From Phoronis australis (Eukaryota; Animalia; Phoronida): a stretch of DNA of 64,000 nt. Position numbers and translations under genes: made by a program. Location of the stretch: positions 244,186 to 308,185 of the forward strand of contig NMRA01000088.1 in NCBI GenBank assembly GCA_002633005.1, in the 5' to 3' direction. Of this stretch, positions 1 to 64,000 are shown in pieces (the stretch's first letter is position 1; each line of letters opens with the position of its first letter). Under the pieces are notes generated by a model that saw only the letters and a list, made by a program, of their open reading frames with translations, did no database searches and was not told the origin of the DNA.

Positions 1-570
1 AGATACACTGGTAGGAAAGCCACATTTAGAAGTGTTAAAAAGTAGGTCACACCAGTTCAGTATACATTTTTGAAACATACATAGGTATCTCCAGTGCAGT
101 GGATAGGCTTAGGGAATGAACAGTGTTCACTACTGATAATGAACTCTTCTTTGCCTGGAGTTAGGAAATAGTATTGTGGAGAACACTGCAAACAATGCCA
201 CTCCAACCAAGGAACAATCCCGAGATCAATTTTAACACCAACTGGTACAAATTAAGTTATGATATGAACCAACTTTGAGGAAATTTACGGTCAAGAAACA
301 CAGTGTTGGAAACAGCGTTACAGGCCACAGACCGTCAATTTTCTGGAAACATCCACCTTGCATGTCATCATGTAGTGGAATTCTACCGAGGGACTATTCA
401 GGGAATAACAACAGCAACTCTTCCTTTCGCAAAATGGTAATTTTTGAATTTTCAGAAAGTCAAACATGTTACAAATTAACAGAATGCACCATTCTGCTGT
501 TTTATGACAGCCGCAGTGAACAAATCATGTTAATAACGATTGACGCAGAATTTCAAAAAATATTTTCGGT

Positions 571-778
571 CCCGTAAACTATCACCAATTTAGTACACAA
601 TATGGAGGACAGTTGACATTTAATTTCCTCCCTTTTTCCACGAAGGATAGGTAGCACCGGATTAATGACTTAACTTGCTCAAGCTACGGACAATACCAGC
701 CACCAGACAAATATTTTCAAAAATTGTAGGCATTTATAACAAAGTTGGGCACCCAATTACTGGCAAGATTTTACTGTG
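571..778. mobile_element. Degenerate MITE, family with TIR ~TACGGTAAAATCTCGCCAATTT
   Basis: cgtaaactatcaccaattt ... tggcaagattttactgt inverted pair; related ends at ~39065, ~41275, ~42541 and 55736. Confidence 0.55.
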
Positions 779-1035
779 GTTCTGTTGAGGAATTTGACAA
801 AGGAAGAAATTTACATTTCCGCCTCATTGCCCGCTTAATAGGCAAAGATTTGGTTCACATTTCAAGAGCCTGAAGAGAAGTTGCTGTACTTTCCCTGGCC
901 AATAGTCTGTGACCTTACGTTAATAGAATAGCAACATTGTACGTAACACGTTGGAAGGCAAAGAAGAGCCATTTCACTCCACCTAATCCTACAGACCACT
1001 GGTGCAATACTGTAAGTTTGCTAGGGCGTACTCAC

Positions 1036-1146
1036 GAGGCATCCTCTCGGGATGTGGCCGTACTGGGCTCGTGGCCACCATGAAGGCATCGTTGTTGACG
1101 GGCGGGCTCGAGGCGAGGTAGAAATCGCGGATCTCCATCTTGGCCG
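1036..1146 (-). CDS. PRKAA: AMPK alpha exon 11 (alpha-linker/alpha-RIM); gene continues beyond left edge
   Basis: (T)AKMEIRDFYLASSPPVNNDAFMVATSPVRPHPERMP; conserved FYLASSPP and PHPERMP motifs; tgcag| ... |gtgagt; 111 nt. Confidence 0.94.
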
Positions 1147-1560
1147 CTGCAGGGCAATGGGAACGAGTGAAATAAGAGGTAGGGTGGTTTTTAACGATTT
1201 TCGTAAAAAAATTTGTTGTGATATTGCAAGGCTTGAAGAATCAGCTCAATTAGTCATCACACAAACCACACACAAAAAAGCATCGGCCAGACGCACAGTA
1301 GTCCTTAAACATGACTATTTTGTCAAATGCACTAAAAGTCGAAAAAGCTGTAGTGCTAATTATGAAGAAAAGCGGTGGTGAAATTTCAGCAAAATAATTG
1401 CTCATTATTATGGCTGTGAAATTTCGACGACTTACAGAAATAAAAATGTTAACTGTCAATTTATTAAGAAACCTATTGGTAAGCACAAAACATCAAGCAG
1501 ACGTATCGAACACCAAGCAGACGTGCAGAATGTCAGGCAGAGGGACTAAGCTGTACTCAC

Positions 1561-1675
1561 TTTCGTCTGCTATCCGTTTGTTGTCGACGATCAGGTTATA
1601 GGCGATGACCAGCTGGTCGGTGGGATCGCCGCACAGCAGCGCCCTCTGTACCTCCTCGTCCTCGCATTGGAATTT
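1561..1675 (-). CDS. PRKAA: AMPK alpha exon 10 (autoinhibitory domain)
   Basis: KFQCEDEEVQRALLCGDPTDQLVIAYNLIVDNKRIADE; ttccag| ... |gtgagt; 115 nt. Confidence 0.95.
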
Positions 1676-2061
1676 CTGGAAGAGATGCCACAGATCAGAA
1701 GTAACAGGCAAGTAAGAGGACAGAGATGAATAGGTAAATGGCATGGGACACATGTGTACGTTTGACTAAGACACTTCTCTCACACTCCGTTTTTCATTTA
1801 TCTACCCAGGGGAGATAATAACGTAAACGTAATGGGCCTACGTATAGACGAAAATGAAAACAGCTGATAGTAGTACAGTAAAATGGAATGTTAAGTACAA
1901 TTGCACTTTCAGCATACGCCTTTTATTTGGATAATTAATATAATCCAAAATGTCAACACCATTCAATAGTACATGGGGCAGTAAAACTTTGAACAATTTT
2001 CATGCACAAACCTGCGGTATATTCTGTATATAACTAACACATATAAGGACACAAGTCCCAT

Positions 2062-2498
2062 GGGCCTGGTTGCATGAAACAGTCCCAAGTAGGGACTCAA
2101 CTAAGGTCCCTAAATCTACTGCGTATTTGCGGGCTTGTGAAAACATCGATTGTCCTATCTTATGCTGTTTGAATATCATTACTACGCCAATTTTTAGCTT
2201 TGATACAAATCGAGAGTGAAATTCCAGATTGAATTCTCAATATTATTGAAAATAAGTAGGGATCTTTTCATGCAACACTTCCAATTTAAGGAGTAAGTCC
2301 CTAACTGTTTTGATTGAATTGAGGGCTCAGTTTTTAATTATAATATTAGAAAATGTCATTATTCAAAGAAGAGCTCATCATAAAGATTAAATTATAAAAA
2401 AAATATTACACCGGTGCCTAAAGAACGAAACAAATACGAAAAAGATTTAGGGACCTTAGTTGAGTCCCTATTTGGGACTGTTTCATGCAACCGGGCAC
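2062..2498. mobile_element. MITE with ~55-bp TIRs (GGGCC.GGTTGCATGAAAC, PIF/Harbinger-like)
   Basis: ggttgcatgaaacagtcccaagtagggactcaactaaggtccctaaatct is mirrored nearly perfectly at 2443-2492; TSD not clear. Confidence 0.85.
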
Positions 2499-2850
2499 TG
2501 GAGTACACAGGTGCAAAAAGTCAAACAGAGAACACACGACAGACTGAGTTACATTAAAGATTCTTTGACTGTACAAAAATGAATGCTAACTCCGCCATTT
2601 AGTCATTGTTCAAAGACCCACTACAGTGTAACAAATGCTCAATATTTTACATTACAAAATGTCGTTTTGACAATAGCTATATAATACAAGCTATGCAGGC
2701 AAGGATGTAAAATTTTCTTTAGTCACTATTGTTTGAAAAAAACAACAAAAACAAAACAAAAGATCATTTTTCCAGCATATTATGTCAATTGAAAAAATTT
2801 GATCTATGTCGTCTGCTTCACCAAGAGGCATAATTCAACCATTCACCCAC

Positions 2851-2956
2851 CTCGCAGACCTCCAAGATGGCGTCAACGTCGACAGCGGAGAGATCTTGTT
2901 CATCCTGCAGGGGAAATAAGTACTGTGGTAGGTCCAGCTTGAACCAGTCGTGTTCT
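2851..2956 (-). CDS. PRKAA: AMPK alpha exon 9 (end of kinase domain, start of autoinhibitory domain)
   Basis: EHDWFKLDLPQYLFPLQDEQDLSAVDVDAILEVCE; cacag| ... |gtgggt; 106 nt. Confidence 0.95.
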
Positions 2957-3485
2957 CTGTGGATGGCAAGAGACAGTGAGGTTAACCGCTACAATTTGCT
3001 ATTCTATTTTTACTATAAAGCATTAAGTTTTTACTTAATTAGGAACAGACTATCACTGGACATCTTTTCAAGAGGAATGGCCAGACTAATTGGCCTAATA
3101 ACAAATATTACTAACCACTTTCCCATCCAGTTCTCTAAAACAAAATAGTGCTCCGTAACCCTTGACAACCTTCAAAACAGCATTGGTTGTCAGAGAATTT
3201 CACCCTGGCAACATGGTCATCATGGATAGCTCATTTATATGGATTACAAATTGGGTCATACATGAAACACTGATAAACTAAACAACGACGTTTCATGTCA
3301 ACTTCCTCAACCCTTGTACACACATGACAGTCGATGATTAGCAGTTTTACACACCTTTGAAAAGAGGTGCCAAGAGCTTCTGGAACCTAAACAGTTGCGG
3401 TGAGACTCATTTGAAAACGACGGCGTGTACCAGATGCATGCGTGATACAACCTGGATGACACAGTGAATAAGAAGCAGGGGTTAC

Positions 3486-3591
3486 CTGATTTGTTTGACG
3501 CTCGTTCTCTTCATGGGGTCGATGTGCAACATCTGAATGAGAAGGTCTACCACCTGCTTGTTCAGGTAATCGGGAATGGCGAAGATACCCG
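3486..3591 (-). CDS. PRKAA: AMPK alpha exon 8
   Basis: (S)GIFAIPDYLNKQVVDLLIQMLHIDPMKRTSVKQI(R); tttcag| ... |gtaacc; 106 nt. Confidence 0.95.
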
Positions 3592-3793
3592 CTGAAACAA
3601 CGAGGGTGACAGTTAAGCCTTGTCCACAGCTCCAGGTGGAATTACCACAACTCATCAGTTAGGGAGGCAGCCTGGTGAGAATGCGTAAGTCTCTATTACA
3701 TGACCCCACTCGTCTAATACATGTGCAGCAAATGATCGCACCAGATTTCACTGCTGAGTGACTATAGCCACGGTGGACACCAGCTCCGTTTAA

Positions 3794-4168
3794 AGCCACA
3801 TACCATGAAATGCCACCATAAAAGACGCATTTTCCCCTTGTAAAGCGGTTAAAAATGAAAATCGAATTTCAAGCCATTTACTCTCATAAAATCGGTCGCA
3901 TAACATCCCTTGCCGTGATAGGATTTTATTTCTGTTACCAATAAGAACATCAAAATCACCAGTGCCTCTAGAAAACGCTTCAGAGTATATTGTGGTAGGT
4001 CAACTCTAGAAATTGCGTATTCGAAAATGGTACGCATTGTCTAAGACTTGCGTTTCTGGCTCCTTTGGCAGCAATTCAAGATCAGATCAGCGTGTTAAGG
4101 TTCTTAAACCTCAAAACGCTTCGGTTAAGAATTCAAAATTGGCAGCTCAAGAGTGGCGGTATGCAGCT
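3794..4168. mobile_element. TTAA-flanked non-autonomous DNA transposon (Kolobok-like)
   Basis: ttaa|agccacatacc ... ggtatgcagct|ttaa; short TIR, AG terminus, TTAA TSD. Confidence 0.6.
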
Positions 4169-4751
4169 TTAACTGAAGTCAACTGTTTGCAGCACCACAG
4201 TTGCCACAAAAACAAACCAATGAATCTAATTGGTCTACACCTTCATTAAGTAGATGAGAGAAAGCTTACTCAATGTATTACAGCACACACTGGCCTTGAT
4301 AACAAACCAAGAGTTTTGCTGCATTTGGCCTCAAGGGCATACTCTCCTCAACTTTGTCTTTTTATGGTCATTACACCTTGCAATTGAATCAGAAGCACAT
4401 TTTGCATAGTCGCTGAGAATACAGCAACCACTGTGCGCAAATATTCCAAGAGAAAGGAGTAAGTCAATCCCAGAATTCAGTACAAAAACATATATCTGAT
4501 GACACTCGTCGATATGTTTACCATGTCCGGCAGTCGACAGTTTTAGCTCACAATATTGGTCGTCTGGGAGTGATGTCACAAGACAAGTCAACAGAACATG
4601 TTGCTTAATCAGCTGACATGGTGGTCTAAAAAGGCTCGTCTCTAATTTATACACTTTCTCAAATCATAATGTTTTGAGCGGATAACAACGAGTGTACACC
4701 TTTAAGAAATCCACCACATTAAACAACGAGAGTACCATGAAACCTACTTAC

Positions 4752-4800
4752 ATTTTATTTTTCTAAATAATGTTGGCACATGTTCATCGTCAAAGGGAAG
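4752..4800 (-). CDS. PRKAA: AMPK alpha exon 7
   Basis: LPFDDEHVPTLFRKIK; ttccag| ... |gtaagt; 49 nt. Confidence 0.96.
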
Positions 4801-5590
4801 CTGGAACGAATTAGCACAAAACTCGATTAGATGTAAAATAGGTAGCGTTTTTTTCTGCAGCTCACTTAACAAAATGAAGGTAAAACGAGAGGCTTGTAAA
4901 AACACGGCATTAACGTGTTTGCAATGTGGAACTAAAAAAAATCAAAAATCACTCACGTGAAACTAATCTGGATTAATGACCTATGGCAGGATGAAACGAA
5001 CAGCACTGCTCCAGTGTCTTTACATTTATTTCCCAAAAATAATTTCAGCTGGAAATATGTGCTGGGCAAAATGAAGCGAGATGCTTTGTAGCAACCAGCA
5101 ACCAAATTTTTAGACGATACAATAGCTTTTGCCATGAAAGTCATGCCTAGACAGCAGGCGAGTGGATAAAGAAACACCAAGTGCAGATAAAAAGAAAAAT
5201 CAGGTCCGATGTCATGGGTGTACCAAATAAGAAAACAGCAAAAGTAATTAATATAATACTGTACACCTAAACTAGCAGAAATAATTTTTGGCACCTTTCA
5301 AAGATTTTTGTAAACTTGGCAGATGACACATTTCCATGCAACAGATACAGCTATTCTTCCCTTAGTTAGCACACATCATGCCAGGTAAGTGAAATTCTAT
5401 TTTGCCCAATTTCTTCACAAAAATAAAGGTTACAAAATTTTCAGACTATCATTAGCATAGTTTGTACTGCATAGGCATTACAAACTACCATTTGTAGCAA
5501 AGTAACCAGCTTTTGAAAAACGGAAACGTCACTTTTTTGTGCGAAATAAGCGGAGAATCACCGTAAACCCATCCCTGGCTGCTCATGTCA

Positions 5591-5707
<117 letters not shown>

Positions 5708-6453
5708 TCAAGTCACGTAACTAAATTTTGTTCCTAGTTAGGGAACCAATATGAAGCCGCGTGATGAGAAAAACAGACTACTTGCATTGTGAAGTGGATT
5801 TCAAGCGCCTAGCTGAACTTTTTCTACATGTATGCACTCGGACTACAAGGATTCAACTGTCGACTTCACTCAGAGTAGATAGTAGTTTATCGGACTAGAA
5901 AGTGCTTTAGCCAGAAATCAAATTTATAGACTGTATAATCACTAGTTTGATTTTCTCTTTGGTGCAGATTTGTGTGAAAGTGAAGATTTACCACAGTCCA
6001 GCGTAACAGCATTACTTTGTGTAGAACAAAAGTTATCAAAGGCAGCATATTTATTTGATTTATTAACCAATGAGCTTTTTATGATTTTATTGCAGCACAA
6101 GTTTCCCACAGCACCGATTGATGGTAATGGGATCGAAGTGTATAAGTCGAAATGATTGGCGTATCTTTCAGCACAAGGGGAATGGTGAAAGCAGTAACCA
6201 TGCTAAATTGCGAGGCTTTTATAAAGATTCATAAACGGTCTATCCCATCGCATGGAATATAATTATACTGGGATGCCATTGCAGTCTGGGACTTCAGCAT
6301 CTAATCTCTGGACGCAGTGTTTACTAGGACCAAACACTGGACTAAAGAAGACAAGGCCTATGATGGTTGTGGATTCTGCAACTTGATAAAATCTCCATCA
6401 GAAGTGTCCATCAGATTATGAGACTCACCCAAAGCACTTGTAAGTTTACTAAT

Positions 6454-6974
6454 CAGGGCTTGGAATGACCAATGACAAAAAACACGGAAACTTTGAAACT
6501 GTTACGGCCCAAATCATGCCCGATAACCAGCCTTGAATTGGTCAATGTGAACCTTTCCCCGACAAAAAATCGGGAGGACTAAAAAAAAGAAAAAAAAAAA
6601 AAAACGTTACCACCATCAGTAGCATGCGATTGCGTCCTATTAGCTCGCCCGTCCACTCCCAACCCACACATTTTTGGCTGCAGAGCGGTAGTATTTGTCG
6701 CCGCGCTTAACAATAACACGAGACGCCATTGAAAATCCGACCACGCTGTCCCAGATGCCCTGGCAATGTTGACAATTTACGTTCCTCCGAAACATAAAGA
6801 GCAACTTCCGCTTTTCGAGGTGAACGTCGTCTGCAACGCCGTGGTAAGAAAAGAATTTGCCGCGGAAATTTTATATCAAATCCGATTTTTTTACGCGGAA
6901 ATATTTTGAAAAAAGCGGAAAGCACATTTGAAAAAAGCGGAAATCCGCGTTTCCGCGGAAAATTCCAAGCCCTG
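6454..6974. mobile_element. Non-autonomous hAT-like element with 6-bp TSD
   Basis: TIR CAGGGCTTGGAAT ... ATTCCAAGCCCTG; perfect ACTAAT duplication on both sides; subterminal GCGGAAA repeats. Confidence 0.9.
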
Positions 6975-7319
6975 ACTAATTGAATGTTTTCATCTCTACT
7001 CTGTCGAGCAATTGAAATGTGAAAGTGCATTTCTTCCACAGTGGGGCATTTTCTGACAGGACGTCCGCCCGCGTTGAAAACAGGAGAGAGCTTTAGCTCC
7101 CAGATTTGGATGGATAAAATAGGCTCAAGTGGTTATTGCCTGAAAACTCTACAAAGTCATATTTTTTTGTTGATGCCGGTCGCCGCACACTCCTCGAAGG
7201 TAACGTATTTTCCGAGTCGTGCTGGAACCTTGTCACAAGAATCTGCCAATTAAACTAGAGTTCCCAATAATTATAAATAACTAGCTGAACTGCGAGCAAC
7301 AGTTCCACTTGTATACTCA

Positions 7320-7421
<102 letters not shown>

Positions 7422-8180
7422 TCATCACAAATGGTTAATAACATTGGTTAGCACAGTCGGCTTGCTCTTTTTCCGTAAAATTCTCAATAAAATTTAACCA
7501 TTTCTTGCCAGCTGTGAAATAACACATGAGCCACAGTCACATTTCACATTTTGTAGCAAGCAGCTGGTGTATTGCTAATGAATTGACATTAGCTATACAT
7601 AGTACTACTGGATTTCCAAGTCAGACGACAAACAGAATTGGGCAAGTCGGCAGTGGATTTTAACCTCGGATCATTTTATGTTCACTCAGGTGCAAAATTG
7701 TCTTTCAAATAAAAGTACAAAGACGAGACAAGTATTCAACAATGCTTCTGTATGGCTCTAGCAGGCCGAGTATAGATCACACTATCAACGCTTCAAACCA
7801 AGTTTCGTCTATTGCGCAGCATGCTTTTGATCAGAAGCGAATAGTTAACAACATTGAACAGGAACACGTACAGTGTGGTCTGTAAGAAATTCGATATGGT
7901 TTGTACAGCATTTGCCGTTGGTCAAGTTTAGCATTGTAAAATTCGTCACGTTTCTAACAAAAATAACGAGGACACTCCCACACACAACCACTTCTGGTAC
8001 TTCTAACACAACCTTATACAGACTTGTCTAATGTCCTGGTCAGACCAGTGGTCAAGGTCACCATACCCAAGAACGGCTCGACAATCGGCCACTCACATCC
8101 AACTGAAAACGTGACGGTTTACTTAAAAAGAGCCACGGGCGCCATTGGCCTATCTTCAAGTTGAGAATCTTGTAAAATTA

Positions 8181-8890
<710 letters not shown>

Positions 8891-10441
8891 ATTTTTGTGT
8901 TTTGTACGTTCTTGTTTCTTTTCATTCCATAATTACAGCATATGTGTGCATTTAGACCCACACACTTATATCCGAAGTAGTGCATTAATGAAGGACATTT
9001 TCTACATATTTTAAATTTTAAGAGCTTTGCATATAGGAGCAGGCAAATAAGCTTCACTGATACAGGTGACCTATCCTTTTGCATATTTGTGTTTATTCAG
9101 AAAAGTGGGCTTTTAAACGAAAAGTCATAGCTTTGCTGACTTTGACATTTTTTACTTAAAAGTGTTTTTAAACTTTATGTTAATAAATGCATAGTTCACA
9201 AACACCTTTTTTGTTTTTATAAATGATAAATGCACCACAAAAACTGAATTGGTGACAAAAAGTTGACCCTGGGTGGACTTTTAAGAGGACATTTTCCGAA
9301 CAAAAGCCCCAATATTTGGACACTTGACACCAGAAGTTGTACCACCAAATAAAATGCCCATGGGTGTTTATTGGGCATAATTTGCTGAATAAACGCCCAT
9401 GGGCATTTCATCGGGTGGGCTTATCTACAGAAAATCCCAGTAGCAGCAAAATCACAGCACTCTAGGTATTGTCAGGATATTGATGTACACGTAGACTAAT
9501 CATCTCATATAAGAAAAAAGAAGTTCAAAATAACATCTCACCACAAGACTAGGCAACTACGAATACCTGTGGTCTAGAACCGATCAATATGCAGGAATAC
9601 TACATTGACTGAGCCACGATAGGACACGACTGTGACAAGTTTGTTTTTCAACACAGACAGCATTCTGAATACAAAAAATAACCAATTCGTAACGGAGTAA
9701 GAATTGACCACCCCACGTTACAGACGGCCACGTAATACTTTTAAACATACTTTAGCAAGATGCTAAAGTATTTGCAAAAGTTTTGAATAAGAAACACTTA
9801 AATGTATTACTAAATGGCATACAAGTAGAAGCATAAACTGAATACAGGAAACAGTGACTTATGTAAGCGATGTTGCGTCCACTTCGCCAGGGATATACCT
9901 AAGCCTCAAACACATTGTTGCCATCAGGTTGATTAAGTACGAAAATCAAGACATCAAGCCAAAGTTAGGTTGCCCAATTCTTTATAGCGAGATTTTGAGG
10001 ACTCAAAAGCCCAGTTTTGCATTAGCACAGCTGAGTTGCTACCAAACGTTCATCAAAATTTGTATGTATACTGGGCAGATGTTGCTAGCTTTTGAGTTGG
10101 TCTTGCTAAAAGTGAGAATTCCTATCTAATCATACCAAACAAAATAATGCGCTTTTTGCCAGCAGAGAAATTCCTAGCAACGCAGTCGATACCGGCATCT
10201 CACACCTACAGAACTTCTAAAACCTGTCAGGGTTTCTGGATTCATATTGTGCTAGAGGGCAGATGCCATGTAACGGTATATGCAGATTATCTTTGATCTA
10301 AATTGAGTGAAATGATTAGGAAAGTCACTCAAATGCTGATGCTGTAATGGTAACTATATGTGTGTTCAAACGAGCCAATGTAGTTCTTTTATTGAAGTAC
10401 ATATGGTATGGTAAATTAGATTTGTTTATTGGGCAGGCCTG

Positions 10442-10842
<401 letters not shown>

Positions 10843-11152
10843 TTATACATATCTAAAGGAATGGAACTTTGTAGGCTTTATACTACTCCAAAATTTGCTC
10901 CAATGCTTACAGTTAGAAGAAAGTGGCGAATGCCATATTTGCTTTGCAAGAACGAACTAAAAAACGCTCAAGAGTTAGACATAGTTCATAGTTTTAGTTT
11001 GAAAATACACCGACTCTCAGTGTTTAGGAAACCATAAACACTTCTGGAAAGAAAAGCATGCAGACAGACCTATATTCAGAGAATATTCTATATACAACCT
11101 CGCGAGATAACAGGCATCAGGGTGGGCCTCTTTTCATTCAGAAATTGCCAGT

Positions 11153-11381
11153 CAGGGCTCGACATAACGAGCTGCAGGTCGCATTTGCGACCTGAAATTT
11201 GAAAATGCGAGCTGAGATTTTTGTCAGCTCGTATAAAGTCGCAAAATGCGACCTGGAATTTCCAACGAATGCGAGCTGAGTTTTTACACTTCTCAACAGA
11301 TACCCGTCAAATACGAATCACCTCTTGTTAATCCGACCGTTGTTTGGTTGTTGCCAAATACAAGTTCAAAAGAACACTAAC
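11153..11381. mobile_element. Left end of a CAGGG-ended hAT-like element, truncated at N 11382
   Basis: Starts CAGGGCTCGACATAAC (cf. CAGGGCTCAACATTAAC at 35217); subterminal TGCGACC/TGCGAGC repeats; absent from the duplicate flank at 11383-11784. Confidence 0.75.
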
Positions 11382-11382
11382 N

Positions 11383-11784
11383 CTGTAATAGAAACAACGG
11401 TTTGAATCACCTAGCAACCACAAAAAAATGAAAATTTCTGATAGTGAACCACAAGGCATATACATACACATACATTATACATATCTAAAGGAATGGAACT
11501 TTGTAGGCTTTATACTACTCCAAAATTTGCTCCAATGCTTACAGTTAGAAGAAAGTGGCGAATGCCATATTTGCTTTGCAAGAACGAACTAAAAAACGCT
11601 CAAGAGTTAGACATAGTTCATAGTTTTAGTTTGAAAATACACCGACTCTCAGTGTTTAGGAAACCATAAACACTTCTGGAAAGAAAAGCATGCAGACAGA
11701 CCTATATTCAGAGAATATTCTATATACAACCTCGCGAGATAACAGGCATCAGGGTGGGCCTCTTTTCATTCAGAAATTGCCAGT
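11383..11784. repeat. 402-bp apparently identical duplicate of 10751-11152, probably an assembly/haplotype artefact
   Basis: Identical by eye at offset 632; begins right after a single N. Confidence 0.9.
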
Positions 11785-14700
11785 ACAATGTGCTGCATTG
11801 CGATAGTTTCAAATCAGAGTCACTAAGCAAATGCATCAATTTATAAAACAGTTTAAACGTTCACTCTGCAAGTTCCATTACCGTATTCAAATTTTGACTT
11901 TTGAAATCCACAAATCAACGAATGCCAATTACTAAGCAGACTATGGACATTACAATTAACTTCTCACAAGATGGAGCTCCAACGCCTTCCTGGATAGTCT
12001 GAACAGCAACATGCATTTTTTCCATTTTCTCAATAAATCATCAAGACCCAAAAACAAATAACAAAAAGAAAATGTTATCCACAATGAGCACACCAGTTTT
12101 GAAATAACAGAGAAATGACCTCGTGGAACATCAAAACCAAAGCAACGAATACAAAAGATTCTCGAGAGCATGCTAGTACTTAATTAATCCGCGAAAGAAA
12201 ACCTCTGGAAGCAAACAATGTTCTGGTATGCTCCGACTCAACAGGACACCGACCACACGTGACCTGAGGCCTGAAGACTGAGAACGAGTGAACAGGCAGA
12301 CTGGCGTGTTTGCATTCTGGGCCTACAGCTGGGAACCTGATAACCAACAAGTACACTGCAACATTCATAGTATGACGTCTACCACACTCACGTTTGACAT
12401 TGACCTCATTCTTGGCACGGTAATTCCCCACTCTTTTGTGCAAAAACAATTTTCAAAACGGCCACTTTTTCCAGTTTTCAGTGGCTGATAACATTTTTGC
12501 AAATAATCAAAGTTTTCGAATCAGTTGTTTTATGGCATCTGGACATTGAAAACCATGTATGTAATAGAATTAAAGGTTCTAAATCATTATTTTTGTGGAG
12601 CTGTTACACAAAAATAGAATTTCTCAGTTGTTGGCAATATTGTGTACCAAATAAGTGAACAATTACCGTAGAAAATTTGAGACACTGAAATTCTAGACAA
12701 AAGTGAATTTTCTTGATTCTGGAGACTGGGACATGAGTGATCTTGTTATTCGTCATATTTCTCAAACATCGGACACTGTGTTTTGTATCAACCATCTCAA
12801 ACTAGCTGCAGGTTTAATTACTGCAAGTGGCTGCCACGCAACGTCACTATAGTGGGTAACATCCAATGAACGACCGGTTATTGCTGATGCCAATTCTTGA
12901 ATTTGGGACACACAGTATAGCCTATTTCTAAAATTTGATATAACTCCGACCTTGAACAAAATAGTTAATTCTCCACTGCCCCAAACTGGAGAATTGTTAC
13001 CATCATTCTTTTTCACAAAATAAGAGATTGCACACTTTCACTTTCATCTCGGCTCTTTTACTTAATCATTAAGCGTAACTTTCTAGACAATTCCTTCAAC
13101 AATGAACATAGTACTGCAACTGGATCATTACAGACGAAACACATGAAGCTTTGTTGGAAACTGTAGCACGCTCGAACTGCTACTGGTTGTAAAAAATGGA
13201 TGAATATACAATTCATGTGAAAACACAACTCGATTCAGTTAGCAACTGGTCAGGGAAGAAAACCTAACAATCAGCAGCCCTGCAGTTGGACATTTTTAAC
13301 AAAACAACAGTCTAGTATAGCTAAGCAGCCCAAGATGATCGCACCTCATGCTATATGACTTTTCCTTTAAGTGCCTAGAAGCAAAATCAATACCAACACA
13401 GTCGAGGTAATTGTTCTCACACCGTTACCTGCCCACCCACACACAAAGACCCAATAAAATCAAGGTAACACTCTCCAACAAACGTTTTCCAATTTAGCAG
13501 CGACATCATGAAATAACCCCTATTGCTAAATGGCAAAAGAGTACGGTATTTGGTCGACAACGATCAGCGACACCTACAATTCCCTTTTATTTTGGATCGA
13601 CGATTCAATACTGTGGGACTTCATAGCAACTGTCATGCCATCAAATTAACAGTCCTTTGGTGTAATATTCAAACAATTCACGCAAAAATGTTGAACATGG
13701 TAAAATACCCATGAGTGAAAGCAATTTTGTTTCGTTTTGTCAACTCATACAACAAGGAAATCTTGATTGGCCATTTTTGTGTTTTTCAATTTTCGATGTC
13801 TTAGGCACTCAAAAATACCTTGTTTTCTTCAGCGCTTGGGTAGAATTTCAAAATACTGCACACTTATTTTCAAAATCTATGGCCGAGGGAAAACGTGCCC
13901 TAAAGTTTTTATTTACTATCGATTACCAGCTATTCGTAAATACTTGGAATTGTTTTAAAAAATACTATCTTGATTGTTGGTATTTCCGTTGTTTAAGGGT
14001 AAATCAACTTTTTTTACAAATCATTGACATAAAACTGACCAAGAGAGTCCCAATTATTGGTCTGTGACACACATACGGACAGGGACTTGCTGCACGTGTT
14101 GTGCACTGGGCCCTGTACTTAGTTGATGATCCGGCAAATGTAAAAAATTCACGACATCTGCAACCAAACCCAGGACAGAAAATCACGCCCACCCAGCCAG
14201 TAGTTAGCAGTTTTATAGATATTTCACAATCCAAGTAGACTCTGGTCCGACACAAAACCAAAGTAAACAATGACCATTAGATTGCATTCATACTATGCCT
14301 CGTGCGCTCACGCCAACTTTTTGAGCTTCTGGTCACGCATCTTTGGAATGTGAAAAGACTATTGCTTTCACAGCAAGTGTAATGTTGTCAATTTTCTATT
14401 ATTTCCGTTATCAGGACAACATGGTCAAAGTTTAGTAGACAGCAACAGGTGATAAACTTATGTGATAAGGTCTTGGAAATAGACCATAGTGCGCCAGCTC
14501 ACAGCCACACTGGCTGCGCCTAACACACTGGAGCCTTTATAACGAACCGGAACATGCAAGCAGGACCCAGCATAATAGATTTCCCTTGAAAATGTTTCAC
14601 TAACAGCCATGGTCATACAGTAACTTGGAAAATACTGGATAGATGACTGTAACCAACTACGTAAAAACAGCCATTTCAAAACTTTCACTGCCATGCACAC

Positions 14701-15109
14701 CTTTCACCGAGTTACGCCGTCATTGCCAAACAGACAAATCAGCAAGTAGGACACTTTCCCATTCTTGATCACGTTAATCCTCAACTTCATGAAAAATAAC
14801 TACAGTTTAACAATTGTGCCAGACAACAGGAAGACAGTTTTACCAGTTCCCCAACGAACGTAAAGTTCTTCCTTTTTAGCACTTTTGAAGCAACTGCGGT
14901 CGATCGCTCAGTACCTGTCAAATTGGAATTCATGCAATGGGTTCTAAACTGTCCACGTCAAAGTTAAACCGAATCAAATTCCAAACAATTCTCATTCAGG
15001 ATCCAAGTTCAAAAAGTCCGATGTGAGTTAATGTATCGGGACCGTCGGGGTACGGAATTTCAACCAAAACCCACCATTAATCATTGATAATTTCTGACAA
15101 GAGCCACTT

Positions 15110-15185
15110 GCAGGAGCCCCATATTTTGAGAACCCGTTTGATGCCCGTTATTCAGTGGAGAAAACTGGTTCTCAAAATGCAGGTA
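15110..15185. repeat. Dispersed repeat with internal inverted ATTTTGAGAACC...GGTTCTCAAAAT; relative at ~29600-29680
   Basis: Both copies share attttgagaacc...tttgatgcccgttatt..gtgg...ctcaaaat. Confidence 0.6.
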
Positions 15186-16059
15186 CCGCGCGAGTAATAC
15201 TACGTTTTTACCGGAAATCTTGAATACTCCATCATCCAAACCTACCGCAACGTATGATGTCAAATTTTAAAATACCATAAAACGATGTGTGTGCATCTAA
15301 CCCTGAAAGTTTCAAAACAATCCACCAACAAATAACAATTATAGAGCCAACCTCAACATTTGTGTGGCACTAGGAAATGTAGCCCTAAGGAAACATAGCA
15401 GTGAAAAGTGTGAAACAGGGGTAACAAAAGAGTGTCCCATTTCTCATTAGATTACGGGCTTCCTAGGCTGTATTCGTCTTCAATTTTTTATACACTAGCT
15501 GGCTAACAGTCCTGCAAAAGGAGCTCGCGCCTCACCAGGTCAGGACTCGAGCTTTGTGTTTGCTTACTAGGGGTGTGTGCCGCGAGCAAACACAAATCGA
15601 CAGCAAAACTGATAATGAGTCCCCGCTTGCAAAAGTACAGAGCAAACAGCACAAGTAACACGGCTGCACAATCTCACGATCTCACGAAGAAATTACAAGG
15701 CTTTTTGCCAGAAACCTCAGGAAAAATTAACCAGACAGCACTTTAGAACAAGAAATGTGTTACTTATCTTAAACCACTAAATGAAAATCAGTTTCATCAT
15801 AATACAATAAATACCAAGTGAAAATATGTACTTTTACAGTACTCAACAAATTATTTGATTGGGTTGTACCGGAAAAGTACTTTTACTTAGCAAAAAGTGC
15901 TTGTTTTTCATGTGCACAACGCGCACACCTGACCTGCATCATGCATAATAAAAAAGTACATTCTTTCCCCCAACAAGGTTTAATCAACACAGTGATCTGA
16001 CAACAAACATACATGCACACACATAGTGCATCAGCATTCTCATTGCAAAAGGACTGAAG

Positions 16060-16122
16060 CTCAGAGGTGAGGGAGCAAAAGTTCAGAGGTGAGGGGGCAA
16101 AAGTTCAGAGGTGAGGGGGCAA
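16060..16122. repeat. 22-bp tandem repeat x ~3
   Basis: tcagaggtgaggg(a/g)gcaaaagt repeated. Confidence 0.85.
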
Positions 16123-19100
16123 CACGAGGAAACACTGTTAAGTGCAAGACTACTACGTTCCGTATTGTTCATTACCATCTTCAATAAATACTCAGGTCAT
16201 ACGCATTAGTTGTTCAATAAAAATGATATTTCTGACTCAGGGATATCGCCCACTTTGAGGAAAGGCCAATGTGTCCAACCCCCCCACTCGCTACTCATTG
16301 TTGGTCTGGTAAGACTTTCACGAGATTTTTAAGCTATTTTTATCCGAGTGACACAATCAGGAGGTGGTGGGCCTTGTGACTGCAGTGAGCACTGCTTAGA
16401 AAAATGTGACTGATATTTAAGTGCTGCGCTAATTCTTCATACAATACATCCGACAAATGAAATTCTACTTGGTTAAATTTCTCCACAAAATAAAGAACAT
16501 TTCAGTCAATTACAAGGTTGCCAGTATGTAGATGTCACAAAACAAAATTTGCCAAAATACCCGTTATTTGAAAAAAGGTAATCAATACTTGAAAAATACA
16601 AAAATGTCCATTTCAGAAATTACTTTTGCCAGTGTGCAAAATCATATTAACTGGTAACAAAGGCTCCCAGGTAGTTTGACCCTAGCTAGGTCATGCTGGG
16701 TGATGACCTACTTCCTATGACCTAGTAAGACACCACTGACCACATGTAGTCTGCTAGTAAACATGTTTTGAAGTGATGGCTCCAATAACAAGAAAAAGTT
16801 GAGTCATTACAGCTGAGTGTGCCAGCTGGCTGGCTCTGACTGTTATGCAATGCGGAGCCCAGATAACACTGATGATGATGGTCCTGAGACCTTCCAAGGG
16901 TAGCATAGACACATGTTGTTAACATATCAACCTTAAATATTTAAATTAGATAATTAAATCTATGTAATATTCTACTTGGATATCATGACTCATTTTCCTG
17001 GTATGCATGGCCTTATTGCAGTCTCTTCAATAAAGGTAAAATATCTTTCCAAAAAAAAACAAAGCTAACATCAACATCAAACACTCTAGGCCTGTTCAAC
17101 TTGCAAAATGTCCAGATTTGGTGACTACACAGGGTTCGACATGACGATGACTGATGAAAAAAGCAATAAAAGGAAAATTTCAGAGGCAAATGAAAGTAAA
17201 AATTCATCCAAGAAATTTAAAAAACAGCAGTCTCAACGACAATTTTAGAAACTATTTTTAACTGGATATCCCCATTTCCACAATAATTTTCAAATTTTGA
17301 ACTGATATTTTTTGGAGATCAAAACTGTCACACTGGAAATGATGTAGGATTTGATAAACTTCATTGTAGAATATTAACAGTTGTCAAGTTACTATGACGA
17401 CTACACTACCTGTGATGCTGGGGTAGATGAGGAGGTCAACGCAATTAGAATTTTGTCAGTTGAAAGAAAAGAACAAAATAAAAACACTTCAAAGTTGCTG
17501 GTAAAGACAAGTGAACCACAGGTCAGGAAATGTAAATTTTATTTCTACTATTCACATATGACAAGTTCAAGAAAACTTGAGTTTTGGTAAATATCTGATT
17601 TGAAATGTATAGAGTTGCGCAGAGAAAAACATTTCCTTACACGGCAGGTCAAAATTTAGGAAAACACGTTCGAATCGCAAAACAACGAGGCCGACAGGTT
17701 CTGCAGCATTTTGTAAGTATGCTTTTGAAAGTTTAGTCAAAATTCCCCGAGAAAGGTGGGAGTTGCCCACAGAAGGGATTCATTCTCTGCACGGACACAA
17801 AGATGGAATGACGCCTAGTCGCCTACCATTACCATATAACACTTTTGCCTCCAGCAAAGAACCAACTTATCAAAATACCGAGTTCTCAATCAAAAGCAAA
17901 CAAAAAAGCATGAACACTGAACAGACTTCATTATTTAATGGACTGACACAAAACCAATCTCAAAGGTGCATATTTCATCAACCACTATAAGCAAAAGAAA
18001 AACTTAAACACCGATAAAACAAATTAAAAAGTATGAACACTTGTTTTACAGTAAGACGGTCCTCAGGCAGCTTTCAACACAACTGCTCTAAAAATCAATT
18101 CAAGGCTATTGCCTCGATCAATCAGGCTTTTGGTAGAGCAAATGATTGAGTAAAGTTGTTTTTCCAATGCCTGGCAGAATTGATGATTCAGAGCAGATCC
18201 AGCCAGGTCAGGAAATCCCTGGCATGATAAAGAGGCTGAGTAGAGAAAGTAAACAAACATGTTTTTCTGACAGTGGGCTAGATGAGATCTAGTTTCAGGG
18301 GAGATAACCTGCAGTTGATGGCCGTGGTTACCACAGAGGAAAAATGCAGTTCTGTCATTCATGGTCGGGGGCACAGATAAGATGCTGCAAACAGCGTGGA
18401 GAGTATCTGACTGAAACTTCCCATCAATACCTTTGACAAATGAACCAAAAAAAAGCCTGAGGCAAAATAATTAGCAAAACTAGAGATCGTTTCCACACCA
18501 CATGTCAGAACAAGAACCCACGAAGATTTGAGAAAGCCTTATAAATTCTTTTGAACAGGTGACCAAGAGACTGAGGAAAAAGTGGCAAAAACCATAGAAT
18601 GAAGCAGAGTCAATGAACAAGGCCCTTGTTCACCTGAGCCAGTGTTCTCCATAAAAGAAAATTCAAACTTGACTGGAATTACAAAATCCATAGACGTGTT
18701 CGAAAGTCCATGTCCATACTGCGGGGAGTTCGTATATCAAGTCTTGAAATAAATGCGTTGAACTGGTACCAAAAGTCCTAAATGTCCCAATTTGTTTTAA
18801 GAAATGAATATTCTCACAAAACTTCAAACTAGTTGCATAGGACTTCAAACCGGACACTTATCACAACAAAATTCACACTCAACCCAGTGAGTAGTCATAA
18901 CAGGTTGTGGAGAGCACGGTTTACCGGAAAGGTTCCTGACCTTCTGATATGGAAATTTTTCCAATGAGGAAAAAATATCCTCTCCTTGGTCACCATAGTT
19001 ATTAGGATTCAAATAGTCCCTTTAAAGAACCAAAACAAAAGGTTCCACCACAAAACATGAACTAAATCAAAGGTGGCATTGTTGACAACCATTGGTTGCC

Positions 19101-20271
19101 GGCACAAACCTACAACGAATTTTACAAAACAAGGTGGGCGTCTTGTGGGTTAAGCGATAGATACAGGCAGGAGTTGGGTTCAACGGGTCCCTTGACAAGC
19201 TATTGTGATCAGTACCCTAGCCCAGCTCGGCACTTCAAATCCATGGCACTGTTCCTTAATTGACCAATTGCAAGCTCCCCCACCTTGCAAAAAGTCACGT
19301 GACACCTGACAAACAATAAGTTTTACCCGACAACGTGTTGTTTGTCGGGTAAAATGGTGGCTTGGAAACAAAGGTGTGTCAAGAATGTTGCATTCTGATT
19401 GGTGAGTTAAGCCGTCACTCAAAATCCTGGCGATAGGTCAGCTGAGCGTGGTCCTACTGCTATGCTACATAGTATACACAGAAGCTCATCAGTTTGAATG
19501 TTGGTATTCTCCACTGGAAAATTTACACTCCTCAGTAAACTTCTGATTTCAAGCAATTCAAAAGGTACACGTCCATACTGTGGGGGTTGGCACACGAAAT
19601 CAGTGCCCGATTTCACTGAAAATTCTTAAAGAATGACTTAACTCCAACGAGATCAAACCAATCTCATTGATTTTAAAACTTGCCACAGCAAAATCCGAAG
19701 ATGTTACCGTGACAAATTAAGAGAGATTGTAGTCTTGACAAGAGGCGATCTTATTGGCTATCTTTTAACTAGTTGTAAGCATGTTCACCTATCAAGGCTA
19801 TAGTTGATGTCACTAGAGACCCTGATTATCCGCAATAATGAAAAAACTAACGGAATTCACGGAATTGGACTTCTCTCATGAAATAAGGTTACGATAGCAG
19901 ATACCGTGATTCTCGGACATAAAAATTAAAAATAATACATCAAATGCATTACCAGGGACTGATTCTGGACGCAGAAATTGAAGAACAATCATTTTGAAGC
20001 AGACAAGTTCATGTAATTGTGCATTATTTCTAATTTACAAAACAAATAAAACAAAACTTTCTGTTTGCTAAAAAAGATTGGTTTTTAAGGACAGTCTCAA
20101 GGTCTTGCCCTTGCTAGAATTTTGGTAATTCAGATGTGACCACCATGCCCAAATTCAGCACGTTTGGAGACATATTGTCCGTAATTTTGGCACACGAAAA
20201 CATCGAATTGTAACAAATGGCGCCACGCAAAGGTAATATTGGGACTGAGCAGATGTAGTAAAAAGTACTCA

Positions 20272-20439
<168 letters not shown>

Positions 20440-22049
20440 TCACACGTATGCCAGGATGTCATGGTCAAGCACAAAATGTTACATCGTTTCATAAAATCTC
20501 ATCACTTAGGACAAATATAATGGCTAAAATTGACCATTTCTTCATTTTCATACGTACTTAACATTGTTGTGAGAGCCCCCGCGGAAGCTATCCAAAAATT
20601 GCCTTATGATAGCTGTGATACAAAACTAGGACAAAGTAAAGCAACCAACCAGGGAAAAATATTCACTCGTCTGCTATATATTGTGAGATTTTACTGCATG
20701 CTGCAAGGTGCCCCAGGGTAAAAGCATCGAGTAAACAGTCATGAATTGAAGGGGCAACAGACCTTATGCGAAGCAAGGTATTTTTTCACACTTCAGCCGT
20801 TTATCATTACAGAAACCACCTCCTACACACTCTGACTTTTCGTATATATGACTTTGTATATGTACAACTCTTGTAGACAATTAATAAGAGAGTCTATGAC
20901 AGGTGTTCTGGCACAACTTCCAGCGCTGAAGGAAAACCAGTGGTATATACGAAGTCATGAAGAACAGCCAGAGTGCGTAAACAGGGATTAAAGAAGACGC
21001 CATCCTGGTTTTACGTGTACAAAGCGGTAGATCTTTTGAAAAGCTATTGAACAACATCTATGGCAAAAAAATCTCCAGTATGGGACGGTGGAAAAATAAT
21101 AACTTAGCTGAAGGTCATAGCTTGAACCAAATTCGAAAATTTCACAACATTGGGTATCCCAAATTTAAGGACAGTGGCAGCAGTTTTTACTGATGTGTAA
21201 GTGCTCGGTGTTACTTTTAATAGGCTTCCAAATATATTTTCTAACCCTGTTCTGCAAAAACAAGCACTGGTCCACAATTTGAGAGCAATCATACACCCAT
21301 GTAAGTGACTATTGCCATTTTTGCCAAACTAAAACAAGAATGCGTAACGGCATAGTGGGAAAACAGTAAGACAAAACCATCCGCAATCACTCCACTGTTT
21401 GGCAATCATCCAAATGCAGATACCATTCTTGCAAAAAAACATGCACTGTTGATTTCATCGTTTGCCATCCAGACTTCGATCGATCAATGACCACTCTTTG
21501 TAAAGCAACTTTTGGATTAATAACTTATCGCCTGCCACGAGTGTTTCAAATCCGTTTTACAGAAATCTTTATGGAAACATCCGGGTGACCTTTTTAACAC
21601 CTAAATATCAATTTGCAGCCACAAGGGTGTCACAAATCAATTCAAAACACCACAAAAAGCAACCACACACAAGTACGGCAAGATATCACCAATTTACCTG
21701 GTAGTATGGTACAATTGCTTATTATACATGACAGAACAGTAAATTTTTATTCATTTTATTGTTCCATTCACATCACAGACTAGATTCTTGTCAATACCAC
21801 AGGAACAGTACAAAATAAAAGTACTCCAACAGAATACTATTTCCCGAGCAACGACTACTGATAATAACCAAAAGGGCAGAAAACTTCTAATTGCAGAAAG
21901 GCTTAGCCACCTTGCTTACTTCCCTCCTATCATTCTCGGTCATATAGGAAGACTACTCTAATTCGACTTCTGCCAAGCAGTCATGACAAAGATTCCAGGT
22001 CACTTTGTCTGAATACTTTTGGCAGGCACTATATATAATTCACCACTCG

Positions 22050-22422
22050 ATTTGGCCAATGCGACTTAGGCTGGAAAAAAATCCAAGTTGCCACAAGGTC
22101 GTCACTGCGAGAATCAAAGTCAGACAATAATTCCTTTTAAATTCGTTTTAAGGTTCGAACTTAAATTACTGACAGTTTTCCAAGATTTATTGTCTCTGAT
22201 TCACAATTATACCGTTTATTCTGTGACATCACACATTTGCCACCACTTTTAAATTACGACACGAAGTTAACAGATAGAAGTTTTATTCTTGGATGACGAA
22301 CTGTCACGCCGCCAGATAGGGAACCTCGGACTTGACTTAGGCGCATGAGATTTTCAGTTTTAGCAACCTCAGATTTCATTTGATGTATTGGATTTTTGTT
22401 AGGTCGCCAAATGCGACTTGGA
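22050..22422 (-). mobile_element. Dispersed repeat, inverted homologue of ~47360-47900
   Basis: Reverse complement matches gcatttggcgacct...caaatgaaatctga (47365) and aaggaattattgtc.gactttgat.ctcgcagtg (47837). Confidence 0.7.
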
Positions 22423-23628
22423 TTTTAACTAAGCGTAGAGTGCTGCACCTGCGAACATTCAAAAATGAACAAGCAGGACATCTGGACTTACACTACACTG
22501 TAAGAAAAAGTGCACTGAGCACCAAGAAACATTATGCCCTAAATTTTTTATCATTATTTAATAGTCGTGTGTGTAAAATGGAGCAGAGAAATGAGGGTAT
22601 ATTGCGTAGACCCAGGATTCAGCCCAATTCTCATTTGTTTGCAAATCACAAAAATCGCACTTCTTCTCGATTGTCGCCAAACAAAATCTGAAATACGGGT
22701 AGCCAAAACAAGCCCTGATGTTGTATTTTTTGCAAAAACTGACCGGTAGGAATGACAAACAAACGGCGCCAAGAGAAGTTTTTCGCAAGGAAGTGCCATT
22801 AAGCAGCAGCCCATTCCTGCAATGCGTAAGAAACTGAGTAAACTAGAAACAAAAGAACACTATCCCATTGACTAATAAGGGCGTTGACCTACTGGAGACA
22901 ATGACTAATAACAGGGTAACTAAACAAGTCTACGTGACATTTAAATATGTAAACAACAGGTTTAGCATGAAATGTCTTGTGTTTTATCAAAAAGACCTCT
23001 CCCTCAGGGACTCTTCAAAATGCGAACAGCTGTAGAGTCTCCTCGACTGTCTTGATACCCATGTACACAGAGCCAGAGTCTATGGGGGGGGGGGGGGNGT
23101 AGGTAAGCACCAACTCAGGAGGTCATTTTGCTGTCTCGGGGATCATGGGATGATAGCAAGGGGGAGTGGTTGATCCTAATTACTCAGGGTATAGCATTGG
23201 TCTGGACTTTCATGAGTGAGGGACTATACCTACCCTTCACACATGAACAGAACTGGTTCCAGCAAAACACTTGGTCACAGAGTACTGCAAAACCTTGGAA
23301 AGAACCATCCAGCAAACAACTTAAATCCAACAAAAAGACTGGGTTTTAGACTACATTTTATACTAATTGGACAACAAGTATTGTTCCAACATTAAACTCA
23401 GTTGATAGGACTGGCGACACTCTAAAACCAAATCAGTAATCAGACACCACGAGCTGACCATGAAGTATCCAAGGGATTGCATACCCAAGGTTCTCCCTGA
23501 GCAAAACTCAAAAATGGCGTAAATTCCATATCATGTTTTTGTATCTCGATTTCTTTTTAATAATTCAGAAAAACAACGATTAGTTACACATTGTAGAATG
23601 AATTTTCATAGCTGGCGCCGTTACGTTG

Positions 23629-23841
23629 TACCTTTTGGCGGCCTAATTTTTCTCGAGAGCCTAGCTTTCAAGACCATCCGGGGCTTTTCTTCGGGGCACT
23701 GGGGATCTCCAGTGGAGTTAAGACGACTGCCTCGCGCCACCCACAGGTGCATGTGATGCAGAGACCCCCAGTGCCATAATGAACAGCCCAAGATGGGCTC
23801 GAAAGCTAAGTTCTCGAGAAAAATTAGGCCGGCGAAAGGTA
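23629..23841. mobile_element. MITE, TA-bounded, ~58-bp TIRs
   Basis: taccttttggcggcctaatttttctcgaga ... tctcgagaaaaattaggccggcgaaaggta. Confidence 0.85.
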
Positions 23842-26800
23842 ATAATTATTATTTCAAAAGTTACACAGTATTTTCACTTGCTGGGCATGTCACTATCATT
23901 TTCCGTGCAAAATAATAAAAATAGGTACCCCTATGCAGCACCATTTCAATCATTTGTCTTGTAACTCTGGCTTTTCAAACATAGTGCAAAACACTTCAAA
24001 CAGATCACCGGGAGGGGTGACTTCAAACCCACGAAGCTTGACCCAGTTTGCACAGACAAAGTTCAAGACACTGAGAATACCATGGATCTATGAACTAATT
24101 TGATAAACTGCTAATTCATCAGCATAAAACCTGACCCGCTGCCACAGACATGACCTCAGTCACACTACACTCAGCTATTAGGGGTCTACCTGTATAACAT
24201 CAGCTGTGTTCTGTGGTTTGACTCGGTCATGACCTACTTTTTGAGTTTGACAGACTGACAGCCCTTTTGCTGGAATGACGGCAAATCCGTCACCAGCTCG
24301 AGAGTATAATGCAATCATAAACCATACAAACTTTGATCACGTGTGATGCAACAATTGCTAATTCAAGCAAGCACAAAGATAATGTAACACTACTCTTTAA
24401 AATTTGGTTTCTGCATGAGAACAGGTCAGTACCAGAAAACAGTGTTTCAGAAAACCAAAAGATGCAGAATTCTTGGTGGATGACGGTCAGTCTCCAACCC
24501 ATAAGAAAATGAGCCAGAATTCTCAGTCATGATGGCTGGGCGAAACTCACATTCATTGCCAGAGTAGACTTTCCTCATGACTGAGAATTAAAAGAAATTC
24601 ACAGGAAAGTTAGTAAGGTGTAATTAGAATTTTGCCATCTTCATAGTTTGCCCGTTTTGCAGCAAAATTAGCCGTCATGATAGGGTAAAGCGGGGAAAGC
24701 GGTATTTTGTGATTACTTTTTTCTTGCACTGAACATATTCACAGCTAATCACTCAGCAACTTCAACCACCAGGACAACCAAACACTAATTGTAAACAAAC
24801 ACAGAACAGCTGTTCACAATGATAGATCATGAGGTCATTGACATTAGTACTTTCAGGAAGCCAATTGCCTGCCACAATACCTGCAGTCACAATCCCGCAT
24901 TGACGTTCATTAAACCTTCAAAATCGACCTTTTGCTAATCAGTAGGCAATAACTTTTGCCAAAGTTTCTTAGTTGTAACTGAGCTTTGCATGGCCTATTT
25001 ATGGAAAACCTGTGTGGCTCTTGTAAACCTCATGCGGGGTTTCCAAGGGTGAACACATCCGAAGTGGAGCAATGAGTCAGGCAAGGTTTTTTGAACATAT
25101 AGTTCGGCTGCAGACGAACAGTTCAACAACTTCTAAAACTAAATTTTCCACCACAAGACTTTGATTTATTCTAGCTTGCAGTTGGCGAAGTAATGGCTTG
25201 ACCGAGTTAGCGCCATCTGTTGCTTAACAGGAACAGAATCAAATACTCCTGCTGCCATCTGGTGGCTAAAGGTACTTCCACTTTGCAACATAATGAAGGG
25301 GATTATTTTGACTTCAAGCACAATATCAAGCGCAATAAACAATGAGGCATTTTGCATGTCAATTAGGAGTACATCAGTCAGACTTATATTAAACTCCATT
25401 GCTGAGGTAAGCGAACGGTTTCTTTCCATTCCATCTACGACAAAAGTTGTGGCACTGTCCTGGTGTTTTCATCAGGTATTGAAGCCAAAAAATAGAAAGG
25501 CCATGCAAATTTAGAACTGTTCATGACAACTGTGTGCAGTGTTCACAAAAATAGCAGCAACTGATCAAATATAGAATAGTTGCGGCTTAGCAAATAGCTT
25601 TGACGATTTAAGGCATTCTTCAGCAAAAATAACGCATGACCATCCTTAAATAGACATTATCTCAACAGCAGCGCAGCCGATAACATGAACGACAGCACTG
25701 CACCAGTATTGACAAAGCTTGCACAACAAAAAAAATAAGTGACCACAACAAAATTTATCAGGCATAAAATTTTCTTTCGTTGAATTTCTCAACAAAAATG
25801 GCTTTACAGGATAAAATACTTTACAGTACACCAAACTTTTGAGTATTTCCTGGGGTGTATAAAGCCTTGGAAAGGTAGACGAATGTCAATTTTAGCAATT
25901 CCCAAAATAAAGAAATTTTACTGTAATTGGTGTTTGAGAAAATGAATACAGATCTGCCCACTTTCTTAACAGCAGTGGATACTTCGCTAGTCTATGTAGG
26001 TTACCAATAAGTAGCAAGATTTCACTTTTTACTTAGTGTATGCGGCCATAATGCAGCCAGACACACACCTCAAATAACATTAAAAAATTCCACAATAACA
26101 AAACGTCACTGATTATTGTCTAGCATGCAAATTTCGTGAAAATGGGCCATTAACTTTTTCACTGCGGTCAGCATTAGTCTACCTCTCTGAAAGCAGCCGG
26201 TTATTCATTACGGAGTTGTAGAATCAGCATTTCAGCAGACAGTCGGATTACGTAACTTTTTTGGCCTCCTCCTCACATCCAAAGTCCTTATCGATATTCA
26301 GAGCACTGGAGGTATAGTGAATGGCAAAAGTAGACAGACAGACAAAATTCTGTCTTCCTATCATGTCCATTAATCCTTTTATGGCAAGCATAATGCCTAT
26401 AGACTCGGCATTTCAGTAAAATCATGTTTATTGGAATAGTGCTTTCACCTCAGTTTTCGAGTACAAAACCCCTCCAGTCTGTCATTGGGGCGTGCGGTCA
26501 ATGACAACTAAAACTGAATTTACTTGTTCCCAGCTACCATTGTGAGGAATACCAGGCTATTACGCAAGACAAGTTCTGTAGTTATTTGGTTTCAAAATTT
26601 GAACTCTGGTTTTGAACCATAAGTCAAGCACACGGTACAATCGTTCTTGCTTTCTTTCTCTTGAGCTTGTCCCGGACAACAGCGGGTCTAGAAAAGTGGG
26701 CCATTAATTGATCACTTCACAGACTACTTCAGAAGATGTTCCTTTGTTCTTGATTGAAAGCCAGATTTGGAATAATATACTGGGCTCAAGGTCAATGACC

Positions 26801-28962
26801 ACTAACACATTCTACTTTTCCCCAACGCCCCTTGACGTTGGATCTGAATTGTAAATGTAGAACTTAAAAGTCAGCCAGGCAACCTTTGGTACAGGGAAAA
26901 TTCACAGATCGAGAATTTCGTCTAAGAAATTCCATGTCGAAATTTCAGGTCAAACTCGGGAATTCTAGACTGAAGAAAAAGTTCCTAAAATCGACACTAG
27001 GGACAGTTTTTCGAATTTTGGTCAACTTCTACTTTAATTTGCTTTAATTGAAAAGTGAGCAACCAAGTTACAAATAGTTTAGATTTAACCAATTCAATCT
27101 CATTTCTATTATCTTCAGTTTCGAATTCTAGGTGATTTTTGAGTTTCAATGTATGTAGCAAACAAACTCGAACCGAGCACGTGTCGTGGCAACAGTGCAA
27201 CGATGTTTGACATGTTTTCACATTATTTGTAGGCTTTCTGCAAAAGCTTACACGATGTAATAAAACATTTTTGGGCTTTCGAATGGTGTCATCAAACAGA
27301 AACTTGATGAAGGGGCCAAAATTTTACAGCAGGACTCGACAATAACTTTTTGACTGGTCATCTTTTCGGACAACTTTATTTCCTAACAACTTGTCAGAAT
27401 CCAAAATGAGCTTATGTCCAAAAATTTCAACGAATAACCTTGTTGTATATTTGTTGTTACAAATTACATGTTGGTGTTTCTATCTAGTTTGGATCAAAGG
27501 CAGAATCATTAACACATTTAAATGTGGACGCCATGGTTGATTTCTACACAGCTGATCTCTATATCTCATTGTAATTGCTGATCCAGGCCAAATGTTTAGG
27601 TGCCCGGGATGTCAATGTTGAGGCTAGCTTGACGAAACGTGACAAATTCCTTTTCCTGCTTTCTGGTAATCAAATTCCTTGGATTATTCATCTCCCAAGA
27701 AATGTAAGCACATTTTTAATAGGTCATTCATAAACCATCTTCAATAGACAAATCATGAAAGGGAAAGCCCATACACGAATGACATAATATATCGATACTC
27801 AGAGTGCATCTTATTGGTCGGATCCTGTGCTTTTGACTATTTCCATCCTTTACCCCGAGCTTTCTGCCTTGAGTTCACCAATCTGGGGCTTCACAACACT
27901 GATAATATTGAAGATTATTTTCTTACTTTTCGAAAAAACGTAAATGCTCAACATCCTTAACATTTAAAACTAGTACGTAGTGATTTTTAGGGCCCGAACA
28001 GTACAGTTTTCTACACCCAACCAAATCAAGGGAGCTTATCTTAATCTTTTAGGCATATAACTCTCATACATTATTACAATAAGGTTGTGATAAAAGGAAC
28101 ACGATGCTTCTTGCTTTGCGGCTTCATTTGTGATCTGCCGGAGGTCTTGCGAGTTGCGAGGATCTTAATCTCGACACTAGCGCACTTGTCAATCGCTTGT
28201 TAGCCTGTGATTGGCTGCTGTACAAACTTCGATTGGGCAGCAGTCAATCGCAGGGTAGCTAACGATAGACAAGCGCGTTACGCATTGATCAAAACATCGC
28301 GAGACTTCCAGCAGATCGCAAGAGACATTACACTTCCTGCAATATATGTATGGAGTAGAGAGATAAGCACTAAAAAGATAGTGATAAGGGTCTGTGACAG
28401 ACTTTGATTTTGGGTTGATGTAGTATGATTTTCCAGGTCTCAATTACAAAATGACATCGAAATTCTCAACCCAGCAGTCGTTTTGTTGCATCAACAAGAT
28501 CCCAGCAAGCAGAATTCATCATTGTGCAGCTATATTCTGAATCTGACAACAGGGTCACAGTGTTACTGCATAATTAATTTACTCTCGTTTGAAGCTAGTG
28601 GCTTTTTTATCCATTCTTTGACAGAAAGCATATCAGATTAGTATATCTTTCAGTTTCAGATGCTGAGGGGCCTCAGTTCACTGAGTTCGGTAACTTTTTC
28701 TCTTGGGAGGGGTCAGAAATTGATATGACATCATTTGTACAGAAGACTATCGATCAGCCACGAAACATTACGGTAACACCTCAGAGTTAGACTGTTTGTT
28801 AACAATGTACTGCAACGTGAAGAGACGACAAATCCTGCAAAAATTCCAAAAATTAACGAGAAATGTTGTAACCCACGTGCCTTTTTCGTCATTGAATATT
28901 TCACAAACGACGCAATTTGCAGCAGTAAAATTTGACAAGCAAATAACTTAGAGGCTACTTTA

Positions 28963-29140
<178 letters not shown>

Positions 29141-30151
29141 CCACTAACAGGGTACAACTAAGGAAAATCTGAACTGGTTAAAAATGAATATTTGGTAATT
29201 TATTCAAAAAAATATTGAGCAAGAGATTTTTTTGAGACATTTTGAAGTTCCACAAGGGAATCTAACACTTCATCGTGTCTCAAATCTTGTAAAATAATCT
29301 GTTACATTCCTACCCCCATAAACATATCAATGGCACGAACAGATGGAGGCGCGTCTTGTACTGACCAATGAGGGATGTCCTACATTATTGCGACATCTAT
29401 TGATCGCCCCCTCACTTGTCAAGTGAGTGCTGTCAAGTTCACTGCAAGTCCGTGTTTGCATAGGCCCAACGTCTATTTTTGCTGTTCGGTAGAGAAGGCT
29501 GACAGACACTGATAGCGCTAAGATCCCTAATATATGTGGTATGCTGGCACCGCATTGTTCCACTGGCGCTGTTTGATGATCATGCTCGAACTGCCTGAGA
29601 GGGATGCCCCCCGCATTTTGAGAACCAGTCTTTCAAAGTTTGATGCCCGTTATTTCGTGGGGACTCAAAATTCGGCACGTTATATCAGACCATTACCCGT
29701 TTTTTTGTTATTTCATTGCTGCTTCTTCTCACCGAGTAGCGCCGAGCCGTTTGTGGTAGCGCATTATCTGATATTTTTCTGATGTTCTCAGTACTCACTA
29801 TGTTCGATGGCATTATCGCAAACAGTTTTTTGTCAGTATAAAGACTCCAAACTTCACACCCTGACACAATTTTTACCCGACTTCCGTCACCGATATAGGT
29901 TTCCTGATAATTTTATTGTGCCGAGGACCAAACTTATAATTACATAATAACGCCAATTTTTACCTACGTTTTTGCATCTCATTTTTTTAAAGAAATCACA
30001 ACCAAACTGCCGAGAGTCCACCTTTTTGCTGTAAGGGCGCACTTCAGTACAAAACGAGGTGGCGTAACATTTTTATGGCCACGTCTACTCAAAGAGAAAC
30101 CGGTCCGAGGTCCAGCGCTTCCTGGTTATTCGGTATGCATGTGTCAGACAG

Positions 30152-31626
30152 CATGCGCGTACCCAGGGGGTGAGGGTGGGGGCTCAGAGGCTCGAACGAG
30201 CCCCCCGGCCCCCATTTTTGCGAAGTGGGCAAAAAACCGGTCCGCCTCACTAGAGTCGAAATAATAACTTCAAAAAAAAAACGAGACAAAAGTACAATAA
30301 AAAAGCAGGAACTACCAAAATTCGGCGAATGCGCAATTCATAGCTCTGAACGTAACCTGTGAATCTTGGTGAAAGGTCCACATTCTCAAAAATTCGAGCC
30401 CCAAATTTTTTAGACTGGGTGCACGCATGGACAGAGACCCATAATAAAAATGTACAGCTTGGTCAGCAAGCGGTCCTGTTGATCCGACTAAGGATATGAG
30501 GAATGACTCGCACAGGCAGTGATCCGACGACATTTTGCCTCGCAGCCTGAGCCACTGAGGTTATACAAAACCGTGGAATCACTTGTCAGGACAATCAAAA
30601 CAGTAACGAATTAAACATGAGTATTTGGAAATTATATTTTGTAATTTGTCCCGGTAGAAATATCATCCACTCGTACTTGTGTGGGCTACGAGAGATCAAA
30701 ACATTAAGGAACACAATGCTTTACTGCGCCAGGCTAGATGACTGAAAGTAAAAACGCGACCACATAGATGTGAATTCATAGAACTGTTTGCACGAAAAGC
30801 CAGTCTTGAAAACTATCGCGCACTACTACAATACTTCAGTTTTTTTACCCGGCCCACGATAGGTAGTACATCCTGGAAGAAAAAAGATGTGGCATTTTTG
30901 GAGTTGCCCCGGCAGTAAAATTTTCCATAATTCTGATACAAGTCGACATACATTGAACCAACTGGGGAAAATAATGATCAGCGCGACGACTGGCCTGATC
31001 ACTTGAAACCTGGCGACTCGCATTTCTTTTTTCCAAAGGCTTTTCGCCAAACGCCTGACGTGCGCAAATTTCCGTGGCCTAGTTGAGACTCATTGATCTA
31101 AAAAAAAATAACAATTTAAAGAGCAATGGAATGAGCCGATTTTCCGTACCAGCAAAGCCGCAAAAACAGGCTGATGTTTTTTTTACTCAAGACCCCTGGC
31201 CGGTGGGCGGCCGAGATGAGTTGACTGGCTCAACCGCCGGGCAGACTGACACAACGGGATTACTCTCATGTTTGGTATTACATATTGTACTTGTCTTATT
31301 AGACTAAATTGAAATTCCAGCCTACGAGGACTGTGGGTAACTCAGCACCGTAGTGCAATAAACTTTTGGAAGTTTTAGGCCCTGTCCAAGGCTGCAGCGG
31401 TGCAGTGTAGGCTTACGGCTTGGCGCGTGACGACCGTCGGATCCATCTTGGACTATTTGAAATACTGTTTTGGAGACTATGCAAGTCACTGAAGCAAACC
31501 AGTCCGCAAACCCAAAATTCGAGACCCCTACATCCCCACATTTCAGGTTGGGCGCGTGCATCTACAGCATTTCTGGTTATTCCTGTACCATGGCCCCCGT
31601 AATTCAAAATCGTGGATCCGCCCCTG
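30152..31626. mobile_element. Possible hAT-like element(s) in the intergenic region
   Basis: CATGCGCGTACCCAGGGGG left end and TGGATCCGCCCCTG right end resemble hAT MITE termini; TSDs do not match, so may be two elements. Confidence 0.35.
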
Positions 31627-32496
31627 AAAACCCTAAAGCTCTGGGGTGAGCCCAGAGCCCGTCAGCATCATAGACATCAAAGATGTCAATGCTCACCACC
31701 ACAAAACTTAACACGAGATGTCGCGCAAACTGTTTCATGATCGGTGATTGGTTGACTTTTGTCACATGGGGATTTGAACTTTGGCAGACTAACAGACAGA
31801 CGACGGTCGTGTAGAAGATTGTTCAACTTATGAGGTGATTTTATCGTGTACTTTATTGAATATTTGTGCAAATGCTTTATGATTATCACAAACCATATAA
31901 GAATGGTTAAATAAGCGCCTGATTACATTATAAATAATAATAAACGTTATTTTCTGTCGAGATGCTGTCTTCTTTCCCGTCTATCCATTTGCCGGGTTGA
32001 CATCCGCCCGACCGGTCTGTCATCCTTTTTCGCTTTAAGTTCGAGTAAAAAATGGATGATTCGGCTGCATTTGATTTTAGTGCAAAGCTTTTAATATGTA
32101 CCTAATCATATTTCCATCCGATTTTTCCTTTGTTCAGCTACTTAAAAGTTGTCCTTCGAAACAATGATGACTATTTTGAGAATTGTATGATTAGAAATCT
32201 GCCTGTGGTTGTTGATAAATTCAATTTGAAAATGAATGGGCAGGTTAGTAGCCACGTTGGTTTCTAGGGTTCATAAAATAGGACAATAGTTCACTTTGGG
32301 GTTATTGTTTTCAATGTGACTATTAACATTCTGTTTTCTGAATCCTCTCGTCATGGCGATTCCAAAAGTGTGGTACTCATGCCATCTCTCTCTTCTTATT
32401 CATGCATTCCAGTGTTGTTCTGAGGCTTTCATTTGCTAGTAAGATGATCTCGGCTGGCAGCCATTATAAGATTGCGAGTTCTCTGTGCAAGAATGA

Positions 32497-34048
32497 TAAT
32501 AGGCAACACGTAGTCCCCCCGGCTGGCTATGCAGGGCTACAACACTGCCCAGGCATGGCCATGTGCCTCTGTGTTAATTTCATCCCGTGTATTTTAAACA
32601 GGCGGTAGGTCAAATCCACTCACTAAATAAGAGGTTTTCACCTCGTCAAAAATACATTTTACACTTAAAATTGTCACTAAAAAGCACTTACTTTCTTCAG
32701 CTGTCCTCTCTGGTTCTACTCATATCCTCGGTGAAGGACATGTATAGGAATTAAGAGAACTTTGGCAAGGATTTCCAACTCCACTTTTTTGATTGCCCTT
32801 AACTTTTTCAGCCGGCGCGATAACCACTAAGTATTTCAGTTGTCACGCAAGTAGGGCAAGCGCAAGACTCGGCGAAATGTGTGACACTTGCTAAAACGAG
32901 TGTGGGAAGATATCCGGTGGAATTAGTACGATTTGTGTCCTTTGGATTTTTTCTTCGGCGTAATTTCGTGTAACTACCTCAAAGTGACATTCGGCGAGAG
33001 AAACTGGAGTGAACCGCTTCAGATTTTCATGGATATGTAGAAATTATGTTGACTATACTATGTCCAGAGTCATGTGTTTATTATAACTCATAGTGTATGT
33101 ATGACTGGGAGCAACTTTTCATAGGAGTGTACTATCGTATGTGTATGCCTGAGGCGATGTACACGACGATGTAATTTAGATTGATAACTATGATCACGCG
33201 CGTGTCAGGTGATTAAAAAACTGGCTAGCGTATTGGAGATCGTGGGTGGTATATGAGAGAAATTCTGAGTAGAAAGTTACTTTAAGGAGTGCCTCTTCAA
33301 AATGTCTCCTTTGGAAAAAAGACAAAATTGGTGTTCTCTTGGACATACATCGTCCTCGTTCTCTCGGATATCTTTTGGCTCGTGTTATGGCGGACATATG
33401 TCAACCCCTAGACAAAATGTGGAAAACAGTACAAGTTAGGTTATACGATAACTAGTATCACTGACACTGACAGGCTAAAATACATGAACACAGAAATATT
33501 CTGCGACACACTTTGCATGGAAACAACTTTTGTATAGGTTAGCTATTAGTTATCATTCTTGCCGAGAAGTAATATCAAGTATGTACGTTAATAAGCGTCG
33601 TATTGTAAATAATAACCGATACAAAACTTGCAAGTTCCTGCTGATATCCTCCCGTGCTACTTTTTGTAAGTGTCAGCCGCCAGGTCATGCACTCCGCTCA
33701 GTTTGTTGTCCATTTACCTTTTTTGTGGTTATCGCGCATGGTGAAAAAAAAACGGCGACCAAAAAGGTGGAGTTGGAATTCTTCACTGCCAACATCATCT
33801 TAATTCCCGTAGACATGCTTCACCTAGGATATGCATAGAACCAGAAAGGATCGCAAAGAAAGTAAGCACTTTTTAAGTGACAGTTTTAAGTGTGAAATGT
33901 ATTTTTGACAAGGTGAAAACCTCTTATTCAGTGACCAGATTTAGACTACTGTCCATTTAATATACATGAGGTTGAAATTATTACAGAGACTGATGCAGAG
34001 TGTTGTAGCCTCTCGCCAGCCAGCCAAGAGGCTTCGTGTTGCCCATTA
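32497..34048. mobile_element. 1.55-kb foldback-type element with ~330-bp diverged TIRs
   Basis: 32497-32830 is the reverse complement of 33722-34048 (e.g. aataagaggttttcacct.gtcaaaaatacattt.acacttaaaa.tgtcact); no transposase ORF recognised. Confidence 0.85.
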
Positions 34049-35019
34049 GCCAGCCAGCTAGCTGTATGTAGGCTAACCGATTCAGCCTAGCTTCACCATA
34101 CTAGGCTGGGTAATAGTCAGATAGGTGGGTCCCTGATAGAGAATTGAAATGAGAACCAGTTACTCTCTCTGAATAATGTCTGTTAGTCAGTGGGAGTAAC
34201 TGGTTCTCAAAGCACTGGTGCTGGCAGAAGAACTGGGGAGAAGGCATTCATTCATTTTTCAGGACCCGCTAGCTTGTTAAATGTGTTGCTGGAACTATTT
34301 AGATACAAATTTTGTTTTTCTGGGTGGCGTGGGCGCTTCCTCACCTTAAGGAGAAGGTGCCTGTGTCTTCTGATAGTGAATTGTCCAGTGAAGGAAAGAT
34401 CACTAAACTTTGACTGCCATCAAAGTTTTAGCAGCCTATGTTTTTTTTTGTACTGCGCAGACCACACGTTTACTTTCACTTGGACTGGTTGTCAGTTAGT
34501 GGACGAAAGACTAATTTCTGATCAGTGACCTTTTTACTGCTTTTTTTCTTCTGGGAAACGATGTGTATTCAGCCCCAAAGTTGAAGCACCTAGAGTGCTG
34601 GTTGTGCACAGTTAAATGACTTTATATTAGAGAGTATGATTTGACTGTTGTTAGAGAGTGTTAACCTCGAGGGGATGTCTGAGTCATCATATCTCTGGGT
34701 CCTATCTTATCTTTAAAACTTGCTTTCAGCAGACTCCATTATTGCTGGGGTTTGGACGAATTTGTAGTTTTTGCTTCATTATTGAGGTTAAATGTAGAAC
34801 TCTAGAAATAAGTCCAAATTTGGCTAAGTCTGGAACATTATATCTCAGAAATAGCTGGTCAGATTCATTTTTAACTTTCAAGTATTGTGATTGATGTATA
34901 CTTCTCTAAACCACTGGTAGGCACTGTTTTTAAAATGTTTTACTTTTGCATGAAGAGCTATCAAAATATAAGGCTTTTGTGATTTTCACATGAAACGAAA
35001 ATGAAATGATATCATAGAA

Positions 35020-35216
35020 AACTGTAACAGCGTTGTAGAGATCTCGTCTTGAATATTAACATCAAATGAATTTTGGTTAACTGTAACAGCGTTGTAGAGA
35101 TCTTGTCTTGAATATTAACATCAAATGAATTTTGGTTAACTGTAACAGCGTTGTAAAGATCTCTTCTTGAATATTAACATCAAATGAATTTTGGTTAACT
35201 GTAACAGCGTTGTAGA
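35020..35216. repeat. 59-bp tandem repeat; 4th unit resumes at 36572-36615 after a TE insertion
   Basis: aactgtaacagcgttgtagagatctcgtcttgaatattaacatcaaatgaattttggtt at period 59. Confidence 0.93.
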
Positions 35217-36571
35217 CAGGGCTCAACATTAACTTTTTAAGCCACTTGCCCTTCGGGCAAGTAGTTGAAACTTTTACTTGCCCGAATAAAAAATTCACTT
35301 GCCCCACGTTCAATCCCAAATAGCACCGTGCATGTGCACACCTAGGTAATGTGTTACGGTAGGGCTGCCTGTGCTGAGCCTCCTCTTGTGTTGTGCATGC
35401 TATATACATGAGTTGCTATTTTTTTAACGATTCTTATAGAACATTTACTTATGTGTCAAAACACTACAGAGACAAATTAGAACTGTAACTATGGTATCTG
35501 AACCACTGTCTCACGTTCACAGGCGCCGAAATAAGCTAGGACATGGACTCTAGACACTTCTGTGTTTTCATTAGTTTATACGCCCTCATGCATTAAACTT
35601 TAGTTGTTGCTAAACCTGAATTTGAATTTTTGCTATCCGTAAAAATCTTGCACAGTTTTGGTCATCGGTACCTTGTATTAAATTAAAATCAAATTTTAAC
35701 ATATAATAATGCCACATATACTTTTATTTTCAATAAATAATTACATTTTTGAAAAATAGATAGACCGCGAAAAATTCACCCTTCAGAGCGACAATCCTGA
35801 AGACCGTATTCCTCTTCTTTCGGGAGTCGCCACCGGGAGCCGGGAATTCATAAGAATTTCCTTTGGAATTCCCCCTGAATAAATACCAGGCATTTAAAAC
35901 TGCTGTGTAGTGTAGAAAATATGTAGTCAATCATTCACTTTTTAGCTTTTGCGCATTGACTTACACGCCGACGAACGCGGTGCTTCCAGCTGCAGGCCTA
36001 CATGGGTAAACGCCGGCAAAAATCGCACGTTATCCCTTGTTCACTGTCTCGCAAGCCAGGAGACCTAATTTCCCATGATGGAACCCATCCCCGCACTCTT
36101 TTCGTTTCATATTGTTGCTTTGATTCTTCCTGAACTTGTTTTTAGCAACTAAACCAATGCCGTACAGGCCTGGACGGCTTGATTCTTTGGACGTTTTGCC
36201 AGAGTGCAGACGATCAGTAGTATCACGTGACAACTTATTCAGAAACTGCAGGGCACGTGCAGAGAAACGAAAGGATTTGACCGCGGGCGTCATCTGTGCA
36301 CGCTGCATCACACTCGTTCTATTTTCCTTTCGGTGCTCATTCGAAAACGGGAGTCTCTTTGACGGCCACAGGGACTTTTTCGACGGTTTTTAGGCTTGTG
36401 TCGGGGTTCGTTATTTTGGAGCAAATGTCGAGCAGACAATCTTAGGATCTACTTGCCTATGCGGCCAGCTTTTTAACTTGCCCATCGGGCAAGTACTTTT
36501 CAAATTCCACTTGCAAGGCGCAAAATCTACATGTACACGGGCAATCGGGCAACCGTTAGTGTTGAGCCCTG
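35217..36571. mobile_element. 1355-bp non-autonomous hAT-like element with 5-bp TSD
   Basis: TIR CAGGGCTCAACA(T/C)TAAC; GTAGA duplicated on both sides; subterminal ACTTGCCC/GGGCAAGT repeats at both ends. Confidence 0.92.
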
Positions 36572-39064
36572 GTAGAGATCTCGTCTTGAATATTAACATC
36601 AAATGAATTTTGGTTATAAATGTTATTGATACTGTTGTTTTGTTATGCACCTTTCATGTTTGCCTAATTTTACCAACAAGTCGTGGTCACACGACCAAGT
36701 TAATGGTGAATCAGTAAACTCAAAAAAAACAAACTGTTATTGGGTTAAAATCTATAGTTTTGTAGATATTTGGCCGAGTACACAGATTTGTGAATAATAT
36801 CCTGCATCAACTCAGCGAAGTTGTGCGAAGTGTTATTGATTTAATGTTGCATTGATATTTCTACGTCTTCTTTCTTGTATTAATCTTTCTTAGTGAGTTG
36901 AGAACTTGCTGGAATTTTACCATGGTAAAATGGTAAATTCTCATCAATTATGAGCAAAGTAGTCGCTAAAATTGCCTTCTTTTCGTTTTTCAAGGTCTTC
37001 GGACATTGTGAATGTCCGCAATTTCAAATTTACATTGTCAGATGATGCTAGCTTGGTACAGAACTTGAACTTGGAAAACCATAATTTGATGCTACATATC
37101 TTTCATGCAAAAATGAGAAACTAAAATTTAATTTGTCGACCATATTTTGTAATGAATGGGTTTGGCGGGCGTTCATCAGTTTTTGCTGATTTTGGGCTAG
37201 AAAAAAAGGTCGTGTCAGGTCCAACACTTTGTTCCGTAGAATGTATTAAAGTTGAAAATCTGAGCAGTATACTAGGCCAAAGACTTAAAAACTTGTACAG
37301 AGTCAACTTATACATTTTTATGACTACTGAAAGAGCAGCCGCGTACTTGAAAAACGAGCATAAATACACCGAATCAGCAGTTTTCACGCCAAAGCTGACA
37401 TTCTTGTGCGATTACTACGAATTGAGAAATGGTGCATTCAGACTGCCAAAACTCCACATTACAGAAATCAGGTAAAAAGTGGATGTCGTCCAGCCATTTT
37501 TTTACAAATCCCAAGTGTCTCAAGGGTACCTGAATTTCCATCTAAATTTTAACTTCCTGCTTGGAAGCAGTAAAAGTTTTGAGAAAAGCCGCGGCTTAGC
37601 AAAAAGTTGGTCAAGAGGTTGACTGCAACAGCTCGCAGTTTTTTCCTCAGAACAGATTCAAAAACCAAGCAAGTTTCATTCGTAGCCCTTCACATGCAGC
37701 ACAAAACTTAAAATGCACAGCCAGTCCAGCAGGTGCCTTTTTATGAAATTGGGGGAGCCAAATGTAACCTTTGTCCAAAAGAGCTACTAAGTGCCATCTG
37801 AGATTTTACCTCACTCAACATTATTCATTATTGGTTGCCTATTCAATTGCTGCTCAACTGAATATCTTTAGATTTGATCAATCGTCATGGAAACTTGCTT
37901 AGAGTGACTTTATTGTTCACGCAACAATTAGCCGCTTACCAAATTAACCTTTACCAAATTAACCGAGTTCTTTTACATCCAAGTGGGTAATATTCCAATT
38001 GGCAGTGTTGGGTCATGTAATTTGTGTCAACAGGAAACCAGTTTATAGACAACCTATTGACACAATGTGCAGTTTGAGATGGTTGCCTTCGTGTACTAGT
38101 TTGGGTCGTCACCAATTGCTTCCAGCTTTTGGCACTTGGACTTGTGTTTTTTACTTAGCTACTTAGGTACTTCAGTGGTTGCCGTAGGTTAGGTTGAGTT
38201 GAGACATCATTTTCAAATTTGCCTTGGGGAATTCGTTGGCCTTGAGAGGCGATTGCAATTGAGTGCTTGTTGCTGTTTTACCGATGTCCGGTATTGACCA
38301 AGTAATATCGTAGTGCAGATTCATTTTTTGCAGGAGTAGAAATTTTGGAAAACTACACATTGTTATATGAGGACTGGGAGAGTAGACTTTGGAGCATTGA
38401 AAAATGCTACCATGTGCCAGTTTGTAATGCTCAATATGTCAGGGCCAGGTCCATGTTCAAAATTGGGTGGTGTTCCCCATTGACGACCTTGGCGTGGAGG
38501 TCAAATGTGGCATTGTACTCTATAATCCTGTTCACACACAGCCTACCCTACCCTAGAACAACTTTCACTAGTGCAACTTACCCCAATTTTAAGTGGAGCG
38601 TCCACACACATATATCCGATAACTAGGGTAAGGCGGAAGTTGTCGCTGTGTGCATGACAATGAACAGCTGAAGCGAATACGGGGTACAAAAGAAAACTGT
38701 ATATAACAGTAGAACACACACTTAACGAAAACGAAGACCAGTAAGTTGTCCAAGCATGCTGCCGGTAATTACTTCCGCCGCACTCCACTTTTGTGCAAGT
38801 TACCTTAGAACTTTTTGCCCTACCTTGATAATGTGGAGTAATTTGTCACAAGTGGGGTAAGCTGCAATAGTTTAAATAGCGAGAGAGACATAATGATTCT
38901 TTTTCAGTTTTGCGACTCTGCTGATATGTGTGTTAGCGGCAATTCCTTCAGAAAGCTAGGTGAAACGTAGAATTCATTTCTCTGTCACCGCAAAAAAGAA
39001 GGGAATCCTGTGATATGTCACTTATGCAAGTTGGATTTGTTTTACGAGATTGGCAATTTGCAGC

Positions 39065-39190
39065 TACAGTAAAATCTCGCCAGTATAGGACACAATATGG
39101 CCGACAAGTGAAATTTTATTTTCTTGTTTTTTAATAAAAGATAAGTAGCACTAAATAAATGACAATGTTTTTGAGAAATCGTAGCCGTTC
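39065..39190. mobile_element. MITE-family end, homologous to ~41275-41430
   Basis: gtaaaatctc.cca.t.tagg.cacaat.tggccg...agtgaaattt...ataaaaga.aagtagcac shared between the two loci. Confidence 0.65.
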
Positions 39191-40914
39191 AAAACTAGCT
39201 TTTGAAAAATAAAAAAGACCAATTTTAGCAATTATTTTTGTCAGAAATTGGCCCATCGTCTGGTGAACACGTTGGAAGTTGTTCAAGTTGTGACGCTGTG
39301 GCAAAGCCTTTCTTTTCTTCATCCTAATTCCCGCCTTCACACTGAATGCTTTTGCAGAGGTAGAAAAGTACATTGTATGATTGAATTTATTTTTGAAACG
39401 TATGACCAGTAACGCACTTCTGAGCCAAGTCAGACGAGACGACAACTTTGATATAAATAGTGCAATTAGGGAAACTTACTTTAAGATTGCATTTCGCCCC
39501 CTTTAGCCCACACTTTAAACACATTTGGAGTTCTTAGCAGAAGTGTTGAAACTAACAGCTGCTGTTTGATGCACTCACGGCAAATGGTCCCTATTGTGTC
39601 ACATGATTGACGTAGAAGTCTATTCGCGTCATATGAAAAATTCAGGGTTGGCCAACCCCTACAAAATTGACGATTTTCCGATGCGTTTCTTGACCTGGAT
39701 TTGTACATTTTTCTTGGTAACGGATAAGTTCTATCATGGTAAAGGAAATTTCGAGACCATTTTTATTAGAGTAAGAGCTCCGATTTTATTTTCATTTTTC
39801 AGCCTTCTAAGCAGAGAGAAGTACAGCTTTAATATTAAATAATGATTAGCTTGGTTGCAGCATAGCCTTGTGGCATTCTGGGAAGTGGCTATTCTACAGT
39901 TATAAATGTATTTTCCTCTGTGGAGTGTGTTTTGTTTGATTGCTAGGATAATGGAAGATCCAAAATGGTTTGTTTCTCCAAAAAAATCAATCACCGTTGT
40001 CAGATATCATTATGGGGTGTAGTACGGCCTATGGTAATATGGCTGAAGCATGTGTTGTCAGGCTTGAGGCAGTGATATATTGTTCGATAATTACCCAAGC
40101 ACTGTTTTCATGGTGGTTTAGCCTTAAAGGTTCAACAAAAAGTATCTAGACCTAGTGTGCTAAGATCATCTATGTTTTCGCATTTTGCCGTGTCCGAAGA
40201 TTAAGAAAAAACAATGTCTAGGCAAACTACTGTTCTGTAATGAAGTAATTTTGAATTACTAAGGCAATGATCGGAGCGGAGTACACTAAAACGTCAGTTT
40301 GGTATTTGTCCTGTTTTCTGGTCGTTGACCTACTACGGATACTGTCATTCTGCTATGAACATCTATGATGTGCAGATTGCTCGTCTTTTTTCCTTTACGA
40401 ATAACATGGGTGTTCACCCAAACATCGTTATTTTCTCATGAAAATGTTGTTTCTTATCTATTGAACCACAGTTGTTTTTGCATGAACTACTGCTCTTGAA
40501 AAAAGAAATTTACTCATAAGAGAGAAATTGTCCTGAAAAAACTGACGCTGCCATTGCGGTTTCATTAATAAGGCTATTGATAATGACAACACTGCTAAAG
40601 CCCAATCTTAAACTAATATTAGTCTTCCTCTTGCATGACTGATCTTATAACATGTGTGCCACTCAAAAACATTTAGAATTTACAATCTGACAAAATTTGC
40701 GATATTTTTTCATGCGTACAAACTAAATGTTTTTGCACCAAAAATGAGTACGCCACGACAATGAAAAACAGCTAGCCGCCTATCAAGATTGAGGGTTGGG
40801 TGTAGGGGAAACGGACGGGTGGGGGGGAAACGGACAATTTAATGAGTCTTGTGCAGTTCACTGAAGATTTAAATCACATGTTGTCTATTTTGCCTTCAGA
40901 AACCGACATTAACT

Positions 40915-41035
40915 ATGGCAGTGAACGTGCATTCCACGAGTGCCACAGCGGAGACGCTCAGCCGGAACGAAATGCTAGCGTGGGTGAACAATTCTCTACA
41001 ATTACAGTACAGCAAAGTGGAACAGCTCTGCAGTG
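40915..41035 (+). CDS. MAPRE: EB1/MAPRE family microtubule end-binding protein, coding exon 1 (exon starts at 40900 after cttcag)
   Basis: [40 protein letters not shown](G), EB CH-domain N-terminus; donor G|gtaagg; 121 nt. Confidence 0.97.
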
Positions 41036-43920
41036 GTAAGGCCCAGTGTGTTTTAGCCAGCTGCCCCTACAGGGCGGTCGACTTATTGGATTCCCCTGAA
41101 TCACCAATGATTCGATCAACATTTTGGTCTTCAAGGCCATCTCATCGGAATAAATGAAAAATGAGTTACTGATCGCCACCCAACTATTTGAATAATGTAA
41201 GCAATAATATGTGTGGAACCTTATTGATCTCTGGTGAAATTGGTATGAGACAGGCTTTGGTGACCTCAATTAGTATGTAAAATCTCACCAATTTAGGTCA
41301 CAATTTGGCCGTCGAGTGAAATTTATTTTTTTTCATAAAAGACAAGTAGCACCAGATAAATATTATGTGTATCATTTTAAGATCTATTACCACTGTTACC
41401 ATCAAACAATGATTCTGAGAAATTGTAGGCATGTTTTCAAGATAATACCATTCGATGGATTAGGGTTCTTATTCAAAATGGACTAATTCGTTCCTCAGCT
41501 ATTTTCAGTACGGCCCATTCTAATTTTAAATGAGTTTCGAAACTGACCAAGTATTACAGTCAGTTTCATTATCTATTTTTGTGCTATAGGCTAAAAAATT
41601 ACCAAGTCTATCCGCTGCAATGTCATCAACAAACTAATGAATGTCTCTCCAAAGAAGGACTTGGATCTTTGTACTCAGTGGAGTGGTGTTTTCATCTCTA
41701 GGCCAACGCCATACAAGTTCGAAATGTGCACATATTACACAATTCATTATGTTGGGTCGGAATTTGGTATGAAATGCAGTGACATAAGGTGCACTACCCA
41801 ATGACCTGTTTTAGGAATCGTACTTCGCCTGACATGCGCTTACGGTTAAATGGGTGTTATTGAAATCTGTTTTGTTATATCTGGGCCCATATTGTTGTCA
41901 TCCTGTCTGGATGTCCGCTTGAAGTCTAGAAAAAAACTGGTCAGATCTTGCTGCCATTTGTCACAAGTGTGATGGTTCGCGCTAATTATAGTTAATGTGC
42001 CCCCTTCCCCACTCCCAGGTCTAGAGGGGTGGGGTTTTCTGTGTTTTGGGAGAAAGCATTTCCAGATGATTTCTAGAGAATCGGTTAACAGATTTCAATG
42101 AGACTACGCAGAGGTGTGTGATGTCATTGCACTTGCAACAATTGATTTTTAGTTGAATTTACCCCCTAATGGCCATTTTTGTAGCATAATTGACAAGGAC
42201 AACTTCAGTTTGCTTGGTTTCAAAGCCTCAAGTTTGCACGTGAATGATTTGCAGATGATGAGTCATACATTACAACCAATTCCAAGTGAAAAACTCTCGA
42301 TATTTGTCACATGGCAACCCCTAGGGGTTAGCAAATAGGTGGTTACCAAGTGATTTGTCGCGGTAGACAAATTTTGTCTCAAATCACAGTGTTAGTGTTC
42401 TGACTGATTTAATTTCCGTTACTAGGAATTTGCCCTAGTAAGCCGTAGGCCACAGATTCACAAAATGGTTTACTTTTCACCGTAGTTTCCCTACTACAAG
42501 CCCGGGCTTATGGATGGAAAATGTGCTTGTGAGGTTATAACACGGTAAAATCTTGCCAATTTTGGACATAAGTATTAGACAGAGTTAACACTTTTTTCAT
42601 GTTTCAAAATCCTCTGATATTGTGAATGCCTACAAATTTTGAAAATATTTTCTGATGGTTGCTACGATACACAACAAAGCATTAGCTTGATGCTGCATGT
42701 CTTCTTTGAAAAACCCAAAAAATAAGATTTCAATTGTCCTTAAATGATGATATTATACTGCCCCAATGGCTCTATTAGTTATTTATTTTATTTTGTAGAT
42801 AACCAAAATCGTGATAAGACAAACTATGCCCTGTTATTTGTAATCTTGTTTTTGTCCGACTCTAATGCTCATCATTTTTGGAAACTTTACAAACACTAGA
42901 AATATTTATTTTTTGGCTTGAAAAATAGTCCTACGTTCCTGTATTTGGAAAATTTTCCGCATGTAAGTGCATGGGTGGAAATTTCTGGCAAAAAATCTTC
43001 GGTTTGAGCCACGATATGGCAGACGAGGGAATTTTGTTTTGTCAAATATCTGAACTCGGCCAATTCAAGAAAATCCGGATCTCCTGTTAGCTTGATTGTA
43101 CGTAGGTAAACACTACCGTATTAAAGCACTGTATGGAGATTTGTATTTAATCCCACAAAAGCACATTGGTAAGAAAGGTGGGCTGACGCTCACCAGGTGG
43201 AGCCGTAAAGGTGAAAAATAAAAAGTTATTGGTGGGTTATTCTTCAGTGGATAGGATTATCATGCGCGAATCATTCAAACTGTGAGTTTTGCATTCTCAT
43301 CACGCACTGTACCGTTTAGGTTATGTCGGACCCTAGAGAAATGTCAAAATTTGGCTAACTTCAAAACATCGTATTTCGGAAATAGCTGATGGGGTTCATA
43401 TAAAGCTTTCGCATACTATGTTACTTGCACTGTTCTACAAAACGATGTTTGGAATTGTCTTTAAAATGTTTCTCTTTTTCACAAGGATTTTTGTGTTAAA
43501 CTTAAAACAATATTTTAGTTTAGAAAATTGTGACAGCGGTTTTGAAGTCTTATCATGAACATTTATGTCGAATAACATTTGGTCATGTTACTAATACCGT
43601 TGCTTTGCTCTCACTGTATCTTCCTCCTTGGCTAAATTTTGCTAAAAGACAGTCACATCAACCAATTAATGCAGATTGGTATTAAAGTCAAAAATCTTAA
43701 TTCTGCAGGTTTCCTACTTTCAGCGAATATATACTTTTACCGAGTTACAATCTATAGTTGTATAGATATGTGGCTAAACACACTGACATGTTCATAAGGC
43801 CCTCCATAACCCTAATGTTTCTCAAATAATGGAGAAACAATTATCAATTGACAGATTGAAAAGTTATTGCCAGTTTTAAATTCCCTGATTTAGCTTCACA
43901 ATCTCATTTTCTTTTTGCAG

Positions 43921-43959
43921 GTGCTGCGTACTGTCAGTTCGTGGACATGCTGTTTGACC
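43921..43959 (+). CDS. MAPRE: MAPRE coding exon 2
   Basis: GAAYCQFVDMLFD(H); tttttgcag| ... C|gtaggt; 39 nt. Confidence 0.94.
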
Positions 43960-45441
43960 GTAGGTGACAGAGGAGCATGTGGTGTAGAAACAATACAGTG
44001 ATTAGACCTGTATATACTCTGGCCAGGCAACTGCCTGCAATTAGATCCGGTGTGGTGCCTTATCTTTATTTAGTGCTGCCATTGGCATCAGAGCTTCATT
44101 TTTTAAGGTTGTCAAGACTGCAGTGGGATTCGATATGTAGCCGTAGTGTTCGAAGAGTCCAACTTCTGCGTTTAGATATTTGGCCAGAGTATTTACATGA
44201 CTGACCCCTGAGTTGTTTTGCTGTTTTGGCAGATTTGATTTCAATGATTGCTTTGCACACTGAAATTCTAAGTGATAGGTTTATAATTAGCTCATTTTCT
44301 CTTTCCAAAACGTGTCTTAAATGCCATTACACTAACAATATATGTTTATACACCCTTTTTTCTAGCAAGAAAGCAGGCAATTAAAATTTCTACTGTTCTA
44401 TATCCAGTCTTAAATAATGTAAGATCAAAATTCTTACTGGGTATGCGTAGTACTTTCTAATGGGCTGGTCAAGATTACACCTTTGTGAACACCAGTTCAA
44501 CAAGAGAAGCCTTCTGCTTAAGAAAAAGGTGTGCATGAGATATCAGTCACCAGAGGGAAAAGGGTGCCCATGCCTTCCGAGAGAGGAATTGTTTAATTGA
44601 GGAGAAAGTCCCTTTCTGTTCATCCCCATTTCCACCCCCGGATGCTGCCCCTCAAGTAGCCAAAACTAATGTTTTGCATAGTGCTAACTTTGAGAATTTT
44701 TCAGTCATTAAAGGGTTTTTTTGGCTTGATGATGCGAATTTCTGTTTTTAAATATTTTTCTGAGGGGGGCGTCAGTATAGATCTTAATTTTTGTTCGATG
44801 GCCTCAACAAAGAGTTGCAGGTCAGTGACACTGTATGCTCCTTGGGGGGGTTTGCTTTGGTGGAGACCTGGGACTCATCTAGGATTTGAAAAGTGGGGTC
44901 CAAATTGTTGAGATTGACTCTTGCCATATGCGGGGATTCCGCATGAGGTCATGGTTATGTCACGGGATGGGGACGCTTTCTCCCCGAAAACCATGGCTGC
45001 CAGTATTTTCTGATCATCAATGTGACATTTACAGTAAAAATAGACAGTGATAGTCTGATCTCAATTTATATCTGACTATTAATCTAAAACAACAAATTGC
45101 AGGTTTCAATAAAATTTATCAATCAGAAATGTTAAAATTCTTCGTTTCGCTGTTGTTTTCGTCGAGGTTGTCTTGAAATGGGCTATCTTTTTTGTCTCTG
45201 CCGTTCTGTCCGAGCCGTGACAGCAGCTAGATGAGTCCCAGGTAGAGTTCATATGTGGAAATCGGGTTGTATTTTAGTTTATCATCTGATAATCCAGTAA
45301 TCCAGCTGTAATTTCGTGTTTTTTCTGTTTGTGATGTGTACAGAAGAAAGTAAGTTCCTTCTTACTGATGTTTTTGTGTACACAGCAGGGGAATATGTTC
45401 ATGACTGTCACTTGCTCATTTATCGAACTTCTTTTCTTCAG

Positions 45442-45548
45442 ATGCAGTCCAGCTGAAAAGAGTCAAATTTGATGCCAAACTCGAGTTTGAGTACATCAAC
45501 AATTTCAAGCTGCTCCAAGCAGCGTTTAACAAGGTCGGCTGTGATAAG
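45442..45548 (+). CDS. MAPRE: MAPRE coding exon 3
   Basis: [35 protein letters not shown]; cttcag| ... |gtaggt; 107 nt. Confidence 0.95.
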
Positions 45549-46689
45549 GTAGGTGATGCCGTCGCTAGAATCTGGCAGTGTCAACCCGATGTTTTGGTGA
45601 CCTTTAAAAGTGTCTCAAAGTTGTATCTATGTATGCCTGTGTGAAGGATCGGGGGAAATTCGCGCGATCTTTTGGATTGCAAATCTGTCCTTAAATTTGC
45701 TGTTTACATAGTCTGCTACCAGGACGTTAACAGAGATGGGGAGCATTCCGTAGACCTTGTATCTTGCGAGAAAAGCAAGATTTTTGCAAAATCTTTCAAG
45801 TGTGCTCGGGAGCTTATTAGCTTGTCAGAGCAAACTGACAGTGAAGTGATTGGTCGGCAAGGTTGTAGTGTTTAAAGTTTTGTGTACCCTTATTTCACAA
45901 AAAAATACCATTAAAAACATCGGCGCTAACTGCACATGGTTTTTGAGCATTTCTATCGAAGTTTTAATACAGAAAAATTGGTGAATGCTGGTGAAAGGAC
46001 TTTTTCCCGATCAATGTATATTTCAAAAAATATTTTTGCCAAAAAGGCATGCTCACGTGACTATGAGAATAGTACAGTGTAACAGTTGTGAATGACAATT
46101 AAATTTGTCTCGATTCGCAGTTTCAGGAAATATACACTTTTATGAGTTGACAGTCGCTAGTTACTTAGATATTTCAAGAAGAAAAACATTTAATTAGGGG
46201 TACACATCACCTTACTTTATGGGATTGAATTTAGTTTTAGTGTTCCAAAAGGGAAGATTTATCGTTATGTGTTCAAGCTAATGTCTTACGGTCTTAAGGA
46301 ACTCAACCCTGTTCTCGCATTTGTACTTCTGGGTTTGCTTCTGCATGCTTCATGAAGTCATGGCACTTGGCAAAATTGCAAGTTTTTCGGGATGAAGTAG
46401 TCACCCTCCACCTGGTTGCCCAAGTGGCTGTAGAGATCATGGGGGTAACCTTGGTAGCAAGGAGCTATTTGTATTTGTAACAATCGTTAGACAAAGCTTT
46501 CAAAAAACTGCGGACAATCGGAACAATGTCGGAAGACCTTCAAAATTGAAAAAAGGCAATTTTTGGCCTTTATTTGTGAAGGAAATCGGCGATATGTTAC
46601 CATGGAACTTGCCACGCCACCTAGTAGCCAGTCTTATTGTTATTGTCGGTATCAGTGTTGGTGTAATGGAGTTGCTTTTCCGGGCACAG

Positions 46690-46909
46690 GTCATTCCCAT
46701 CGAGAAATTGGTGAAGGGAAGGTTCCAGGATAACTTTGAGTTCCTGCAGTGGTTCAAGAAGTTCTTCGATGCCAACTATGGGGGAGCTGAAGAGTACGAC
46801 GCACTGAGTAGGCGCGGTGGCGCGGCGGTGGGATCAGCCAAGCGCCCAGGGGCAGTGGGCAGGGGCAAACCAGCCGTGTCTAAGGCAGCTGCACCGAAGC
46901 CAAAGCCAG
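46690..46909 (+). CDS. MAPRE: MAPRE coding exon 4
   Basis: [32 protein letters not shown]... then basic Gly/Ala/Pro linker; cacag| ... |gtgagt; 220 nt. Confidence 0.97.
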
Positions 46910-47359
46910 GTGAGTGCATTATCGCCGCTGGTCGTTGCGACTGGCCTGCGGTCTGAATTTGATGAATGTGTAGTCAGTGGTTGTCTAGGAATGATGGAAA
47001 AGTACGTTTAAAATGGTTCATTGAACAATATTTCTCCTATTGCATACAGTTTCCTGAGGCTGTTTTGAAGTGGAGATGTAGTTACGTTATTTCTAAAATA
47101 TATTGCCAACTCGCTGAAATGGGGCTGTCAGAATTCCAAGATTGCTAAATGGGATACAAGGTTGCAAAATAGTTCTTTCCTATTGTATAGCATCACCTTG
47201 TGGATGTTAAATTGCAAAGTCCTAGGTTGCCCATTATTGTTGAGCAGGAGTTCATCCAGGATTTCTAAAATGGGAGGCTCAGTATGGGTTTCCCAGTTTC
47301 TGAGGACGTCTATGACCAATATTGTGTGTTCACATTTTTACAACCCCAAGTCAAACTGC

Positions 47360-47900
47360 AGTTGCATTTGGCGACCTGGCAAAGATCTGAGGTCGCCAAA
47401 TGAAATCTGATGTTGGCCAAAACGGAAAATCCCTGCTCAAAACAAAAGATGAGGTTGCCCACGAGGCATATAGATCAACGACTAGAAAAATGCACGGTTT
47501 TAACGCGGAAGTCACCCATTCCCTTGCGTGAACCTCTCCAATTTCTACCTGTAAATGTACATTCAATTTCTAATTTCCTTCCACGAACATAGAACGCAGA
47601 GGACCGCATCAACTGGTAGAGTGCGAATTTCACCGATCTTGCCCGATTTTTGCCGAATAATTCCAACTTCCGTCTCTTTACTTCATGTTGTAATTTAAGC
47701 ATGTTTGATGTGTTGGCAAATGCACTGATTTAACGAAATAAACGGTAGAACAATTTTGTATCAAAAGTATTTAATCTAGGAAAACTTTTAGTAATTTAAG
47801 ATTTGGAAGTTGGTACGAACTGTGAAACGAATAAAGAAGGAATTATTGTCGGACTTTGATACTCGCAGTGGCGACTTCGTGGCGACAAACGCAATCTGAT
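47360..47900 (+). mobile_element. Dispersed repeat homologous to 22050-22422
   Basis: Shared end segments; TGGCGAC/GTCGCCA subterminal-type motifs. Confidence 0.65.
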
Positions 47901-48062
47901 GTCACAAATCGAGCGCTTCCTGGTCTGCATTCTAAACAATGTTTCTGTTTGTTTACTTGAAGGATGGGCCATAATTTCCTTCTGGTTTTAACTGTTCACA
48001 CTGTAGTTTGTCACTCATTGTCCTAGTGTTTATTAAATCACTTTTCCCCCGTTCCACTTTAG

Positions 48063-48175
48063 CACCAGCTGCACCAGTCAGGAACATGTCTGCAGGTGGG
48101 GCTCAGCGCTCGGCAGGGGGCAAGTCAGCAGGTGATCCCGCCGCTGAACAGAAAATCACAGACTTAACCAAACAG
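48063..48175 (+). CDS. MAPRE: MAPRE coding exon 5 (linker, start of coiled coil)
   Basis: APAAPVRNMSAGGAQRSAGGKSAGDPAAEQKITDLTKQ; ctttag| ... |gtaggc; 113 nt, phase 1 to 0. Confidence 0.88.
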
Positions 48176-48957
48176 GTAGGCACAGGTCTCTACAAAATCT
48201 GTGCATTTAGTTGAATATCTGCAAGAACACATTAAGGGGATCACGCTGGGTAATTATGATTTATTTTCTGAAAGAAATCTTGTAAAAGAGAGTCCTTTCA
48301 CATTGTTTCAAGCGTGGACAGTTTGAGTGCACACTGCCCATCAGGTAAAGCCCCAGGTGAGGGTATAGCGAAAAAAACCCCGGTGCTTTTTGCAGTATCT
48401 CATGCTGCATTTCCCAGAGGGTAGCTGGTAAAGGACAGTGCACACGGTGCGATTTTACAGCACCGACATTGTAGCCTATAAGAAATGGCATTGGGTGGGC
48501 TAGTTTATGACTGAATTGTATTGTGTGTGCTGGGTCAATGATACGGCAGTTTGGCCAATAAAAAACACGAGGCCTCCTGACAAAAGATTGTGTTTTGTGC
48601 ACTGGCCTTCAAGCCCCAGATCCATATAAGCATGGATGAACATGGCAGTGCTGAATCCCAGTGGATCAAGATCCAGGATACCTTTTTTGCCGTGAATTTA
48701 CCTTTCAGGCTTTTTACTTTCAGAAAATATATGTATTTTTATGGAGTCACTTGCTATATTTTTGTTGATGTTCGGCTCACTGCACTTGTTGATAAGGTAC
48801 CACTTAACCTAAACTAAACTGTGGGTTGTGCAAACACCGTGAATGTGATCTTAGGGCAAAACGTGCTCTAACCATAAAATGTCAAGTTTTGCTCAATTCG
48901 GTATTGAGGTTGTGTTCCCGCTGCCCCTTTTTATAACTCGCCCTTTCTCTTCATCAG

Positions 48958-49110
48958 GTCGACGAACTAGATTTGACAATCGAGGGTCTGGAGAGAGAGC
49001 GCGACTTCTACTTCGGCAAGCTCCGTGAAATTGAGGTGCTGTGTCAGCAGGAAGAGCTGGAGCAGCAGCCGGTGTTACAGAAAATACTCGATATATTGTA
49101 TCAAACAGAA
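48958..49110 (+). CDS. MAPRE: MAPRE coding exon 6 (EBH domain)
   Basis: VDELDLTIEGLERERDFYFGKLREIEVLCQQEELEQQPVLQKILDILYQTE; catcag| ... |gtgagt; 153 nt. Confidence 0.97.
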
Positions 49111-50741
49111 GTGAGTTAGAGGGTCTATGGGGGTGGGGTATGTGGGAGGGATGCAAGGGTTGGGGGGGGGGGATTGAATAGCTGTTAAAATCAGGAGTTT
49201 GGACAGACTACTTACTTTAATTCGATGCTCGACTCTAAAATTGACTAGTGACGTTGTGCGATGCACGATTGTTGTGTTTTCGATTGGGGTTGTTTGGTGG
49301 CCTTCCTTCTTGGTTCCGCACAAGGCAATTAGTAAAGGGCTAGACCATGACATAGGGCCAAGTCTCCAAACTCAAGCACGAGTCTTAACCAATCGCACTG
49401 CATGATTCGGGTAAACACGCAGATATGTACTCGAATTATGCACGGTGCCATGCCATTAGTAGTCGCGTATCAAGGCCAAATGTTAGACCCTGGTCCAGAC
49501 CTGTGTACCGTACGCAAAAATGCGGATTTAGACTGTAATTTAGCTTGTGGTATGCAAATACACAAGACCAGGCAAAAATACGCACATTGGAAGCAGATTA
49601 TTTACTGAGATGTCACTCACTGATAAGCTAGCAATAGAAATTAGGAATTAAAAAAGAATATATATTCATATTAGTTTAATGCGAGCTGCAAAGTGGAACA
49701 CTTGCTCCAGTTCATTCTAAATATAGTAAGATAATCAATAAATCATAAGGCTTCTATCAATATTCATCATCACCGGCCTAAACTATAAGCAACGACTTCT
49801 GTGAATGGTGCGTTGTTTACTTTGTTTAATTCTGGCTATCTCCGCCTAAATACATACTGTTGTCAAAATGGCAAAGCATGGGAGGGACTGCATGTTCCGA
49901 GCTGTGAAGAGAATAGCTTCTGAAAGAAGGGAACATCTGTTTTTGCCCCGTTATTTGGAAGAATGGCAGTGTGTTGTGAATGGTTGAGAACATGTCATCT
50001 CGTGTAAAACATTTTTCAGTGCAGATTCATGAGCACTGTCTTTGCAGATACGTTTTTGTTTAGGAACGAGTATAACGTTTGAAGCAAGGAACTCCTTGTT
50101 GTGTGTCATTTCACAATTCACGCTAAATTACCGTTGCGGCGTGAATCTACATAGTTATGTAACTTCAGGAAGGAACCTTTCTATCGATTAACTGGATCTT
50201 TTCACTACTGCAAGTGCAGTTCACCAACTAAACACTTTAGAGAATTATGAAAATTGGCCGTCAAATCACCACGTGTATCAAACTGTTCCAAAGGTAAGAA
50301 ACTGGGAAAAGTACCAACTAAATACAGTTTCATTACGCTAACATGGTGAAAAGTTTGAATTTTCTATGTTTGGTCTGTACGCAAAAATCTGCAAATTTAC
50401 TGAAAAATATAGATATCTGGTGTCCAAAATATTCGATGCTGTTTCGATGGTACACAGGTCTGCTGTTCCCACAGGTTGTAAGTGCCTACCATCTGTTTAC
50501 GTTGGTTACGATTCCACAGGTGACATTTAGATAAAACTGAAGTTTTCAGCCCTACACCAGCTCAATATGGGTAAAGGTTTGCTGTCAATGACACAACAAA
50601 CACAAAGGCTTACCTCCAAACAGACAGAAACAACACTGCTACCAAGGATTTTGACCACAGATAATTTTTTTTTTTATGTCTATAGTGAGCCCCATCCATT
50701 CATTCTTTGCATACTGTGAGCTTAGGTTGTGTTGGAAGACT

Positions 50742-50973
50742 CAGGGCTTGGAATTTTCCGCTCTTAAGAGGATTCCCCTTTTTTTCCTCTTATTTGATTT
50801 CCAGTTTCCTCTTTTTCGTCTCTTTTTATTATGACTTTATTCATGCAAAAAGGTGTATTTCAGTTAAATTTTACAACAAAAAGTATTTCTGTCGCACAAG
50901 CCTATTTATTTGTGGAACTATACACCACCTGGAAAATTTTCCTCTTTTTTGTCATAGGTCATTCCAAGCCCTG
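50742..50973. mobile_element. Short hAT-like MITE, same family as 6454-6974, opposite orientation
   Basis: CAGGGCTTGGAATTTTCC ... GGTCATTCCAAGCCCTG; flanks aagact/taaact (degenerate 6-bp TSD). Confidence 0.85.
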
Positions 50974-52215
50974 TAAACTGTTAGCAAAGTACTCAGAATA
51001 GATTTTTTGTGTGCACGAATGTCTGTCACAAGTGTGCCAGATGGTCCTACGCACAAGCACAAAATATCTTTACCTCCAGGTGTTTTTATTCATTTCTGGG
51101 ATGATTTTGTTGGAAATTTTATTTGCTATAGTAAATGTAAAAAGACCACTGCGTGTACCATTGATTTATCGTTACAAACTTTTCGAGTCATAGTTATGAA
51201 TCACATTCTACTTTGATGAAATATAGAAATGATAATCAATACTCATGGAGATGACTTCAGCTTGCCAATGAATGTGCGGTTTGTACGTACGTTTCAACAG
51301 TTCACGGGGATGACTCTATGCTGTGCTTCCTTGAGTCTGTCATAGTCAGCATGCATTCAGTCTGATGCCAGGTTCTGACACCTATCCTTTTGGACAGTTG
51401 ACGAGTTATTAGGTAGTCGCTGTTGTCTAAAGCTGGGCATATCGCTTCACTCGCACGTGGCTGTCGTGTCTTGGCTCAGATTTAGATCATGTGATACAAG
51501 ACTGCATGGGATTGCACATGTCCAGACATTTAGTAGACTGAACGTGAAAGTGGCCGTTTTAACGCCTAAAACTACAGTTTAGGTTTCCTTTCCATCAAAC
51601 TGTTTTGTTAGTGTTAATATCGGGGCTTCCTTGAATGAATCTGACATTGTGGATTATTGAGTATTGTGTAAAGGGCGATAAGTTTTTAAAAGTACTAGGA
51701 CACTGACTAAACGTTTCCTCTTGTTTGCGTCATTCTAATTATGTGGCTGTTTCTTGACTAAATCCTGTTTCCCCACCTGCTGTGACTTGTGAATGCTGAG
51801 CACAAATATTGGGACTCCCAACAGGCCTGTCCACCTGGCAGAGCGAAAACGGAAATGTTTTTCCCCAGACAGCCTTTTCTGGTATGAACCTTGCTGTAAT
51901 GCTTAATGCAAAGAACTTTCGATGCTTTCCCTTGAATGCACTGTTTGTGTTCATTAATTCCTGTTTACCAATGATCAGACCTGGATCCAAGATGGCGACT
52001 GTGACGGCCATTTTTGGTGCCCAAAAATAAAGTCTTCTAAGTGTTAATTTAACAAACTTTATTCAAACCTGGCACTGATATTGTTTGCTGTTTTGTGTGT
52101 CGGTGTGCGAAGTTGATTTCTGCGAAGTTCACTGCTCCTGGGGTTTTAGCATTGCTCGCACTCTCGTTTGTCGTGACCGGGTGTTAACCAATCATGTGTG
52201 ACCTTGGTGTTTTAG

Positions 52216-52275
52216 GAGGGCTTTGAGGCGACGCAAGGTGTAGACGAAGACGGACAGGAGGCGGACGAGTATTGA
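52216..52275 (+). CDS. MAPRE: MAPRE alternative terminal exon 7a (acidic tail ending DEY)
   Basis: gtgttttag|GAG GGC TTT ... GAC GAG TAT TGA = EGFEATQGVDEDGQEADEY*; phase 0, in frame with exon 6. Confidence 0.88.
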   Translation, partial: EGFEATQGVDEDGQEADEY

Positions 52276-53561
52276 ACAGGTGCTGAACTCGTCTAACTAC
52301 CCCTACCACCTTTGTCAGTCCAACACCTGCTGTATCCAAACTTATCATATATGCATCTATTTAGCCCATGCACGTGTATCCGAAATAAGTCGTTTTTTTC
52401 TGAGAATTTTTTAGTCTTTTGTTACACATTTAAGCACATGCACCTAAGCTTCATTTGTGCAGGCTGCTATCCTTTGTAATCGTGCATGTCTTAAACTTTG
52501 TTTTTCTTGCATTTTGTCTATTCTTAGCTCTTTTATTCAGGTGCATTTAACCCGCACCTTTATCAAGAACTTTCTACTCAAGTTTTACTCGGGTGTCATA
52601 AATGCAGGCACATGCGCCTAGTTCCTTACTTGACATATAGGTGCACAGGCCTAAATATTTGCATATATGGTATCCTTGGTCCTAGTTAGCTCTCCAGCGA
52701 GTGCTAAATGAATGCCGTGGAATTAACTTCCTCTCATTTAACTTAAGAACTCTTCGTTAGATGGGGTTCTAGATAGCAATTAATTGTTCCACCAAATACT
52801 AAACAAATGACGTATAATTGACCCTCTCTATTAACACAAGAGGACGTAGTCAGATACTAACGGAATGCTTCAACGTGTAAGGCTCCTTAGTGTTTCATCG
52901 GTGAATACCTTGATCGGGCACTCGCTGTTTGTTGGTTCTGGCGTACTCGGTGTGGTCTCGTTCGAAGTCGTGTTTTTGGATTACCGCTTACGGACTCATC
53001 ACGTTACCGGTCGCATTCTGACCTAACTTGATCTTCTTCCCTCTTTCTTCTTCATTGTCTTAGTTAACCTTCCTGCTTTGTGTTGATCTAGCACATCTCT
53101 GGAAACAGGATGAGTTTTAACGTCTAACTTGCCATGCTCTGCAAGCTAATGTTTCCAATGTTGCATGTTGCACTCTCCTCTCTGAACGCCTCTCCTTATA
53201 CTTTTCTGCCTGCCTCTACCACAGGATTGCTGTTCACGTCACTGCACCCTGGTACAAGCTGTAAGAAACATGCAGGTTTAGTTGCCTGGATTTGGTTCAC
53301 ATTGATTAATGGTTTTGCTGTCTACATTCTGATGCTCGCTTGCCCCTGTCCTTGAATTCACTTGCTTGTCCTCTTTCTGCTGTAAAGCATTGTTATTGCC
53401 TGCTGAAACTATTATTGTACTGGTAGCTGTACAATTGTGATCACTAATGTCAGTGTTGGTTGCTAGACCTTACAAAAGCTTCTGATAGTATTAAGCGGTT
53501 GGGAAAAAATAGTGTCGGGTTTCATTGCGTGTGTCTTTGTACAATGTTCCTATGACACTAT

Positions 53562-53567
53562 AATAAA
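53562..53567 (+). terminator. Candidate poly(A) signal for the exon 7a isoform
   Basis: AATAAA about 1.3 kb after the 7a stop and upstream of the 7b acceptor. Confidence 0.4.
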
Positions 53568-55735
53568 AGACGGTAGTATAGTGACTAGTGCTTCGACTGA
53601 TTTCAGGTATATAATGGAATGGATTATCTTGACTGGGCTTAAGTTAGGTGGAAATCTAATCACAAAGCTTTAAATTACATAGTAGTTAGTCATTAGAAAT
53701 TGATCTATTGGGCAACTTTAACGGGTTGGCAAAGGGCTGAAAAAATGTCACCAACTTGCTATTTTTGGGACCTATGCAAACATATTTGGTGCAATATACT
53801 AGTTTCTCTAGTGGACAAGTCGGTAATTGTAAGTGGCAAAATTCCTGAAATTTGGACACAGAAATTATATATTTCTAAAATTTAAGAGATTTTTGTCATG
53901 AATTTGATAAAAATCAAGACTTGTTAGTCTTGAATAAGTCAAAATTTAAAGTTGAATTTGGCCCTGTTTATCTGGTTAAGAAAATAAAAATCAAATTAAG
54001 CCTTTTTTCTCATAAAATCTGAGGGAAGGACCAAAATCGATTTTTGTTTTCAGCCAGCTAAATTGAGCAAAATGCAGCTTTCGATAAATAACATTGATTT
54101 CAAAATTAAAAATGTTATCAGAGGAAGTAATGCCTGCCCATTGTGTTGAATATTTCTACGACCAGTTTCTCTGCCCAACACTGGAGATTGTACTTAAGGA
54201 ATCCCTACACCATGTATAGTGTTGTCAAGGAGATGTTCTTGTAGCCGCAAAAGCATAGATTTAACCGTTTTATGACACTGCCCCAAGATTTAATTTTGTT
54301 CACTGGAATCGTTTATTTACAAACTTTAGCAGTGTATCTTTGTTTTAATGCTCTTATCGTGCATGTGGTTTTTTGTGTTGTATTCACACAACACTTTTGA
54401 CATGGTGTAAACTGACACTGATCAGCTTGTCGGCAGTTTTCAGAGTGGAACAAGTTGCTTACATTCGTCTTGTTCGTGCACGACTAAACACAATGTGGTG
54501 TCGAGGCATAAGCGATTGAGTATTAGCGTACATACCAGTAGTCATTGTAAACCAGAGAAGTTGCACAATGACTTCTTGTTTGTGAGTTTGTTTTGTCCCA
54601 ATTTCCAAGGATGCCATGAAGTGGATCAACTTGCACCATGTCAATATGTTCTATGTAAATCTAGTTTTGGAGACCAGTTGATAGACACAAGTCTTAATTC
54701 AGTCTGCTATAAAATCATCTTCTGTCAAAAAACAAACTTGATTGAGGTTTCTTATCCTCATACAACTGGGCTGCATTCCATAGTCATGAAAACATTAGGT
54801 TGCGTTTGCACTGAAAAATCTTTGTGAATGGAAGGTAAACAGTGATTTCAATCCCACAATGCAACATTCCAACCTCGCCGACCAACTTTGCTTTATGCAC
54901 TCTTCTCCAAAATGCTGCTAACAATCGTTTTTTAAATATTCCACTTCTGCGTGATGTAGTATAAAAATAGGACTACGATTTTAGGGTTTGCCTGAAGTGT
55001 ATTCTTGATTTGCGGACTGTTTCGATGTTCTTGTTAAGGTATATCACGAGACCCAATTCATGAGAGCAAAAGGTCGAATTCGATTTTTGTTTTTAGCCAT
55101 CTAAGCCGGGCTGGGCTTAACAACATGTTTTGTAAAAAAAATGCATTTGAACAAAACTGATTACAGAAAATTACAATCTGCCATGGTCCAGCCAATGTAA
55201 AATACATTTGTACTCACCCCATGCTGCTTGTAGTGGGGAAAGGCAATTCTGCATGTCTCTGAATGTTCTGTTAATGGGCACATATGGTGTGCTCTTTCCT
55301 CTCCTTTTTCTTCTGTTAAGCATGGTTCAGGTAAAACAAGGAGGCATTGCTGGCTAAATGGCTCCATTCAGGAGGTTGACATGGGTGACGTTATTGTCAG
55401 AACCGACATTGGACGATTCCCACGAAGAGAATGAAAAGTTGAAATTTGTTGGGTGATGCCAATGAAAGGGCAGTACACCTGCGTAAATGATTGTGTGGTT
55501 TGGGTGGTCACGTGGAACTATCGTGCCAAGAATGCCTCTTATCTCGTAAAAGGTCTATTCAGTTTTGCACTTGATAATCTCAACAGCATTGCTGCAAGTT
55601 TAAGTTTAAACTTGAGCTTGTGGTATGAATCTAGGGATTATCTGGTTAGGATTGAGCTATATGCCTACCTGTGTAAACCATAATGTAATCCAGATGCACT
55701 ACCAAGGCTACATACCTGCAGTTCATAACGTAAAG

Positions 55736-55898
55736 TGTGGTAAATTCTCTCCAATTTAGGACAGAGTATGGCACACAGGCCTGTAGCATAGCCACCATTA
55801 GACAATGGGGGCACTCATAACAATGTTAGATGCCCATGAAAATGAATAAGCGCAATTTCGGCAATTAATTTTTCCGAAATTGGCGAGATTTTACCGTA
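55736..55898. mobile_element. MITE of the TACGGTAAAATCTCGCC family, ~125 bp upstream of exon 7b
   Basis: tgtggtaaattctctccaatttagg ... ccgaaattggcgagattttaccgta inverted pair. Confidence 0.65.
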
Positions 55899-56022
55899 GT
55901 GACGCAAAAGATATCAACTATGAGTTGAGAGTTAGGAGATTGGATTTCAGACCTAATTGAATATCTAGTCCTGCATTGCGAGTTCCGTCTATCGCATGTA
56001 ATTCTTTGCGTGCTCGTTTCAG

Positions 56023-56082
56023 GAGGGGTTTGCACCACCTGACGACGCAGCGGAGTTAGAGGAAGAGGTGGAGGAGTATTGA
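56023..56082 (+). CDS. MAPRE: MAPRE alternative terminal exon 7b (canonical EGFAPP...EEY tail)
   Basis: ctcgtttcag|GAG GGG TTT ... GAG GAG TAT TGA = EGFAPPDDAAELEEEVEEY*; phase 0, in frame with exon 6. Confidence 0.92.
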   Translation, partial: EGFAPPDDAAELEEEVEEY

Positions 56083-58380
56083 CGATGGACTAGTTGTGAC
56101 ACGTGATGGATGAATGTGTCTGTATTGAATGCTGTCGCCACCTATTGTGTATATTGTACTCTAAGAAAAACTGCTGAGAGCAAGAGGGGACAGCCTAGTG
56201 TTACACAGCAGTGAACGCTGAAGAGGATTAGTGGCTGACATTGGCAGTGTGCAAGTTGCAGGTTGTTCCGTGAGCGACGTCAGTCTCTTTTTTTTCAATA
56301 ATTGCAAAAAAGTTCACGCAAGGGCATTTGATTTATGGGTTGGGATTTTGCACTTTGATTTATTTTGGGTGATGTCTTGGGTCGGTGTCAGATGTCATTC
56401 ATTGACATTTGTGATTTGCTGTTCAGTCGGCAGTTTTCAGCGGTGGTTCTTAATAATTTTACTCATTCACTGTTACTGCAGACGTTGGATAAAATGTTTA
56501 AACTTTTTATTCATTTTGAATTCATTAAGAATGGCGCGGTTGGTGAAGTTAAGGGCAAGTTTCGGAAATGATTCGCCTTCGATACTTCATTTGGTGCGAG
56601 GTTTTTATGTTGGGTTTATTTAACCAACTGGGATAGTCGTGGACGTTTCACGACATTTCTGCTTCTCAACTGTTTTCTGCTTTGCAATGGAATGTAGGGA
56701 GGAATTCAAGTATTTTATATTAGTCCCGGGCGTGTGCATAATCCTGCTTCCTATACGTAGTTGAGATGCCGTTGTTAACTGCTCTTTGTATATGAGGCGA
56801 TAACAGATCTAGTGTAGGGCTTTAGTCTGGAGCAGTATCAGGAATCTAGCTCTCCCGTGTTTTCTCGACAGTCAGTAGTGTAGAAAATCCAAAATAACTT
56901 TATTTCAAGCCCCATGCAGCGCCACCTGTTGGTTGATGTTATGGAGTGTAACCTTTAATTTTTGTTCTCTAATATTTCTAGATAGTAGTCCTACTTACAC
57001 CAGGGATCAAATGAAGTGGGAAGCTCAACTGTTGCTAACTGACTTTTTTGAGTTTGATTTTTGCATTTTGTACTTGTCTTAATTAGCGCTGGTTGGGTCT
57101 GTGATTATACACTGGTCTCCCTTCATTATTTGGCTCTCAGTACGGTTGCATACATCGCCCGTGTGTATGAACTAGTTAACCCCATCGCTTTATAACTGTT
57201 TGGAGAGAAAACTAAATTAATGAAGTTGCAATAGGAGTGCGTGCCCACAAGCTAATAACTGAGTTGCTAAATGTGAAATAAAATTTTTTTGCTATATGAT
57301 ATGTCATAAAAGTTTCCATGCAATCATTGGTAATATATTTCACCTCCAAACAGTTCACCCAGACGGTGAGCAATTAAAAACGAGTTTCAGAATGGATCAC
57401 TTTCGAAGGCACCGGCCAGCAGTCCAGATGTAGGCATAGCTGCGGTAATTTTTCACATATTTAGGACAAACTGGAAGAGAAGTGAATTTTTTGTTAAAAT
57501 TTTCAGCAATTTTGTTCCATTATTTTGCTGGAGTCACATGTCAACATTTGGTAAAGATTTTGTAGTGTGTTATGTAAACTGGTCTCTTGAAAAATAGAAA
57601 AAATACCAATTTTGATTGTTGTTATTGTACGAAGCAAGTGAAGAATTGTCGAAGGTGTCTTAAATTTCTAGCATACGCGAGTGGAACCGTGCCTGACGGA
57701 GTGCCAACTTGTTTCCATCGTCACCACACTAGCGGTTCGTAGTTTAGTTTAGGCTTCTTGTACAGTTTTGTCATTTCTATTGTACAGTGTTGTGCGACTC
57801 CTGTTCTTGATCCAATGTTTGTAAAGATGCGTGTACAGTAAGTGAGGGGTTTAGAAGCCTTGTGGATAAAGGTCGGTGGCAGAGCTCGTAAATACTCTGG
57901 CCAAGACTCTTAGTTGAATGGTCAAAAACACTATGATTGGTGACCACATGCAGGTGCTGCCACCTCTAGCAGAGTATTTTTGAGCAATGTCACTGGATTG
58001 TTTCTCCATCCTGGCTCATGTTAACTCTGCCTAGTGCTGATTAGAAATCCATGTGAGGTTTGCAGTGTCTCATAAACTTGACTTGTCAGTTTAGAATTGA
58101 ACCTTGTTTAACTGGTGGGAAATCGTTAGTCTTTCGTAATCTTTATTTATACTTATTTCGTGAAATTTCGAATGCAGTTTGTCCTCCAAAGTTTTCATTT
58201 GCTCATTACTGTCATAGAACTTTGTTGCATTAAAGTCTAGGATACAGTCACAAACTACCGTGGACCCTCAAACCTAAGTGGGACCTCTATTCGTAATAAG
58301 GATGATTCATGTATGCTAGCCCTCGGCTTTCCTCCGAATTCGCAAAATGCTGTTACTAAATTATTTAATCTTTTATTTGA

Positions 58381-58440
58381 AATAAAATGCATTGTGTATG
58401 ACTAAATGAGCCTTTTTGTTGTGTTGTGATGTGATGTGGG
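58381..58440 (+). terminator. Candidate poly(A) signal for the exon 7b isoform
   Basis: AATAAA at 58381 followed by GT-rich ttttgttgtgttgtgatgtgatgtg; another AATAAA near 57277. Confidence 0.5.
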
Positions 58441-58699
58441 TGGTGAACACTTTCACAGTGTGAATAGGGCACAGAGATATCCACTTGCAAGTTCCTAGTA
58501 TGTTTCCTGTTTAAAGGTATATTGAGCACAACATGGTGGTTGGGTCAAAGTTAAATAAAATACGAACCAAGTTTATTACGCTAAAATTAATACCCTTGTT
58601 AGCTTCGTTTTGATGTCAGTGTAACATGAAGTGCACAATTGCATTGTATCATAACTCATTTTTATGCGGTCACATATTTATGTGTGGATGCATGTTGTC

Positions 58700-59400
58700 T
58701 TCTGTCTGGCGTCTGCTGCTGTGTCTTCGAAACCGTTGCAGGATCTTATTAAAATTTGGCAGGTGTGATCTTATGAAGCTGACGTCTGTAGACCACAAGT
58801 TTAGTATCGATTCAACGAGCGATGTGGCCCCTAGGAGCAATTTTAGTTTTTTATGGTTGTATCTGTATCTTCGGAGATCATTAATGGATTTTCGTGAAAT
58901 TTGGCAAATTTTTTTTATTATAAAAGATGATGGTGCTATTCCATTTTTCGGACAGGTTTGATGGTTTTACGCTATTTTTGTTATATTAGCGTCCATTTTA
59001 TGGCGTCTGCCTCTCTACCCGGTGAACTGTTCAAGGAATCATTATGAAAATTTACAGATGTGTTTTTGATGAAAAGGCCACGACTGATGTTGACTTTCAA
59101 ACTGTCTGACTACTTAGTCACACACTTGTGGCAATTTTTCTTTTTTTGTGTTTTTGTGTTTGTAGCCAAATCTCCATAACCCTTTGAATGAGCTTTGTGA
59201 AATTTGAAAAATTCTTTCCTGTGGAGCCAACATCAAATAGTTACTAGCGTCAAACTGATCCGAGCACCACTGAGCCGGGTAAGCCCCCTAGTGGTGAGAT
59301 TTTTTTCTTTACGTTTGCGTCTATCTTTAGAGTTCATTATATAAAATTTGGCAAATAGATTTCTGTTAAGGAGATGACAACGGCTTACCATTTCATCCCT
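58700..59400. repeat. Highly degenerate ~148-bp tandem array (about 5 units)
   Basis: aaattt(ggca) core at 58752, 58897, 59048, 59200 and 59344. Confidence 0.55.
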
Positions 59401-62337
59401 TTGCATTGCTCTTGTTTGTGACCTGTCACAAACTTAGTCAAAAAACAATCTTCTTTTTGTCTCGTCAATCTGGGTATCCGCAGGTAATACCGGAAATTTC
59501 TGAAAGTGCCCCTAGTGTGTGCTTGTGTGCGTGCATGTTTGTAATTTGGCAAAAAGGAAGGTTTATAGTGGCTTTAAATGAAATTCATTCAACCACAAAA
59601 CACTGGGTTATACTCCACTATGGTAACTCCACCTAGTGTTTGTGCAGGAAACAAAATATTCAACTTTCCTGTGTTATGGTGCTGCATGCAACCTATCGGC
59701 TAGATTCAGTCCTTGCGCTAACTGAGCTCACTTGTATGTATTTGTGATACTGTTTAAAAGTTTGGCCATTTATTGAAGGCGACAGTTAATGGGTGTCTGT
59801 AACTACTGGACATTTAATATACAGATTTGAAAATTGTATCATATGTAAGGATGCTTTAAGGATGTGAAATGTCTTAAAGCTACTGTCTTAATAGTACAGT
59901 CATGGGATTGGGACACTCATTATGTAGGGTGAAAGGTAATGGTTCCACAATGTTTGTAAAAAGGACATTTTCTTTGTAAAAGTATCAATCCGTACTGTAC
60001 CAGGCATTGTTCTCTTTCAGAATGTCCCACATGAAAATCGTTTTTTCAGTTATGGAAATTAAAGAATTTTTTTTTTGACTTTTTGTTTTAAACTACTTGC
60101 AATTGTGAGACTGGCCTTGACTTGTTCCTTAGTCAAATTAGGTTTGAATTCTTAGGAAACTCCAGTCTCCACAAGTTGACTTGTTTGGCTGTGGCACTTC
60201 ATGTACGCGACATAGTGTTGAGCGAAAATGAACTACCACCATTATGTTTTTAAACCCAGAAACTAATTTTCATCTGAAAAGGGAAAAATTGATACCAGTT
60301 TAATTTTTTTTTTGGTTTATTGCAGGTTATTTAATTATTTAATTATTGATAGTTGTTTCAAAAATAAAATTTCACCCACTGACTGTTAAAGCTAGTGTAC
60401 TGAAAACAGAGGTGGTTGCTGGCTCGGTTCAAACAGCAAAAGTTGTTCAGACGAATATACAGCATTGCGTGTTAAAAAGTTCGGCGAAACTTCAGGCAGA
60501 CTGTGCCTGTGGCAATGTGGTTGAGATAGGCGATATGTTTTTTATCCAAGACAGGCTGTCAGCCATTTTGGACTAGTTACTTAAGCTTTTGTGAACAATT
60601 TGTGCAATGTGAGAGCAGACATGGTTATAAACAATTAGATAACTTTAGTTAAGTTTTGCCTTAGGTAGTTGTGGTCTAATGCCTTCTTGTCTGGGTAGTA
60701 ATTGAATTTTTTATGGTCGCTTTTTTAAAAGGGACTATAAAATACAAATGAGACATTTTTTGGTTTGAATTGATCAGTTTGTTTCAAAATTTATAATATT
60801 CATGCACTGTCTTTTTGAAATTTTCATTTGAAATACATCTTTTATATGTCCAAGCAAGTCTGTGCTTACAAACCATGATTTTCAATTTTCATGGATTTAT
60901 TCAAAAAGATTTTAAATTGTTTCTTGATGTTCCTACAATTTCAAAATAAGTTTTTGCAAGGAAATTTGTCAGCTTACATTGCACATTTATTCGACTTTAA
61001 TCGACAGTGAACAGATTTTATTTCGACTAAAAATATCTGAATATGCCATGACCTTTTTTTTAACTAAATTTTTAGCAAAATGCAGATTTTTAAAAAATGT
61101 TGAAAAAGCTACAACTAGCATGGAGTTACATAGCTTTAGTAGTGGTTAAAAAAATATTTTCAGTGTTAAAATTCTTGTGAGAACTTTAAAGCATTACAAA
61201 AGCTCCTATGCAGGAGGGTATTTCTGAAACCAGTCAATGAACTTGACCTCCACAGCCTGGTTACTTAGTAGGTTTAGCATAACAATTGCATTTTTTTACA
61301 ACTGAATCGCGATGTACCAAAGAAGCGTACTGTGATCTATGTTTACCTTTCATTACTTTTATTGATTTGTCTCCAGTGAGAGTATTTTTTCCAATGACGG
61401 AGCAAATTATGCAGTGTAAGACACCTAGTACATAGTACAAACTGTAATCTTTAATTAGCCATTTCCTTGTTATGAGCATGTGTAGCTTGAGTAAGGAATT
61501 TGTCAGCTGAAATGGATCAGTGGTTTGCACAGTGTGTATGTGGCGAATTTCCTGTGAATGCGTCATTCTACTTATGTTCGTCTAGTCAACTAAGCCGCTT
61601 CAGATTGGCTAATTTTTTACGTCTGTCAGTAGTTTTTCAAGTAGGGCGCATAAAGAAATCTTATAATGACAACGATGTGCCATTGCCTGGGTTAACAAAT
61701 AGCAGTTAGTTGTACACTAAATTATTTCTTCCTCGTTTATTTGAAACAAATGGCATTTGTTGTGGCATAAAATGTGTGCACCTTTCTTAACTCGACCTGC
61801 ACATTTTTGTTTGTATAATTGACGTGAAGAGTGACACACTGTACATATGTGGAAAGTGCCCTGTGATTATTCAAAACTTTAAAAGCCCCACGCAGCACCT
61901 TCTTGAAAAACATAGTTTTGGTTCATGTTTTGCTGTGGAAGCTGTTGCTTTTTTATTAACATGGTGAGTTAACACTCTTGCAGATGATGAAACCAATGGA
62001 CAGACTGTTGTTCAGTGATTTGATGCCAAGTTCATTTGTCATCCTGTTTGAAGGTCTTTGTAAGTTTGACTTGGCCTATTTGTGACTGCATGAGTTATCT
62101 CCCTTTTCGCTGTAGTGCTGAACACCATTGGGATACCTGGATAGGGTTCCGTAACGCTAGGACCTCGCTAAAATGCAAAACTGCGAGATTACGCGAGATA
62201 TTGGCATGTATTTTAAATGAGAAGATGTGATTTGGGGTAAATTTTTCTAGCCGCGAGAAAGCTACTGAACTCTACCTGATGTTTTCAGCACCTCAATCGA
62301 GACGGGTGCAGGTAATCACTGAATGGCAGCTCCCTTT

Positions 62338-62394
62338 GAACGAGGCATAGAAAGGTATATAGAAATGAACGAGGCATAGAAAGGTCTATAGAAA
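62338..62394. repeat. 29-bp tandem duplication
   Basis: gaacgaggcatagaaaggt(a/c)tatagaaa x2. Confidence 0.85.
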
Positions 62395-64000
62395 CGACTG
62401 GTTTGAAACAACACAAGTTTATTTAACATAAAAAAGTAAGCAAAAGATTCACAAGACTTAAAATTGCACAAGGTCAAAGTGATTGGAAGACATTGTTTAA
62501 TTTTAATTTGTTACCTAAAAGCAACCAATCGAAATGACTGTTAAGAAATTGAAGACATGGTTCATGACTAAAATTTGGTTCTTAAAAGTAACAAATCAAC
62601 ACCATTATGGCAACACATTATTTTAATATATTATGTTAATATATGGAAGTAATGATATATATTAACATAATATATTTATATTTTAAGGTTCTGCAAAACA
62701 GTAATAACCCTTAAGACGGCAGATAGAATATGTCTACTCTTTATAAACACTCATTTTCAGCAGCATTTCTCATCTGCCTAAAATTCGGTATGGTGAAAGG
62801 TACAAAAAAATCAAAAATTCCTTTGCATAAAAACAAAACGTACCTCAATAACAAATTTAAAAAAACGTAAATTTCCAAAGTTTAACAACTATTAAAATTC
62901 AATAAAACAATTGCTCATCACCTAACAGCACAGAATAATCAAAGAATATTAATTTAAGCAACAATCCGTATTTTACAAAAAATACATCAACTATAATTAT
63001 AATTATTTAATAAATAAGTTACAACAAATCGAAGAATGCGTCTCAAATGATTGGATTTCTCAGGATTAAAGCTCACATCATTCCGTGTGCGTTATGCCAG
63101 ACAATCATCACTTCAGAATATCATGTCAGTTTTTGGCCATAGTAGGATCAAAAAACGGACAATAGTCTTATTGTTAATAACCTGATGATGTCTAATAAAT
63201 AGACGAAACGTCGAATCAATATGAACTTTTTCATTTGTGTGGCGATTGTCCGTTTTTTTGATACCCCAGAATATGTTTTCAAGACATAAACATCCAATAT
63301 CAAAGAGCATTTCCGTCTGTGATTCTTGATCGGCAGTAAAAGACAAATCAAACCATGAAAAAATGCATGTTTCATGTACATCATCTGGGCGATGTCTTTT
63401 TATCTGGTGTGTAGGTGGCAGCACAAGTCTCCAGATCAATACAGTTATGTAAATTTAACATTCTGTCACTTATCACTTGGCGACGATAAAACTGTTGTCA
63501 TGAGTTGATTAAATAAAATAGCAAGCAACCCAAACAATTAGCAATGCAAATAGGAATTGTAAATTGTAACTTTTATAATAAAGAAAACAATTTTATTTCT
63601 CGTAGCATTACTGAGCAACATGCACTACATAGTGCAATTACCTGCCATGTTAAACATGACGGCAAATTGGTTTGCAACAAAAACTAGTAGAGCTTGAAAT
63701 ATTCTGTTACTTCCTAGCTGTACGAATCAAAAATTAGACTTATGTCATGAAAAAATATTGCTGTTTCAAGGGCCTCCTACAGAACACTTCTAAAACTAAA
63801 AGTTCATCGACTCATTTACTAGATAAGCCAACACTACACTGTATTATCTTAATACTCGTATCACACACAAAATTCTATACAAAACATACTTCATTTCCCA
63901 CACTTTGGCCACTAGAGTAAGCAGTCAATGACCTGTCTCACCTAGCACGTACATTGTCATAGTGATTTTCTGTTTCAGCGACAGGTATGTAATTTCCTTG

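What the first reader, a model, noticed from the sequence alone, without database searches (positions are those of the whole stretch)
52216..56082. EB1/MAPRE has two duplicated, mutually exclusive last exons encoding different partner-binding tails
Seen: two exons 3.8 kb apart, both exactly 60 coding nt, both phase 0 behind good acceptors. Both start GAG GGN TTT G and end GAG TAT TGA, but the middles are diverged: EGFEATQGVDEDGQEADEY vs EGFAPPDDAAELEEEVEEY. Both keep 8-9 acidic residues and the terminal Tyr, which argues for selection on both. Known: the EB tail holds the EGF-hydrophobic-Pro segment that folds over SxIP ligands, and the C-terminal EEY/F motif bound by CAP-Gly proteins (CLIP-170, p150Glued); vertebrates vary this tail through the paralogs EB1/2/3. 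Inference: this animal makes two EB proteins with the same microtubule-binding half but different +TIP recruitment. 7a lacks the Ala-Pro-Pro after EGF and ends DEY. Isoform heterodimers would be possible. I do not know of a description of this arrangement but cannot exclude one.
Basis: partly seen in the sequence, partly recalled or inferred. Interest (0 to 1): 0.85.

Follow-up and report, generated by a model that had tools for sequence, protein, structure and literature searches.

The report
EB1 gene with switchable duplicated tail
This animal's EB1 gene, whose protein marks growing microtubule tips, includes or skips a small duplicated exon that carries its own stop codon, so its RNAs code for two different tail ends that likely differ in how tightly they hold partner proteins; cells use the same splicing trick in KRAS, but we found no report of it for EB1.

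Summary
The two look-alike exons are real and both are used, but they are not mutually exclusive last exons. RNA reads from three runs show exon 6 joined to 7a (18/24/61 reads) and to 7b (25/14/9). They also show 7a joined to 7b (10/15/45) through a donor 4 nt after 7a's stop. So 7a is a 64-nt cassette exon with its own stop. When included it supplies the tail and turns 7b into 3'UTR; when skipped, 7b supplies the tail. Both mRNAs share one ~2.3-kb 3'UTR and both encode 270-aa proteins. Inclusion ranges from about 36% to 85% between samples. A stop so near the last junction should escape nonsense-mediated decay. This is the KRAS 4A/4B and integrin alpha6A/B layout. 7b is the ancestral-type tail (F-A-P-P, as in human EB3). 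7a keeps the anchoring Phe, the acidic run and the terminal Tyr, but lacks the Pro found in 203 of 204 sampled tails. It likely locks SxIP partners more weakly while still binding CAP-Gly proteins; this is untested. The DEY ending is ordinary. No close relative was available, so conservation is unknown. Verdict: a real, apparently undescribed EB member of a known splicing class.

The parts
31803..31834 (+). 3' part of the non-coding first exon (its start was not determined), donor GT at 31835
   Evidence: 65 reads of X1 carry a loose end in front of 40898 that matches 31806-31827 exactly, 0 expected by chance; sequence
40900..41035 (+). coding exon 1 (ATG at 40915), start of the CH domain
   Evidence: junction to 43921 in 48/35/50 reads; tblastn 73% to EB proteins
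43921..43959 (+). coding exon 2 (39 nt)
   Evidence: junctions on both sides
45442..45548 (+). coding exon 3 (107 nt), CH domain
   Evidence: junctions 43/35/40 and 45/48/34 reads
46690..46909 (+). coding exon 4, end of CH domain and linker
   Evidence: junctions; homology
48063..48175 (+). coding exon 5, linker and start of coiled coil
   Evidence: junctions 28/37/22 and 39/30/24 reads
48958..49110 (+). coding exon 6, EBH domain; its donor is joined to 7a or 7b
   Evidence: Pfam PF03271 EB1, 66.6 bits against a cut-off of 27; junctions
52216..52279 (+). exon 7a: 64-nt cassette, 19 codons + TGA + 4 nt; derived tail (F-E-A-T, ends DEY)
   Evidence: upstream junction 18/24/61 reads, downstream junction to 56023 10/15/45 reads; translation
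   Evidence: joint skipping 3743 nt with GT..AG ends; 6 of 9 consensus matches
56023..56082 (+). exon 7b coding part: ancestral-type tail (F-A-P-P, ends EEY); 3'UTR when 7a is included
   Evidence: skip junction 25/14/9 reads; same EGFAPP start as human EB3
56083..58400 (+). shared 3'UTR, end near 58350-58410
   Evidence: sense depth 36-72 up to the bin ending 58627, then 2-3; molecule ends pile at 58352; AATAAA at 58381

Best explanation
Exon 7a is a duplicated copy of the EB1 tail exon that is spliced in or skipped, and because it carries its own stop codon the gene's RNAs encode two 270-residue EB proteins differing only in the last 19 residues, which likely differ in how tightly they lock SxIP-type partners. 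Shown: with 7a included the mRNA runs exon 6 - 7a - 7b, translation would stop inside 7a, and 7b is untranslated; with 7a skipped, 7b gives the tail; both forms share the 3'UTR; the ratio differs between samples. Inferred: the stop sits 4 nt before the last junction, inside the 50-55 nt zone that does not trigger junction-dependent decay, so the 7a form is stable and translated. Inferred: 7b is ancestral and 7a derived. Inferred: 7a keeps the Phe that anchors the folding tail but replaces the following hydrophobic and Pro residues with Glu-Ala-Thr, which would weaken the 'lock' step of SxIP binding, while its acidic run and terminal Tyr should keep CAP-Gly binding and lattice repulsion. Mixed dimers are expected where both forms are made, since the dimerising region is identical.
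For: All three junctions appear in 3 of 3 raw-read runs, all on the sense orientation, GT..AG, from 8-41 distinct read starts. Inclusion from both junctions is 0.36, 0.58 and 0.85; chi-square on upstream versus skip counts p = 2.5e-6. Sense depth at 52652-53979 is 0-0.45 against 36-72 behind 7b. The depth of the bin that holds 7a is accounted for by the exon itself: 23/33/65 against 18/24/61 junction reads. The stop is 4 nt from the junction and the 3'UTRs are 2334 versus 2270 nt; the 50-55 nt rule is stated in the abstract of PMC1854916. Pro at tail position 6 occurs in 203 of 204 canonical tails and in 53 of 60 parsed tails of a diverse set. The F-V-I-P segment folds over the ligand and adds about 20-fold affinity (PMC12695022 passages). 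Random substitution of 7b keeps the frame, both ends and at least 8 acidic residues in 0.4% of trials at 12 changes and 0 of 200000 at 24 changes, the observed difference.
Against: No protein or binding data. Glu after the Phe is natural elsewhere (15 of 60 parsed tails; an ascidian and a sponge EB), so only the Pro loss is unusual. The cited paper tested deletion of the whole segment, not the Pro alone; Pro256 is not mentioned. 7a-to-7b junction reads are fewer than exon 6-to-7a reads (70 versus 103), and only coarse 664-nt depth bins were available, so some read-through after 7a is not excluded. The contig run X4 showed none of the three tail junctions. The three samples come from one study, tissue and stage are unknown, and they differ from the window by many SNPs, so the ratio could reflect genotype. 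No relative with 7a was found; the nearest protein is 61% identical. The simulation ignores indels and was set up after seeing the data.
Confidence: 0.75

Rival explanations
1. The splicing is as described, but the two tails do the same job. 7a is a tolerated duplicate, constrained only because it is translated and has to stay acidic and end in Tyr.
For: The middle of the tail is variable across species. F-E and DEY both occur naturally. The flexible C-terminus adapts to different sequences (PMC12695022). No conservation data.
Against: Loss of a Pro present in 203 of 204 canonical tails, and a large sample-dependent swing in inclusion.
Confidence: 0.3
2. 7a is a poison exon: its stop triggers decay and so sets the amount of EB protein rather than making a second protein.
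For: Stop-bearing cassette exons are the classic poison exons (10.1101/464404 passages). A junction lies downstream of the stop.
Against: The stop is only 4 nt from the junction. The included form reaches about 85% of steady-state reads in X3. The 3'UTR is only 64 nt longer. The peptide keeps EB-tail features at both ends, which a poison exon would not need.
Confidence: 0.07
3. 7a and 7b are true alternative last exons, chosen by alternative polyadenylation.
For: AATAAA at 53562 and 53983. Fewer downstream than upstream 7a junction reads.
Against: A 7a-to-7b junction in 3 of 3 raw-read runs, near-background depth over 52652-53979, and the only molecule-end pile-up at 58352.
Confidence: 0.05

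Closest known systems
Human KRAS 4A/4B
   Same: Homologous duplicated 3' coding exons (PMC8373072 passage). The upstream copy is a cassette with a stop at its 3' end and is spliced onto the downstream copy, which is then untranslated; the paper says explicitly that they are not mutually exclusive in the mRNA (PMC5945503 passage).
   Different: Different protein family. The KRAS tails carry membrane-targeting signals (recalled). The cassette is 124 nt against 64 nt here.
Integrin alpha6A/alpha6B (ITGA6 exon 25)
   Same: A 130-nt cassette containing the stop; skipping gives a second cytoplasmic tail that shares only a short motif; inclusion is regulated by a splicing factor (PMC5930856 passages).
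   Different: The tails differ by 18 residues in length there and are equal in length here. No regulator was identified here.
Tandem duplicated exon C-terminal substitutions (77 of 236 human events)
   Same: Homologous alternative C-termini from a duplicated last coding exon (PMC9741552, PMC8373072 passages).
   Different: Those papers ascribe C-terminal swaps mostly to alternative poly(A). MAPRE does not occur in their main texts; their supplements were not read.
Vertebrate EB1/EB2/EB3 paralogs
   Same: Tail variation in the same segment: EB1 F-V-I-P, EB3 F-A-P-P; EB2 has no GF-x-x-P motif but ends EEY and binds partners more weakly (PMC4834103 passage).
   Different: Separate genes there, one gene here. 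7a keeps G-F, unlike EB2.
Annotated arthropod EB isoforms varying at the same junction
   Same: Database models show alternative sequence after the same exon boundary: short alternative tails in three vespid wasps and a mantis shrimp, and in-frame inserts of about 20 residues in decapods.
   Different: None is a homologous duplicate with G-F and a terminal Tyr. They are annotations that were not checked here.

Membership tests
EB1/MAPRE family | C-terminal EBH domain | tested here: met
   PF03271 66.6 bits, cut-off 27; PDB EB1/EB3 hits at E about 1e-17
EB1/MAPRE family | N-terminal EB-type CH domain | tested here: met
   exons match EB CH regions by tblastn and alignment; 3 of 3 single CH exons scanned alone gave no Pfam hit
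EB1/MAPRE family | acidic tail ending in an aromatic residue | tested here: met
   both tails: 8 and 9 acidic residues, terminal Tyr
EB1/MAPRE family | plus-end tracking and SxIP/CAP-Gly binding | not testable with these tools
   needs experiments
Mutually exclusive / alternative last exons | the two exons never occur in one mRNA | tested here: not met
   52279-to-56023 junction, 10/15/45 reads
Mutually exclusive / alternative last exons | upstream exon has its own 3'UTR and poly(A) site | tested here: not met
   depth 0-0.45 over 52652-53979; a minor use is not excluded
KRAS4A/4B-type duplicated stop cassette | two homologous tail exons in tandem | tested here: met
   36 of 60 nt, same length, phase and ends; 19.8 and 21.9 bits against 5.1 for the next best
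KRAS4A/4B-type duplicated stop cassette | upstream copy holds a stop and is spliced to the downstream copy, or skipped | tested here: met
   three junctions in 3 of 3 raw-read runs
KRAS4A/4B-type duplicated stop cassette | stop close enough to the last junction to avoid decay | tested here: met
   4 nt; decay itself was not measured
KRAS4A/4B-type duplicated stop cassette | both proteins made, with distinct functions | not testable with these tools
   no proteomics or assays
Poison exon (AS-NMD) | stop more than 50-55 nt upstream of the last junction and a depleted included form | tested here: not met
   4 nt; inclusion up to 0.85

The most novel reading that the evidence does not exclude
One invertebrate EB gene reproduces by a tissue-regulated splice switch what vertebrates do with three paralogs. 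The 7a tail uncouples the two partner systems of the microtubule tip, keeping CAP-Gly binding while loosening the SxIP lock, and mixed dimers carry one strong and one weak pocket.
Probability: 0.3. Interest if true: 0.7.

Novelty: new member of a known kind. Interest (0 to 1): 0.47.

Why it matters
The last 19 residues of EB hold both partner-binding elements of the microtubule plus-end hub. A natural pair that is identical elsewhere and changes only the folding 'lock' segment is a ready-made test of the dock-and-lock model of SxIP binding and of whether cells tune tip composition by splicing. It also adds EB to the genes that use a KRAS4A/4B-type stop cassette, a layout that annotation can mistake for a poison exon or for alternative last exons. 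The splicing mechanism itself is known.

Tried and rejected
No whole genome is held for this window, so other EB paralogs and relatives' loci were not examined. The run search listed no indexed RNA holder; the three raw-read runs came by species label. Three homologue searches and one representative search found no close relative (best 61% over the core), so the lineage was not identified and dN/dS could not be computed. In 20 multi-member clusters (30 proteins looked up, 10 singletons) none showed two homologous G-F...Tyr tails from one gene. The repeat search over 49100-58500 gave no convincing competing RNA pairing near either exon, and the duplication did not extend into the flanks (only an 18-nt match at the exon ends). 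Rfam found 0 matches in 40000-64000. tblastn with 260 homologues found no second copy of any CH exon here. The Atlas gave no result for the exon queried. No complex prediction was run, because the two isoforms are not contiguous in the window. Earlier-findings look-ups by EB words, place and sequence gave nothing. DEY versus EEY was rejected as the functional difference.

Full report
Observation. The two stretches are at 52216-52275 and 56023-56082, each 19 codons plus TGA in phase 0 behind an AG. They share 36 of 60 nt and 7 of 19 residues and have 8 and 9 acidic residues. Scored on the first three and last four positions of 123 distinct EB tails, they rank first and second (21.9 and 19.8 bits) of 2569 AG-started peptides on both strands, and the third scores 5.1. 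No other copy follows exon 6. The gene is an EB1/MAPRE gene: six coding exons give a 753-nt core, exon 6 matches Pfam PF03271 above its cut-off, and the best PDB matches are human EB1 and EB3.

RNA evidence. Four runs with the same species label were laid on 40700-60600: three raw-read RNA runs (18-19% of each read) and one small contig set. All upstream introns were confirmed. From the exon 6 donor, 18, 24 and 61 reads go to 52216 and 25, 14 and 9 go to 56023. All are in the sense orientation. The contig run showed none of the three. The table listed 15 joints and left 16 weaker ones unshown. Sense depth is 0-0.45 over 52652-53979 and 36-72 behind 7b, and molecule ends pile up only at 58352. 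After removing a repeat, the bin that holds 7a contains depth equal to 23, 33 and 65 reads over the 64-nt exon, close to the junction counts, which leaves little room for read-through (a rough estimate from 664-nt bins). So 7a is an internal 64-nt cassette with its own stop, and 7b is the single last exon.

Regulation. Inclusion is 0.42, 0.63 and 0.87 from the upstream junction and 0.36, 0.58 and 0.85 from both junctions; the samples differ (p about 1e-6). Tissue, stage and genotype are unknown and the three samples belong to one study, so regulation is likely but not separated from allelic effects. Both 7a splice sites are on the weak side: 10 of 17 pyrimidines at the acceptor, tied lowest of 8, and a GTGCTG donor with 6 of 9 consensus matches, tied lowest of 8. 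CTAAC occurs 4 times in the 1 kb after 7a against a mean of 0.58. That is one of 81 motif-region counts, and its reading as a STAR/Quaking-type site is recalled, so it is a lead only.

Why the included form should be translated. The stop ends 4 nt before the last junction and the 3'UTRs are 2334 and 2270 nt. Stops within 50-55 nt of the last junction are not recognised by decay (PMC1854916, abstract start in the listing). The included form is the majority in two samples. A null model of random substitutions in 7b keeps the open frame, both ends and at least 8 acidic residues in 3.2%, 0.4%, 0.01% and 0% of 200000 trials at 8, 12, 18 and 24 changes (24 are observed). This argues for constraint on the 7a peptide, though the model ignores indels and how changes split between the copies.

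What differs between the tails. Of 260 homologues held, 232 had a parsable EBH end and 204 began with the canonical [ED][GN]F. Of these, 203 have Pro at position 6 and none has an acidic residue at position 4; the set is redundant and rich in arthropods. In 146 more diverse representatives, 93 parsed and 60 had the motif; 53 have the Pro and 15 have Glu after the Phe, including an ascidian and a sponge protein. So 7b is the ancestral type, starting EGFAPP like human EB3, and the unusual feature of 7a is loss of the Pro, not the Glu. DEY is common (19 of 91; turtle EB3). In human EB1 the F-V-I-P segment folds over the residues after SxIP, is anchored by the Phe, and adds about 20-fold affinity (PMC12695022, passages). 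CAP-Gly domains bind the terminal EEY/F, and the acidic tail repels the lattice (PMC4834103, passages). The inference is that 7a keeps CAP-Gly binding and charge but locks SxIP ligands more weakly. That paper deleted the whole segment and notes that the tail is adaptable, so the size of the effect is open; I put a real binding difference at a little better than even.

Comparison with known systems. KRAS exons 4A and 4B are homologous (PMC8373072, passages), and 4A is a cassette whose stop leaves 4B untranslated in the same mRNA (PMC5945503, passages). ITGA6 exon 25 works likewise (PMC5930856, passages). Duplicated C-terminal swaps are 77 of 236 human events (PMC9741552, passages). MAPRE is absent from the main texts of PMC9741552, PMC8373072 and PMC9013439; their supplements were not read. 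Poison exons are described in 10.1101/464404 (passages). In EB genes, database models show other variation at this junction in wasps, a mantis shrimp and decapods, but no duplicated G-F...Tyr tail in 20 multi-member clusters. Duplicated CH exons occur in insects, a snail and a tubeworm. Six literature searches aimed at EB tail splicing (listings of 20 of 54, 20 of 28, 17 of 18, 1 of 2, 6 of 8 and 12 of 39 papers) showed no title or abstract describing it. The library lacks most subscription journals, so this is not proof of absence. An earlier, unchecked AI note reports the same layout for arthropod Ars2.

Limits and verdict. No genome or close relative was available, so the lineage, other paralogs and the age of 7a are unknown. 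It is a new member of a known kind, interest 0.47.

Noticed in passing
window 31830-31834 joined to 40900-40912: A five-codon upstream ORF spans the first splice junction and stops 2 nt before the main ATG at 40915.
   Followed up: partly
window 46909: The last base of coding exon 4 reads A in all three RNA runs (28/37/22 reads) but G in the window; probably an allele or an assembly difference at a donor position.
   Followed up: no
window about 990-10850, minus strand: An AMPK alpha-subunit gene (kinase and autoinhibitory-domain hits), oriented head-to-head with the EB gene; its 5' end was not mapped.
   Followed up: partly
window 52280-53279: CTAAC x4, GCAC x10, CTCT x14 and TGCATG x2 downstream of 7a; possible splicing-regulator sites, uncorrected for 81 counts.
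   Followed up: partly
window about 50760-50980, 51990, 54850: Short interspersed repeat pieces in the introns that attract many partly matching reads.
   Followed up: no
proteins P0152, P0449, P0444, P0454, P0023, P0016, P0062, P0443: Annotated arthropod EB isoforms vary at the same exon boundary: short tails without the terminal Tyr in vespid wasps and a mantis shrimp, in-frame inserts in decapods and a potter wasp. This intron looks like a recurrent site of tail variation.
   Followed up: partly
proteins P0063-P0120, P0130/P0240, P0177: Many insect and crustacean EB models carry a tandem duplicate of the exon ending the CH domain. Pomacea isoforms and a Lamellibrachia model show a duplicate of the preceding CH exon. 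This window has neither.
   Followed up: partly
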